Source of the DNA: Anaeramoeba ignava BMAN | Lineage: Eukaryota > Protista > Anaeramoebae | Assembly: GCA_028826165.1 (NCBI GenBank) | Contig: JAPDFW010000086.1 | Span: 1-64,000, forward strand | Length of the DNA stretch: 64,000 nucleotides | Direction: 5' to 3' | Part shown: one piece after another, positions 1 through 64,000 of the stretch | Position numbering within the stretch: the stretch's first letter is position 1 | How the letters are laid out: the number at the start of each line of letters is the position of its first letter | Notes under the pieces: generated by a model | What the model was told of the DNA's origin: nothing | Database searches by the model: none | Seen by the model: only the letters and a program-made list of their open reading frames with translations | Made by a program: the position numbers and the translations under genes

Positions 1-18
1 ATAAAAATAAATCAAAAA

Positions 19-138
19 GGATTCAACACTAAGTTTTCGCTGGCGGTTCCCCATCCAACTAACTCACTTAGCTCTCAATCATTTATCTTCAGGGTTCGGA
101 ATGTGTCCTGGAGTATTTGATTGGATATGGCCGAATCC
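19..138 (-). rRNA. 5S rRNA (copy 1)
   Basis: Reverse complement is 120 nt, GGATTCGGCCATA...ATTCCGAACCCTGAAGATAA...GGATGGGGAACCGCCAGCGAAAAC...GTGTTGAATCC. The ends pair as helix I (GGATTC/GAATCC) and an oligo-T Pol III terminator follows. Confidence 0.92.
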
Positions 139-708
139 AATTTAATTTAATTTTTAATTCTTTATTTATTCTTTTTTCTTTTTTTTATTTTAATTATTTT
201 TAAATAAATAAGATCTAATTTAATTTAATCCAATTTATTTTATTTTTTTAATTCTTTATTTATTTTAATTATTTTTAAGATTAGATTTGATTCAATTTAT
301 TCTTTTTTCTTTTTTTTATTTTTTTATTTTTTTATTTTTATTTTTTAATTAAAAAGATCTAATCTCTTAATATAAATTTTAATTTTTAATTTAAATAAAG
401 ATTTATTTTTATATTTAAATTAGGGGATTAAATTAAGAATAAAAAAAAAAGAATAAAAAAAAATTTTTTTTTTTTCCTTAATTAATTTTTAAATAAATAT
501 TTAATTACAAATAAAAAAGTGAATCATTTTTTTCTTTCTTCATTTTTCTTTAAAATAAAACAAAAAAAGTAAGAAAAAAAAAATAATTTATTTCTTTACA
601 AAATAAAAAACACACAAAAACACACAAAATAAACTTATTTTATTTATTATTTATTTATCTTAATTAAATAAAAAATAGCAAATTAAAAATCAATTCAAAA
701 AAACAAAA

Positions 709-3468
709 ATGAAATCAAATCAATTCTTTTTCTTTTCCTTTTTCTTTTTCTTAATTATCAATATTTTCTTAATTCAATCAAATCAAAATAATCAAAAATC
801 AATTTCATCATCAACAGTTTCCACAATAATTCAAGAATTAGAAACAACAAGATTATTAACAGAAACAACAAGATATTATTCTTCTCCAAATGAAGCTTGG
901 GTTTGGAATTTATTAGATCAATTTTCAGGTCCAGAAGCTTCATATTTTGGATATTCTGTTTCAATTTATAAAGATGTTCTTGTTATTGGATCTCCTCAAG
1001 TAAAACAAGTATTTATTTACAGATATAATGGAACAAATTTTGATCAAGAACAAATTTTGGCTGAATCAGCTTCAAATTTTGCAAATTGTGTTTCAATTTA
1101 TGAAGATGTTATTGTTATTGGTTCTTTTGGTCCAAATCAAGCATTTATTTACAGATATAATGGAACATATTGGAATCAAGAACAAATTTTGACTGAATCA
1201 GCTTCACAATTTGGACGGAGTGTTTCAATTTATGAAGATGTTATTGTTGTTGGTGCTAGTAATGCAAATCAAGCATATATTTACAGATATAATGGAACAA
1301 TTTGGATTCAAGAACAAATTTTGAGTGGACCTTCATATTCAATTTTTGGATATTCTGTTTCAATTTATGAAGATGTTATTTTAGTTGGAACTAATTTGGC
1401 AAATAAAGCATATATTTACAGATATAATGGAACTGATTGGAATCAAGAACAAATTTTGAGTGAATCAGCTTTACAATTTGGACAGTCTGTTTCAATTTAT
1501 GAAGATGTTATTGTTATTGGAACTTATTATGCAAATAAAGCATTTATTTACAGATATAATGGAACTGATTGGAATCAAGAACAAATTTTGAGTGAACCTT
1601 CAGCTTCATATTTTGGATTTTCTGTTTCAATTTATGAAGATGTTATTGTTGTTGGAACTAATTATGCAAATCAAGTATTTATTTACAGATATAATAGATC
1701 AAATTGGAATAAAGAACAAATTTTGAGTGAATCAGTTTCATATTTTGGATGGAGTGTTTCAATTTATGAGAATTTTACTGTTATTGGTGCTCCAAATGCA
1801 AATCAAGCATTTGTTTATGAAGCTAATTTAATTCCTCAAGTTAATATTCTTAATTGTTCATCTTTATTTTCATCATTTGATTGTTATTGGAATAAAATTG
1901 AATTTTTCAGAACTTTGATTTATCAAATTAATTATGGTTATGATTGGATTGATATTGATTCTCCAATTCTTGAAGATGAAAATGTTTATTACCAAATATT
2001 CAATTCTTCATTTTATGATAATATTACTGGAAATGAATATTATTCAATTCAAATCAGAACTTGTGATAATGCAACAATGAAATGTGGTGAATCTTCTTCT
2101 TTTATTAATTTAACAACAAAAATTGATTCTGTAAAAGATTTTCATTTATCAAATCCTTCAAATTATTCAATTAATGTTACTTGGAATTATCCAAATGTAC
2201 ACATCAATGAAGGAATTGCTCATCTTGATCATTATAATCTTTCTTATCTCAATCAATCTGAACCTGATTTAATATCTTTCATTTCAGTTGATAATTCTTC
2301 ACTTTATTATCTTTGGAATAATTTTGAATGTGAAAATGATTATAATATTTCAATTTGTGGATGTAGAACACAAGAATGTGAAGTAGATGATAAAGGAGAA
2401 ATTGTTGAATCATCAATTTCATTAATATTTGGAGAAATTACAAATATTTCATGTTCAATTTCAAATTTAGTTGATATTAATTGCACTTGGAATCAACCAA
2501 TTAATTGTTCAATTCCATTTTATTATAATTTTACTTATCAATCAATTTATCAAAATGATTCAGGAAATTATCAACCAACATCATCAAATCAACAATTTAC
2601 AGTTCAATTCCCAAATCAAGAATATCAAATCAATATATCATCATGTAATTCAAATGAAAAATGTGGATATATTTCATCAATTTCAATTAAAACTGATAAT
2701 TTAACATCTCCAATAATTTATGAAACAATTTCCAAAATTGAAGAAATTGAATTTAATTTCACAAAATTAACAAATGCAAAAAATTATTCAATTTCACTTG
2801 ATAATGAAACAAATTGGCAAAAATTCACATCTCTTGATTTAAGTGGAAATGAAGTAATTGGAACAATAAGTGGAATACCAGGAAATATTGAATATAATAT
2901 TTCAATTCGAGGATGTTTATATTTAAATTGTGAAACACCATATTTAGGATTACCTAGTTCAATTATTTCAACAAAAGCTAAATTAGGAAATATTACTTCA
3001 TTAAATTGCATATCATTAATTAATGGATTTGTTTGTAATTGGGATTCATTGATTTTATCAAATGGATTAAAAGCATATTCATTTACTTATAATTCGACTT
3101 CAATTTGTTTACTTAATTTCAAGAATTATTATTCAATTACTTCAGGATTAAAAGGAGAAGAATATTATGAAGTTTCAGTTTATTCATCATCTGATTTAAA
3201 TTGTTCAAATAATCAATATTCAGGAATTAATTCAACAACATCAATTACAACATTATCTCCTTGTGAATCATGTGAACCATGTCAAAAAACTGATAATTCA
3301 CTCATCTCAAACAAAACAACAACAATAACTATTGGAGTAATTATTGTTATTGTTGCTATTTTACTTTTAATTATTGGAATTATTTTATTTAAAAAGAAAA
3401 AAAGAAAAAATCAAATTATTAAACAAATTATTAAAGAAAAAGAACTTCATACTGATTTAGATCTTTAA
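709..3468 (+). CDS. Type I membrane protein: signal peptide, 7 FG-GAP-like beta-propeller blades, ~5 FN3-like domains, TM, short basic tail (paralog 1)
   Basis: Intronless 919-aa ORF with 7 repeats of FGxSVSIYEDVIVxGxxxANQAFIYRYNGTxWxQEQIL, FN3-like W/Y patterns (SINVTWNYP, YNISICGC) and TM ITIGVIIVIVAILLLIIGIILF followed by KKKKRK. Confidence 0.88.
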   Translation: MKSNQFFFFSFFFFLIINIFLIQSNQNNQKSISSSTVSTIIQELETTRLLTETTRYYSSPNEAWVWNLLDQFSGPEASYFGYSVSIYKDVLVIGSPQVKQVFIYRYNGTNFDQEQILAESASNFANCVSIYEDVIVIGSFGPNQAFIYRYNGTYWNQEQILTESASQFGRSVSIYEDVIVVGASNANQAYIYRYNGTIWIQEQILSGPSYSIFGYSVSIYEDVILVGTNLANKAYIYRYNGTDWNQEQILSESALQFGQSVSIYEDVIVIGTYYANKAFIYRYNGTDWNQEQILSEPSASYFGFSVSIYEDVIVVGTNYANQVFIYRYNRSNWNKEQILSESVSYFGWSVSIYENFTVIGAPNANQAFVYEANLIPQVNILNCSSLFSSFDCYWNKIEFFRTLIYQINYGYDWIDIDSPILEDENVYYQIFNSSFYDNITGNEYYSIQIRTCDNATMKCGESSSFINLTTKIDSVKDFHLSNPSNYSINVTWNYPNVHINEGIAHLDHYNLSYLNQSEPDLISFISVDNSSLYYLWNNFECENDYNISICGCRTQECEVDDKGEIVESSISLIFGEITNISCSISNLVDINCTWNQPINCSIPFYYNFTYQSIYQNDSGNYQPTSSNQQFTVQFPNQEYQINISSCNSNEKCGYISSISIKTDNLTSPIIYETISKIEEIEFNFTKLTNAKNYSISLDNETNWQKFTSLDLSGNEVIGTISGIPGNIEYNISIRGCLYLNCETPYLGLPSSIISTKAKLGNITSLNCISLINGFVCNWDSLILSNGLKAYSFTYNSTSICLLNFKNYYSITSGLKGEEYYEVSVYSSSDLNCSNNQYSGINSTTSITTLSPCESCEPCQKTDNSLISNKTTTITIGVIIVIVAILLLIIGIILFKKKKRKNQIIKQIIKEKELHTDLDL

Positions 3469-3513
3469 TTCCAATTTCCCAATTTTCGAAATTCCAATTT
3501 CTTTTTTCTTCTC

Positions 3514-3544
<31 letters not shown>

Positions 3545-4158
3545 CAAAAATTCAAAAACAAAAACAAAAAATAATAAAAAAATCATTTCAAAAACAAAAA
3601 GTAGCATTTTCAATTCATTTTGATTCAATTCAATTCAATTCAATTCTTAATTCAATTCAATTCAATTCAATTCAATTCAATTCAATTCAATTCTTCTTTT
3701 TTTATTTGATTTAATTTGATTAAATTATTTTAAAATAAAAAGAATTTTGTAATAATATTTCATTTAAAACAAGAAAATGAAGAAATAATTAAATTTCATA
3801 ATAAATTAATATTAAAATATTGATTAAATCAAATTCAAAATCAAATATTTGAAAATGATTTATTCAAACAGAATAATAAATCCAAAATTATATTTTGAAA
3901 TTAAAGAAATTATAAATTTAAATAAAAAAATGAAAAGAATTTATTTAAATGAAAATGAAAATAAAAAAGATTTTATAATTTAAAGAAAAGAAAAAACAAT
4001 ATAAATTTCCAAAATTAATAATAATAATGAGAAGTAAATTATATTGAGGAATGTTTTTATCTTTAAAAAGAAGATAAATTAAATAAAAAATAAAAATAAA
4101 AGTGGAATAAAAATAAAAATAAGAAAAAGTGGAATAAAAAAATAAATCAAAAAAAAAA

Positions 4159-4278
4159 GGATTCAACACTAAGTTTTCGCTGGCGGTTCCCCATCCAACT
4201 AACTCACTTAGCTCTCAATCATTTATCTTCAGGGTTCGGAATGTGTCCTGGAGTATTTGATTGGATATGGCCGAATCC
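4159..4278 (-). rRNA. 5S rRNA (copy 2)
   Basis: Identical by inspection to 19-138, followed by a longer oligo-T run on the minus strand. Confidence 0.92.
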
Positions 4279-4869
4279 AATTTAATTTAATTTTTAATTC
4301 TTTATTTATTCTTTTTTCTTTTTATTTTTATTATTTTTAATTAAATAAGATCTAATTTAATTTAATCCAATTTATTTTATTTTTTTAATTCTTTATTTAT
4401 TTTAATTATTTTTAAGATTAGATTTGATTCAATTTATTCTTTTTTCTTTTTTTTATTTTTTTATTTTTATTTTTATTTTTTAATTAAAAAGATCTAATCT
4501 CTTAATATAAATTTTAATATAAATTTTTAATTTAAATAAAGATTTATTTTATATTTAAATTAGGGGATTAAATTAAGAATAATAAAAAAGAATAAAAAAA
4601 AAGAATAAAAAAAAATTTTTTTTTTTTCCTTAATTAATTTTTAAATAAATATTTAATTACAAATAAAAAAGTGAATCATTTTTTTCTTTCTTCATTTTTC
4701 TTTAAAATAAAACAAAAAAAGTAAGAAAAAAAAAATAATTTATTTCTTTACAAAATAAAAAACACACAAAAACACAAAATAAACTTATTTTATTTATTAT
4801 TTATTTATCTTAATTAAATAAAAAATAGCAAATTAAAAAATCAATCCAAAAAAACAAAACAAAACAAAA

Positions 4870-7755
4870 ATGAAATTAAATCAATTCTTTTTCTTTTCCT
4901 TTTTCTTTTTCTTAATTATCAATATTTTCTTAATTCAATCAAATCAAAATAATCAAAAATCAATTTCATCATCAACAGTTTCCACAATAATTCAAGAATT
5001 AGAAACAACAAGATTATTAACAGAAACAACAAGATATTATTCTTCTCCAAATGAAGCTTGGGTTTGGAAATTATTAGATCAATTTTCAGGTCCAACAGTA
5101 TTTGGATATTCTGTTTCAATTTATAAAGATGTTCTTGTTATTGGATCTCCTCAAGTAAAACAAGTATTTATTTACAGATATAATGGAACAAATTTTGATC
5201 AAGAACAAATTTTGGCTGAATCAGCTTCAAATTTTGCAAATTGTGTTTCAATTTATGAAGATGTTATTGTTATTGGAACTTTTGGTCCAAATCAAGCATT
5301 TATTTACAGATATAATGGAACATATTGGAATCAAGAACAAATTTTGAGTGAATCAGCTTCAACGTTTGGATTTCCTGTTTCAGTTTATAAAGATGTTATT
5401 GTTGTTGGTGCTAATAATGCAAAACAAGTATTTATTTACAGATATAATGGAACTGATTGGATTCAAGAACAAATTTTGAGTGAATCAGCTACAGTTTTTG
5501 GAAATTCTGTTTCAATTTATGAAGATGTTATTGTTATTGGAACTTATGGTGCAAAACAAGCATTTATTTACAGATATAATGGAACTGATTGGAATCAAGA
5601 ACAAATTTTGACTGAGTCAGCTTCAAATTTTGGATATTCTGTTTCAATTTATGAAGATGTTATTTTAGTTGGAACTAATTTGGCAAATAAAGCATATATT
5701 TACAGATATAATGGAACTGATTGGAATCAAGAACAAATTTTGAGTGAATCAGCTTTACAATTTGGACAGTCTGTTTCAATTTATGAAGATGTTATTGTTA
5801 TTGGAACTAATTTGGCAAATAAAGCATTTATTTACAGATACAATGGAACTGATTGGAATCAAGAACAAATTTTGAGTGAATCAACTTCAGGTTCAGTTTT
5901 TGGATTTTCTGTTTCAATTTATGAAGATGCTATTGCTATTGGTGCTTATTATGCAAATCAAGTATTTATTTACAGATACAATGGATCAAATTGGAATAAA
6001 GAACAAATTTTGAATGAATCAGTTCCATTTTTTGGATGGAGTGTTTCAATTTATGAGAATTTTACTGTTATTGGTGCTTTTGTTGCAAATCAAGCATTTG
6101 TTTATGAAGCTAATTTAATTCCTCAAGTTAATATTCTTAATTGTTCATCTTTATTTTCATCATTTGATTGTTATTGGAATAAAATTGAATTTCCTTCAAC
6201 TTTGATTTATCAAATTAATTATGGATATGATTGGATTGATATTGATTCTCCAATTCTTGAAGATGAAAATGTTTATTACCAAATATTCAATTCTTCATTT
6301 TATGATAATATTACTGGAAATGAATATTATTCAATTCAAATCAGAACTTGTGATAATGCAACAATGAAATGTGGTGAATCTTCTTCTTTTATTAATTTAA
6401 CAACAAAAATTGATTCTGTAAAAGATTTTCATTTATCAAATCCTTCAAATTATTCAATTAATGTTACTTGGAATTATCCAAATGTACAGATCAATGAAGG
6501 AATTGCTCATCTTGATCATTATAATCTTTCTTATCTCAATCAATCTCAACCTGATTTAATAACTTTCATTTCAGTTGATAATTCTTCACTTTATTATATT
6601 TGGAATAATTTTGAATGTGAAAATGATTATAATATTTCAATTTGTGGATGTAGAACACAAGAATGTGAAGTAGATGATAAAGGAGAAATTTTTGAATCAT
6701 CAATCTCATTAATATTTGGAGAAATTACAAATATTTCATGTTCAATTTCAAATTTAGTTGATATTAATTGCACTTGGAATCAACCAATTAATTGTTCAAT
6801 TCCATTTTATTATAATTTTACTTATCAATCAATTTCTCAAAATGATTCAGGAAATTATCAACCAACATCATCAAATCAACAATTTACAGTTCAATTCCCA
6901 AATCAAGAATATCAAATCAATATATCATCATGTAATTCAAATGGAAAATGTGGATATATTTCATCAATTTCAATTAAAACTGATAATTTAACAGCTCCAA
7001 TAATTTATGAAACAATTTCCAAAATTGAAGAAATTGAATTTAATTTCACAAAATTAATAAATGCAAAAAATTATTCAATTTCACTTGATAATGAAACAAA
7101 TTGGCAAAAATTCACATCTCTTGATTTAAGTGGAAATGAAGTAATTGGAACAATAAGTGGAATATCAGGAAATGTTGAATATAATATTTCAATTCGAGGA
7201 TGTTTATATTTAAATTGTGAAACACCATATTTAGGATTACCTAGTTCAATTATTTCAACAAGAGCTAAATTAGGAAATATTACTTCATTAAATTGTTACT
7301 CATTAATTAATGGATTTGTTTGTAATTGGAATCCATTAATTTTATCAAATGGATTAAAAGCATATTCATTTACTTATAATTCAACATCAATTTGTTTACC
7401 AAATTTAATTCCTCATTATTCAATTACTTCAGGATTAAAAGGAGAAGAATATTATGAAGTTTCAGTTTATTCATCATCTGATTTAAATTGTTCATTTAAT
7501 GAATATTCAGGAATTAATTCAACAACTTCAATTACAACATCATCTCCTTGTGAATCATGTGAACCATGTCAAAAAACTGATAATTCACTCATCTCAAACA
7601 AAACAACAACAATAACTATTGGAGTAATTATTGTTATTGTTGCTATTTTACTTTTAATTATTGGAATTATTTTATTCAAAAAGAAAAAAAGAAAAAATCA
7701 AATTATTAAACAAATTATTAAAGAAAAAGAACTTCATACTGATTTAGATCTTTAA
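4870..7755 (+). CDS. FG-GAP propeller (8 blades)/FN3/TM surface protein (paralog 2)
   Basis: 961-aa ORF. N-terminus, TM and tail are nearly identical to paralog 1, with one extra blade. Confidence 0.88.
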   Translation: MKLNQFFFFSFFFFLIINIFLIQSNQNNQKSISSSTVSTIIQELETTRLLTETTRYYSSPNEAWVWKLLDQFSGPTVFGYSVSIYKDVLVIGSPQVKQVFIYRYNGTNFDQEQILAESASNFANCVSIYEDVIVIGTFGPNQAFIYRYNGTYWNQEQILSESASTFGFPVSVYKDVIVVGANNAKQVFIYRYNGTDWIQEQILSESATVFGNSVSIYEDVIVIGTYGAKQAFIYRYNGTDWNQEQILTESASNFGYSVSIYEDVILVGTNLANKAYIYRYNGTDWNQEQILSESALQFGQSVSIYEDVIVIGTNLANKAFIYRYNGTDWNQEQILSESTSGSVFGFSVSIYEDAIAIGAYYANQVFIYRYNGSNWNKEQILNESVPFFGWSVSIYENFTVIGAFVANQAFVYEANLIPQVNILNCSSLFSSFDCYWNKIEFPSTLIYQINYGYDWIDIDSPILEDENVYYQIFNSSFYDNITGNEYYSIQIRTCDNATMKCGESSSFINLTTKIDSVKDFHLSNPSNYSINVTWNYPNVQINEGIAHLDHYNLSYLNQSQPDLITFISVDNSSLYYIWNNFECENDYNISICGCRTQECEVDDKGEIFESSISLIFGEITNISCSISNLVDINCTWNQPINCSIPFYYNFTYQSISQNDSGNYQPTSSNQQFTVQFPNQEYQINISSCNSNGKCGYISSISIKTDNLTAPIIYETISKIEEIEFNFTKLINAKNYSISLDNETNWQKFTSLDLSGNEVIGTISGISGNVEYNISIRGCLYLNCETPYLGLPSSIISTRAKLGNITSLNCYSLINGFVCNWNPLILSNGLKAYSFTYNSTSICLPNLIPHYSITSGLKGEEYYEVSVYSSSDLNCSFNEYSGINSTTSITTSSPCESCEPCQKTDNSLISNKTTTITIGVIIVIVAILLLIIGIILFKKKKRKNQIIKQIIKEKELHTDLDL

Positions 7756-8609
7756 TTCCAATTTCCCAATTTTCCCAATTCCAATTTCTTTTTTCTTTTC
7801 TTTTCTTTTCTTTTCATTTTTCAAAAATTCAAAAACAAAAAAAAATAATAAAAAAATCATTTCAAAAACAAAAAATAAATTTTCAATTCAATTCTTAATT
7901 CAATTCTTAATTCAATTCAATTCTTCTTTTTTTATTTGATTTAATTTGATTAAATTATTTTAAAATAAAAAGAATTTTGTAATAATATTTCATTTAAAAC
8001 AAGAAAATGAAGAAATAATTAAATTTCATAATAAATTAATATTAAAATATTTATTAAATCAAATTCAAAATCAAATTCAAAATCAAATATTTGAAAATAA
8101 TTTATTCAAACAGAATAATAAATCCAAAATTATATTTTGAAATTAAAGAAATTATAAATTTAAATAAAAAAATGAAAAGAATTTATTTAAATGAAAATAA
8201 AAAAGATTTTATAATTGAAAGAAAAGAAAAAACAATATAAATTCCAAAAATTAATATTAATAATGAGAAGTAAATTATATCGAGGAATGTTTTTATCTTT
8301 AAAAAGAAGATAAATATAATAAAGTTACAGATTATAGCGAATTAAGTAATAAATCATTTCAAATATTTGAATATTGGATTTATTCAAATCAAATTAAAGA
8401 TGGAATTCAAATTACAAAAGAAATTATTAATGAAATTAAAAGAAAAATTAAAATGTAAAATTTGTCCTCTTTTTTGGAATTTATGAATTTTGAAGTTTTG
8501 GAAAATTTTCTGAATTTGTTCTGAAATGAAAAAAAAGAAAAGAAAAAAAAGAAAGAAAGGAAATCGAATGAGTTTCATTTGTTTTTCAAATTTCTTCTTG
8601 TTGTTCCTG

Positions 8610-11324
8610 TTAAACTTTTTGATCTTCAAGTTCTTTTTCTTGTTCGACACTCTCCTTGTTTTTTGAATTTCTTCTATGTCTCTTTTTCACAAATAAGAAA
8701 ATTCCAATGAATGATCCAATAACAACAATAGGAACAGCAATTCCAACAACTATTGCTGTAGTGTGTGATGAACTTCCACTTGTTGATTGAGTTGAACATG
8801 ATAATATTGTAACTGATGTTGTTGAATTAATTCCTGAGTATTCATTAAATGAACAATTTAAATCAGATGATGAATAAACTGAAACTTCATAATATTCTCC
8901 TTGTATCAAATTTGAAACTGAATAAGATGTTGTTGAATTTGATAAACAAATTGATGTTGAATTATAAGTAAATGAATATGCTTTTAATCCACTTGATAAA
9001 ATTAATGGATTCCAATTACATTTAAATCCACAGTTTAATGAAGAACAACTTAATGAAGTGATGTTTCCTAATTTAGCTCTTGTTGAAATAATTGAACTAG
9101 GTAATCCTAAATATGGTGTTTCACAATTTAAATCAATACATCCTCGAATTGAAATATTATATTCAACATTTCCTGATATTCCACTTATTGTTCCAATTAC
9201 TTCATTTCCACTTAAATCAAGAGATGTGAATTTTTGCCAATTTGTTTCATTATCAAGTGAAATTGAATAATTATTTGAATTTGTTAATTTTGTGAAATTA
9301 AATTCAATTTCTTCAATTTTGGAAATTGTTTCATAAATTATTGGAGCTGTTAAATTATCAGTTTTAATTGAAATTGATGAAATTTCTCCACAAGTATCAT
9401 TTGAATTACATGATGATATATTGATTTGATATTCTTGATTTGGGAATTGAGCTGTGAATTGTTGATTTGTTAAAGTTGGTTGATAATTTCCAGAATCATT
9501 TTGATAAATTGATTGATAAGTAAAATTATAATAAAATGGAATTGAACAATTAATTGGTTGATTCCAAGTGCAATTAATATCTATTGAATTTGAAATTGAG
9601 CATGAAAGGTTTGAAACTTGACCAAAAATTGTTGAAATTGATGATTCAACAATTTCTCCTTTATCATCTCCTTCACATTCTTGTGTTCTACATCCACAAA
9701 TTGAAATATTATAATCACTTTCGCATTCTAAATTATTCAAAAGATAATCAAGTGAAGAATTATCAACTGAAATGAAAGATATTAAAGTTGGCTGAGATTG
9801 AATGAAATAGGAAATGTTGTAATGATCAAGATGAGCAATTCCTTCATTGATCTGTACATTTGGATAATTCCAAGTAACATTAATTGAATCAGAAGTTGAA
9901 TTTGATAAATGGAAATCTTTTACAGAATCAATTTTTGTTGTTAAATTTACAAAAGAAGAAGGTTCTCCACATTTCATTGTTGCATTATCACAAGTTCTGA
10001 TTTGAATTGAATAATATTCATTTCCAGTAATATTATCATAAAATGAAGAATTAAATAATTGGTAATAAACATTTTCATCTTCAAGAATTGGAGAATCAAT
10101 ATCAATCCAATCATATCCATAATTAATTTGATAAATCAAAGATGAAGGAAATTCAATTTTATTCCAATAACAATCAAATGATGAAAATAAAGATGAACAA
10201 TTAAGAATATTAACTTGAGGGATAGGAGAAGCTTTATAAGCAAATACTTGGTTTAAACCAGGAGCTCCAACAACAGTAAAATTTCCATCAATTGAAACAC
10301 TCAATCCAAAATATGAGTACAAACCAGCACTTAGTGTAGTTTCAAGATCCCAATCAGTTTCCTTGTATCTGTAAATAAATGTTTGATTTGCACCACAAGC
10401 CCCAATAACAACAGCATCTCCATTTCCAGAAACTGAAACACTGCTCCCCAAACGCGAACTTGAAGCTCCAGTGAAATTTTTTTCAAGATTCCAATCAGTT
10501 CCATTATATCTGTAAATAAATGCTTGATTTGAAAAATCAGTCCCAACAGCAAGAACATCACCATTTCCAGAAACAGAAACACTCCGTCCAAAAGAATCAA
10601 TTGCAGTTTGATTCAAAGAAGTTTCAAGATTCCAATCAGTTCCATTATATCTGTAAATAAATACTTGTCTCGAACCATAAGAACCAATAGCAATAGTATC
10701 TCCGTTTTGAGAAACAGAAACACTTACTCCATAACCTCCCCCTTCAGTCTCACTTAAAGTAATTTCAAGATTCCAATCAGTTCCATTATATCTGTAAACA
10801 AATGCTTTATTTGCATTACTAGCACCAACAACAATAACACTTCCATTTCCAGAAACAGAAACACTTAATCCATAATATGAAGCTGATTCATTCAAAATTT
10901 GTTCTTGATTCCAATCAGTCCCATTATATATATAAATAAATACTTGTTTTATATAATAAGCTCCAACAGCAGTAACATTTCCATCGCGAGAAACAGAAAT
11001 ACCTTTTCCATAAAATGAAAGGTCAGGCCCAATCAAAGTAGTTTCAAGATTAAAAACAGTTCCATTATATCTGTAAATAAATGCCTCATACCCAAAATAG
11101 GCTCCAACAGCAAAAACATTCCCTTTGTCACTAACTGAAACACTTCCTCCATAATTTGATAAATTTGAAGAAAACATATTTAGCAGATTCCAAAGATAAT
11201 CCCCATTAGATCCATAATATCCACTTGCTATGGGTGATGATAAAGTAATTGAACTTGATGAGATTTGTTCAGATTGAATTAAAATCAAATTGAAAAAGAA
11301 GAAAAGGAAAAAAATTGTTTTCAT
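8610..11324 (-). CDS. FG-GAP propeller (7 blades)/FN3/TM surface protein (paralog 3)
   Basis: 904-aa ORF. Blades are of the YGxSVSVSGNGDxxAVGA type, the FN3 stalk is highly similar to paralogs 1/2, and the signal peptide and TM/tail differ. Confidence 0.88.
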   Translation of the reverse strand: MKTIFFLFFFFNLILIQSEQISSSSITLSSPIASGYYGSNGDYLWNLLNMFSSNLSNYGGSVSVSDKGNVFAVGAYFGYEAFIYRYNGTVFNLETTLIGPDLSFYGKGISVSRDGNVTAVGAYYIKQVFIYIYNGTDWNQEQILNESASYYGLSVSVSGNGSVIVVGASNANKAFVYRYNGTDWNLEITLSETEGGGYGVSVSVSQNGDTIAIGSYGSRQVFIYRYNGTDWNLETSLNQTAIDSFGRSVSVSGNGDVLAVGTDFSNQAFIYRYNGTDWNLEKNFTGASSSRLGSSVSVSGNGDAVVIGACGANQTFIYRYKETDWDLETTLSAGLYSYFGLSVSIDGNFTVVGAPGLNQVFAYKASPIPQVNILNCSSLFSSFDCYWNKIEFPSSLIYQINYGYDWIDIDSPILEDENVYYQLFNSSFYDNITGNEYYSIQIRTCDNATMKCGEPSSFVNLTTKIDSVKDFHLSNSTSDSINVTWNYPNVQINEGIAHLDHYNISYFIQSQPTLISFISVDNSSLDYLLNNLECESDYNISICGCRTQECEGDDKGEIVESSISTIFGQVSNLSCSISNSIDINCTWNQPINCSIPFYYNFTYQSIYQNDSGNYQPTLTNQQFTAQFPNQEYQINISSCNSNDTCGEISSISIKTDNLTAPIIYETISKIEEIEFNFTKLTNSNNYSISLDNETNWQKFTSLDLSGNEVIGTISGISGNVEYNISIRGCIDLNCETPYLGLPSSIISTRAKLGNITSLSCSSLNCGFKCNWNPLILSSGLKAYSFTYNSTSICLSNSTTSYSVSNLIQGEYYEVSVYSSSDLNCSFNEYSGINSTTSVTILSCSTQSTSGSSSHTTAIVVGIAVPIVVIGSFIGIFLFVKKRHRRNSKNKESVEQEKELEDQKV

Positions 11325-12116
11325 TTCTATTTTAATTATTTTTAATTAATTTTCTGATCAAATTTTTTTTTTTTAATTTGGGAAAATTGAAAAAAAAAAA
11401 CAAAAATTAGAATTTTTTTTTTGCTTTTAGTTTTTAAGGAAATTTCTTTAATTCTAACTTACTTTTTTTCAATTAGTTTTTTGATTTGGATCGAATTAGA
11501 AATTGTTTTATAAAGAATAATAAATAAAAAAAATTAAATAATTGAAAATTAAATTAAAATTTATTATAAGAAAGTGTTGTTTTGTTTTTTTGGAATTTTA
11601 CTTGTTTGTTTGAGTTGAATTGAATTCAAAAAATTCAAGTAAAAAATGAAAAATTTAAAAGAAAAAAAAAAACACAAAAAAGTAAGTAAACAAAAAAAAT
11701 TTTTTTTTTCAATTTTCCCAAATTAAAAAAAAAAAATAAAACAATAAAGTGGGCAAGTTATAATTTCTCATTATTTTTTTTTTTCAAGAATTAGAGTTAA
11801 TTGGATTTAACAAAACATTTAAGAAATTTAAGATCAATTTTAACTGACTTAAATTAAAAAAAAAAACAAAGAGTTCTAAATTAAAATTTAAAATTTAAAA
11901 AATAAATAAAATTAAAATTAAAATAAATATAATTAAAAATAAAAATATAATTAAAAATAAATTGTTTTTCATTTGATTTTCATTTGTTTTTGAAGTTTCA
12001 AACAGAAAAGAAAAAAAAAAAACTGGAATTTCAAAAAAAAATTTTTTGGAAATTGAATTTCAAAAGAAAAAGAAAAAGAAAAAGAAAGCAAAAAAAAAAA
12101 AAAAAACGGAAAAAAA

Positions 12117-15100
12117 TTATTTTTTGTTTTTATCCAAAAGCAAGACTTTTGGTTTCCAATCCTTTGAATCACCACCAAATTGCATTGGACCTGAACAACG
12201 ATAATGATCAACAATTCTCCAATTTTCTAATTTAGTTTGTAATTCTTTAAATGGAGCTCCATTGACATCAACACCAAAAATTTTAAGTTCAGGTTTTTCA
12301 CTGTTTTCTTTCATATGAAGTAAATCTGTTAAAGGCAATCCTAATGCCTTCCAATTTTTTGTTTCATCTGATAAATTGTTTACTACTGCCATCATTCCTG
12401 TTTGTTCGTGTAATATTAATCTTGCTGCTGTTATTCCTAATGCGTAACAATATGTTGCGTCAAAATTACTTGGAAGTGAACATCTTCCTTCATATCCAAA
12501 ATAATGTGTCATGCATTCGAAAACAACTTTAATTTTCAAAATGAATTTTTTATCCGATTTTGATTTTAATTTTTAATTTTAATTTTAATTTTAATATTAA
12601 TTTTTAATTTTAATTTTAATTTTAATTTTAATTTTATAAATTAATTTTAATTTTAATTTTATAAATTAATTTAAATTTTTATTTTAATTTTTTATCCGAT
12701 TTTAATTTTAATTTTAATTTTAATTTTGATTTTAATTTTAATTTTAATTTTAATTTTAATTTTAATTTTTATTTAATTTTAATTTTATAAATTAATTTTA
12801 ATTTTAATTTTAATTTTATAAATTAATTTTAATTTTAATTTTAATTTTAATTTTAATTTTAATTTTAATTTTAATTTTAATTTTAATTTTAAATTTTAAT
12901 TTTAATTTTAATTTAAATGAATTTTAATTTTAATTTTAATTTTAATTTTAATTTTAATTTTAATTTTAATTTTAATTTTTATTTAATTTTAATTTTAATT
13001 TTAATTTTATAAATTAATTTTAATTTTAATTTTAATTTTAATTTTAATTTTTAATTTTAATTTTAATTTTATAAATTAATTTTAATTTTGATTTTAATTT
13101 TAATTTTAATTTTATAAATTAATTTTTAATTTTGATTTTAATTTTAATTTTAATTTTATAAATTAATTTTAATTTTGATTTTAATTTTAATTTTAATTTT
13201 AATTTTAATTTTAATTTTAATTTTAATTTTAATTTTAATTTTAATTTTAATTTTGATTTTAATTTTAATTTTATAAATTAATTTTAATTTTAATTTTATA
13301 AATTAATTTTAATTTTATAAATTAATTTTAATTTTAATTTTATAAATTAATTTTAATTTTAATTTTATAAATTAATTTTAATTTTAATTTTATAAATTAA
13401 TTTTGAAAAGTACATTTTTTTGATGTGTTTGTAATATTTTTTTGTGATTCCTCATGTGAAAGTTTGTCTCTAATAGACCATTTCAACAATTTTCCTGTTT
13501 CAATCTTTGAAACTCTAACATGACCAAAAGGATCTCTATCAGTCATCAAAGTTTGAGCAATTGGTTTTGGAATTTCACTAAAAAGTTTAGCAGAAACTTC
13601 ATCATCTTTAAGTTTTTGGAGAATTTCTTCATAAGTCCATTTATCTTGTTTAGGATTTTTTTCATAAATTTCATCAATTTTGGAAATTAATCCTCTAAAA
13701 GTATGAATGTGTTGAATCAATCCTTCAGGAATAATAATAACTCCATATGATTTTCCTGCATTAAATCTGTCAATCACAAATTTTGTTAATTGTTCAATTA
13801 ATTCTACAAATCTTAACTTTTGTTTTTCAATATCTTCTCCAATTAATACATAATTTGGATGAGTTTTTAATGAGCATTCTAATGCAATGTGTGATGATGA
13901 TCTCCCCATAACTCGTATGAAATGATAGTATTTCTTTGCTGATAATGCATCTCTCATTATATTCCCAATAAATTCGGAATATACCTTACAAACAGTGTCA
14001 AAACCTTTCCAAATCAATTTTAAATTTTAATTTTATAAATGAATTTTAATTTAAATTTTATAAATGAATTTTAATTTAAATTTTATAAATGAATTTTAAT
14101 TTAAATTTTATAAATGAATTTTAATTTCAATTTTATAAATGAATTTTAATTTTAATTTTATAAATGAATTTTAATTTTATAAATGAATTTTAATTTTAAT
14201 TTTGATTTAAATTTTAATTTAAATTTTGATTTAAATTTTAATATTAATTTTAATTTTAATTTGAATTTTAATTTTAATTTTAATTTTAATTTAAATTTTA
14301 ATTTTGATTTTAATTTTAATTTTAATTTTGATTTTAATTTTAATTTGAATTTGAATTTTATAAATTAATTTTAATTTCAATTTTAATTTCAATTTTAATT
14401 TAAATTTTAATTTTAAATTTAATTTTAATTTTAATTTTAATTTTAATTTTAATTTTAATTTTAATTTTAATTTTGATTTTAATTTTAAATTTAATTTTAA
14501 TTTTAATTTTAATTTTAATTTTACCAGCTGTCATTTCAAGATATTTGCTTCGAATATCACCATCAATTGTTTTTGGGATTGCAATAACTTTTGTTTTATA
14601 CTCTTTTTAATTAGAAATTCAGAAAGTTCAGCAGCATTACAAATTGCATCATCTCCTCCAATTACAACTAATCCATCCAATTCATGAGATTTTAGAGTTT
14701 CATATGATTTTTCAAAGTCTTCATCTGTTGAGATTTTTTCTCTTGAAGTTCCTTTTTTAATGAAAGAAATTATTTTTCCGATTTTAATTTTAATTTTAAT
14801 TTTAATTTTAATTTTAATTTTAATTTTAATTTTAATTTTAATTTTAATTTTAATTTTAATTTTAATTTTAATTTTAATATTAATATTAATTTTAATTTTA
14901 ATATTAATATTAATTTTGATTTTAATTTTAATTTTAATTTTAATTTTAATTTTAATTTTAATATTAATTTTGATTTTAATTTTAATTTTAATTTTAATAT
15001 TGATTTTAATTTTAATTTTAATTTTAATTTTAATTTTAATATTGATTTTAATTTTAATTTTAATTTTAATTTTAATTTTAATTTTAATTTTAATTTTAAT

Positions 15101-16529
15101 TTTGATTTTAATTTTGATTTTAATTTTAATATTAATGTTAATTTTAATTTTAATTTTAATTTTAATTTTAATTTTAATTTAAATATCAACCTAATAAATC
15201 AAATCCTCCTTGATTAAATGATAATTGAATATCTTTTTCAACAATTTCACGATTCTTATTGTTGATAACTCCACCTAATCCATCTAAAAATCCAATAATT
15301 TTGCTTTCAGGATTTAATTTCTTGAAAAAATGGAAAACCCCAACAATTACATTATGACCTCCTGGTGCTGGGCCTCCACTAAAAACAACTCCAACCTTTT
15401 TTTAATTTTAATTTTAATTTTAATTTTAATTTCAATTTTAATTTTAATTTCAATTTTATTTTTAATTTTAATTTTAATTTTAATTTTAATTTTAATTTTA
15501 ATTTTAATTTTAATTTTAATTTTAATTTTAATTTTAATATTAATTTTAATTTTAATTTTAATTTAAATATTAATTTTAATTTTAAATTTAATTTTAATTT
15601 GAATTTTATATTTAATTTTAATTTTAATTTACTTTGAATGGTCTTTGAGTTTCAAATTTTTCAGCTTCAACAATATGTGCAACTTTTCTTCCAAAAGATT
15701 TTGGGAATTGCTTTTGGATTTGTTCTATTTTAATTTGAAATAAATATAAATTGAAATATAAATGAATTTGAATTGATATTGAATTTGAATTTTAAATTGA
15801 ATTTGAATTTGAAATTGAATTTGAATTTGAAATTGAAATTGGTATTGAATTTGAATTTGAATTTGAATTTGAATTTGAAATTGAATTTGAATTTGAATTT
15901 GAATTTGAAATTGAATTGATATTGAATTTGAATTTGAAATTGAATTTGAATTTGAAATAGAAATTGAAATTGAATTTGAATTTGAAATTGAATTTGAATT
16001 TGAAATTGAATTTGAATTTGAATTTGAAATTGAAATTTAAATTGAAATAGAAATTGAATTTGAAATTGATATTGAATTTGAAATTGATATTGAAATTGAA
16101 TTTGAATTTGAAATTGAATTTGAATTTGAATTTGAATTTGAATTTGAATTTGAAATTGAATTTGAAATTGATATTGAAATTGATATTGAATTTGAAATTG
16201 AAATTGAATTTGAATTTGAATTTGAAATTGAATTTGAATTTGAATTTGAAATTGAATTTGAAATTGAATTTGAATTTGAATTTGAATTTGAAATTGATAT
16301 TGAAATAGAAATTGAATTTTGTTATAATTATTATTTAATTTTTGTTTAGATTTGACTATTCAAAAAAAAAAAAAAAGAAAAACAAACCTATATCACCAGC
16401 AGCAGAAGTTTCTTCACCAAATTCAATTTTGGTAGGTTTATCAAATAAAAGAGAATCTGGAATCTCTGGTTTATATTGTAATCTTTCTTTTTGAAGAAGA
16501 CTATAATGATTTGGTATTTCAAAATCCAT
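12117..16529 (-). CDS. PFP: Pyrophosphate-dependent phosphofructokinase (long type), 6 exons
   Basis: Exons 16529-16388, 15724-15633, 15395-15191, 14751-14525, 14004-13414, 12526-12117. Motifs FSGGPAPGGHNV, GGDD, PKTIDGD, GFDT, MGRSSSHIALE, GYEGRC. One A appears to be missing from a homopolymer at ~14604-14608. Confidence 0.93.
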
Positions 16530-16819
16530 TTGTAATTTAAATAATTCAAACAAATCAAACAAAGTTAAAAAATTTTTTTGATTTTAATTCAGAAAAATTT
16601 TTGTTTTATAAAAATTATGTTGTTGTTGTTTTTCTTATTATTTTTTTTTTTCTTTTTGGAAAAAGGAAAAAAATGAAAAAAATTTTTTTGCTTTTATTTT
16701 ATTTTATTTTTATTTTTATTATTTTTTATAACAGCTGGATTTGATCTAAATTAATAAAAAAAAACAATTATTAATCATTATTTGATTTTTTTATTTTTGC
16801 TTTTTTTTTCTCTTTTCTC

Positions 16820-17250
16820 ATTCCACTTTTTTTATATTTAATATTCTATTTAATTTTCTATTTAAATTCCTTAATAATTTTATTTGAATTTAATTTAATT
16901 TAATTTGTATTTATTCTATTTATTCCACTTTTTTTATATTTAATATTCTATTAATATTCTTTTCAAAATCAATAATTTTATTTGAATTTATTTAATTCAT
17001 ATTTATTCTATTTATTCCACTTTTTTTATATTTAATATTCTATTTAAAATTATCCATTTTATTTGAATTTAATTAATTTATATTTATTCTATTTATTCCA
17101 CTTTTTTTATATTTAATATTCTATTTAAAATTATCAATTTTATTTGAATTTAATTAATTTATATTTATTCTATTTATTCTATTTATTCCACTTTTTTTAT
17201 ATTTAATTTTCTATTTAAAATTATCCATTTTATTTGAATTCATTCCACTT
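16820..17250. repeat. Degenerate AT-rich minisatellite (~6 units containing ATTCCACTTTTT)
   Basis: TTCCACTTTT recurs at ~16822, 16923, 17015, 17096, 17186 and 17243 with similar flanks. Confidence 0.75.
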
Positions 17251-19769
17251 TTAAAAATTAGATTGAGTAAATTGTTTTAATTCTCTATCGAAAGAAGCTA
17301 TTTAATTTTAAATTTTAGTTTAAATTTAATTTTAGATTTAATTTTAAATTTAGTTTTTAATTAAGTTTTAAATTTAGTTTTAGATTTAGTTTTAAATTTA
17401 TTTTTAAATTTAAGTTTAAATTTATTTTTAAATTTAAGTTTAAATTTATTTTTAAATTTATTTTTACGATGCTTAGATAATTGTATAATCGTCCAAGTTA
17501 TAAATTCTTTTAAACTTTCATCCAAAACAGAAATCTCAAATAAAGCAGAAATTAAATTTAAAGAAATTAAATCTTCAATATTTTTTGCTAATTCAAATTG
17601 AAAAAAAAAATTTTTTTTCATTTTCATTTTCATTCCACTTTTTTTTTTTTGAAAAAATAAAATTTTACACCATGATTTTGTTGGAGGATCTGATCCATTT
17701 TCAGCTATTGATCGAATTGCAATTAATCCACTCATTACTAAGAAAGAATAAGAAGAATATAAAGACTCAACAAAAATTTGAAAACAACCTTCATTTTTAA
17801 TCGTTTTTTCCATAGATTCTATGATAATTTATTTTTTGTTGATAAGAAAATTTTTTGTTGATTTTTGATTTTTCATTTTTGATTTTTGATTTTTGATTTT
17901 TGATTTTTGATTTTTGATTTTTCATTTTTCATTTTTGATTTTTGATTTTTCATTTTTCATTTTTCATTTTTCATTTTTGGTTTTTCATTTTTCATTTTTC
18001 ATTTTTGGTTTTTGATTTTTGATTTTTGATTTTTCATTTTTGATTTTTTATTCGTTTTTTCCATAGATTCTATGATAATTTATTTTTTGTTGATTTTTGA
18101 TTTTTCATTTCAAAAAAAATAATAATACCATTTTTCAAACAACCTGAAATTGCACAAATAGAATGAGCTTTTAATTTTTCATTTTCTTTTTTGGCTTGAT
18201 TAATCAGAAAATGTATTAAATTTGATTTTAAAATTTGTTGTTCAAATTCTTTCGCTTGAAATTAAATTAAATTGAATTAGATTAAATTAGATAAACTGAA
18301 AGTAAGGAATAATATTTACATATTCTTGCACAAGTTCCAATTATAATGATGAAATCAGTAATTAAATCAGAATCTTTTTCAAATTGAGGATTTTGATTCA
18401 TTTTCAAAGCAATTTTTTCAATCATTTTTTCCTTTTCCAATTTTTCGAATAATTGATTATGTTTTGATGTTGCAACAAGCCCACGAATTGCATGAATCAA
18501 AGCAGAAAACGCTTTTTTCTGAGCAATATCAAAAAATTCAATTAGCATATTAATTAATTGAAAATCATTCGCAAGTTGTTGATTTTCCAAAGAAGAAGTT
18601 GATATTGAAAATAATAAAGAAGATCCTGAAAATATTTTTTTCTGCGAAATAGAGTTTTGATTAAAAAAATGTGTCTTGATAATCGGAATAATATTGATAT
18701 TTTTCATTAAATATTTTGATTGTTCTGGATGTTTTGAAATTATTTTTGAAATTGCTAAACACGAATCACATTGAATATTTTCATTTTCTTCCAATTTTAT
18801 TAATTCAATAAGTTTTTGGATTGAATTTGATGAAATTAATTGGGAAATCCACATATCATTTTTTTCCACAAAATCATTTAATAAACAACAAATATTTTCA
18901 AGAATTTGTAAATTGGATGAATTTAAAAATTGGAAAAATTTTGAACTGTATTTTAATTCAATTAAACGTGGAATTATTGATTCATCGCAATCAATTAAAA
19001 ATGTGAATAATTTCAAAATGGAGTTTATATTTTCTGTGTTTTTCCATTCAAATATGCTTAGACATAAATGAAGAAATTGATTTGAAATTTTTAAATTTTT
19101 TGAGAATTTTGTTTTGTTATTTTTGATCAAATTGAGTAAAAAATCTGAGCTTTCCATAAATAATGAAATATCTTTTTCCAAAGGAATTTGAGTCATGAAA
19201 TTGATTGTGAAAATTGCAATATTTAAATGGTTTTTTTCTGTTGAATTTTTTTAAATATTTTTTTTTAAATTAAAATTCAAATTCAATTTTCATTTTGTTT
19301 TTTTTTAAATTGAACCTGAAAATATAAAAGAATTTAAAAGTTTGATAATAAGATTTTTTAATTCAGAAGAAATAGAATTGATTTTTTGATTCAATAAATC
19401 TAATATTTCTTGAATTAATTGATCATTTTCTTGATTTTGTTGTTGATTTTCCAAATCTTTATTTTTTTTAACAAAAAATTTCAAAAATAAAATATTTTCT
19501 TTCTTTATAAATTGTTTTTTTTTTTTACTTTTAAATGAATCAATAATTTTTAAACAATTTTGAATTTCTTCTTCTTTTTGATTTGATTCAAGGTTATTTT
19601 TAAATTGAAGTAAAATTGGATTTTTTGATTTTTTGCCGAATTTTTTCCATAAAATTAAACTTGCAATTCCAATCACAATTCCTCCAATTACAATAACTTT
19701 AGTTTTTGAAATTGTATTATTTTCTTTATTTTCTTTATTGTCATTATTTTTATTTTCTTTTTGATTCAT
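17251..19769 (-). CDS. N-terminally membrane-anchored ARM/HEAT-like helical repeat protein, ~6 exons
   Basis: N-terminal TM (VIVIGGIVIGIASLILW-KK). In-frame splicing via introns 19315-19238, 18319-18255, 18128-17819 and two further introns. ARM-like helices (IQKLIELIK...CDSCLAISKI; GCFQIFVESL...GLIAIRSIA). Confidence 0.62.
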
Positions 19770-19873
19770 TTAATTATGAAAATGAATGAAAGAAAAAAAT
19801 GAAAAAAAAATTGAAAAAAAATTATAAAAAAATTTTTTCATTTTTTTCCTTTTGTTTTTTTTTCTTCTTCCTC
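19770..19873. promoter_or_regulatory. Compact bidirectional promoter with TCATTTT initiator-like motifs on both strands
   Basis: Only 104 bp lie between divergent ATGs. The left half has AATGAAA repeats (minus-strand TTTCATT) and the right half has TTTTCATTTT. The same layout occurs at 50539-50766 and 60996-61069. Confidence 0.55.
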
Positions 19874-21378
19874 ATGTTTCAAGTTATATTTTGTACTGGA
19901 GGTTATGATCATACAATTCGTTTTTGGGAAGTTCCATCAGGAATTAATTATCATACTATTCAATTTGTGGATTCTGTAATAAATTTTATAAATAAATATA
20001 TAATTAATTTTATAAATAAATATATAAATAAATATATAAATAATTTTATAAATAAATATAATAAATAATTTTATAAATAATTTTATAAATAATTTTATAA
20101 ATAAATATATAAATAAATTATATAAATAAATATATATATAAATATATAAATAAATATATAAATAATTATATAAATAAATATATAAATAATTATATAAATA
20201 AATATATAAATAAATATATAAATAATTTTATAAATAATTTTATAAATAATTTTATAAATAATTTTATAAATAATTTTATAAATAATTTTATAAATAAATA
20301 TATAAATAAATATATAAATAAATATATAAATAAATTTTATAAATATTTATATATATTTATATATATTTAAATTTTATATTTAATTTTAAAAATTGCTTCA
20401 AAAAAGCAAATTAATAAATTGGAAATCACACCGAATAGAAAATATGTTGTTGCAGCAGGAAATCCAACAATCAAACTATATGATATTGAAAGCAACACAA
20501 CAGAAGCATATGCATCACTTGAGGGACACACCAATAACGTAACAGGGATTGGATTTCAAAAGGACATGAAATGGATGTACTCAGTATCAGAAGATAAAAC
20601 AATCAAAATTTGGGATTTAAGAGCAAGAGGTTGTCAACGAGACATCAGAAACACTCACGCAATAAACACAGCAGTGCTCAGTCCTAACCAAGTAGAACTT
20701 CTTACAGGAGATCAGAACGGTGGCATTCGTCGCTGGGATTTGGGCCAGAAACAATGCATTCAAGAACTTATTCCTGACTCCAAAATTCCTGTCAGATCAG
20801 TTACAATTTCAAATGATGCTTCCCTTGTTGCAGCTGCTAATAATGAGGGTAGATGCTTCGTCTGGGCATTGACTAATACTAAAAATAATCTCTCTAAAAA
20901 CGATTCTTCAGACGAAAAAAAAACGATCCAAAAATCCGTTGAAAATCCAACGGAAAATGTCAAAAATTTAAAAGAAAATTCACTTGCAAAAAAAGAAATA
21001 TCTTTTGACCCTCAAGAAAACTCTCTCAACTTAGAGAATCTTGCGGAATTCAAACCGCTTCATAAAATTAATGCTCATAAAACCTATATTCTTAAATGTC
21101 TTATTAGTCCTGATATCAAATATTTGGCAACAACTTCTGCTGATCATACTGTCAAAATTTGGAACATTGAACAGAATTTCGAACTTGATAAAACTCTTAC
21201 TGGTCACCAAAGATGGGTTTGGGATTGCGCTTTTTCTCATGACTCTTGTTATCTTATCACTGGTAGTTCAGACCATGTTGCTCGTTTGTGGGATATTGAA
21301 CAAGGTGAAACTATTCATCATTATACTGGTCATAATAAAGCTATTACTGCTGTTGCTTTATATGATTTTTTTGATTAA
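19874..21378 (+). CDS. LST8: TOR complex subunit LST8 (WD40)
   Basis: Exon 1 19874-19975 (VIFCTGGYDHTIRFWE), intron 19976-20406, exon 2 QINKLEITP...LATTSADHTVKIW...GHQRWVWDCAFS. Confidence 0.95.
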
Positions 21379-21522
21379 TGATTTTTATTTTTTCCCTTTT
21401 TTTTTTTGCCAAATCAAATTTTAATCAATCAATAAAAAAAAAGCAAATAATTTTTTTCTTTTATTTTTTTTTTTGGAATTGAGGAAAAAAAAATATTTGG
21501 AAAATGAATTTCTTTTTTGTTT

Positions 21523-24273
<2,751 letters not shown>

Positions 24274-24479
24274 TTTTTAATTTAAAAAAAAATGAAAAAT
24301 GAAAAATGAAAAATGAAAATTTTGTTTTTTGAATTGAAAAAAAATATTCAAAAATTGAAGATAAAAATTAAACAAAAGGAATAAAAATGTTCATTTTGAA
24401 TGAATTTGAGTCATGTTCTTAATTAATATTTAATTCAAATCAATTATTAATTTTGTTATTTATTAATCAAAATATTTTA

Positions 24480-25275
24480 ATCAAAAAATATCAATTTTCT
24501 TAATTTAATTTATTTAGATTTAAATTTATTTTCATTTAATTTCGTTTTTTAAAATAATTTATTTATTAATTCTTTATTAAATTAATTTAATTTTATTATT
24601 AAAAATTTAATCAATATTTTTGATTAATTTTATATCTATTTTCTTAATTTAATTTATTTAGATTTAAATTTATTTTTATTTTAATTTCATTTTTTAAAAT
24701 AATTTATTTATTAATTCTTTATTAAATTAATTTATTTTATTATTAAAAATTTAATTAATATTTTTGATTAATTTTATATCAATTTTCTTAATTTAATTTG
24801 TTTAGATTTAAATTTATTTTTATTTTAATTTCATTTTTAAAATAATTTATTTATTAATTCTTTATTAAATTAATTTAATTTTATTATTAAAAATTTAATT
24901 AATATTTTTGATTAATTTTATATCAATTTTCTTAATTTAATTTATTTAGATTTAAATTTATTTTTATTTTTAATTTCATTTTTTGAAATAATTTATTTAT
25001 TAATTCTTTATTAAATTAATTTAATTTTATTATTAAAAATTTAATCAATATTTTTGATCAAAAATATCAATTTTCTTAATTTAAATTATTTAAATTTAAA
25101 TTTATTTTTATTTAAATTTCATTTTTTAAAATAATTTATTTATTAATTCTTTATTAAATTAATTTAATTTTATTATTAAAATTTTAATAAATATTTTTGA
25201 TTAATTTTATATCTTTTTTTTTAATTATAATTTATTTAAATTTCTTTATTAAATTAATTTGTTTTATTATTAAAA
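24480..25275. repeat. ~144-bp tandem repeat, ~5.5 copies
   Basis: ATTCTTTATTAAATTAATTT recurs at ~24569, 24714, 24857, 25003 and 25146. Confidence 0.85.
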
Positions 25276-25645
25276 ACTTAGATCTCCTTTTTTCCCTTTT
25301 TTTTCTCTTTTTTTTCTTTTTTTTCTCTTTTTTTTTTGTTCAAAGATCCTTATTAATTTGATCTCTTTATTTTTTATTTTTAAAATTAAAATTTCTTGTT
25401 AAAAGAATTTTTATTTACTAAAATAATTTAAAATAGTTTTATTAAATAGAGGGGACTAAAAAAAAAACTAAAAAAAAAATAAATTAAAATTTTTTTTTGT
25501 TTTTTAATTTTTTTTTTCATTTTTTTTTTCCACTTTTTTTATTTTCAATTTTCTTATAATTTTTATTCAATTTTTTTTTTGATTTAAATTAATTTTAAAA
25601 AAAAAATATTTTTTGTAAAAAAAAAAATAATCAAAAATAAAAACA

Positions 25646-28600
25646 ATGGGTGCTTGTTCAACAAAAGAGATCAAAGAAACAGAAAGTGTGGATTTTGTGG
25701 GAATGAATTTAAATCGAATTCCACAAACAATCCATCAATTTAACAAAGTGCACTCTTTAAACTTATCTGCAAACAACATTAAAACAATACCGACAAAATT
25801 TGTGAAAAAAAACACATTACAACATGTTTATTGGAGTCGGAACCAACTTACAAAAGTCCCAGAAAAGCTCTTCAAACTGAGTAATTTGGAAATTGTCGAT
25901 CTTAGTATGAATAAGATTAGCAAAATCCCAACCAAATTTTCCAAGCTTCAAAAACTCATTGTTCTTGATCTTCATGCAAATTCAATTCATTTTCTTCCCG
26001 AAAAATTATTTTCAAAATTAAAGGCTCTCAAGTCACTTAATTTGGACAGAAATCTACTGACAAAATTCCCATCTTCACTTGGGTCACTTAATAATTTGCA
26101 AGAATTGCATTTATCCGGCAACGGAATTGCGAAAATTTTTGACAACTTTTCAAAATTTCCCAATTTGAGAATTCTCAACTTGTCAAATAACTTGATAACC
26201 GCGTTCTTTGTTGAGAACGCCGCAAAGCATCTTACAAATCTCACAACGCTCGAGCTGGCACAAAACCAGCTTGAGGAGATTCCTGAGTCAATCGCATATT
26301 TCCACGAATTGAAAACATTCAATGCGGATGAGAACCAGATTTTCTTGGTTCATCCCTTTATCGGCAAGCTTCCAAAACTTGCCGTTATTAACCTTTCCCG
26401 CAACAAATTATCTACTCTTGAGATCATAGGCAACGCGCTCAAACACTCACTAATTGATATCAATCTTAGTCATAATCAATTTGAGCAAATTCCCGATAGT
26501 GTGAGTTCTTTTGAATCTTTGAAGTCTCTTTCCATGCGCGGAAATCGAATTGTTCGCTTTAATATACGTTCCCATAATTTACAAGTGCTTGATCTTTCCC
26601 AGAACAGAATCTCCACTTTTAATTCGCAATCCCTGGATTCTTTACAGAACTTAAACATTCTTAATTTAAATGAGAACCTTTTGGCTTCAATTCCTATTCA
26701 AATTTCTCAGTTGTCAAATCTGACCGTTTTGAATTTGAGCAAAAATTTCATTCGGAAATTACCTGATAGCTTTGTCTCGCTCGTAAATCTTGCTGAGCTT
26801 GATTTGTCTCAAAACAAACTGTCGAAATTACCTGACAATTTTGGTTCTCTTTCTTCACTTACTAAGCTTCTTCTTAACGAAAACAATCTCCGGAAACTAC
26901 CAGTGTCTTTTGGTTCAATGGAGAATTTGTGTGTTTTGAATCTGTCCCGAAATCGTTTCCAGCATTTTCCTGAAGTTCTCGCAAATCTTCGCAATCTTGA
27001 AATTCTACAAATCATCACACTGTTTTTTGCGTATTATTCCTAGCTTCATTTCACGGCTTTCTGCATTAGTAGAGCTCAACGCAAGTAATAACAACATATA
27101 TGCAATTGCTCCTGAAATTCATCATTTACGATCATTATCTCTGATCAATTTAAGTGGGAATAAAATTGCAATTTTGCCAAGTGAATTTTTCCGACTCAAT
27201 TCATCTCATTCTCATTCTCATTCTCATTCTCATTCACATTCACATTCACATTCACATTCACATTCACACAAAAATCGGCATCAAACCTTTCTTGCAAATC
27301 ACCAAGAAACGTTAAAAATTGATTTTTCTGGGAATCGTTTAAGAAATTTTGCACCACAATGGTTCACCATGACGAGTCTTCAAGAACTTGATCTTTCTCA
27401 TAATTCCATCAAGAATTTTCCGAGCGATTCTTTTGAAAAGCTTGAGAGATTGGAGGTTCTTAAGCTTTCTTATAACTTTTCTTCTCAAATTTCACTTCCA
27501 GGACTGAAGCATCTTCAATTCTTAGAATTTTTACAACTTGAAGGAAACCAACTTTCATCTGATTTTCTTGAGGAGATTTCCTCACTTTTTTCAACTTCTC
27601 GCGATGTGAATTTATCTTTGGATAGATTTGATGAGCCCATGTATTTCCCTTCTTTATGTGAAATGATGGTTGATCCTGAACCTTCCATTTCCCAAACAGA
27701 TACAACAAGAATCCGTTGTAATTCATCTCGTTTTCGTATTGCATATTCTGAAATGCGTGGACAACGACCCACTATGGAAAATAGTATTGATGTTCGCACT
27801 CGTCTTTCAAATTGTCCAAATGCAGATCTTATTGCTATTTATGATGGTCATGCTGGTCGTGTTTGTGCTGATCGTGCTGCTTTGCATCTTTCTACTCTTT
27901 TAGAGAATCGTTTGATGGAAATGTTTCCTGAGCTTCAATTCCAACAACAATCAAATTCAAATTCAAATTCAAATTCAAATTCAAATTCAAACATTTCAAA
28001 TTATTCAAAAATTCATTTTACTCCTGATTCAATTTATCTCAATCAAAATGAATATCAAAATCAGAATCAAAATCAAAATCAAAATCAAAATCATTTTAAA
28101 AGATATTCAGTTTCTTTAAATCAAAATGAATATTTAAATGATTTACAAAGATATTCAATTTATCAGAATCAGAATCAAAATCAAAATCATTTCAAAAGAT
28201 ATTCAGTTTCTTTAAATCAAAATCAGAATCAAAATCAATATCAAAATTTTAAAAGATATTCCAATTTTCTCAATGAAAATCAAAATCAAAATCAAAATCA
28301 AAATCAAAATCAAAATCAAAATCAAAATCAAAATATAAATCAAAATCAAAATATAAATCAAAATATAAATCAAAATCAAAATTTAAATCAAAATCAAAAT
28401 CAAAATTTAAATCAAAATATAAATTTAAATCAAAATATAAATTTGTATCAAGATTCAGTTTACTATTGCGAACATCCAAATTATTATAATTTTCAAAATA
28501 TAAATCAAAATCAAAATCAAAATCAAAAAGAAAAAGAAAAAGAAAAAGAAAAATTCAAAAAAATCCAAAAAAAAATCCAAAAAAAAATATTCAAAAAAAC

Positions 28601-29923
28601 CCAAAAAAAACTTTCAAAGAAATACAATCCATTTAAAAAAAGATCATTACAACCTCCAAAACAAACCACCACAACTAAAAAACATACACAAAACAATATC
28701 ATCAATTTTCCACGAATTCAACAACACACTTTTAAAATCAAAAACAGAAAGTGGAGCGACAGCAATAATTTGCCTTTTGATACAACAACATTATTACATA
28801 ATAACAATGGGAAATTCACGAGCAATTGTATCAAGAAGAGGGGAATCAGTTGAAATTTCTCGATCTACAAAACCAGAAGACAAAAAAGAACATGAAAGAA
28901 TAAGGAAACTTGGCGGATTAGTAACACGAAACGGATTGATAAATGGAGCAATTGGAGTTTCTCGTGGATTCGGATATTTTAGCTATCATCCGTTCGTTAT
29001 TTGCGAACCAATCATCACTCGATCAAGAATAGAAGCTGATGATTCTCATCTTATTATCGCAACAGAAGGTGTCTGGCAAGTAATTTCTCCTCAAGAAGCT
29101 GTCGGCTTCACTTCTTCTATTAAAGACCCTTATCGTTCTTCTTTATTTATAAGAAATTTGGCTTATTCTCGAGGAGCCACTCATAATATTTCTGTTGTTG
29201 TTGTCGATTTAAATCCTAAAGAAACTGATAGAGCTTTTCTTAAAAATCAAATTTCTATTCAAGAAAAAGAAAGAAATGATTTCATTTTGTCTCAAAGAGA
29301 AATTCTTGCTGATTTTGTTGAAAAATCAAAAACTAAAAAAGCTCAACAAATCAAAAGAAAAATCAATAATCAACCAAAATTAAAAAATATTTTCAATTCA
29401 AGAATAATTTCAAAATCAAAATCCAATTTCAATTACAATTCTTTTTACAATTACAACCACAACACAATTTCCAATTCAAATTCTTTCTCTTTTTCATTTT
29501 CAAATTCTAATTCAAATTCAGTTTCAAAATCAAAATCAAAATCAAAATCAAAATCAAAACAAAACCAAAAATTTAAAAAAGAAAATTCAAAAAAACCAAA
29601 AAAGTTCAAGAATTTTAACACACTTTCAAATTTACATCAACAAAATGCATTTGAATTTTCAACAGAAACAACTTTAGAAGAAGATAGTTCAAATTATTCA
29701 CATCAAAAAATGACAAAATTCCCACCTTTAAAAATTGAAAATAATCAAAATCAAAATCAAAATTTAAATCAAAATCAAAATCAAAAGTGATTCTGAAAAT
29801 ATTAATGATTTTTTGGATTTATTTGTTGAAAACAAAAATAATTTAAATTTTAATTTAGATTCTGATAAAACTCTTACTCTTAATGATTCTTCCGATTTGG
29901 AACAAAATTTGGATCATAATTGA
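25646..29923 (+). CDS. LRR + PP2C-like protein (PHLPP/Cyr1-like architecture), probably N-myristoylated; split by apparent frameshifts
   Basis: MGACSTK start and more than 20 LRRs, followed by PP2C-like motifs RGQRPTMEN, YDGHAG, SGATA, GNSRA, VSRGFG, IATEGVW, ATHNISVVVV. Frameshifts at ~27012, within 28505-28680, and ~29785. Confidence 0.82.
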
Positions 29924-30078
29924 ATTTATTCATTTATATATTTCAAAATTGTTTTTTCTTTTTTTTTGTTATTGTTTTTAATAAAAAAAAAATTTATTGT
30001 TGTTTCAAAAAAAAAAAAAGTAAAAAATTTTTAATTTTCATTTTTTTTCTTTCTTTTTAATTAAATTAAATAAAATAA

Positions 30079-31294
30079 ATGGATCTTCCTGAACTTCGTT
30101 CAATTAATGATTTTGGAGATTTAGCTGAAATTGGACAAGGAACATATGGAGTTGTTTTTCGAGTACAATTTATCCAAAAAAAATATTTATTTAATTCATT
30201 TCAAAATAATTCAATTTAAATTTCCAAATCAAAAAAAAATTAAAAAAAAAATTTATCCGAATTTCAATTACCCAAAAAAATATTCGAAAAATTCAATTAA
30301 AAAATATTGGAATCAATTGGAAAAAATACTTGAAATATTCTATTTAAAAAAAAATCAAATGTATAAAAAAAAGGCAAAAGATCTCAAAACAAAAGAAATT
30401 GTTGCACTTAAAAAAGTGAAAATGGGAGAAAAAGAAAAAGAAGGATTTCCAATAACAACATTACGAGAATACAGAATCCTAAAAAAAATCAAGCATCGTA
30501 ATATAATCAATCTACACGAAATAGTTTGCGGGGATGAAGTGGATGAATTTTATCTAGTTTTTGATTTTTGTCCGCATGATCTTTCTCGACTTTTAGCAAC
30601 AATGACAACAAAGCATTCCCCATTTACAGTTTCAGAAATCAAATCATTGATGATACAGCTCCTGAACGCAGTAGCATATGCGCATGAGAACCATGTTATT
30701 CATAGGGATATTAAGTTGTCAAATCTTCTATTCAATGATCAAGGCGAACTGAAGTTATGTGATTTCGGACTTTCAAGAGAAATAGATAACTCCACAGAGG
30801 CCATGACTCCTATTGTGCAATCTCTTTGGTACCGCGCTCCAGAGGTTCTTCTCGGAGAGACTCATTACACAGAAAAGATTGATATGTGGTCTGTTGGGTG
30901 TATAATGGGGGAATTGATCCAAAATCAACCTCTTTTTCAAGGATTAAGTGAACTCGACCAACTGAGTAAGATATTTAAAGTTCTTGGTACGCCTTCTGTT
31001 AAGTTATGGCCTAAATATCCAGATCTTCCGGGCGTTAAGATGTTTCAGTTGCCTCAATATGAATATAATGAACTCCAAAAATTGTTCCCTTTTCTTTCTT
31101 CTGATGGATTGGATATTTTGAATAGAATGTTAACTTATGATTTTGAAAAGAGAATTTCTGCAAAAGATGCTTTGTTACATCCTTATTGGTCTCAATCTCC
31201 TCTTCCAAAAGATGTTCAAATGATTCGTACTTTTCCTTCTTCTTTTCGTCCTATTAATAAAAAATCTCATTTTCATTTTAGTAATCAAAAATAA
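30079..31294 (+). CDS. Cyclin-dependent kinase, CDK10/CDK11 family
   Basis: Exon 1 30079-30162 (IGQGTYGVVFR), intron 30163-30373, then EKEGFPITTLRE (PITSLRE-like), HRDIK, DFGL, SLWYRAPEVLLG. Confidence 0.92.
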
Positions 31295-31321
31295 TCCAAT
31301 TTTTTTTTTCAAATTTTTAAA

Positions 31322-34300
31322 TTGAAAAGAAAGAAAATCGGATAAAATTTAATTTAATAATTTTATATAAAATTGAATAAAATTAAATTTAATAAATTTA
31401 TATAAAATTAATTTAATTTTAATTTTAAATTAAAAAGAAAGAAAATTGGATAAAATTTAATTTAATAAATTTAAATAAAATTAATTTAATTTTGATTTTA
31501 AATTTAAAAAGAAAGAAAATTGGATAAAAAATTTAATTTAATAAATTTATATAAATTTAATTTAATTCAAATTTTAAATTAAAAAGAAAGGAAATCGGAT
31601 AAAATTTAATTTAATAAATTTATATAAAATTAATTTAAATTTAATTTTAAATTGAAAAGAAAGGAAATCGGATAAAATTTAATTTAATAAATTTAAATAA
31701 AATTAATTTAAATTTTGATTTTAAATTTAAAAAGAAAGAAAATCGGATAAAATTTAAATAAAATTAATTTAATAAATTTAAATAAAATTAATTTAATTTT
31801 GATTTTAAATTAAAAAGAAAGAAAATCGGATAAAAAATTTAATTTAATAAATTTATATAAAATTAATTTAAATTTTGATTTTAAATTAAAAAGAAAGAAA
31901 ATCGGATAAAAATTTATATAAAATTAATTTAATTTTAATTTTAAATTAAAAAGAAAGAAAATTGGATAAAATTTAATTTAATAAATTTAAATAAAATTAA
32001 TTTAAATTTTGATTTTAAATTAAAAGAAAGAAAATTGGATAAAAATTAATTTAATAAATTTAAATAAAATTAATTTAATTTTGATTTTAAATTAAAAAAG
32101 AAAGGAAATCGGATAAAATTTAATTTAATAAATTTATTTAAAATTTATTTAATTTTGATTTTAAATTAAAAAAGAAAGGAAATCGGATAAAATTTAATTT
32201 AATAAATTTATTTAAAATTTATTTAAAATTAATTTAAATTTGATTTTAAATTTGATTTTAAATTTAAAAAGAAAGAAAATTGGATAAAATTTAATTTAAT
32301 AAATTTATATAAAATTAATTTAAATTTTGATTTTAAATTTAAAAAGAAAGAAAATTGGATAAAATTTAATTTAATAAATTTATTTAAAATTAATTTAATT
32401 TTGATTTTAAATTTAAAAAGAAAGGAAATCGGATAAAATTTTATTTAATAAATTTATATAAAATTAATTTAAATTTTGATTTTAAATTTAAAAAGAAAGG
32501 AAATCGGATAAAATTTAATTTAATAAATTAATATAAAATTAATTTAAATTTTGATTTTAAATTTAAAAAGAAAGGAAATCAGATAAAATTTAATTTAATA
32601 AATTAATATAAAATTAATTTAATTTTGATTTTAAATTTGAAAAGAAAGAAAATCGGATAAAAAATTTAATTTAATAAATTTATATAAAATTAATTTAAAT
32701 TTGATTTTAAATTAAAAAGAAAGAAAATCGGATAAAAAATTTAATTTAATAAATTTAAATAAATTAATTTAAATTTTGATTTTAAATTAAAAAGAAAGGA
32801 AATCGGATAAAATTTAATTTAATAAAATTAAATAAAATTAATTTAAATTTGATTTTAAATTAAAAAGAAAGAAAATTGGATAAAATTTAATTTAATAAAT
32901 TTAAATAAAATAAATTTAATTTTGATTTTAAATTAAAAAGAAAGGAAATCGGATAAAATTTAATTTAATAAATTTATATAAAATTAATTTAATTTTGATT
33001 TTAAATTGAAAAGAAAGGAAATAGGATAAAATTTAATTTAATAAATTTAAATAAAATTAATTTAAATTTTGATTTTAAATTAAAAAGAAAGAAAATCGGA
33101 TAAAAAATTTAATTTAATAAATTTAAATAAATTAATTTAAATTTTGATTTTAAATTAAAAAGAAAGGAAATCGGATAAAATTTAATTTAATAAATTTAAA
33201 TAAAATTAATTTAAATTTTGATTTTAAATTGAAAAGAAAGGAAATCGGATAAAATTTAATTTAATAAATTTATATAAAATTAATTTAATTTTAATTTTAA
33301 ATTTAAAAAGAAAGAAAATTGGATAAAATTTAATTTAATAATTTTATATAAAATTAATTTAAATTTGATTTTAAATTGAAAAGAAAGAAAATTGGATAAA
33401 AATTTAATTTAATAAATTTAAATAAAATTAATTTAAATTTTGATTTTAAATTAAAAAGAAAGAAAATTGGATAAAATTTAATTTAATAAATTTATATAAA
33501 ATTAATTTAATTTTGATTTTAAATTTAAAAAGAAAGAAAATTGGATAAAATTTAATTTAATAAAATTATATAAAATTAATTTAATTTTGATTTTAAATTT
33601 AAAAGAAAGAAAATCGGATAAAATTTAATTTAATAAATTTTATATAAAATTAATTTAAATTTTATTTTAATTTGAAAAGAAAGAAAATCGGATAAAATTA
33701 AATAAAATTAATTTAATTTTGATTTTAAATTGAAAAGAAAGGAAATTGGATAAATTTTAATTTAATAAAATTAAATAAAATTAATTTAAATTTAATTTTA
33801 AATTAAAAAGAAAGAAAATTGGATAAAATTTAATTTAATAAATTTAAATAAAATTAATTTAAATTTTGATTTTAAATTGAAAAGAAAGAAAATTGGATAA
33901 AATTTTAAATAAAATTAATTTAAATTTTGATTTTAAATTAAAAAGAAAGAAAATTGGATAAAATTTAATTTAATAAATTTATATAAAATTAATTTAAATT
34001 TGATTTTAAATTTAAAAGAAAGAAAATTGGATAAAATTTAATTTAATAAATTTATATAAAATTAATTTAAATTTTGATTTTAAATTTAAAAAGAAAGAAA
34101 ATTGGATAAAAATTTATATAAAATTAATTTAATAAATTTAAATAAAATTAATTTTAATTTTGATTTTAAATTTAAAAAGAAAGAAAATCGGATAAAATTT
34201 AATTTAAAAAAATTTATATAAAATTAATTTTAATTTTGATTTTAAATTGAAAAGAAAGGAAATTGGATAAAAATTTAATTTAATAAATTTAAATAAAATT

Positions 34301-34508
34301 AATTTAAATTTTGATTTTAAATTGAAAAGAAAGAAAATCGGATAAAATTTTATTTAATAAATTTATTTAAAATTAATTTAATTTTGATTTTAAATTTAAA
34401 AAGAAAGAAAATTGGATAAAATTTAATTTAATAAATTTATATAAAATTAATTTTAATTTTGATTTTAAATTGAAAAGAAAGAAAATCGGATAAAAATTTG
34501 ATTTTAAA
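31322..34508. repeat. Minisatellite array, ~73-bp unit, 43 copies counted
   Basis: Unit is approximately AAAAGAAAG(A/G)AAAT(C/T)GGATAAAATTTAATTTAATAAATTTA(T/A)ATAAAATTAATTTAAATTTTGATTTTAAATT. Copies differ by point changes and small indels, with no unique spacers. Confidence 0.95.
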
Positions 34509-34525
34509 AAAATTTTTTTTTTTTT

Positions 34526-34860
34526 TCATTTTTTTAAACTCTCTACTCTTGGATTTAATTTATTTCAATTTTTTTAGAACCAACGACAGAGAGGAAATTA
34601 ATGTTTGTCTGTTTCTTTCTGTTCTATGATTTTTCTATTTGTAGGACAATCACTTTGCAGACTTAAATTTTAAAATTAAAAAAAAATTAAAAAAAAATTA
34701 AAAAAAAAATTAAAAAAATTTTTTTTTTCATTTTCTATCGTCTCTTTGTTAAGGAGTTTGTTTGTTTATTTTTATTAGAATTTATTTTGTTTAATAAGAT
34801 AAATTGAATTTAAAAATAAAAAATACTTACAAAACCCACCGCCAAAGAGAAAAGTTTATC
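34526..34860. other. Unexplained GC-richer non-coding island (candidate ncRNA)
   Basis: Two + strand hairpins with G-U pairs (34586-34622, 34627-34652) and Inr-like TCATTTT at 34526 and 34728. Only a 21-codon ORF (34601-34666) is present. Confidence 0.3.
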
Positions 34861-35080
34861 TAAATTTCTTTTTTTTGAATAAAATAAATTTTTTTTTTAA
34901 AATTAAATTTTTAATAAAAAAAAATAATTCAAAAAAGAAAAAAGAAATAAAGAAAATTATTTTAATTTGACATTTAAAAACTTGTCAAGTTGTCGATTTT
35001 TTTTTTAATAAATAAATTATTCAAAAAAAAATATTTTTTATTCCATTTTTTTATTCCATTTTTCTTCTTTAATTTCAAAA

Positions 35081-38000
35081 ATGTTAAATCCAAATTTAAA
35101 TCCAAATTCAAATCCAAAAAAAAAGTAAAAAAAAAAAGTAAAAAAAAAATTAAAAATAAAAAATTAATCTTAAAAATTTAAAAAAGAAATTCAAAGAACA
35201 AATTTAAATCAAAATCACAACCAAATCCTCAATCATTTCTAAATTCAAATCCTAAATTAACCTCTTTAAAATCTGTTTCCTTTTCTCTTTCTCTTTCTCA
35301 AGAAAATTTATTTAACAAAAAAGAAGAACAAAAAGAATTGAAATTTGATTCGTTGAAAACTCCACAAATTTCACAGAAATTTACAAAAATCCATCCAAAA
35401 AATCATGAGAATCATTTTTCTGATTTATTCCATATTTTTTCAAAAAAAAATCAAATTGAAATTGAAAGAGATGGAAAAGATCTCGATTTTTCAGATTATC
35501 GAAATATTTTTGAAGAGGATTCTGATTTAGATCAAGAATATCAAAAAAATAGGAATAATAAAAACAATAAAAACAATAAAAACAAGACAAATCAAATTTC
35601 AAATGAATCAAATGATTCAAATCAAAATATTACATTAATGAAATATTGGAATTTAAATGATGTAAATGATTCCATTCATAATTTTCAATTATTCAAAAAT
35701 CCAAAATCAAAATCAAAATCAAAATCAAAATCAAAATCAAAATTAAATCAATCAAATCAATTAAATCAATTAAATGAAAAAAGTGGTTTATTTTCAAATT
35801 TAAATCAATCAAATCAATTAAATCAATTAAATCAAAAAAGTGGTTTATTTTCAAATTTAAATCAATCAAATGATTCAATTCAATTAAATGAAAAAAGTGG
35901 TTTATTTTCAAATTTAAATCAATTAAATCAATTAAATCAAAAAAGTGGTTTATTTTCAAATCCAAATCAATCAAATGATTCAATTCAAGATTTCCAAATA
36001 TTTAGAAATTTAAATGAATCAAATCCAAATGAATCAAATAATTCAAATCAATTAAATCCAAAAAGTGGTTTATTTTCAAATCCAAATCAATCAAATGATT
36101 CAATTCAATTAAATCAAAAAAGTGGTTTATTTTCAAATCCAAATCAATCAATTCAATTAAATGAAAAAAGTGGTTTATTTTCAAATTTAAATTCATTTTT
36201 AAATTCAAATTCAAATGAATCAAATCCAAATCAATCAAATAATTCAAATCAATTAAATAAAAAAAGTTGTTTATTTTCAAATCTAAATCAATTAAATCAA
36301 TTAAATGAAAAAAGTGGTTTATTTTCAAATTTAAATCAATCAAATCAATTAAATCAATTAAATAAAAAAAGTGGTTTATTTTCAAATTTAAATCAATCAA
36401 ATGATTCAATTCAATTAAATGAAAAAAGTGGTTTATTTTCAAATCCAAATCAATCAAATGATTCAATTCAATTAAATCCAAAAAATGGTTTATTTTCAAA
36501 TTTAAATCAATCAAATGATTCAATTCAATTAAATCAAAAAAGTGGTTTATTTTCAAATCCAAATCAATCAAATGATTCAATTCAAGATTTCCAAATATTT
36601 AAAAATTTAAATGAATCAAATTCAAATGAATCAAATCCAAATCAATCAAATAATTCAATTCAATTAAATCAAAAAAGTGGTTTATTTTCAAATCCAAATC
36701 AATCAAATCAATCAATTCAATTAAATCAAAAAAGTGGTTTATTTTCAAATCCAAATCAATCAAATCAATTCAAAAATGAAAAAAGTGGTTTATTTTCAAA
36801 TCCAAATCAATCAAATCAATTAAATGAAAAAAATGGTTTATTTTCAAATTTAAATCAATCAAATGATTCAATTCAATTAAATGAAAAAAGTGGTTTATTT
36901 TCAAATCCAAATCAATTAAATGATTCAATTCAAGATTTCCAAATATTTAGAAATTCAAAACCAAAACCAAAACCAAAACCAAAACCAAAATCAAAATCAA
37001 AATCAAAATCAAAATCAAAATCAAAATTAAATCAATCAAATCAATTAAATCAATTAAATAAAAAAAGTGGTTTATTTTCAAATTTAAATCAATTAAATCA
37101 ATTAAATGAAAAAAGTGGTTTATTTTCAAATTTAAATTCAAATCAAACAAATGAAAAAAGTGGTTTATTTTCAAATTTAAATCAATCAAATCAATTAAAT
37201 AAAAAAAGTGGTTTATTTTCAAATTTAAATCAATCAAATCAATTAAATGAAAAAAGTGGTTTATTTTCAAATTTAAATCAATCAAATGATTCAATTCAAT
37301 TAAATAAAAAAAGTGGTTTATTTTCAAATCCAAATCAATTAAATCAATCAATTCAATTAAATCCAAAAAGTGGTTTATTTTCAAATTTAAATCAATTAAA
37401 TGATTCAATTCAATTAAATCAAAAAAGTGGTTTATTTTCAAATTTAAATCAATCAAATGATTCAATTCAAGATTTCCAAATATTTAAAAATTTAAATGAA
37501 TCAAATTCAAATGAATCAAATCCAAATCAATCAAATAATTCAATTCAATTAAATAAAAAAAGTGGTTTATTTTCAAATCCAAATGAATCAAATGATTCAA
37601 TTCAATTAGATCAAAAAAGTGGTTTATTTTCAAATTTAAATCAATCAAATGATTCAATTCAAGATATTCAAATATTTAAAAATTCAAAATCAAATTCAAA
37701 ATCAAATTCAAAATCAAAATCTAAAATAAACTCAAAATCAAAATCAAAATCAAAATCAAAATCAAAATCAAAACCAAAATCAAAATCTAAAATAAATTCA
37801 AAATCAAAATCAAAACCAAAACCAAAACCAAAATCAAAGCCAAAATCAAAACCAAAATCAAAATCAAAATCAAAATCAAAATCAAAACCAAAACCAAAAT
37901 CAAAATCAAAGCAAAATGATTCAATTTTTAAAAATTCAAATGATTCAATTCAAGATATTCAAATATTCCAAAATTTAAATTCAAAACAAAATGATTCAAT

Positions 38001-39024
38001 TTTTAATATAAATGCAAATGATTCAATTCAAGATATTCAAATATTTAAAAATTTAAATTCAAAATCAAAATCAAAATCAAAATCAAAACCAAAATCAAAA
38101 TCAAAATCAAAATCAAAATCAAAATCAAAATCAAAATCAAATTCAAAGCAAAATGATTCAATTTTTAATATAAATGCAAATGATTCAATTCAAGATATTC
38201 AAATATTTAAAAATTTAAATTCAAAACAAAATGATTCAATTTTTAATATAAATGCAAATGATTCAATTCAAGATATTCAAATATTTAAAAATTCAAATCT
38301 AAAAAAAAAACCAAAACAAATCAATTTATCTAAATTGAAATTTGAAATTGTAGAAAATGGAATTCAAACAAATCAAAAAGAAAAAGAAAAAGAAAAAAAA
38401 CAAAAATTTGAAATTATTGAGGATATAAAATCATTTGAACAAAAAAAAGAACCGAAAAAAACAAAAGAAAAAAACCTAAAAATTGGATCAATAAGAAAAA
38501 TCACAATGTCTACAACAACAAGAAGAAGAAGAAGAATGCTTCAAAGAAGAATTGCCCAAAAAAGTGGAACAGGAAAAATTTCACAAAAAAAAACAGAAGG
38601 AACTGTAAATTCATATGATCTAAGAAAATCTCATTTGAGACAATTTTACGAAAGAAATACAGGAATAAAAGTTCCAGAAAATCAACATGTTGCTCATTAT
38701 GTGGGTTTGGAAGTTATTGCATTTTCAATGAATAAATTAAAATCCTTTTGGACTGAAGAAGAAATCAAACAAGCACACAAAATTGCAAATCAATTATCTA
38801 ATTTAACAACTGAAGATCGTGCTCAAAATCTTGGACCAGATAGACAATTTGATACTAAATTGAAAAAGATTATTTTAGGCAAACAAATCTCTACAATTTC
38901 CAATTTTGAAAAAGAAAGAATGGAAGTAATTCTTAAACATGCAAAAGAAAGTAAAATGGATCAAACAGATTGGGGAAAAATTATAATTAAAGCTTTGGAA
39001 GAATTTATCAAAAAAATGAATTAA
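35081..39024 (+). CDS. N/Q/S-rich GLFS-repeat protein with SK/KP tracts and a C-terminal HNH-like (His-Me finger) domain
   Basis: Frame is open 35182-39024. The likely ATG at 35081 needs homopolymer correction. 27 GLFS plus 1 CLFS repeats. C-terminal QHVAHYVGLEV...ANQLSNLTTEDRAQNLGPD. Confidence 0.7.
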
Positions 39025-39219
39025 AAAAAAATTAATTTTTTGTATTTTTTGTTTTTTGAATTTTCTGTTCCTTTCTTGTTATTGATTAAAAAATTAAAAA
39101 ATTAATTGATTTGTTTTTTTTTTTTGAATTGGATCTTTTTTGATTAAATTTTTTTTGAAAAAGAAAAATTTCCAAAAAAAAGGAAAGAAAAAAAAGAGAA
39201 AAAAGAAAGAAGGAAAGAA

Positions 39220-42200
39220 TTATTTCTCGCCTAAAAATCCTTGAGCAGTTTTGAACAAATCAATAGGATTTTGACCATCAGTTATCAAATAACCATTCAA
39301 ATTCATTCCTTCAAGTAAATTTGCTTGGACTTCAGGACCAGAATGAGCCATTGATTCCAAAGTATCAGCACCAATTGTAGTTACAATATCCTTAAATTTA
39401 TCAGCTTCAATTTTAGACATTTGAGTTACCAATTCGACCTCAAGTGTGTTCATTTCTTTTTGGTGTTCAAATTCAACTTGATATTTTTGAGTGTAATATT
39501 CCAAGTCAATTTTAGCTTCAATTTCTTCAGCTTTTGTTCTCAAATTGGTTTGATCCACTTTAGATTGACCTTGAATCAAACCTGCCTCTGATTTAGCTGT
39601 TGCCTCTGCTTTTGCTGTTCCTGTTGTCTCGATTGCAGAGCATTCAGCTTGCAAACCGATCAAACCTTTTCGAGTTTTTTCAGCTTCAATTTCATCTTCT
39701 AGTTTCTGTTCATCAAGTCTTCCTTGAGCTTCAGTTGCTTTCTTTAAAGCTTCGTGTCTTGCATCTGCTTCTTGTGATTGAGTTGTGATTGAGATTGCTA
39801 ATTGCACGGATTTCTGCAGAGATGATTTTGTTTCCGCATCAATAGGTTCAACTGTTTGGATATCAATATCAGTCACAATTAAATTGTTTGCTTTGAACTC
39901 AAGTCTTTCTCGAACCTTCTTTTCAGAATCAAGTCCGAAAACAGCTTCTCTGATCATTTCTGAAGATCGTTGGTGGAACTCGTCAAATGGTGTTGCTGCT
40001 ACTCGTCCTCTTACTCTTGAACTGACTGCTTTGCACATGTCTCCAATAAAGTCAGGTACTTGGAAAATTTTGGTTGCTTCTTCTTTGATGTCTTTATTGA
40101 CCTCGAAATACCAGTTGTATCGCAATTGTAGTTTGAGTCTTGCGTGGTCGCTTGTTTCCACAATAATGATATCTGAAGTGAAGTCAGGTCCAAGCAAAAG
40201 TGCAATTGCTTTGATTTGATGAGCTTGTTTGGGTTTTCCTGCGGAAAGTGAAAGAACTGTGAAATCTTCATCTGGTCCAAGCATCACAAGATCTGGTCCA
40301 AACTGAACACGTGCTGTCTTTTTCTTGTAATCGTAAATTTGCACTGCGGAATTTTGTGGAACGCGGAAGGAAACAACTCGTGTCTTGTCACGGCCAATTT
40401 TTTGAGCTTTATCAATTCCTGATCCTCCTCTTGTTACTGTTGGATCAACATCGATGTTAATGAGTTTTTCCACAATTTCTGAAAGCTCTTTCTTCCACAA
40501 CTCTTCGTGAGGATTAAGCATGTAAGTCTCTCCAATAACTGTTCGAATTTTTCCTGTGTGGAGATCACGAACATAAATACCTTCGTCTTTATGAAGTGGG
40601 ATTGAGACTCTTTTCTCGATAATCTTGACTTCAACAGGTGGAATGTATCTGACTGGACCTTTGACCATCCATTTTTCTCCTGGTGTTCTTGTCACAACTT
40701 TTTTTTTCTGTTTCTGTTTCTTTTTCTTTTCATTGTTGTCATTTTCGTTGTTGTCATTTTCGTTGTCATGTTCTTCGACAAAAATTTCATCTTTAAAAGA
40801 TTCGACACAAGTTAAAAGAAGAGCTTCATTTTTTCCAAGAACATAAACGTTTTGGATTCCTTTTTCAAGTTGTTCGCCTGGATTGAGGAAGAAGGTCATT
40901 GGGCCTTTTCTCAATTGTTTGTTTCCAAATTGTTGTTTTCCATCAACAACAGGATTAAGCACAATACAGAATTGGGAGTCTGTAAGCACAACAAGAGGTA
41001 CTTCTCGGATGACCTCTTCATACACACCAGGAATGTAATATTCTGTTTGTTCCTTATTAACAAGCCATTCATCACCAGCATTTCTTTTGGTACCAAATCT
41101 GTCTGTGAAGATGTTAGTTGCTCGTAAATGAAGTGCCTTTTTGTCTGTGATGACATAACCCTTGACAACACCAAGAACGTGTTCATCGACTTTTGGTAAG
41201 TAAACCCCTTCAGTTGTTTCAAGCCAAGTTTCGCCTCCTTTTCTGATAATATCCCCGTCTTTGAAAGTTCTTCGAGCAATAATTTTCAATCCAGTGTTTG
41301 GCTCAATAAAGTTTGCCTTCACAGTTTCTGTAACTTCAACATTTACATTTGGAATGTAAGTTCCTGGTCCTAAAAAGTACCATTCTGTTCCTGTTATTCT
41401 TTGAACCATTTTCCCATCAATTTCTTCTTGGAAATCATGGGTTGCTTTGAGTCTTAATGCTTGATCTGGTTGAACAATTTGAAGTGGAGTTATTCCGCCT
41501 TTTAATTTTTCTCCAGGATAAAGAGGGAAATGTTCAGTTCCTTCTCGTCGGATTTCAAGTTGACCATATCTAAGTTTTGCCTAAATTAAAAAATAAAATA
41601 AATTAAATTAAATATTAAATTAAATATTAAATTAAATATTAAATTAAATTAAATTAAATATTAAATTAAATATTAAATCAAATTAAAATTAAAATTAAAT
41701 ATTAAATATTAAATATTAAATATTAAATTAAATTAAATATTAAATCAAAATTAAATATTCAAATTAAATATTAAATATTAAATTAAATATTAAATTAAAT
41801 TAAATTAAATTAAAATTAAATTAAAAAGAAAATTAAAAAATTAAAATTAAATTAAAAAAATTATTAAATTAAATCCAAAAAGTAAAATTAAATATTAAAT
41901 TAAATTAAATATTAAATTAAATTAAATATTAAATATTAAATTAAAATTAAATATCAAATCAAAAAAGAAAATCCAAAAGTAAAATTAAAAAAAGATTATC
42001 GAATTAAATATTAAATTAAATATTAAATTAAATTAAAAAAGAAAATCCAAAAAGTAAAATTAAAAAAAGATTATCAAATAAAAAAAAAAGCAAAAAAAAT
42101 TTTGTTTTGATTTGTTTTGATTTGTTTTGATTTGTTTTGATTTGTTTTCATTTGCTTTCATTTGCTTACTTGACCAAATGTATCAATAACAGGTTCTCCA

Positions 42201-42406
42201 TCTTTCATAATGACTGGATTTTCAATTATACAATAATGTCTTGGAGGGATTAATAACATTTCTTTTGGCCCATCAACTATTTGTTCATTTTGTTTTTTTG
42301 TATAAGTATAAGGTCCAACAACAAGATGAGTTAAGTTTGTATCCTCATCTAAAATATGTATGTATTGATGAGTTTTTAAACTAAGTGAAGAGTTCAAGTT
42401 TTGCAT
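39220..42406 (-). CDS. MVP: Major vault protein (~865 aa)
   Basis: Exon 1 42406-42170 (HQYIHILD...PPRHYCIIENPV...FGQ), intron 42169-41581, exon 2 AKLRYG...FPLYPGE...LGPDFTSDIIIVETSDHARLKLQLRYNWYF...LQKSVQLAISITTQSQEADARHEA. Confidence 0.97.
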
Positions 42407-42759
42407 TCTGCTTGTTTTTTGTTTTTGAAAAGTAAAAAAATAAATATTCAAAAAATCATTTTTTTTTTAATTAAAATTTTTAATTAATTATTATTTGGAA
42501 AGTGAGAATTTTTAATTTAAAATCAATTTAAAATCAAATTAAAAAATTAAATTAAATGTTCACATTAAATCAAAAAGAAATCAAAAAGAAGAAAAAAATT
42601 TTTTTTTTTCGAAATATTTTTTTTGTTTTAAAAAAAAAAAAAGAGGAAAGTGAATTGAATTAAAAAAAAAGAAATTGAATTAAAAAAAAAAAGAAAGAAA
42701 AAATTTTTTTCCGATTTTTGATTTTCTTGATAAAATTAATTCATTAATTAAATTTTGGA

Positions 42760-45700
42760 TTAAATTTGGAATGTATGAGTAAAATCAAATTTAATTGTTG
42801 GAATAACAGTTGCAATAAACCTATTTTTTTAATAATTTTTTTAATAATTTTTTTCCACAAACAAGAAAAGAAGTAAAAATTTTTTTTAAATTAAATTTAC
42901 TTAAGAAAGATTATCAAATAAAAAGCAGGTGACATTTCTTTTCCATTTTCTTTCATTTGATTGATCATTAATTTCATAATTTGAGCATGTTTGCAAGGAT
43001 GAATTGAAGCTTGTTTAGTTCCTAAATGAGGATGAGGATCAAATGTAACAGTTTTTCCTGAATGTTCTGCGCTAATATCTTGAAATATTTCTTGTTTTGT
43101 TAAAGGTTTTCCATTCTATTAAAATTATTTATTTATTCATTTAAAAGAAATTTATATTTATTTATATTTTTTTTCTTCAAAAAGATTTATAAAAATTTTT
43201 TTCAACCTCATTATATCCAGATAAGAAGACTCTTGGAGTTGAGTAGTATTGATCATAAACAATTGAAATATCGTAAGTTCTTGCTTGGAGGATTAAGTCT
43301 TGACTTAATTCAGCCTTTAATTTTAATTTAATTTTAATTTGAATTTTAATTTTAATTTGAATTTTAATTTTTTTAATTTTAATTTTAATTTTAATTTTAA
43401 TTTTAATTTTAATTTTAATTTTAATTTTAATTTTAATTTGAATTTTAATATTTTTAATTTTAAATTTTAATTTTAATATTCATTTTTAATTTTAATTTTA
43501 ATTTTAATATTAATTTTAATTTTAATTTTAATTTTAATTTTAATTTTAATTTTAATTTTAATTTTAATTTTAATTTTAATTTTAATTTTAATTTTTTAAT
43601 TTTAATTTTAATTTTAATTTTAATTTTAATATTAATTTTAATTTTATTTTCAAAATGAATTTTTAATTTTAATTTTAATTTTAATTTTAATTTTAATTTT
43701 AATTTTTAATTTTAATTTTAATATTAATTTTTAATTTTAATTTTTTAATTTTAATTTTAATTTTTTAATTTTAATTTTAATTTTAATTTTAATTTTAATT
43801 TTAATTTTAATTTTAATTTTTTATTTTTTTTAATTTTAATTTTAATTTTAATTTTAATTTTAATTTTAATAGTAATTTTAATATTCATTTTTTTAATTTT
43901 ATTTAATTTTCATTTTAAATTTTAAATTTTAATATTAATTTTAATTTTAATTTTAATTTTAATTTTAATTTTTATTTTTAATTTTTAATTTTTAATTTTT
44001 AATATTAATTTTTAATTTTTAATTTTAATTCATTTAATTTTTTAATTTTAATTTTTAATTTTAATTTTAATTTTAATTTTAATTTTTAATTTTTAATTTT
44101 TAATTTTAATTTTAATTTTAATTTTAATTTTAATTTTAATTTTAAATTTTTAATTTTAATTTTAATTTTCATTTTTAATTTTAATTTTAATTTTAATTTT
44201 AATTTTAATTTTAATTTTAATATTAATTTTAATTTTAATTTTAATTTTAATTTTAATTTTAATTTTAATTTTAATTTTAATTTTTAATATTAAATTTGAT
44301 TTTTAATATTCATTTTTAATTTTTAATTTTAATTTTGAATTTTGATTTTTTAATTTTAATATTAAATTTGAATTTTTAATATTAATTTTTAATTTTAATT
44401 TTAATTTTAATTTTAATTTTAATTTTAATTTTAATTTTTAATTTTAAATTTTAATTTTAATTTTAATTTTTTAAAAATGAATTTAATTTTATAAATGAAT
44501 TTTAATTTTAATTTTAATATTAAATTTAATTTTAATATTAATTTTAATTTTAATATTCATTTTAATTTTCGTTTCAAATTTTAAATTTTATAAATGAATT
44601 TTAAATTAATTAAAAGTTTGTAAATCTACATCATCTTTTGTTTGAATTAAAATATCATCATCAAAATCTTCTGCTTCAGGAATATCAGAATCAGATTCAG
44701 CTTCAGATTGTGATTCAGATTTTATTTCTGGTTTAGTATTTTTTGATTCATCAACAATTACTTCATCATCTTGAACTAAATAATAAATAATAAATAATAA
44801 ATAATAAATAATAAATAATAAATAATAAATAATAAATAATAAATAATAAATAATAAATAATAAATAATAAATAATACTTTTTGAAAAATCAGGTGAAACC
44901 CAATCATCTTCTAATAGGTTTTCAACACACATATTAACTAAATCAATTGCTCTTTTTGTACTTGGAATTTTTTCTGTAAGAAGAAATTGTTTATCTTCTG
45001 GAAGATATGATTTACTCAAACCTGGTTTAGCAGGTTGCCTATTATTTTAATATTAATTTTAATTTAAATTTTAAATTTCGAAATGAATTTTCATTTGAAT
45101 TTTAAATTTCGAAATGAATTTTAATATTAATTTTAATTTTAAATTTAATTTTCGAAATGAATTTTGATTTGAATATTAATATTAAATTTAAATTTAATTT
45201 TAATTTTAATTTTAATTTTAATTTTAATTTTGATTTTAATTTTAATTTTAAATTTCGAAATGAATTTTGATTTGAATTTTAAATTTCGAAATGAATTTTA
45301 ATATGAATTTTAATATTAATTTTAATTTTAAATTTAATTTTCGAAATGAATTTTGATTTGAATATTAATATTAATTTTGATTTTAATTTTAATTTTAATT
45401 AATTTTAATATGAATTTTAATTTTCGAAATGGATTTTGATTTGAATATTAATATTAATATTAATTTTAATTTTAATATTAATTTTAATTTTAATTTTAAT
45501 ATTAATTTTAATTTTAATATGAATTTTGATTTTAATTTAATTTTAATTTTAATTTTAAAATGAATTTTAATTTTAATTTTAATATTAATTTTAATTTAAT
45601 TTTAATTTTAATTTTTAATTAAATTTTAATTTTAAATTTTAATTTTAATAATTCTAAATTTAATTTTAATTTTCATTTTAATTTTAATTAATTTTAATTT

Positions 45701-46368
45701 TGATTTTAATTTTAATTTTAAATTTAAATTTAATTTTAATATTAATTTTCGAAATGAATTTTAATTTTGAATTTTAAATTTCGAAATGAATTTTAATATT
45801 AATTTTAATATTAATTTTAAATTTCGAAATGAATTTTAATTTTGATTTTAATTTTAATTTTAATTTTAATTTTAATTTTAATTTTAATTTTAATTTTTAA
45901 TTTTAATATTAATTTTAATATTAATTTTAAATATTAATTTTAATTTTAATTTTAATTTTAATTTTAATTTTCGAAATGAATTTTAATTTTAATTTTAATT
46001 TTAATTTTGATTTGAATATTAAATTTAATTTTAATTTTAATATTAATTTTAATTTTGATTTTAATTTTGGTTTTAAATTTAAATTTAATTTAATTTTAAT
46101 TTTCGAAATGAATTTTAATTTTAATTTTAATATTAAATTTAATTTTCGAAATGAATTTTGATTTGAATTTTGATTTGAATTTTAAATTTCGAAATGAATT
46201 TTAATTTAATTACCATTTCCATGTTTTGCTAACATAAGTTAAAAAATCACCAGCAATAACAAATTCTTCTGGAGTAATTACACCTTTGTCTAAAAGAGCA
46301 GATTTCTTAAGTGGACCTGAAATTTTATTAGCTAATTGAAGCCAAGCACTATGAGCTTTATGTTTCAT
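42760..46368 (-). CDS. ATG3: Autophagy E2-like enzyme ATG3, 6 exons
   Basis: [15 protein letters not shown]...[35 protein letters not shown], catalytic [25 protein letters not shown]. Confidence 0.95.
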
Positions 46369-46472
46369 GAATTCTTAATTGAAAAAATGAAAAAAATGAA
46401 AAAAATAAAAAGAAAAATTAAATTAAATTAAAAGTGGAAAAATTTTTTATTTAAATTTTTTTTTCTCCTTTT

Positions 46473-47411
46473 TTATTTTAAAATTTTCTTTTTAATCAAA
46501 AATCTCTTTGAATAAACAACTTGTAGCACACTAGCAACACATAAAACAAAAATAGATAAGAAACTAAACCACATTACTCTTGAATTTGTAGATTCTAATA
46601 ATAAACATCAATAACAAAAATAAACAATAAAAACAACAATAATAAGAAAGAAACATAAATTCTTATTCTAAAAATTATGAAAAAAAAGGTACCATTAGTG
46701 TCTCTCATTGTTTCTTCTCGTGATTTGAAATATTCCATGTTGTCTTGAATCTTGTTTGTGAACATGTTTATATTCTTTATTTCTTTTTCTATCATAGAAA
46801 GTTCTTCAAATTCCGAATAATCTGGTGATTTCAGAAAAGGTAGAATTTCAAACTTAATTTTAAACGGCATTTTATCTTGTCAAAAAGTTGAGCAAAAAAG
46901 TGTCAAAATGAAAAAAGAAAAAAAATTTCATATTTTTAGATTTTTTAGGAAGTTAGTATCATTTAAAAAATAACACAATTAATCAATAATATATTATCAA
47001 TAAAAATTTCGAGAAAAAATGTGTGTATGAATTTCTATGATGTACAAGAAAAGACTACTGTTTTTTTGTTTGGGAGAAAGCAGAACATATATCTTCCACT
47101 TTCATGAGAAATGAAAGAAAAATCTTCTTTTGGATGCGAATCTTTTTGATAAAGAGTATGCTTCTCTGGGCATAAAACCTATTTTTTCAGAATTAAAAAA
47201 CTTGGATTATAAATCATTCTATTATTCAAAACTCGGTTTGTACAAGAAAATCAATTGGGATATCGTTTGCAGCTTCGTAAAATCCCTGAATCAACTGATT
47301 TGCTTCTAAAAATTCTTCAAAACAAGTTCCAATAAGTGGAGGTAGATCAAAATAAAAAGGGGAGATAATTTGTAATATAAATGCAAAATAAAAGAAATTA
47401 AGAATTTTCAT
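46473..47411 (-). CDS. p24/TMED (emp24/GOLD) cargo receptor, 4 exons
   Basis: Signal peptide, GOLD cysteines (TCFEE; GRYMFCF), REETMRDTNESTNSRVMWFS, TM, tail RFLIKKKILK. Confidence 0.9.
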
Positions 47412-47565
47412 ATAAAATTATAGATGAGAAAAATGAAAAAAATTTAATTTAAAAAAATTTAATTTTGAATTCAAATCAATTTGATTTATTTTTTTGTTAA
47501 TCCAAAAAAAAAAAAAGTTCCAAAAAGAAAAAAAAATATTTTTTTTGTTTGATCAAAAAGAAAAA

Positions 47566-49519
47566 TTATTTGAGTTTTTTCTCAAAAGATTCTTTTGTAA
47601 TTTTAGCAAGTTTTCCTTTTCTGACGATATAATCAAAATAAACCGACATAATATAGCTAGCAATTAAAGAAAAGGGAGCAAGAAGAGTATCAAAGAAGAT
47701 ATTATTAACAGGAGAAAGACCATTCATTGAAGTTCTAGCGAAATAAATCAAGAATTCTTGAGTGATATGAAAGTTTCCTTTTTCAACTCCTGAAAAGAGA
47801 CTTTTTGCGCTATCTTCTGCAGAGAATGCTTTTGCTGTTCCTTCAATTTCTGTTGTTTCTGATGGTTTTCTTTTTGATTCTTCAATTAATCCTGGTGTTT
47901 CCATTGTTGATGGATAAAATATGTGAACTTCAATGTTTAATGCTTTGAATTCGTTTCTTAAACAATCTGCTAATCCTTTTATTGCAAATTTTGATGAGCA
48001 ATAAGCTGAAAATCCGATAAATCCAAGAAGACTTGCTGCAGAACCAACAAGAATGATTTTTGGTTTTTCCTCTTTTTTTTTTTTTTCAAATTCAATTTAA
48101 TATTTTAATTTAATTTAATTTTTGAATTTAATGTTTGAATTTAATTTAATTTGATTTAATATTTTAATTTAATATTTAGATTTAATATTTTGATTTAATA
48201 ATTTAATTTAATTTAATATTTTGATTTAATATTTGATTTAATATTTTGATTTAATATTTTAATTTAATATTTTAATTTAATATTTTAATTTAATATTTGA
48301 ATTTAATATTTAGATTTAATATTTAGATTTAATATTTCAATTTAATATTTTAATTTAATATTTTGATTTAATATTTGAATTTAATTTAATTTAATTTAAT
48401 TTTTGAATTTAATTTAATAATTTAATATTTGGATTTAATATTTTAATTTAATATTAATATTTTAATTTAATATTTAGATTTAATAATTTAATTTAAATTT
48501 AATATTTGAATTTAATATTTTAATTCAATTTCATTATGAATTTAATATTTAGATTTAATATTTTGATTTAATATTTTGATTTAATATTTAGATTTAATTT
48601 GATTTAATATTTTGATTTAATATTTTGATTTAATATTTTAATTCAATATTTTGATTTAATAATTTAATTTAATATTTTAATTTAATATTTTAATTTAATA
48701 TTTTAATTTAATATTTTAATTTAATATTTCAATTCAATTTTAATTTAATATTTGAATTTAATATTTGAATTTAATATTTCGATTTAATATTTTAATTTAA
48801 TATTTTAATTTAATATTTTGATTTAATATTTAGATTTAATGTTTAGATTTAATATTTTGATTTAATATTTTAATTTAATGTTTGAATTTAATATTTTGAT
48901 TTAATATTTTAATTTAATATTTCAATTTAATAATACTTTTCTTCTTCTTATCAGCAGCTAGTTTTGTCATCTCAGGAAGAACAGCTTTAATAGTATTAAC
49001 AGTTCCAAAAAAATTCAAATTCATTTGTGAATGAAATTCATCCAAAGGTTGTTGGGAAAAATAAGCAGGTAAAGATTCACCAGCACAAGGAATAACAATA
49101 AAAGGAGGACCAGAATATTTAACTGCCTTATTAACAGCATGAGAAATTGAATCAAAACTAGAAACATCAGCAGAAAAAGCAGAGATAGTTTGTGAATCGG
49201 AAATTTTATGAGAAGAAATAGTTTCAATTGCTTTTTTTAATTTTTCTGGATTTCTTGCTATTATTGAAACATGCGCTCCCCGTTGGGCTGATAGAACCCC
49301 GAGAGATAATCCAAGCCCTGATGAACCGCCTGTTATTATTACATGTTTTCCTTGAAAGTTAATTCGGTTCATCATTTTGTCAATTATTTTTTTCGAAATT
49401 ATCCAAATTATAATTGTCACTATTATTAGGAATATTGTTAATTTTTTGAAACTCATATTTCCAAGCCAAAGTAAATATTTATCCACAAATTTTGCAAATG
49501 AACATGTTAAACATCCCAT
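47566..49519 (-). CDS. KDSR: 3-ketodihydrosphingosine reductase-like SDR (KDSR/TSC10)
   Basis: Exon 1 49519-48937 (N-terminal TM, ITGGSSGLG), exon 2 48071-47566 (GFSAYCSSKFA, YPSTMETPG). Confidence 0.85.
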
Positions 49520-49927
49520 TTTATTTTTCTTTTTTTGATTTTTCTTGTGAAGGAAAAAAATGAAAACAACAAAAAAGCAAAAAAAATTTTTTTTCTTTTG
49601 TTTACAATTTAATTATAATTTTAATTTTAAATTGAATTTTAAATTTAATTATAATTTTAATTTTAATTTTTAATTATAATTTTAATTTTAATTTTAGTTT
49701 TAAATTTAATTTTAATTTTAATTTTAATTTTAATTATAATTTTAATTTTAATTTTAATTTTAGTTTTAATTTTAAATTGAATTTTAAATTTAATTTTAAT
49801 TTTAGTTTTAGTTTTAAATTTAATTTTAATTTTAATTTTAATTTTGATTTAAATTTTAATTTTAATTTTGATTTTAAATTTAGATTTTAATTTTAATTTG
49901 GATTTTAATGATTTTTATTGTTTTGAT

Positions 49928-50538
49928 TTAAAAATCTTTTTCTTCTTGACTTTCTTCAATTTCAATTATCATGTTTTCATTATTTTCATTGTTTTCATTA
50001 TTTTCATTGTTTTCATTATTTTCATTGTTTTCAATGTTTTCATTGTTTTCAATGTTTTCAATATTTTCATTATTTTCATTATTTTCTTTATTTTCATTAT
50101 TTTCATTGTTTTCATTATTTTCTTTATTTTCATTATTTTCATTGTTTTCATTTGAATCTTCTTTCTCTTTTTCTATAAATAAACGTAGAAAATCCAATTC
50201 ATTACTAATCAAAATAGAATTATCTTTTCAAAATTAAATTAAATTAAATTTTAATTAAATCTAAATGAAATCTAAATTAAATTTTTACTTAAATCTTCAA
50301 CTTGAATTGTTTTTCTATTTTGTTGTTGAGAAAAAAGAAAAACTTTTTCTGTAATTAATTCTAAAAACATTTCAGTTGCTTTTGTTAATCCAATAATTGC
50401 ATCTGAAGAAATAGATTCAATTTTTGAATCTAAATTCATAATTCTTTTAACAGTTTGAAGAGGTAATCTTAATTTATTTTTATTTTTATTTTTATTTTTA
50501 TTTTTATTTTTATTTTTATTTTTATTTTCAATTTCCAT
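49928..50538 (-). CDS. Histone-fold protein, CHRAC1/POLE4/NF-YC-like, with (KN)n N-terminus and acidic NE tail
   Basis: RLPLQTVKRIM...ISSDAI...KATEMFL...RKTIQVEDL, intron 50288-50224, then NELDFL. Confidence 0.8.
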
Positions 50539-50766
50539 TTTTAATTTTATTTTTAATTTTAATTTTAATTTTATTTTTAATTTTAATTTTAATTTTAATT
50601 TTAATTTTAATTTTAAATAAAAAAGGAGAAGAAAAAAGAAGAAAAAAAATGAAATTTTTTATTTTAAAATTTTTTTTTAATTTTAATTTGGAAAAGAAAA
50701 AAAAGCAAAAAAAAATTTTTTTTTTCCTTTTTCATTTTTTTCAATTTTTTAAAAAGAAAAGAGAAG

Positions 50767-53700
50767 ATGAATATTTTAAATAATATAATTGGAAGTTTTT
50801 TTAAAACAGTTGCATATTCTAAATTACCCAAAATAGAAGGGAAAATAAAAACTGATAAATTATCATCACCAGTTGAAATCAAAAGAGATAAATATGGAGT
50901 TCCTCATATTTACGCTAAAAATATAAATGATTTACTCTTTGCTCAAGGTTATGTTCATTCTCAAGATAGATATTTCCAAATGGAATTAGTAAGAAGAATT
51001 ATTTCTGGAACTGCTTCTTCAGTTCTTGGTTATGATCCTGATCTTTTATTATCAGATATGTTCTTTAGAAGTTGTCAATTTTATAAACTTGCTGAACAAG
51101 AATATAAAAGTTCTTCTTTAGAATTGAGGAAATTAATTCAAAGTTATTGTGATGGAATTAATTTTTATTTGAGTGAATGTTATAAATCAAATTCATTTTC
51201 TTTTGAAATTTCATTATTGAAAATTAAACCAAGAAATTGGGATTTTCTTGATGTTGCTGCTGTTATGAGATTTATTGGAGCTGAAATGACTTATGATGTT
51301 TTTCGTAAACTTTATCTTGCTCAATTATCTCAACAATTAGGAATTGAAAAAACAATGGAATTTTGTAATGCTCCAATTAATAAACCAACAGTTGTTGAAA
51401 ATGGAATTGAAGTTAATGATGTTATTGAAAAAGTTATCTCAAATACAATGGAAAATGTTAAAACTATTCATAAAACCAAAAAGAAAATTACAGGAGGATT
51501 TGCTGGATCAAATTGTTTTGCTATTTCAGGAAAATATACCGAATCAGGAAAACCATTTCTTTGTTCTGATCCACATTTAGAATTAAGAATTCCTTCATTT
51601 TTTTATGAAAATCATCTTATTTCAAAAGATGGATATGATTTATATGGATATTCTATTGCTGGAGCTCCTTATATTTTGATTGTAAAAAATCAAAATTTAA
51701 ATTAAAATTAAAATTAAAATTAAAATCAAAATTAAAATTAAAATTAAAATTCAAATCAAATTTAAAATTAAAATTAAAATCAAAATAAAAATTAAAATTA
51801 AAATTAAAATCAAAATTAAAATTAAAATTAAAACCAAAATCAAAATTAAAATTAAAATTAAAATTAAAATTAAAATTAAAATTAAAATTAAAATTAAAAT
51901 TAAAATTAAAATTAAAATTAAAATTAAAATTAAAATCAAAATTAAAATTAAAATTAAAATTAAAAATCAAAAATTAAATAAAGGGATTTAATGGTACGTT
52001 TAGTTGGGGAATTACTTTAGGAATGGCAGATTCAGAAGATGCTTATTTAGAAAAAATTAAAGGAGATGAATATCTTTATAAAAATGAATGGAAAAAATTA
52101 GAAAGTTATCGAGAAACAATCCAAATCAAAGATCATCCAGATCGTATATTTAATATTCTTAAAACAAGACATGGCCCACTTATTTCAACTTTTTATGATT
52201 CAAAATTAAATTTAAATCAACTTGAAAATCAAAATCAAAATCAAAATCAAAATCAAAATCAAAATCAAAATCAAAATCAAAATCAAAATGAAAATCAAAA
52301 TCAAAATGATGAAATCCAATATCATATTTCTTTCCAATCAATTATTTTTCAACATTATTCTGGAAAATCATTAGTTAATGCATTATATCTAGTTTCTCAA
52401 GCAAAAACTTATGAAGAATTTTCTTCTGTAGTTGATAATTGTTATTATGGATCATTTAATTTTACATTTGCAGATAATAATGGGAATATTGGATATTATT
52501 TATCAGGAAAATATCCAATAAGAAATGAAAAGTGGATAAAACAATTTATACTTCCAGGATGGACAGGAGAATATGAATGGGAAGAAATGATTCCATTTGA
52601 GAAAAATCCACATTCACTCAATCCTAAACAAGGATATGTTGTTTCAACAAACAATAATCCAGGAAAAACAGAATATTATATTGGAACTAATTTTGATAAT
52701 TATCGAGCAGAAAGATTAAATTATTTAATTCAAACATTTATTGATTCAGGCAAAAAATTCAAATATCAAGATTTAATGAAAATTCAAACTGATATCAAAA
52801 CATTTTCAGGAAGAGATATTTCTTTAGCAATCCAAAATCAATTTGAAGAAGTTCTTAAATCACATGATAATAAAAAGATTTCAGAATTATATGATATTCT
52901 TAAAAAATGGAATTATGACATGGATATCAAATCTGTTGGAGCAACAATCTATTTTCTATTCATAATAAAATTTTTTGAAGTTGTTATTAAAGAACAAGTA
53001 AAAGATTATCATTTATCAAAATTCTTAATTGGATCAAACTGCAATACTTTAATAAGAGGAGACGAGCCCGAATCTTTAACTTATCCAAGCTTTATTCTTT
53101 CAACAATTACAAATCCAAAATGTAAATGGATTGAAGATTGTGGAGGATTAAATGAAGTTATTAAAACAATATTTGAAAAAATTTATGAATTTGGAAAAGA
53201 ATATTTCAAAAGTGAAAATATTGAAGAATGGGAATATGGAAAACTTCATATAATTCAACTGGATCATGCATTCTCTGCAGAGTCAAAGATATTTAATTCT
53301 TTTAATATTGGTATAATAATATTAAAATCAAAATTAAAATTAAAATCAAAATCAAAATTAAAATCAAAATTAAAATTAAAATCAAAATTAAAATTAAAAT
53401 CAAAAAAATTAAAATTAAAATTAAAATTAAAATTAAAATTAAAATCAAAATCAAAATTAAAATCAAAATAAAAATCAAAATTAAAAATGAAAAGGACCAT
53501 TACCTATTTTTGGATGTGGAACTACAATTAATCTTCAAACATATCATCCATCATATGAAAATTTTTATAAATCATCTGTAGGTCCTGTTATGAGAATGAT
53601 ATTTGATTTAGGACAACCAGAAGATTCATTTGGAGTAATTTGTACAGGAAATAGTGAAAATGTTACAAGTGAATTTTATGATAATCAATTTAAATTATGG

Positions 53701-53781
53701 TATGAATTAAAATATCATCCATTATTAATGAAAGAAGATGATATTTTAGAAAAAGAAAAATATCGATTAATTTTACTTTAA
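50767..53781 (+). CDS. Penicillin acylase / peptidase S45 family Ntn-hydrolase (copy 1), 3 exons
   Basis: RDKYGVPHIYA...FAQGYVHSQDRYFQME; GSNCFAISGKYTESGKPFLCSDPHL; TRHGPLI; NFTFADNNGNIGY; GPVMRMIFDL. Introns 51682-51983 and 53311-53494. Confidence 0.92.
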
Positions 53782-53990
53782 AATTCAATTCAATTCTTTT
53801 TTAATTCTTTTTCAATTCTTTTTCTTTTCAATTTTAATTCAAAAACTTCAAACGAAAATACATCAAACAACTTTCTCTTGATTGAGAATAAATTTGAAAA
53901 AGAAAAAGAAGCAAAAAAAATTTTTTCTCAATTAAAATTTTTCATTTTTCATTTTTCATTTTTTTCAATTTTTTAAAAAGAAAAGCAAAG

Positions 53991-56900
53991 ATGAATATTT
54001 TAAATAATATAATTGGAGGTTTTTTTAAAACAGTTGCATATTCTAAATTACCCAAAATAGAAGGGAAAATAGAAACTGATAAATTATCATCACCAGTTGA
54101 AATCAAAAGAGATAAATATGGAGTTCCTCATATTTACGCTAAAAATATAAATGATTTACTCTTTGCTCAAGGTTATGTTCATTCTCAAGATAGATATTTC
54201 CAAATGGAATTAGTAAGAAGAATTATTTCTGGAACTGCTTCTTCTGTTCTTGGTTATGATCCTGATCTTTTATTATCAGATATGTTCTTTAGAAGTTGTC
54301 AATTTTATAAACTTGCTGAACAAGAATATAAAAGTTCTTCTTTAGAATTGAGGAAATTAATTCAAAGTTATTGTGATGGAATTAATTTTTATTTGAGTGA
54401 ATGTTATAAATCAAATTCATTTTCTTTTGAAATTTCATTATTGAAAATTAAACCAAGAGATTGGGATTTTCTTGATGTTTCTGCTGTTACAAGATTTATT
54501 GGAGCTGAAATGACTTATGGTGTTTTTCGTAAACTTTATCTTGCTCAATTATCTCAACAATTAGGAATTGAAAAAACAATGGAATTTTGTAATGCTCCAA
54601 TTAATAAACCAACAGTTGTTGAAAATGGAATTGAAGTTAATGATGTTATTGAAAAAGTTATCTCAAATACAATGGAAAATGTTAAAACTATTCATAAAAC
54701 CAAAAAGAAAATTACAGGAGGATTTGCTGGATCAAATTGTTTTGCTATTTCAGGAAAATATACCGAATCAGGAAAACCATTTCTTTGTTCTGATCCACAT
54801 TTAGAATTAAGAATTCCTTCATTTTTTTATGAAAATCATCTTATTTCAAAAGATGGATATGATTTATATGGATATTCTATTGCTGGAGCTCCTTATATTT
54901 TGATTGTAAAAAATCAAAATTAAAATTAAAATTAAAATCAAAATTAAAATTAAAATTAAAATCAAAATTAAAATCAAAATTAAAATTAAAATTCAAATTA
55001 AAATTAAAATTAAAATCAAAATTAAAATTAAAATTAAAATTAAAATTAAAATTAAAATTAAAATTAAAATTAAAATTAAAATTAAAATTAAAATTAAAAT
55101 TAAAATTCAAATTAAAATCAAAATTAAAATCAAAATTAAAATTAAAATTAAAATTAAAATAAAATTAAAATTAAAATTAAAATCAAAATTAAAAATAAAA
55201 TCAAAATAAAAATTAAAATTAAAATTAAAATTAAAATCAAAATTAAAATCAAAATTAAAAATAAAATTAAAATTAAAATTAAAATCAAAATCAAAATCAA
55301 AATCAAAATTAAAATTCAAATCAAAATTAAATTAAAATTAAAATTAAAATCAAAATCAAATAAAGGGATTTAATGGTACATTTAGTTGGGGAATTACTTT
55401 AGGAATGGCAGATTCAGAAGATGCTTATTTAGAAAAAATTAAAGGAGATGAATATCTTTATAAAAATGAATGGAAAAAATTAGAAAGTTATCGAGAAACA
55501 ATTCAAATCAAAGATCATCCAGATCGTATATTTAATATTCTTAAAACAAGACATGGCCCACTTATTTCAACTTTTTATGATTCAAAATTAAATTTAAATC
55601 AACTTGAAAATCAAAATCAACTTGAAAATCAAAATGAAAATCAAAATCAAAATGAAAATCAAAATGAAAATGAAAATGATGAAATCCAATATCATATTTC
55701 TTTCCAATCAATTCTTTTTCAACATTATTCTGGAAAATCATTAGTTAATGCATTATATCTAGTTTCTCAAGCAAAAACTTATGAAGAATTTTCTTCTTTA
55801 GTTGATAATTGTTATTGTGGATCATTTAATTTTACATTTGCAGATAATAATGGAAATATTGGATATTATTTATCAGGAAAATATCCAATAAGAAATGAAA
55901 AGTGGATAAAACAATTTATACTTCCAGGATGGACAGGAGAATATGAATGGGAAGAAATGATTCCATTTGAAAAAAATCCACATTCACTCAATCCTAAACA
56001 AGGATATGTTGTTTCAACAAACAATAATCCAGGAAAAACAGAATATTATATTGGAACTAATTTTGATAATTATCGAGCAGAAAGATTAAATTATTTAATT
56101 CAAACATTTATTGATTCAGGCAAAAAATTCAAATATCAAGATTTAATGAAAATTCAAACTGATATCAAAACATTTTCAGGAAGAGATATTTCTTTAGCAA
56201 TTCAAAATCAATTTGAAGAAGTTCTTAAATCACACGATAATAAAAAGATTTCAGAATTATATGATATTTTTAAAAAATGGAATTATGATATGGATATCAA
56301 ATCTGTTGGAGCAACAATCTATTTTCTATTTGAAATGAAATTTTTTGAAGTTGTTATTAAAGAACAAGTAAAAGATTATCATTTATCAAAATTCTTAATT
56401 GGATCAAACTGCAATACTTTAATAAGAGGAATTACACAAGATTTTCTAACTTATCAAAGCTTTATTCTTTCAACAATTACAAATCCAAAATGTAAATGGA
56501 TTGAAGATTGTGGAGGATTAAATGAAGTTACTAAAACAATATTTGAAAAAATTTATGAATTTGGAAAAGAATATTTCAAAAGTGAAAATATTGAAGAATG
56601 GGAATATGGAAAACTTCATATAATCCAAATGGATCATCCATTTTCTCAGAAATTAAAGATATTTAATTCTTTTAACATTGGTATAATAATATTAAAATTC
56701 AAAATTAAAATTAAAATTAAAATAAAATCAAAATTAAAATCAAAATTAAAATTAAAATCAAAATTAAAATTAAAATTAAAATCAAAATTAAAATTAAAAT
56801 CAAAATTAAAATTAAAATTAAAATTAAAATTAAAATTAAAATCAAAATTAAAATCAAAATTAAAATTAAAATCAAAATTAAAATTAAAATTAAAAGGAAA

Positions 56901-57220
56901 ATCAAAATTAAAATTAAAATTGGAACTAAAATTAAAATTAAAATCATTTCATCCATCAAATGAAAAAATTAAAATAAATCATAAAATAAAATTAAAAATA
57001 AAAATTAAATAAAAAATTTAAAAATTAAAACAACCAGAAAATAAAATTAAAATCAAAAGTAATTTAAAAATAAAATTAAAAAAAATGAAAAATCAAAATG
57101 TTAAAAATCAAAATTTATGATAATCAATTTAAATTATGGTATGAATTAAAAATATCATCCATTATTAATGAAAGAAGATGATATTTTAGAAAGAAAAATA
57201 TCGATTAAATTTTACTTTAA
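53991..57220 (+). CDS. Penicillin acylase S45 (copy 2); last exon garbled (pseudogene or assembly artefact)
   Basis: Near-identical to copy 1 through exon 2 (intron 54906-55365, donor at 56681). Exon 3 is recognisable only as fragments within AAAATT repeat (56897-57115) plus an indel-containing tail. Confidence 0.8.
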
Positions 57221-57431
57221 AATTTTTTTCAATTCATTTTTAATTCAGGAAATTTTTCAATTTAATTTTTAAATTATTTTTAATTAAAAAATTCTTTTTC
57301 CGATTTTATTTTAGAAAAAAAAATTAATTAAACTTTTTAAAATTTTTTAATTAAAATTCAATTCTTTTTAAAAATTAATTAAAAATTTTTTATTTTTATT
57401 TTTCATTTTTTCCATTTTTTTCCTTTTTTTA

Positions 57432-58768
57432 ATGTATAATTGGGGTTTTGCTAAGAAAGAGGTGAGGTTAGATAAACAAGGGAATCAAACTGAAAAAAGA
57501 ATTTTGGGAACAAATTTATCCAAATACAAAATTACAAAAGCTTGATTTATCAAATAATTCTTTAACAACAGCTCCTTCAAATCTTGGAGAGTTTCCAAAT
57601 TTAAAGTTTTTAGATCTTTCTTTGAATAATTTTACAAATTTACCAAATGAACTCGCTAATCTAACAAAATTAGAAGAACTTAATTTATTCCAAAACCCAA
57701 ACTTGAAATCTCTTCCAAATTGTGTTTATGGAATGTCTAATTTAAAAAAATTAAATTTGAATGATACACAAATAAATTTTATTCCAAAAAAAATTTTAGA
57801 AACAGCAATTAAAAACCTTTCATTTGGCGGAAAAGAATATAAGAGTCGAAAGAAGATTACCAAATTATTGCAAGATTTAGAAAAGCAAAAAGAGGATTTT
57901 GAAAAAAACAAAAAGAATTAGAAAAGCAAAAAGAGGATTTTGAAAAGCAACAAAAAGAATTGGAAAAACAAAAAAAAGAATTGGAAAAACAACAAAAAGA
58001 TAACAAAAAAGGGAATCAAAATCAACAAGTTGGTACAAATCAAAAAAGGAGAGGATTAGATAAAGATAACAAAAGACGTCACACAGGAAGAAACAGTCCA
58101 ACAAAATCAACAAGTCCAACAAAATCAACAAGTCCAACATCTACAAATCAAAATACAGGACATTCGGATAAATCAAACAGAACATATTTGGAAAACATTC
58201 AAAACAACCAAAGCCAAAACTATCATAATTATCAAAATCAAGATCAAGATCAAAATCAAAATCAATATGCAAATCAATATGGAAATCAAAATCAATATGG
58301 AAATCAATATGCAAATCAATATGGAAATCAATATGGAAATCAATATCAAAATCAAAATCAATATGCAAATCAATATGGAAATCAATATGGAAATCAATAT
58401 GGAAATCAATATCAACAGCAATATCAAAATCAAAATCAAAATCAAAATCAAAATCAAAATCAAAATCAAAATCAAAATCAAAATCAAAATCGAAAAAGTC
58501 CAACTTCTCGAAATCAATCTTCAAAATATATCTCAGAAAGAGAGAAAAAAAAAATATTGGAAAAACAAAAATGGAACAATTAAAAAAAGAAAGAGAAAGA
58601 AATCCAACAAGTCAAGAATTGTCCAATTTTCTTCAAATTGTTGGTTTCGAACCAAAAATATTTGAAGATCCAAGTGATCAAGAGATTCTCAAAATGCAAT
58701 TTGAAATTCTTCGGGAAGAATTCAAGATGGATACTAAACAACTCCCAAAAGTAGAAATTGGTTATTAA
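57432..58768 (+). CDS. Small LRR protein with coiled coil and QN/Y-rich low-complexity region; apparent frameshifts
   Basis: LRRs (KLQKLDLSNNSL, LKFLDLSLNNF, LEELNLFQN), LEKQKEDF heptad repeats, NQYG repeats. Homopolymer shifts at ~57480, ~57905 and ~58567. Confidence 0.65.
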
Positions 58769-58890
58769 AATTTTCAAAAAAAAAATCCAAAAATTCAAAT
58801 TTCAAAATTTCAAAATTTCTTTTTTTTTTCTTTCATTCTTTTAAAAAAAAAAATCTAAAAAAAATAAAATGGGTTATTTTCTTTTTGGGA

Positions 58891-60607
58891 TCATTTCTTT
58901 TTTCTTGAATTTTTCAAATCATTTCTTTTTTTTGAATGTTTTTTTTTTAAGTTTTTTAATCTTTTTGGATTTTGTTCTAAATTTTGTTGATTTTCATTTT
59001 GAACTTCTTTTTCTTTTTCATTTTCATTTTGATTTTCATTTTGATTTTGATTTTGATTTTGATTTTGATTTTGTTGTTTAAAACGTTGTTTAGCGAGATG
59101 TTTTTCTTTCAGTAAATTAATTTGATCAGGAGATTTATGGATATATTTATGATATAAAACTTCTCCAGTTAATAAACCTTCTTCAACTTTAATAAGTTCG
59201 AATTTCATTCTTGGTCCAATTTCTATAAGACGAATAGCTTTTTGCCTATTTTGACTTGAATTTGTATTTGATTGAATATTCACAATTGCATCATTTGATT
59301 TTTCATTTGATTTTTCATTTTGTAAATTTTCTGTGTTGTCTTTAACAGAATCAAGAATATATTCAGAAATATCTTCTATTTTTGATAAATCTGGTATTTT
59401 TTTGTGAAGGAGACTTTCAATTCCATTTGTTATTCCAATAGGTCTCATTCTAACTAAATAATGTCTAAAATCAATGGTATCTTCTTCTGGGATATAATGA
59501 AATAAAGCGACTCTTTTACAATCTGGGAGGTTTATCTTTTTATATTTATATTTAATATTTTTATATTTAATATTTTTATATTTAAAATATTTTATATTTT
59601 TATATTTAATATTTTATATTTTATATTTTATATTTTATATTTATATTTAATATTTATATATTTAATATTTTTTATATTTAATATTTTATATTTAATATTT
59701 TATATTTAATATTTTATATTTAATATTTAATATTTTATATTTTATATTTAATATTTAATATTTTATATTTTATATTTATATTTTATATTTTTTATATTTA
59801 ATATTTTATATTTTATATTTTATATTTTATATTTTATATTTATATTTAATATTTATATATTTAATATTTAATATTTTATATTTAATATTTTATATTTAAT
59901 ATTTAATATTTTATATTTTATATTTAATATTTAATATTTTATATTTTATATTTATATTTTATATTTTTTATATTTAAATACCTCGCTAATTTTAATAGGC
60001 GGAAACATGTTTTGAAGCATAGTAGAAGTCAATTTAAGAGCTCTCTTTTTCCTCAAAGTATCCTGTTCATTATCCAAAGGAACAACAGAAGACTCAGCAA
60101 AGCCAGAAAGCACAACCAAAGGAGATTTAGCAAATTCCTTATTCGGACTTGGGGGATTTGGATGGAGCTTAATAACATCGCGAGAATTAGAAAACTCTCT
60201 CAGTTTAAAAGTCATAGTAGGGCCTCTCGGAAATCGAGTAATTCGAATATAAGCTGAGAATTTTTTTGACGTGAAAATCATCAAGTGACTTACACTAAGT
60301 GGTCCGCAAACTTGCAAAATATCTTGCATCGTATTTGAGTTTTTGATTCGAAGATTTGTTGATGTGTACGGATTCATCACTTTCCGCATATTTGCTATAA
60401 GTTCTTTTATTTTCTTCCCAACTGAACCCTTGTTGAAAATTAAACTGAATGGATTTTCATCATCTTCTAATTCTTTTCTTTTCTTTCTTTTTTGTTTTCT
60501 TTTTGTTCTTTTCTAATTTTTTAATTCAGAAAAAAATTTTTTAATTTTAAAAATTTTTAATTCAAAAAAATTTAATTCAAATTTATTTAATTTACTATTC
60601 TTCCCAT
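58891..60607 (-). CDS. PPAN: Brix-domain ribosome biogenesis protein PPAN/Ssf1, 3 exons
   Basis: 12-nt first exon MGRI (60607-60596); exon 2 60512-59982 (MRKVMNPYT, RFPRGPTMTF, PLVVLSGF, MLQNMFPPI); exon 3 IDFRHY...IEIGPRMKFELIKVEEG. Confidence 0.92.
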
Positions 60608-60797
60608 TGAAAAAAGTTTTTAGAAAAGAAAATGGAAAAAAATGAAAAAAATGAAAAAAAAAATGAAAATTAAAATTTTTTTTGTTGTTTTTAATAATCA
60701 AATCGATATTTTTCTAAAATTTACAGAAATATAAAAATGTTAATTTAAATTTAAAATTAATTTCTAAATTAAATTTTAACTCTGTTTTTTTTATTAA

Positions 60798-60995
60798 TTA
60801 ACCTTGTATCTCTTTTTGTTCAAGTTCTAATTTTTCTAATTCTGTTTTTGTTTTATTTTCTTCTTCTTTTAAATTTTCTACTTCTTTTTTAAGTGCATCT
60901 AAATTTGTTTTTAAACCTTCAATTTCACTTTGAATTTTTTCAATTTCATTTCTTTTTAAATTTTTTTCGGAAATTTTTGGTTCATTTAGATTCAT
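60798..60995 (-). CDS. Small coiled-coil protein (uncertain model)
   Basis: MNLNEPK...IEKIQSEIEGLKTNLDALKKEVENLKEEE heptads, with an upstream Inr-like motif. Confidence 0.4.
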   Translation of the reverse strand: MNLNEPKISEKNLKRNEIEKIQSEIEGLKTNLDALKKEVENLKEEENKTKTELEKLELEQKEIQG

Positions 60996-61090
60996 TTTTA
61001 AAAAAAGAGAAGAAGAAAAAAAATGAAAAAATTTAAAATTCATTTTTTTTTCTTCTTTTTCTATTTTCAATGTCATTTTTAATTCCATTG

Positions 61091-62386
61091 TCAAAATTAA
61101 AATCAAAACTAAAATAAAACCAAAATCAAAATCAAAATCAAAATCAAACTCAAACTCAAAATCAAAATCAAAATCAAAATCAAAATCAAAATCAAAATCA
61201 AAATAAAAATCAAAAATCAAAATCAAAATCAAAATCAAAATCAAAATCAAAATCAAAATCAAAATCAAAATCAAAATCAAAATCAAAATCAAAATCAAAA
61301 TCAAAATCAAAATCAAAATCAAAATCAAAATCAAAATCAAAATCAAAATCAAAATCAAAATCAAAATCAAAATCAAAATCAAAAATCAAAATCAAAATAT
61401 AAATCAAAATCAAAATCAAAATCAAAATCAAAATGAAAATGAAAATGAAAATCAAAATGAAAATCAAAATCAAAATCAAAATCAAAATCAAAATCAAAAT
61501 CAAAATCAAAATCAAAATCAAAATCAAAATCAAAATCAAAATAAATGAAAATCAAAATCAAAATCAAAATCAAAATCAAAATCAAAATCAAAATCAAAAT
61601 CAAAATCAAAATCAAAATCAAAATCAAAATCAAAATCAAAATCAAAATCAAAATCAAAATCAAAATCAAAATGAAAATGAAAATCAAAATCAAAATCAAA
61701 ATCAAAATCAAAATCAAAATCAAAATCAAAATCAAAATCAAAATCAAAATCAAAATCAAAATCAAAATCAAAATCAAAATCAAAATCAAAATCAAAATCA
61801 AAATCAAAATCAAAATCAAAATCAAAATCAAAATGAAAATCAAAATGAAAATCAAAATCAAAATGAAAATGAAAATCAAAATCAAAATCAAAATGAAAAT
61901 GAAAATTTAAATCAAAATCAAAATCAAAATCAAAATCAAAATCAAAATGAAAATGAAAATCAAAATCAAAATCAAAATCAAAATCAAAATGAAAATCAAA
62001 ATCAAAATCAAAATCAAAATCAAAATGAAAATGAAAATCAAAATCAAATCAAAATCAAAATCAAAATCAAAATGAAAATCAAAATCAAAATCAAAATCAA
62101 AATCAAAATCAAAATGAAAATGAAAATCAAAATCAAAATCAAAATATAAATTAAAACCAAAATCAAAATCAAAATCAAAATCAAAATCAAAATCAAAATC
62201 AAAATCAAAATCAAAATCAAAATCAAAATCAAAATCAAAATCAAAATCAAAATCAAAATCAAAATCAAAATATAAATCAAAATCAAAATCAAAATATAAA
62301 TCAAAATCAAAATCAAAATCAAAATCAAAATGAAAATGAAAATGAAAATGAAATTCAAAATCAAAATCAAAATCAAAATCAAAATA
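61091..62386. repeat. (CAAAAT)n/(GAAAAT)n microsatellite, ~1.3 kb
   Basis: Nearly pure hexamer tract seen directly. Confidence 0.97.
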
Positions 62387-62571
62387 AGACCATCTTTTGT
62401 GACTTCGATTAAGCTAAATTGTGGCGATAAAACAAGTTCTTATTGGATTAAATTTGGAGTTGCTCTTTTACTTTCATTGAAGAACTAAAAAAAACAAATT
62501 TTCAAAAATTTCCACAATTTTTTTTTCATTTTTTTTTTCTCATTTTTTTCCTTTTCTTGGTTCTTCTTTAA

Positions 62572-64000
62572 ATGTCACAAAAAAATACAAAACTTGTTCG
62601 AACAAAATTGAAAGTAATTTTTTAATTAATTTCTAAGAAAAAAGCCAAAATTAATTTTTTTTTTGGTTTAAATAGAAAAAATCAAAATCAAATTTGTCAC
62701 TTTTTATAAACAATTCCAAAAATAAATTTAAAGGAAATGAGCAAAAACAATTACAAAGTCTTCTTCAGGCTTTAAACTTACATTTTAAAAGACATCCTTT
62801 TTTAATAAAGAAAGAATTAACTTTATATGAATCAATTGGTAAAAAAATTATTAAAAATTTTTTCAAATTAAAATTTAATTAAATTTGTTTTTTAGAACTT
62901 CCTTTAAAAATTTTGAATAAAAATTCTCGAGAAATTATTACAAAATTTCTTATGGAATTTTCAGACAATTCAATTATTGATTTTGTGCCAACTCTTATAA
63001 AATCCATTTTTAGCGGAGAAAAGGAAGGTAAATTTTTTACAAAAGATTTTAGTAAGAAAAATCTCTATAATTCTTTTTTTTTTTCAAATTAGAAATTTTT
63101 AGTGTTACAACAAGAATAAGTGTTCGATTACTTTTCCAGTTAATATTTAGGTTACGCTATATGATTTTTCAACCTCAAGTTGTTCACGAATTATTTAATT
63201 CTTTGATGCATTTAGAAAGATATGATTTATTGAAAATGGGGGTTGTTGATAATCTCATTTGGAGTTTTGGGCAATTAGTATCTGTTGAGCCAGCGAATTG
63301 TTTAAAAAGTAGAACAAAATACAAAAAATTATTAAATTTAAATTAAAAATTAATTATTAAATTTAAATTAAAAATTAATTATTAAATTTAAATTAAAAAT
63401 TAATTATTAAATTTAAATTAAAAATTAATTATTAAATTTAAATTAAAAATTATTTATTAAATTTAAATTAAAAATTATTTATTAAATTTAAATTAAAAAT
63501 TATTTATTAAATTTAAATTAAAAATTATTTATTAAATTTAAATTAAAAATTAGTTTGGTTGATTGAGTTTCTTCCAATAATAAGTTTTGAAAAAACTGAC
63601 AAAATAATTTTACTTAAATTATACAGTTTTCTTGAACTTATACTTCAAAAATTAATGTAAAACAAAATCTAACAAAATTAAATCAAACAAAATTAACGAA
63701 AAAATCTAACAAAATTAAATCAAACAAAAAAATATAACGAAATTAACAAAATATAACAAAAAAATCAAACAAAATATAAAAAATAACAAAATTAAACAAA
63801 AATAAAATATAACAAAATTAAACAAAATTAAAAACAAAATCTAATTAAAATTAAATCAAACAAAATTAAACAAAATATAACTCAAAATTAAATATAACAA
63901 AATTAAATCAAACAAAATTAAATATAACAAAATTAAATATAACAAAATATAACAAAATATAACAAAATATAACAAAATTAAATATAACAAAATTAAATAT
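62572..64000 (+). CDS. Uncharacterised multi-exon helical protein, 5' part only (runs off window)
   Basis: MSQKNTKLVRTKLK followed by in-frame GT-AG exons (~62676-62838, 62896-63027, 63093-63308, 63554-63656). Introns include a ~25-bp x ~9 repeat at 63331-63552. Confidence 0.6.

What the first reader, a model, noticed from the sequence alone, without database searches (positions are those of the whole stretch)
35081..39024. Nucleoporin-like GLFS/NQ low-complexity protein capped by a putative HNH nuclease domain
Seen: roughly 1,000 aa of repeats, with 27 (K)SGLFSN motifs in N/Q/S spacers, DSIQD(F/I)QIF motifs and basic SK/KP tracts. These are followed by an Arg-rich NLS-like segment (TRRRRR) and a ~170-aa unique domain (38506-39021) containing H-V-A-H-Y-V-G-L...N-x3-N-L-x7-N. 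Known: GLFG repeats in N/Q spacers drive Nup98-type condensation, and the beta-beta-alpha-Me consensus is approximately (D/x)H(I/V)xP...NxxxNL...N. Inference: a condensate- or pore-targeted nuclease, an architecture I do not recognise. The match rests on motif spacing only.
Basis: partly seen in the sequence, partly recalled or inferred. Interest (0 to 1): 0.72.

Follow-up and report, generated by a model that had tools for sequence, protein, structure and literature searches.

The report
Repeat-armed toxin-type nuclease in a protist
In an AT-rich single-celled eukaryote, about 860 codons of simple repeats run in frame into a small domain that is likely a DNA-cutting enzyme distantly related to bacterial GH-E toxins; the repeats only loosely resemble nuclear-pore proteins, and a pore or condensate role is untested.

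Summary
The observation mostly holds. An open frame of 1280 codons (35182-39024) carries 27 GLFSN motifs, 9 DSIQD[FI]QIF motifs, SK/KP tracts, TRRRRR and a 172-aa end domain. The ATG at 35081 joins it only through a predicted 62-nt intron, giving 1293 aa. No homolog was found. The end domain is probably a His-Me finger: Atlas features point to DUF1524/GH-E clusters, a GH-E subtype profile scores 13.5 bits (1 of 10,000 shuffles), and a GmrSD_C profile scores 9.7 bits (10 of 10,000). H64, G67, E103 and N108 match invariant GH-E columns. Against this, the broader GH-E profile is not significant (798 of 10,000), Pfam finds nothing, and the single-sequence model has no strands. It is not a Nup98-type domain: no FG, one motif per 22 aa, 14% charged. 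Published GLFG-to-GLFS mutants still form selective phases, so condensation is not excluded. The repeat DNA is nearly uniform, and neighbouring enzymes carry similar N/Q/S/K tracts. Best reading: a divergent, likely intracellular GH-E-like nuclease on a disordered arm expanded by DNA slippage. Expression and splicing are untested. New variant of a known kind.

The parts
35081..35124 (+). Predicted first exon (ATG plus 14 codons); no hydrophobic signal-peptide stretch
   Evidence: predicted
35125..35186 (+). Predicted 62-nt A-rich GT..AG intron
   Evidence: the only join found near the start that gives one open frame; the neighbouring kinase gene has a predicted A-rich intron with the same AAG acceptor; no RNA evidence
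35187..35700 (+). Non-repetitive charged N-terminal region, ending in a diverged copy of the DSIQDFQIF motif (35668-35694)
   Evidence: 0 stops against 10 and 20 in the other frames; GC 0.31/0.21/0.14 by codon position; no family over its cut-off
35785..37632 (+). GLFS block: 28 [GC]LFS motifs in 616 aa of N/S/L/Q/K spacers
   Evidence: 57-bp and 114-bp tandem periods
35977..38286 (+). Nine DSIQD[FI]QIF motifs interspersed with and following the GLFS block
35701..38136 (+). Five basic (SK/PK)n tracts: 35701-35742, 36955-37026, 37732-37791, 37798-37911, 38059-38136
   Evidence: the same hexamer repeat occurs elsewhere in the window
38293..38505 (+). K/E-rich linker
   Evidence: 0 stops against 6 and 5
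38518..38535 (+). TRRRRR, NLS-like or nucleic-acid-binding (inferred)
   Evidence: function untested
38644..38853 (+). Likely His-Me finger core, GH-E-like: NTG 38656, H64 38695 (general base), G67 38704, N99 38800, E103 38812, N108 38827 (metal ligand), D112 38839 and D116 38851 (+4 and +8 candidate ligands); roles inferred; numbering from 38506
38854..39024 (+). Predicted C-terminal helices and stop codon
   Evidence: low confidence, mean pLDDT 55.6

Best explanation
The locus likely encodes one 1293-aa protein in which a predicted disordered N/S/K/Q/L repeat arm carries a C-terminal domain that is likely a metal-dependent His-Me finger nuclease of the GH-E/GmrSD kind. Shown: the open frame, the motifs, and the register of H64, G67, E103 and N108 with GH-E columns. 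Inferred chemistry: N108 with D112 or D116 binds one divalent ion, and H64 activates water to cut a phosphodiester bond, probably without sequence specificity. Inferred cell biology: there is no signal peptide and there are basic clusters at both ends, so it would act inside the cell, most likely in the nucleus, with the SK/PK tracts as non-specific nucleic-acid tethers. The arm grew by recent DNA slippage, as other genes here carry N/Q/S/K tracts. It works as a flexible, possibly sticky tether and not as a nuclear-pore barrier domain. Descent from a bacterial conflict nuclease is inferred from likeness only.
For: Atlas features: DUF1524-named cluster 0.93 with 172 shared features, GmrSD_C 0.92 (16% of members), GH-E 0.89 (76%), AHH 0.83; 10 of the 10 best family-bearing hits share a family or clan (searches count as one source). 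A profile of 25 ED-subtype GH-E sequences without the query gives 13.5 bits, 1 of 10,000 shuffles; a GmrSD_C profile of 22 gives 9.7 bits, 10 of 10,000. H64, G67, E103 and N108 are invariant with 43 GH-E proteins. The alignment-guided model has a strand ending at the His, a helical insert, a second strand and a helix. In its fold search 16 of 50 rows are HNH-type nucleases by title or by my knowledge, among them EndoVII (Z 3.4, rmsd 4.1, 69 aligned) and BrxU (Z 3.2, rmsd 5.2, 82 aligned). Acids at +4 and +8 from the Asn match the superfamily description (PMC5714182). Coding signal holds in all five segments. The repeat cores are nearly uniform: 15 of 252 codon cells differ, 14 of them non-synonymous. 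SK, SN, SH and NQ tracts lie in the reading frames of the PP2C, LRR and penicillin-amidase genes.
Against: No homolog was found: two word-index searches, and a full search of 1.84 billion proteins gave 3 hits, all repeat-inflated. Pfam, PHROGs, NCBIfam and PADLOC give no HNH family. The profile of all 120 GH-E hits is not significant (3.2 bits, 798 of 10,000). The subtype was chosen after I had seen the shared ED, and the 120 came from a search whose alignment held the query. hhalign gives probability 3.7%, P 0.011 against GH-E and nothing in register against GmrSD_C. Against the window's 223 ORFs the subtype profile ranks this domain first by only 7.2 to 5.6 bits, and the GmrSD profile ranks it second. 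The single-sequence model is all-helical, with no HNH row among 50. The guided model is shaped by its GH-E alignment (mean pLDDT 61, all Z under 4; Foldseek finds nothing at E 0.001 or better). The GH-E tail N-x-S-H-x-[YF]-E is not kept. In-frame splice pairs that would remove the repeats exist.
Confidence: 0.5

Rival explanations
1. The GLFS block is a natural FG-less counterpart of a Nup98 domain. It condenses or partitions into the pore phase and places the nuclease at the pore or in a nuclear body.
For: The block is 616 aa, in the Nup98 range of 500-700. GLFG-to-GLFS repeats kept a selective phase and transport-receptor entry in vitro (10.1101/2022.10.14.512266). Units hold 4.5 F/L/I residues on average, and 18 of 22 short units have net charge 0 or above.
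Against: 4.55 motifs per 100 aa against about 8; 14% charged residues against strong depletion. In that paper longer spacers weakened condensation and one Asp per repeat abolished it. No FG and no nucleoporin Pfam domain. No substitution signal of selection on the motif.
Confidence: 0.15
2. The nuclease-like domain is a short gene (start at 38506, or spliced to the first exons), and most of the repeat is intron or intergenic minisatellite that happens to stay open.
For: 159 in-frame GT..AG pairs of 1 kb or more exist, among them 35125 to 38495 and 35662 to 38421. The kinase intron has the same base make-up (A 0.54 against 0.51) and one open frame of 70 codons. An ATG sits at 38506.
Against: 1,106 codons before 38506 have no stop while the other frames have 5-58 per segment. 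Codon-position GC is strongly periodic in the repeat (0.26/0.28/0.01) but flat in the kinase intron (0.16/0.10/0.17) and the upstream array. 27 of 27 spacings are in frame.
Confidence: 0.15
3. The domain has the His-Me fold but is catalytically dead and serves only to bind DNA or RNA, as in other His-Me domains recruited by eukaryotes.
For: Gly before the His is Ala, and the His three residues after the Asn is missing. Inactive eukaryotic cases are described: Smad MH1 (PMC5714182) and teneurin GHH (PMC3482391).
Against: Those cases lost the catalytic His; here His, Glu, Asn and two downstream Asp are present.
Confidence: 0.12
4. The end domain is not a His-Me finger, and the motif match is chance in an orphan helical domain.
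For: All-helical single-sequence model; no library hit; broad GH-E profile not significant; the loose pattern H-x2-G...E-x4-N occurs in 112 of 10,000 shuffles.
Against: Atlas features and two separately built family profiles agree on the same helix register. The fuller pattern with NTG, found in 22 of 120 GH-E hits, occurs in 0 of 10,000 shuffles (pattern drawn up after the fact).
Confidence: 0.08

Closest known systems
GH-E (Tox-GH-E, PF14410) His-Me finger toxin domains, ED subtype
   Same: NTG before the His strand, H-x2-G-x-E, a helical insert, E-D-x3-N; H, G, E and N invariant in the joint alignment
   Different: Ala for the Gly of GH; three more residues between His and Glu (38 against 35 in 114 of 119 matched family members); tail lacks S-H-x-[YF]-E; extra C-terminal helices; eukaryotic host, whereas the 2017 table lists 0 eukaryotic GH-E members; no secretion, RHS or immunity context in the window
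GmrSD_C / DUF1524 (PF07510) HNH domain
   Same: Helix leading into N-L-x7-N with the same spacing; 9.7 bits, 10 of 10,000 shuffles; top named Atlas clusters
   Different: No EH[IV]xP before the insert; no GmrS domain; hhalign finds no in-register match
Nup98/Nup100/Nup116 GLFG domains
   Same: GLF-x motifs in N/Q/S-rich spacers over about 600 aa
   Different: GLFS not GLFG; one motif per 22 aa; Lys before each motif; 14% charged; no nucleoporin Pfam domain; a nuclease-like end (paper passages)
Eukaryotic recruits of bacterial HNH toxin domains (CIDE/DFF40, teneurin GHH)
   Same: Proposed route: a conflict nuclease taken into a eukaryotic protein (PMC3482391 passages)
   Different: Different HNH clade; here one gene with no known relatives, so transfer is untested

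Membership tests
His-Me finger superfamily | Catalytic His at the end of strand 1 | tested here: met
   H64 aligns with the invariant GH-E His and ends a strand in the guided model
His-Me finger superfamily | Asn or His at the start of the helix, with a polar residue at +4 or +8 | tested here: met
   N108, D112, D116; definition from PMC5714182
His-Me finger superfamily | Beta-beta-alpha fold | tested here: inconclusive
   seen in the GH-E-guided model (pLDDT 61; 16 of 50 rows HNH-type, Z 2.7-3.4) but not in the single-sequence model
His-Me finger superfamily | Metal-dependent nuclease activity | not testable with these tools
   needs an assay
GH-E (PF14410) | GH dipeptide (PMC3482391: 'GH, E, N, E') | tested here: not met
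   AH here; Gly is near-invariant in the family alignment
GH-E (PF14410) | Conserved E and N (E-x4-N) | tested here: met
   E103 and N108 invariant
GH-E (PF14410) | Terminal H-x-[YF]-E after the Asn | tested here: not met
   no His; F115-D116 may stand in two residues later
GH-E (PF14410) | Score over the Pfam cut-off | tested here: not met
   not listed at E up to 10
GH-E (PF14410) | Polymorphic-toxin context (secretion or RHS domains, immunity gene) | tested here: not met
   neighbours are a protein kinase and major vault protein
EndoG/NucA (PF01223) | Profile match with DRGH motif | tested here: not met
   0.7 bits, 1,722 of 10,000 shuffles
Nup98-type GLFG nucleoporin | FG/GLFG motifs | tested here: not met
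   0 FG in 1280 aa
Nup98-type GLFG nucleoporin | About one motif per 12 residues, strong charge depletion | tested here: not met
   one per 22; 14% charged
Nup98-type GLFG nucleoporin | Nucleoporin anchor or autoproteolytic domain (feature recalled) | tested here: not met
   no such Pfam family on the 1280-aa frame at E up to 0.1
Nup98-type GLFG nucleoporin | Forms a selective phase; sits at the pore | not testable with these tools
   needs phase assay and localisation

The most novel reading that the evidence does not exclude
A protist took a bacterial GH-E toxin nuclease and built in front of it a natural GLFS (FG-less) Nup98-like sticker array, making a nuclease that partitions into the nuclear-pore phase or its own condensate, for example to destroy incoming foreign DNA. 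It would be a natural counterpart of the engineered GLFS phase and a eukaryotic GH-E-like enzyme.
Probability: 0.12. Interest if true: 0.85.

Novelty: new variant of a known kind. Interest (0 to 1): 0.45.

Why it matters
The 2017 classification lists GH-E only in bacteria and archaea (PMC5714182 Table 1), so an active GH-E-like domain in a protist would be one more toxin nuclease taken up by a eukaryote, in an architecture my searches did not find. The GLFS array is a ready natural test of the in vitro result that FG is dispensable for a selective phase. Interest is limited: it is one gene with no relatives, the fold call is remote, and repeat expansion is routine in this genome.

Tried and rejected
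No whole genome is held, so paralogs outside the window were not searched; inside it tblastn finds none. Homolog searches were blank or gave repeat-inflated hits. Five genomes searched with the domain gave 0 of 5. Phage and plasmid tblastn gave best E 0.1 and 0.3; the Bordetella phage hit runs through a stop and lacks the second half of the motif, so it was rejected. Degenerate motif scans gave 6 viral, 12 metagenome and 14 genome loci; I read all 32 and none looked like a relative, and tblastn of the domain hit none of them. EndoG/NucA was considered from recalled spacing and rejected. Foldseek on the guided model had no match at E 0.001 or better in PDB or BFVD. No solved GH-E relative was found by sequence. 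Expression: no RNA holder listed; no reads were laid, so transcription and splicing are open. Four look-ups of earlier findings returned nothing. The organism was not established. A recalled guess (Anaeramoeba-like composition) led to passage searches in PMC10710043 ('HNH' 0 times) and PMC11550330 ('nuclease' 0 times); this neither confirms the guess nor bears on the gene. Paper searches for a eukaryotic GH-E and for an HNH nuclease with FG-like or condensate repeats listed no such case among 20 of 807 and 15 of 54 papers shown; I saw listings only.

Full report
Setting. The window is 7-38% GC per kilobase and eukaryotic. The locus lies between a protein kinase gene and a major vault protein gene, and a predicted intron restores the kinase's reading frame. 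No whole genome is held. The organism was not established.

Observation. One frame is open from 35182 to 39024, 1280 codons. It holds 27 GLFSN, 9 DSIQD[FI]QIF and no FG. The ATG at 35081 meets a stop at codon 16; a 62-nt GT..AG intron at 35125-35186 is the only join found near the start and gives 1293 aa. The repeat region is about 860 codons.

Is the repeat coding? The five segments have 0 stops in frame and 5-58 in each other frame. GC by codon position is periodic in all of them, and flat in the kinase intron and the upstream 73-bp array. Motif spacings are multiples of three in 27 of 27 cases, against 13 of 40 in the upstream array; the copies are not independent, so this is not a probability. 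Against: the kinase intron has the same base make-up and one open frame of 70 codons, and 159 in-frame GT..AG pairs could remove 1 kb or more. No RNA holder was listed and no reads were laid, so splicing is open.

Relatives of the end domain. None was found. The search of 1.84 billion representatives gave 3 hits, all tandem-repeat proteins with inflated scores. Pfam, PHROGs, NCBIfam and PADLOC gave no HNH family. All 32 loci from motif scans were read and rejected.

Fold. The Atlas feature search put an unnamed eukaryotic cluster first (0.93; 57 members), then GmrSD_C, DUF1524 and GH-E clusters; among named clusters the order was DUF1524 0.93, GmrSD_C 0.92, GH-E 0.89, AHH 0.83. I collected family members to test this. 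A GmrSD_C profile (22 sequences) scores the domain at 9.7 bits, reached by 10 of 10,000 shuffles; an EndoG/NucA profile (17) at 0.7 bits, 1,722 of 10,000. The profile of the 120 listed GH-E hits (of 206 found) gives 3.2 bits, 798 of 10,000; its ED subtype (25 distinct sequences of 28, chosen after I saw the shared ED) gives 13.5 bits, 1 of 10,000. H64, G67, E103 and N108 are invariant with 43 GH-E proteins, and NTG precedes the His in both. hhalign gives the same register with P 0.011 but probability 3.7%. The single-sequence model is all-helical (pLDDT 55.6) and finds no HNH row among 50. The GH-E-guided model shows strand, helical insert, strand, helix (pLDDT 61.0), and 16 of the 50 rows of its fold search are HNH-type nucleases by title or by my knowledge, at Z 2.7-3.4. 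That shows compatibility, not independent proof. I put the His-Me fold at about 0.85-0.9.

Chemistry (inferred). The superfamily paper places the general-base His on strand 1, the metal-binding Asn at the start of the helix and a further ligand at +4 or +8 (PMC5714182; parts 2 and 3 of 9 and passages read). Here these are H64, N108, D112 and D116. GH-E is described as having a NucA-like site without the flanking sheets (PMC3113570, passages), with motif 'GH, E, N, E' (PMC3482391, passages). The domain has AH and lacks the His after the Asn, so I file it as GH-E-like, not as a member.

The arm. The GLFS block is 616 aa with 4.55 motifs per 100 residues and 14% charged residues. Nup98 domains have about eight per 100 and are charge-depleted; longer spacers weaken condensation and one Asp per repeat abolishes it; yet GLFG-to-GLFS keeps a selective phase (bioRxiv 10.1101/2022.10.14.512266; parts 2 and 3 of 7 and passages read; supplements not seen, and its Supp. 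Table 1 on natural GLFS frequency may bear on this). So it is not a Nup98-type domain, but stickiness is not excluded. The cores are nearly identical as DNA: 15 of 252 codon cells differ, 14 non-synonymous and 1 synonymous (cells, not events). One older DSI copy differs by three synonymous and three replacement changes. This fits recent slippage from a coding seed and shows no selection on the motif. SK, SN, SH and NQ tracts also lie in the frames of the PP2C, LRR and penicillin-amidase genes.

How it most likely works. A likely intracellular, probably nuclear, non-specific metal-dependent nuclease is held to nucleic acid by basic tracts on a long disordered arm (0.5). Rivals: pore or condensate targeting by GLFS (0.15); a short gene with non-coding repeats (0.15); a dead nucleic-acid-binding His-Me domain (0.12); a chance motif (0.08).

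Novelty. New variant of a known kind. The 2017 table lists no eukaryotic GH-E, and two paper searches listed no such architecture among the rows shown (listings only). With one gene, no relatives and no expression data, interest is 0.45.

Noticed in passing
window 31369-34495: Non-coding AT-rich tandem array, 73-74 bp period, about 42 copies, 8% GC, 140-150 stops per frame, directly upstream of the gene.
   Followed up: partly
window 30079-31294 (+): CDK-type protein kinase gene with a predicted 211-nt A-rich intron (30163-30373) that ends in AAG with no pyrimidine tract and is open in one frame.
   Followed up: partly
window 39220 to about 42400 (-): Major vault protein gene with a T-rich repetitive intron of about 600 nt.
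   Followed up: partly
window 50668-57012 (+): Two tandem penicillin amidase (PF01804) genes, each split over frames and carrying an NQ tract; a mostly bacterial family by my recall, so a possible lateral transfer.
   Followed up: no
window 679-11345: Three long ORFs (911-972 aa) with FG-GAP repeats and fibronectin III domains, an integrin-alpha-like set-up.
   Followed up: no
window 25631-29790 (+): Leucine-rich repeats followed by a PP2C domain, spread over three overlapping frames around SH and NQ tracts; introns or assembly frameshifts.
   Followed up: no
window 12117-15178 (-), 22539-23120 (-), 43177-43479 (-), 58891-60512 (-): Exon pieces that read like a pyrophosphate-dependent phosphofructokinase, a STE20-type kinase, an ATG3-like protein and a Brix-domain protein, among long hexamer-repeat introns; names recalled from motifs, not searched.
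   Followed up: no
ESM Atlas, rank 1: An unnamed all-eukaryote cluster (57 members, 139 aa) is the top feature match (0.93) and 24 of 30 hits are clusters without a common family; they may be an undescribed eukaryotic His-Me family. Members could not be fetched.
   Followed up: no
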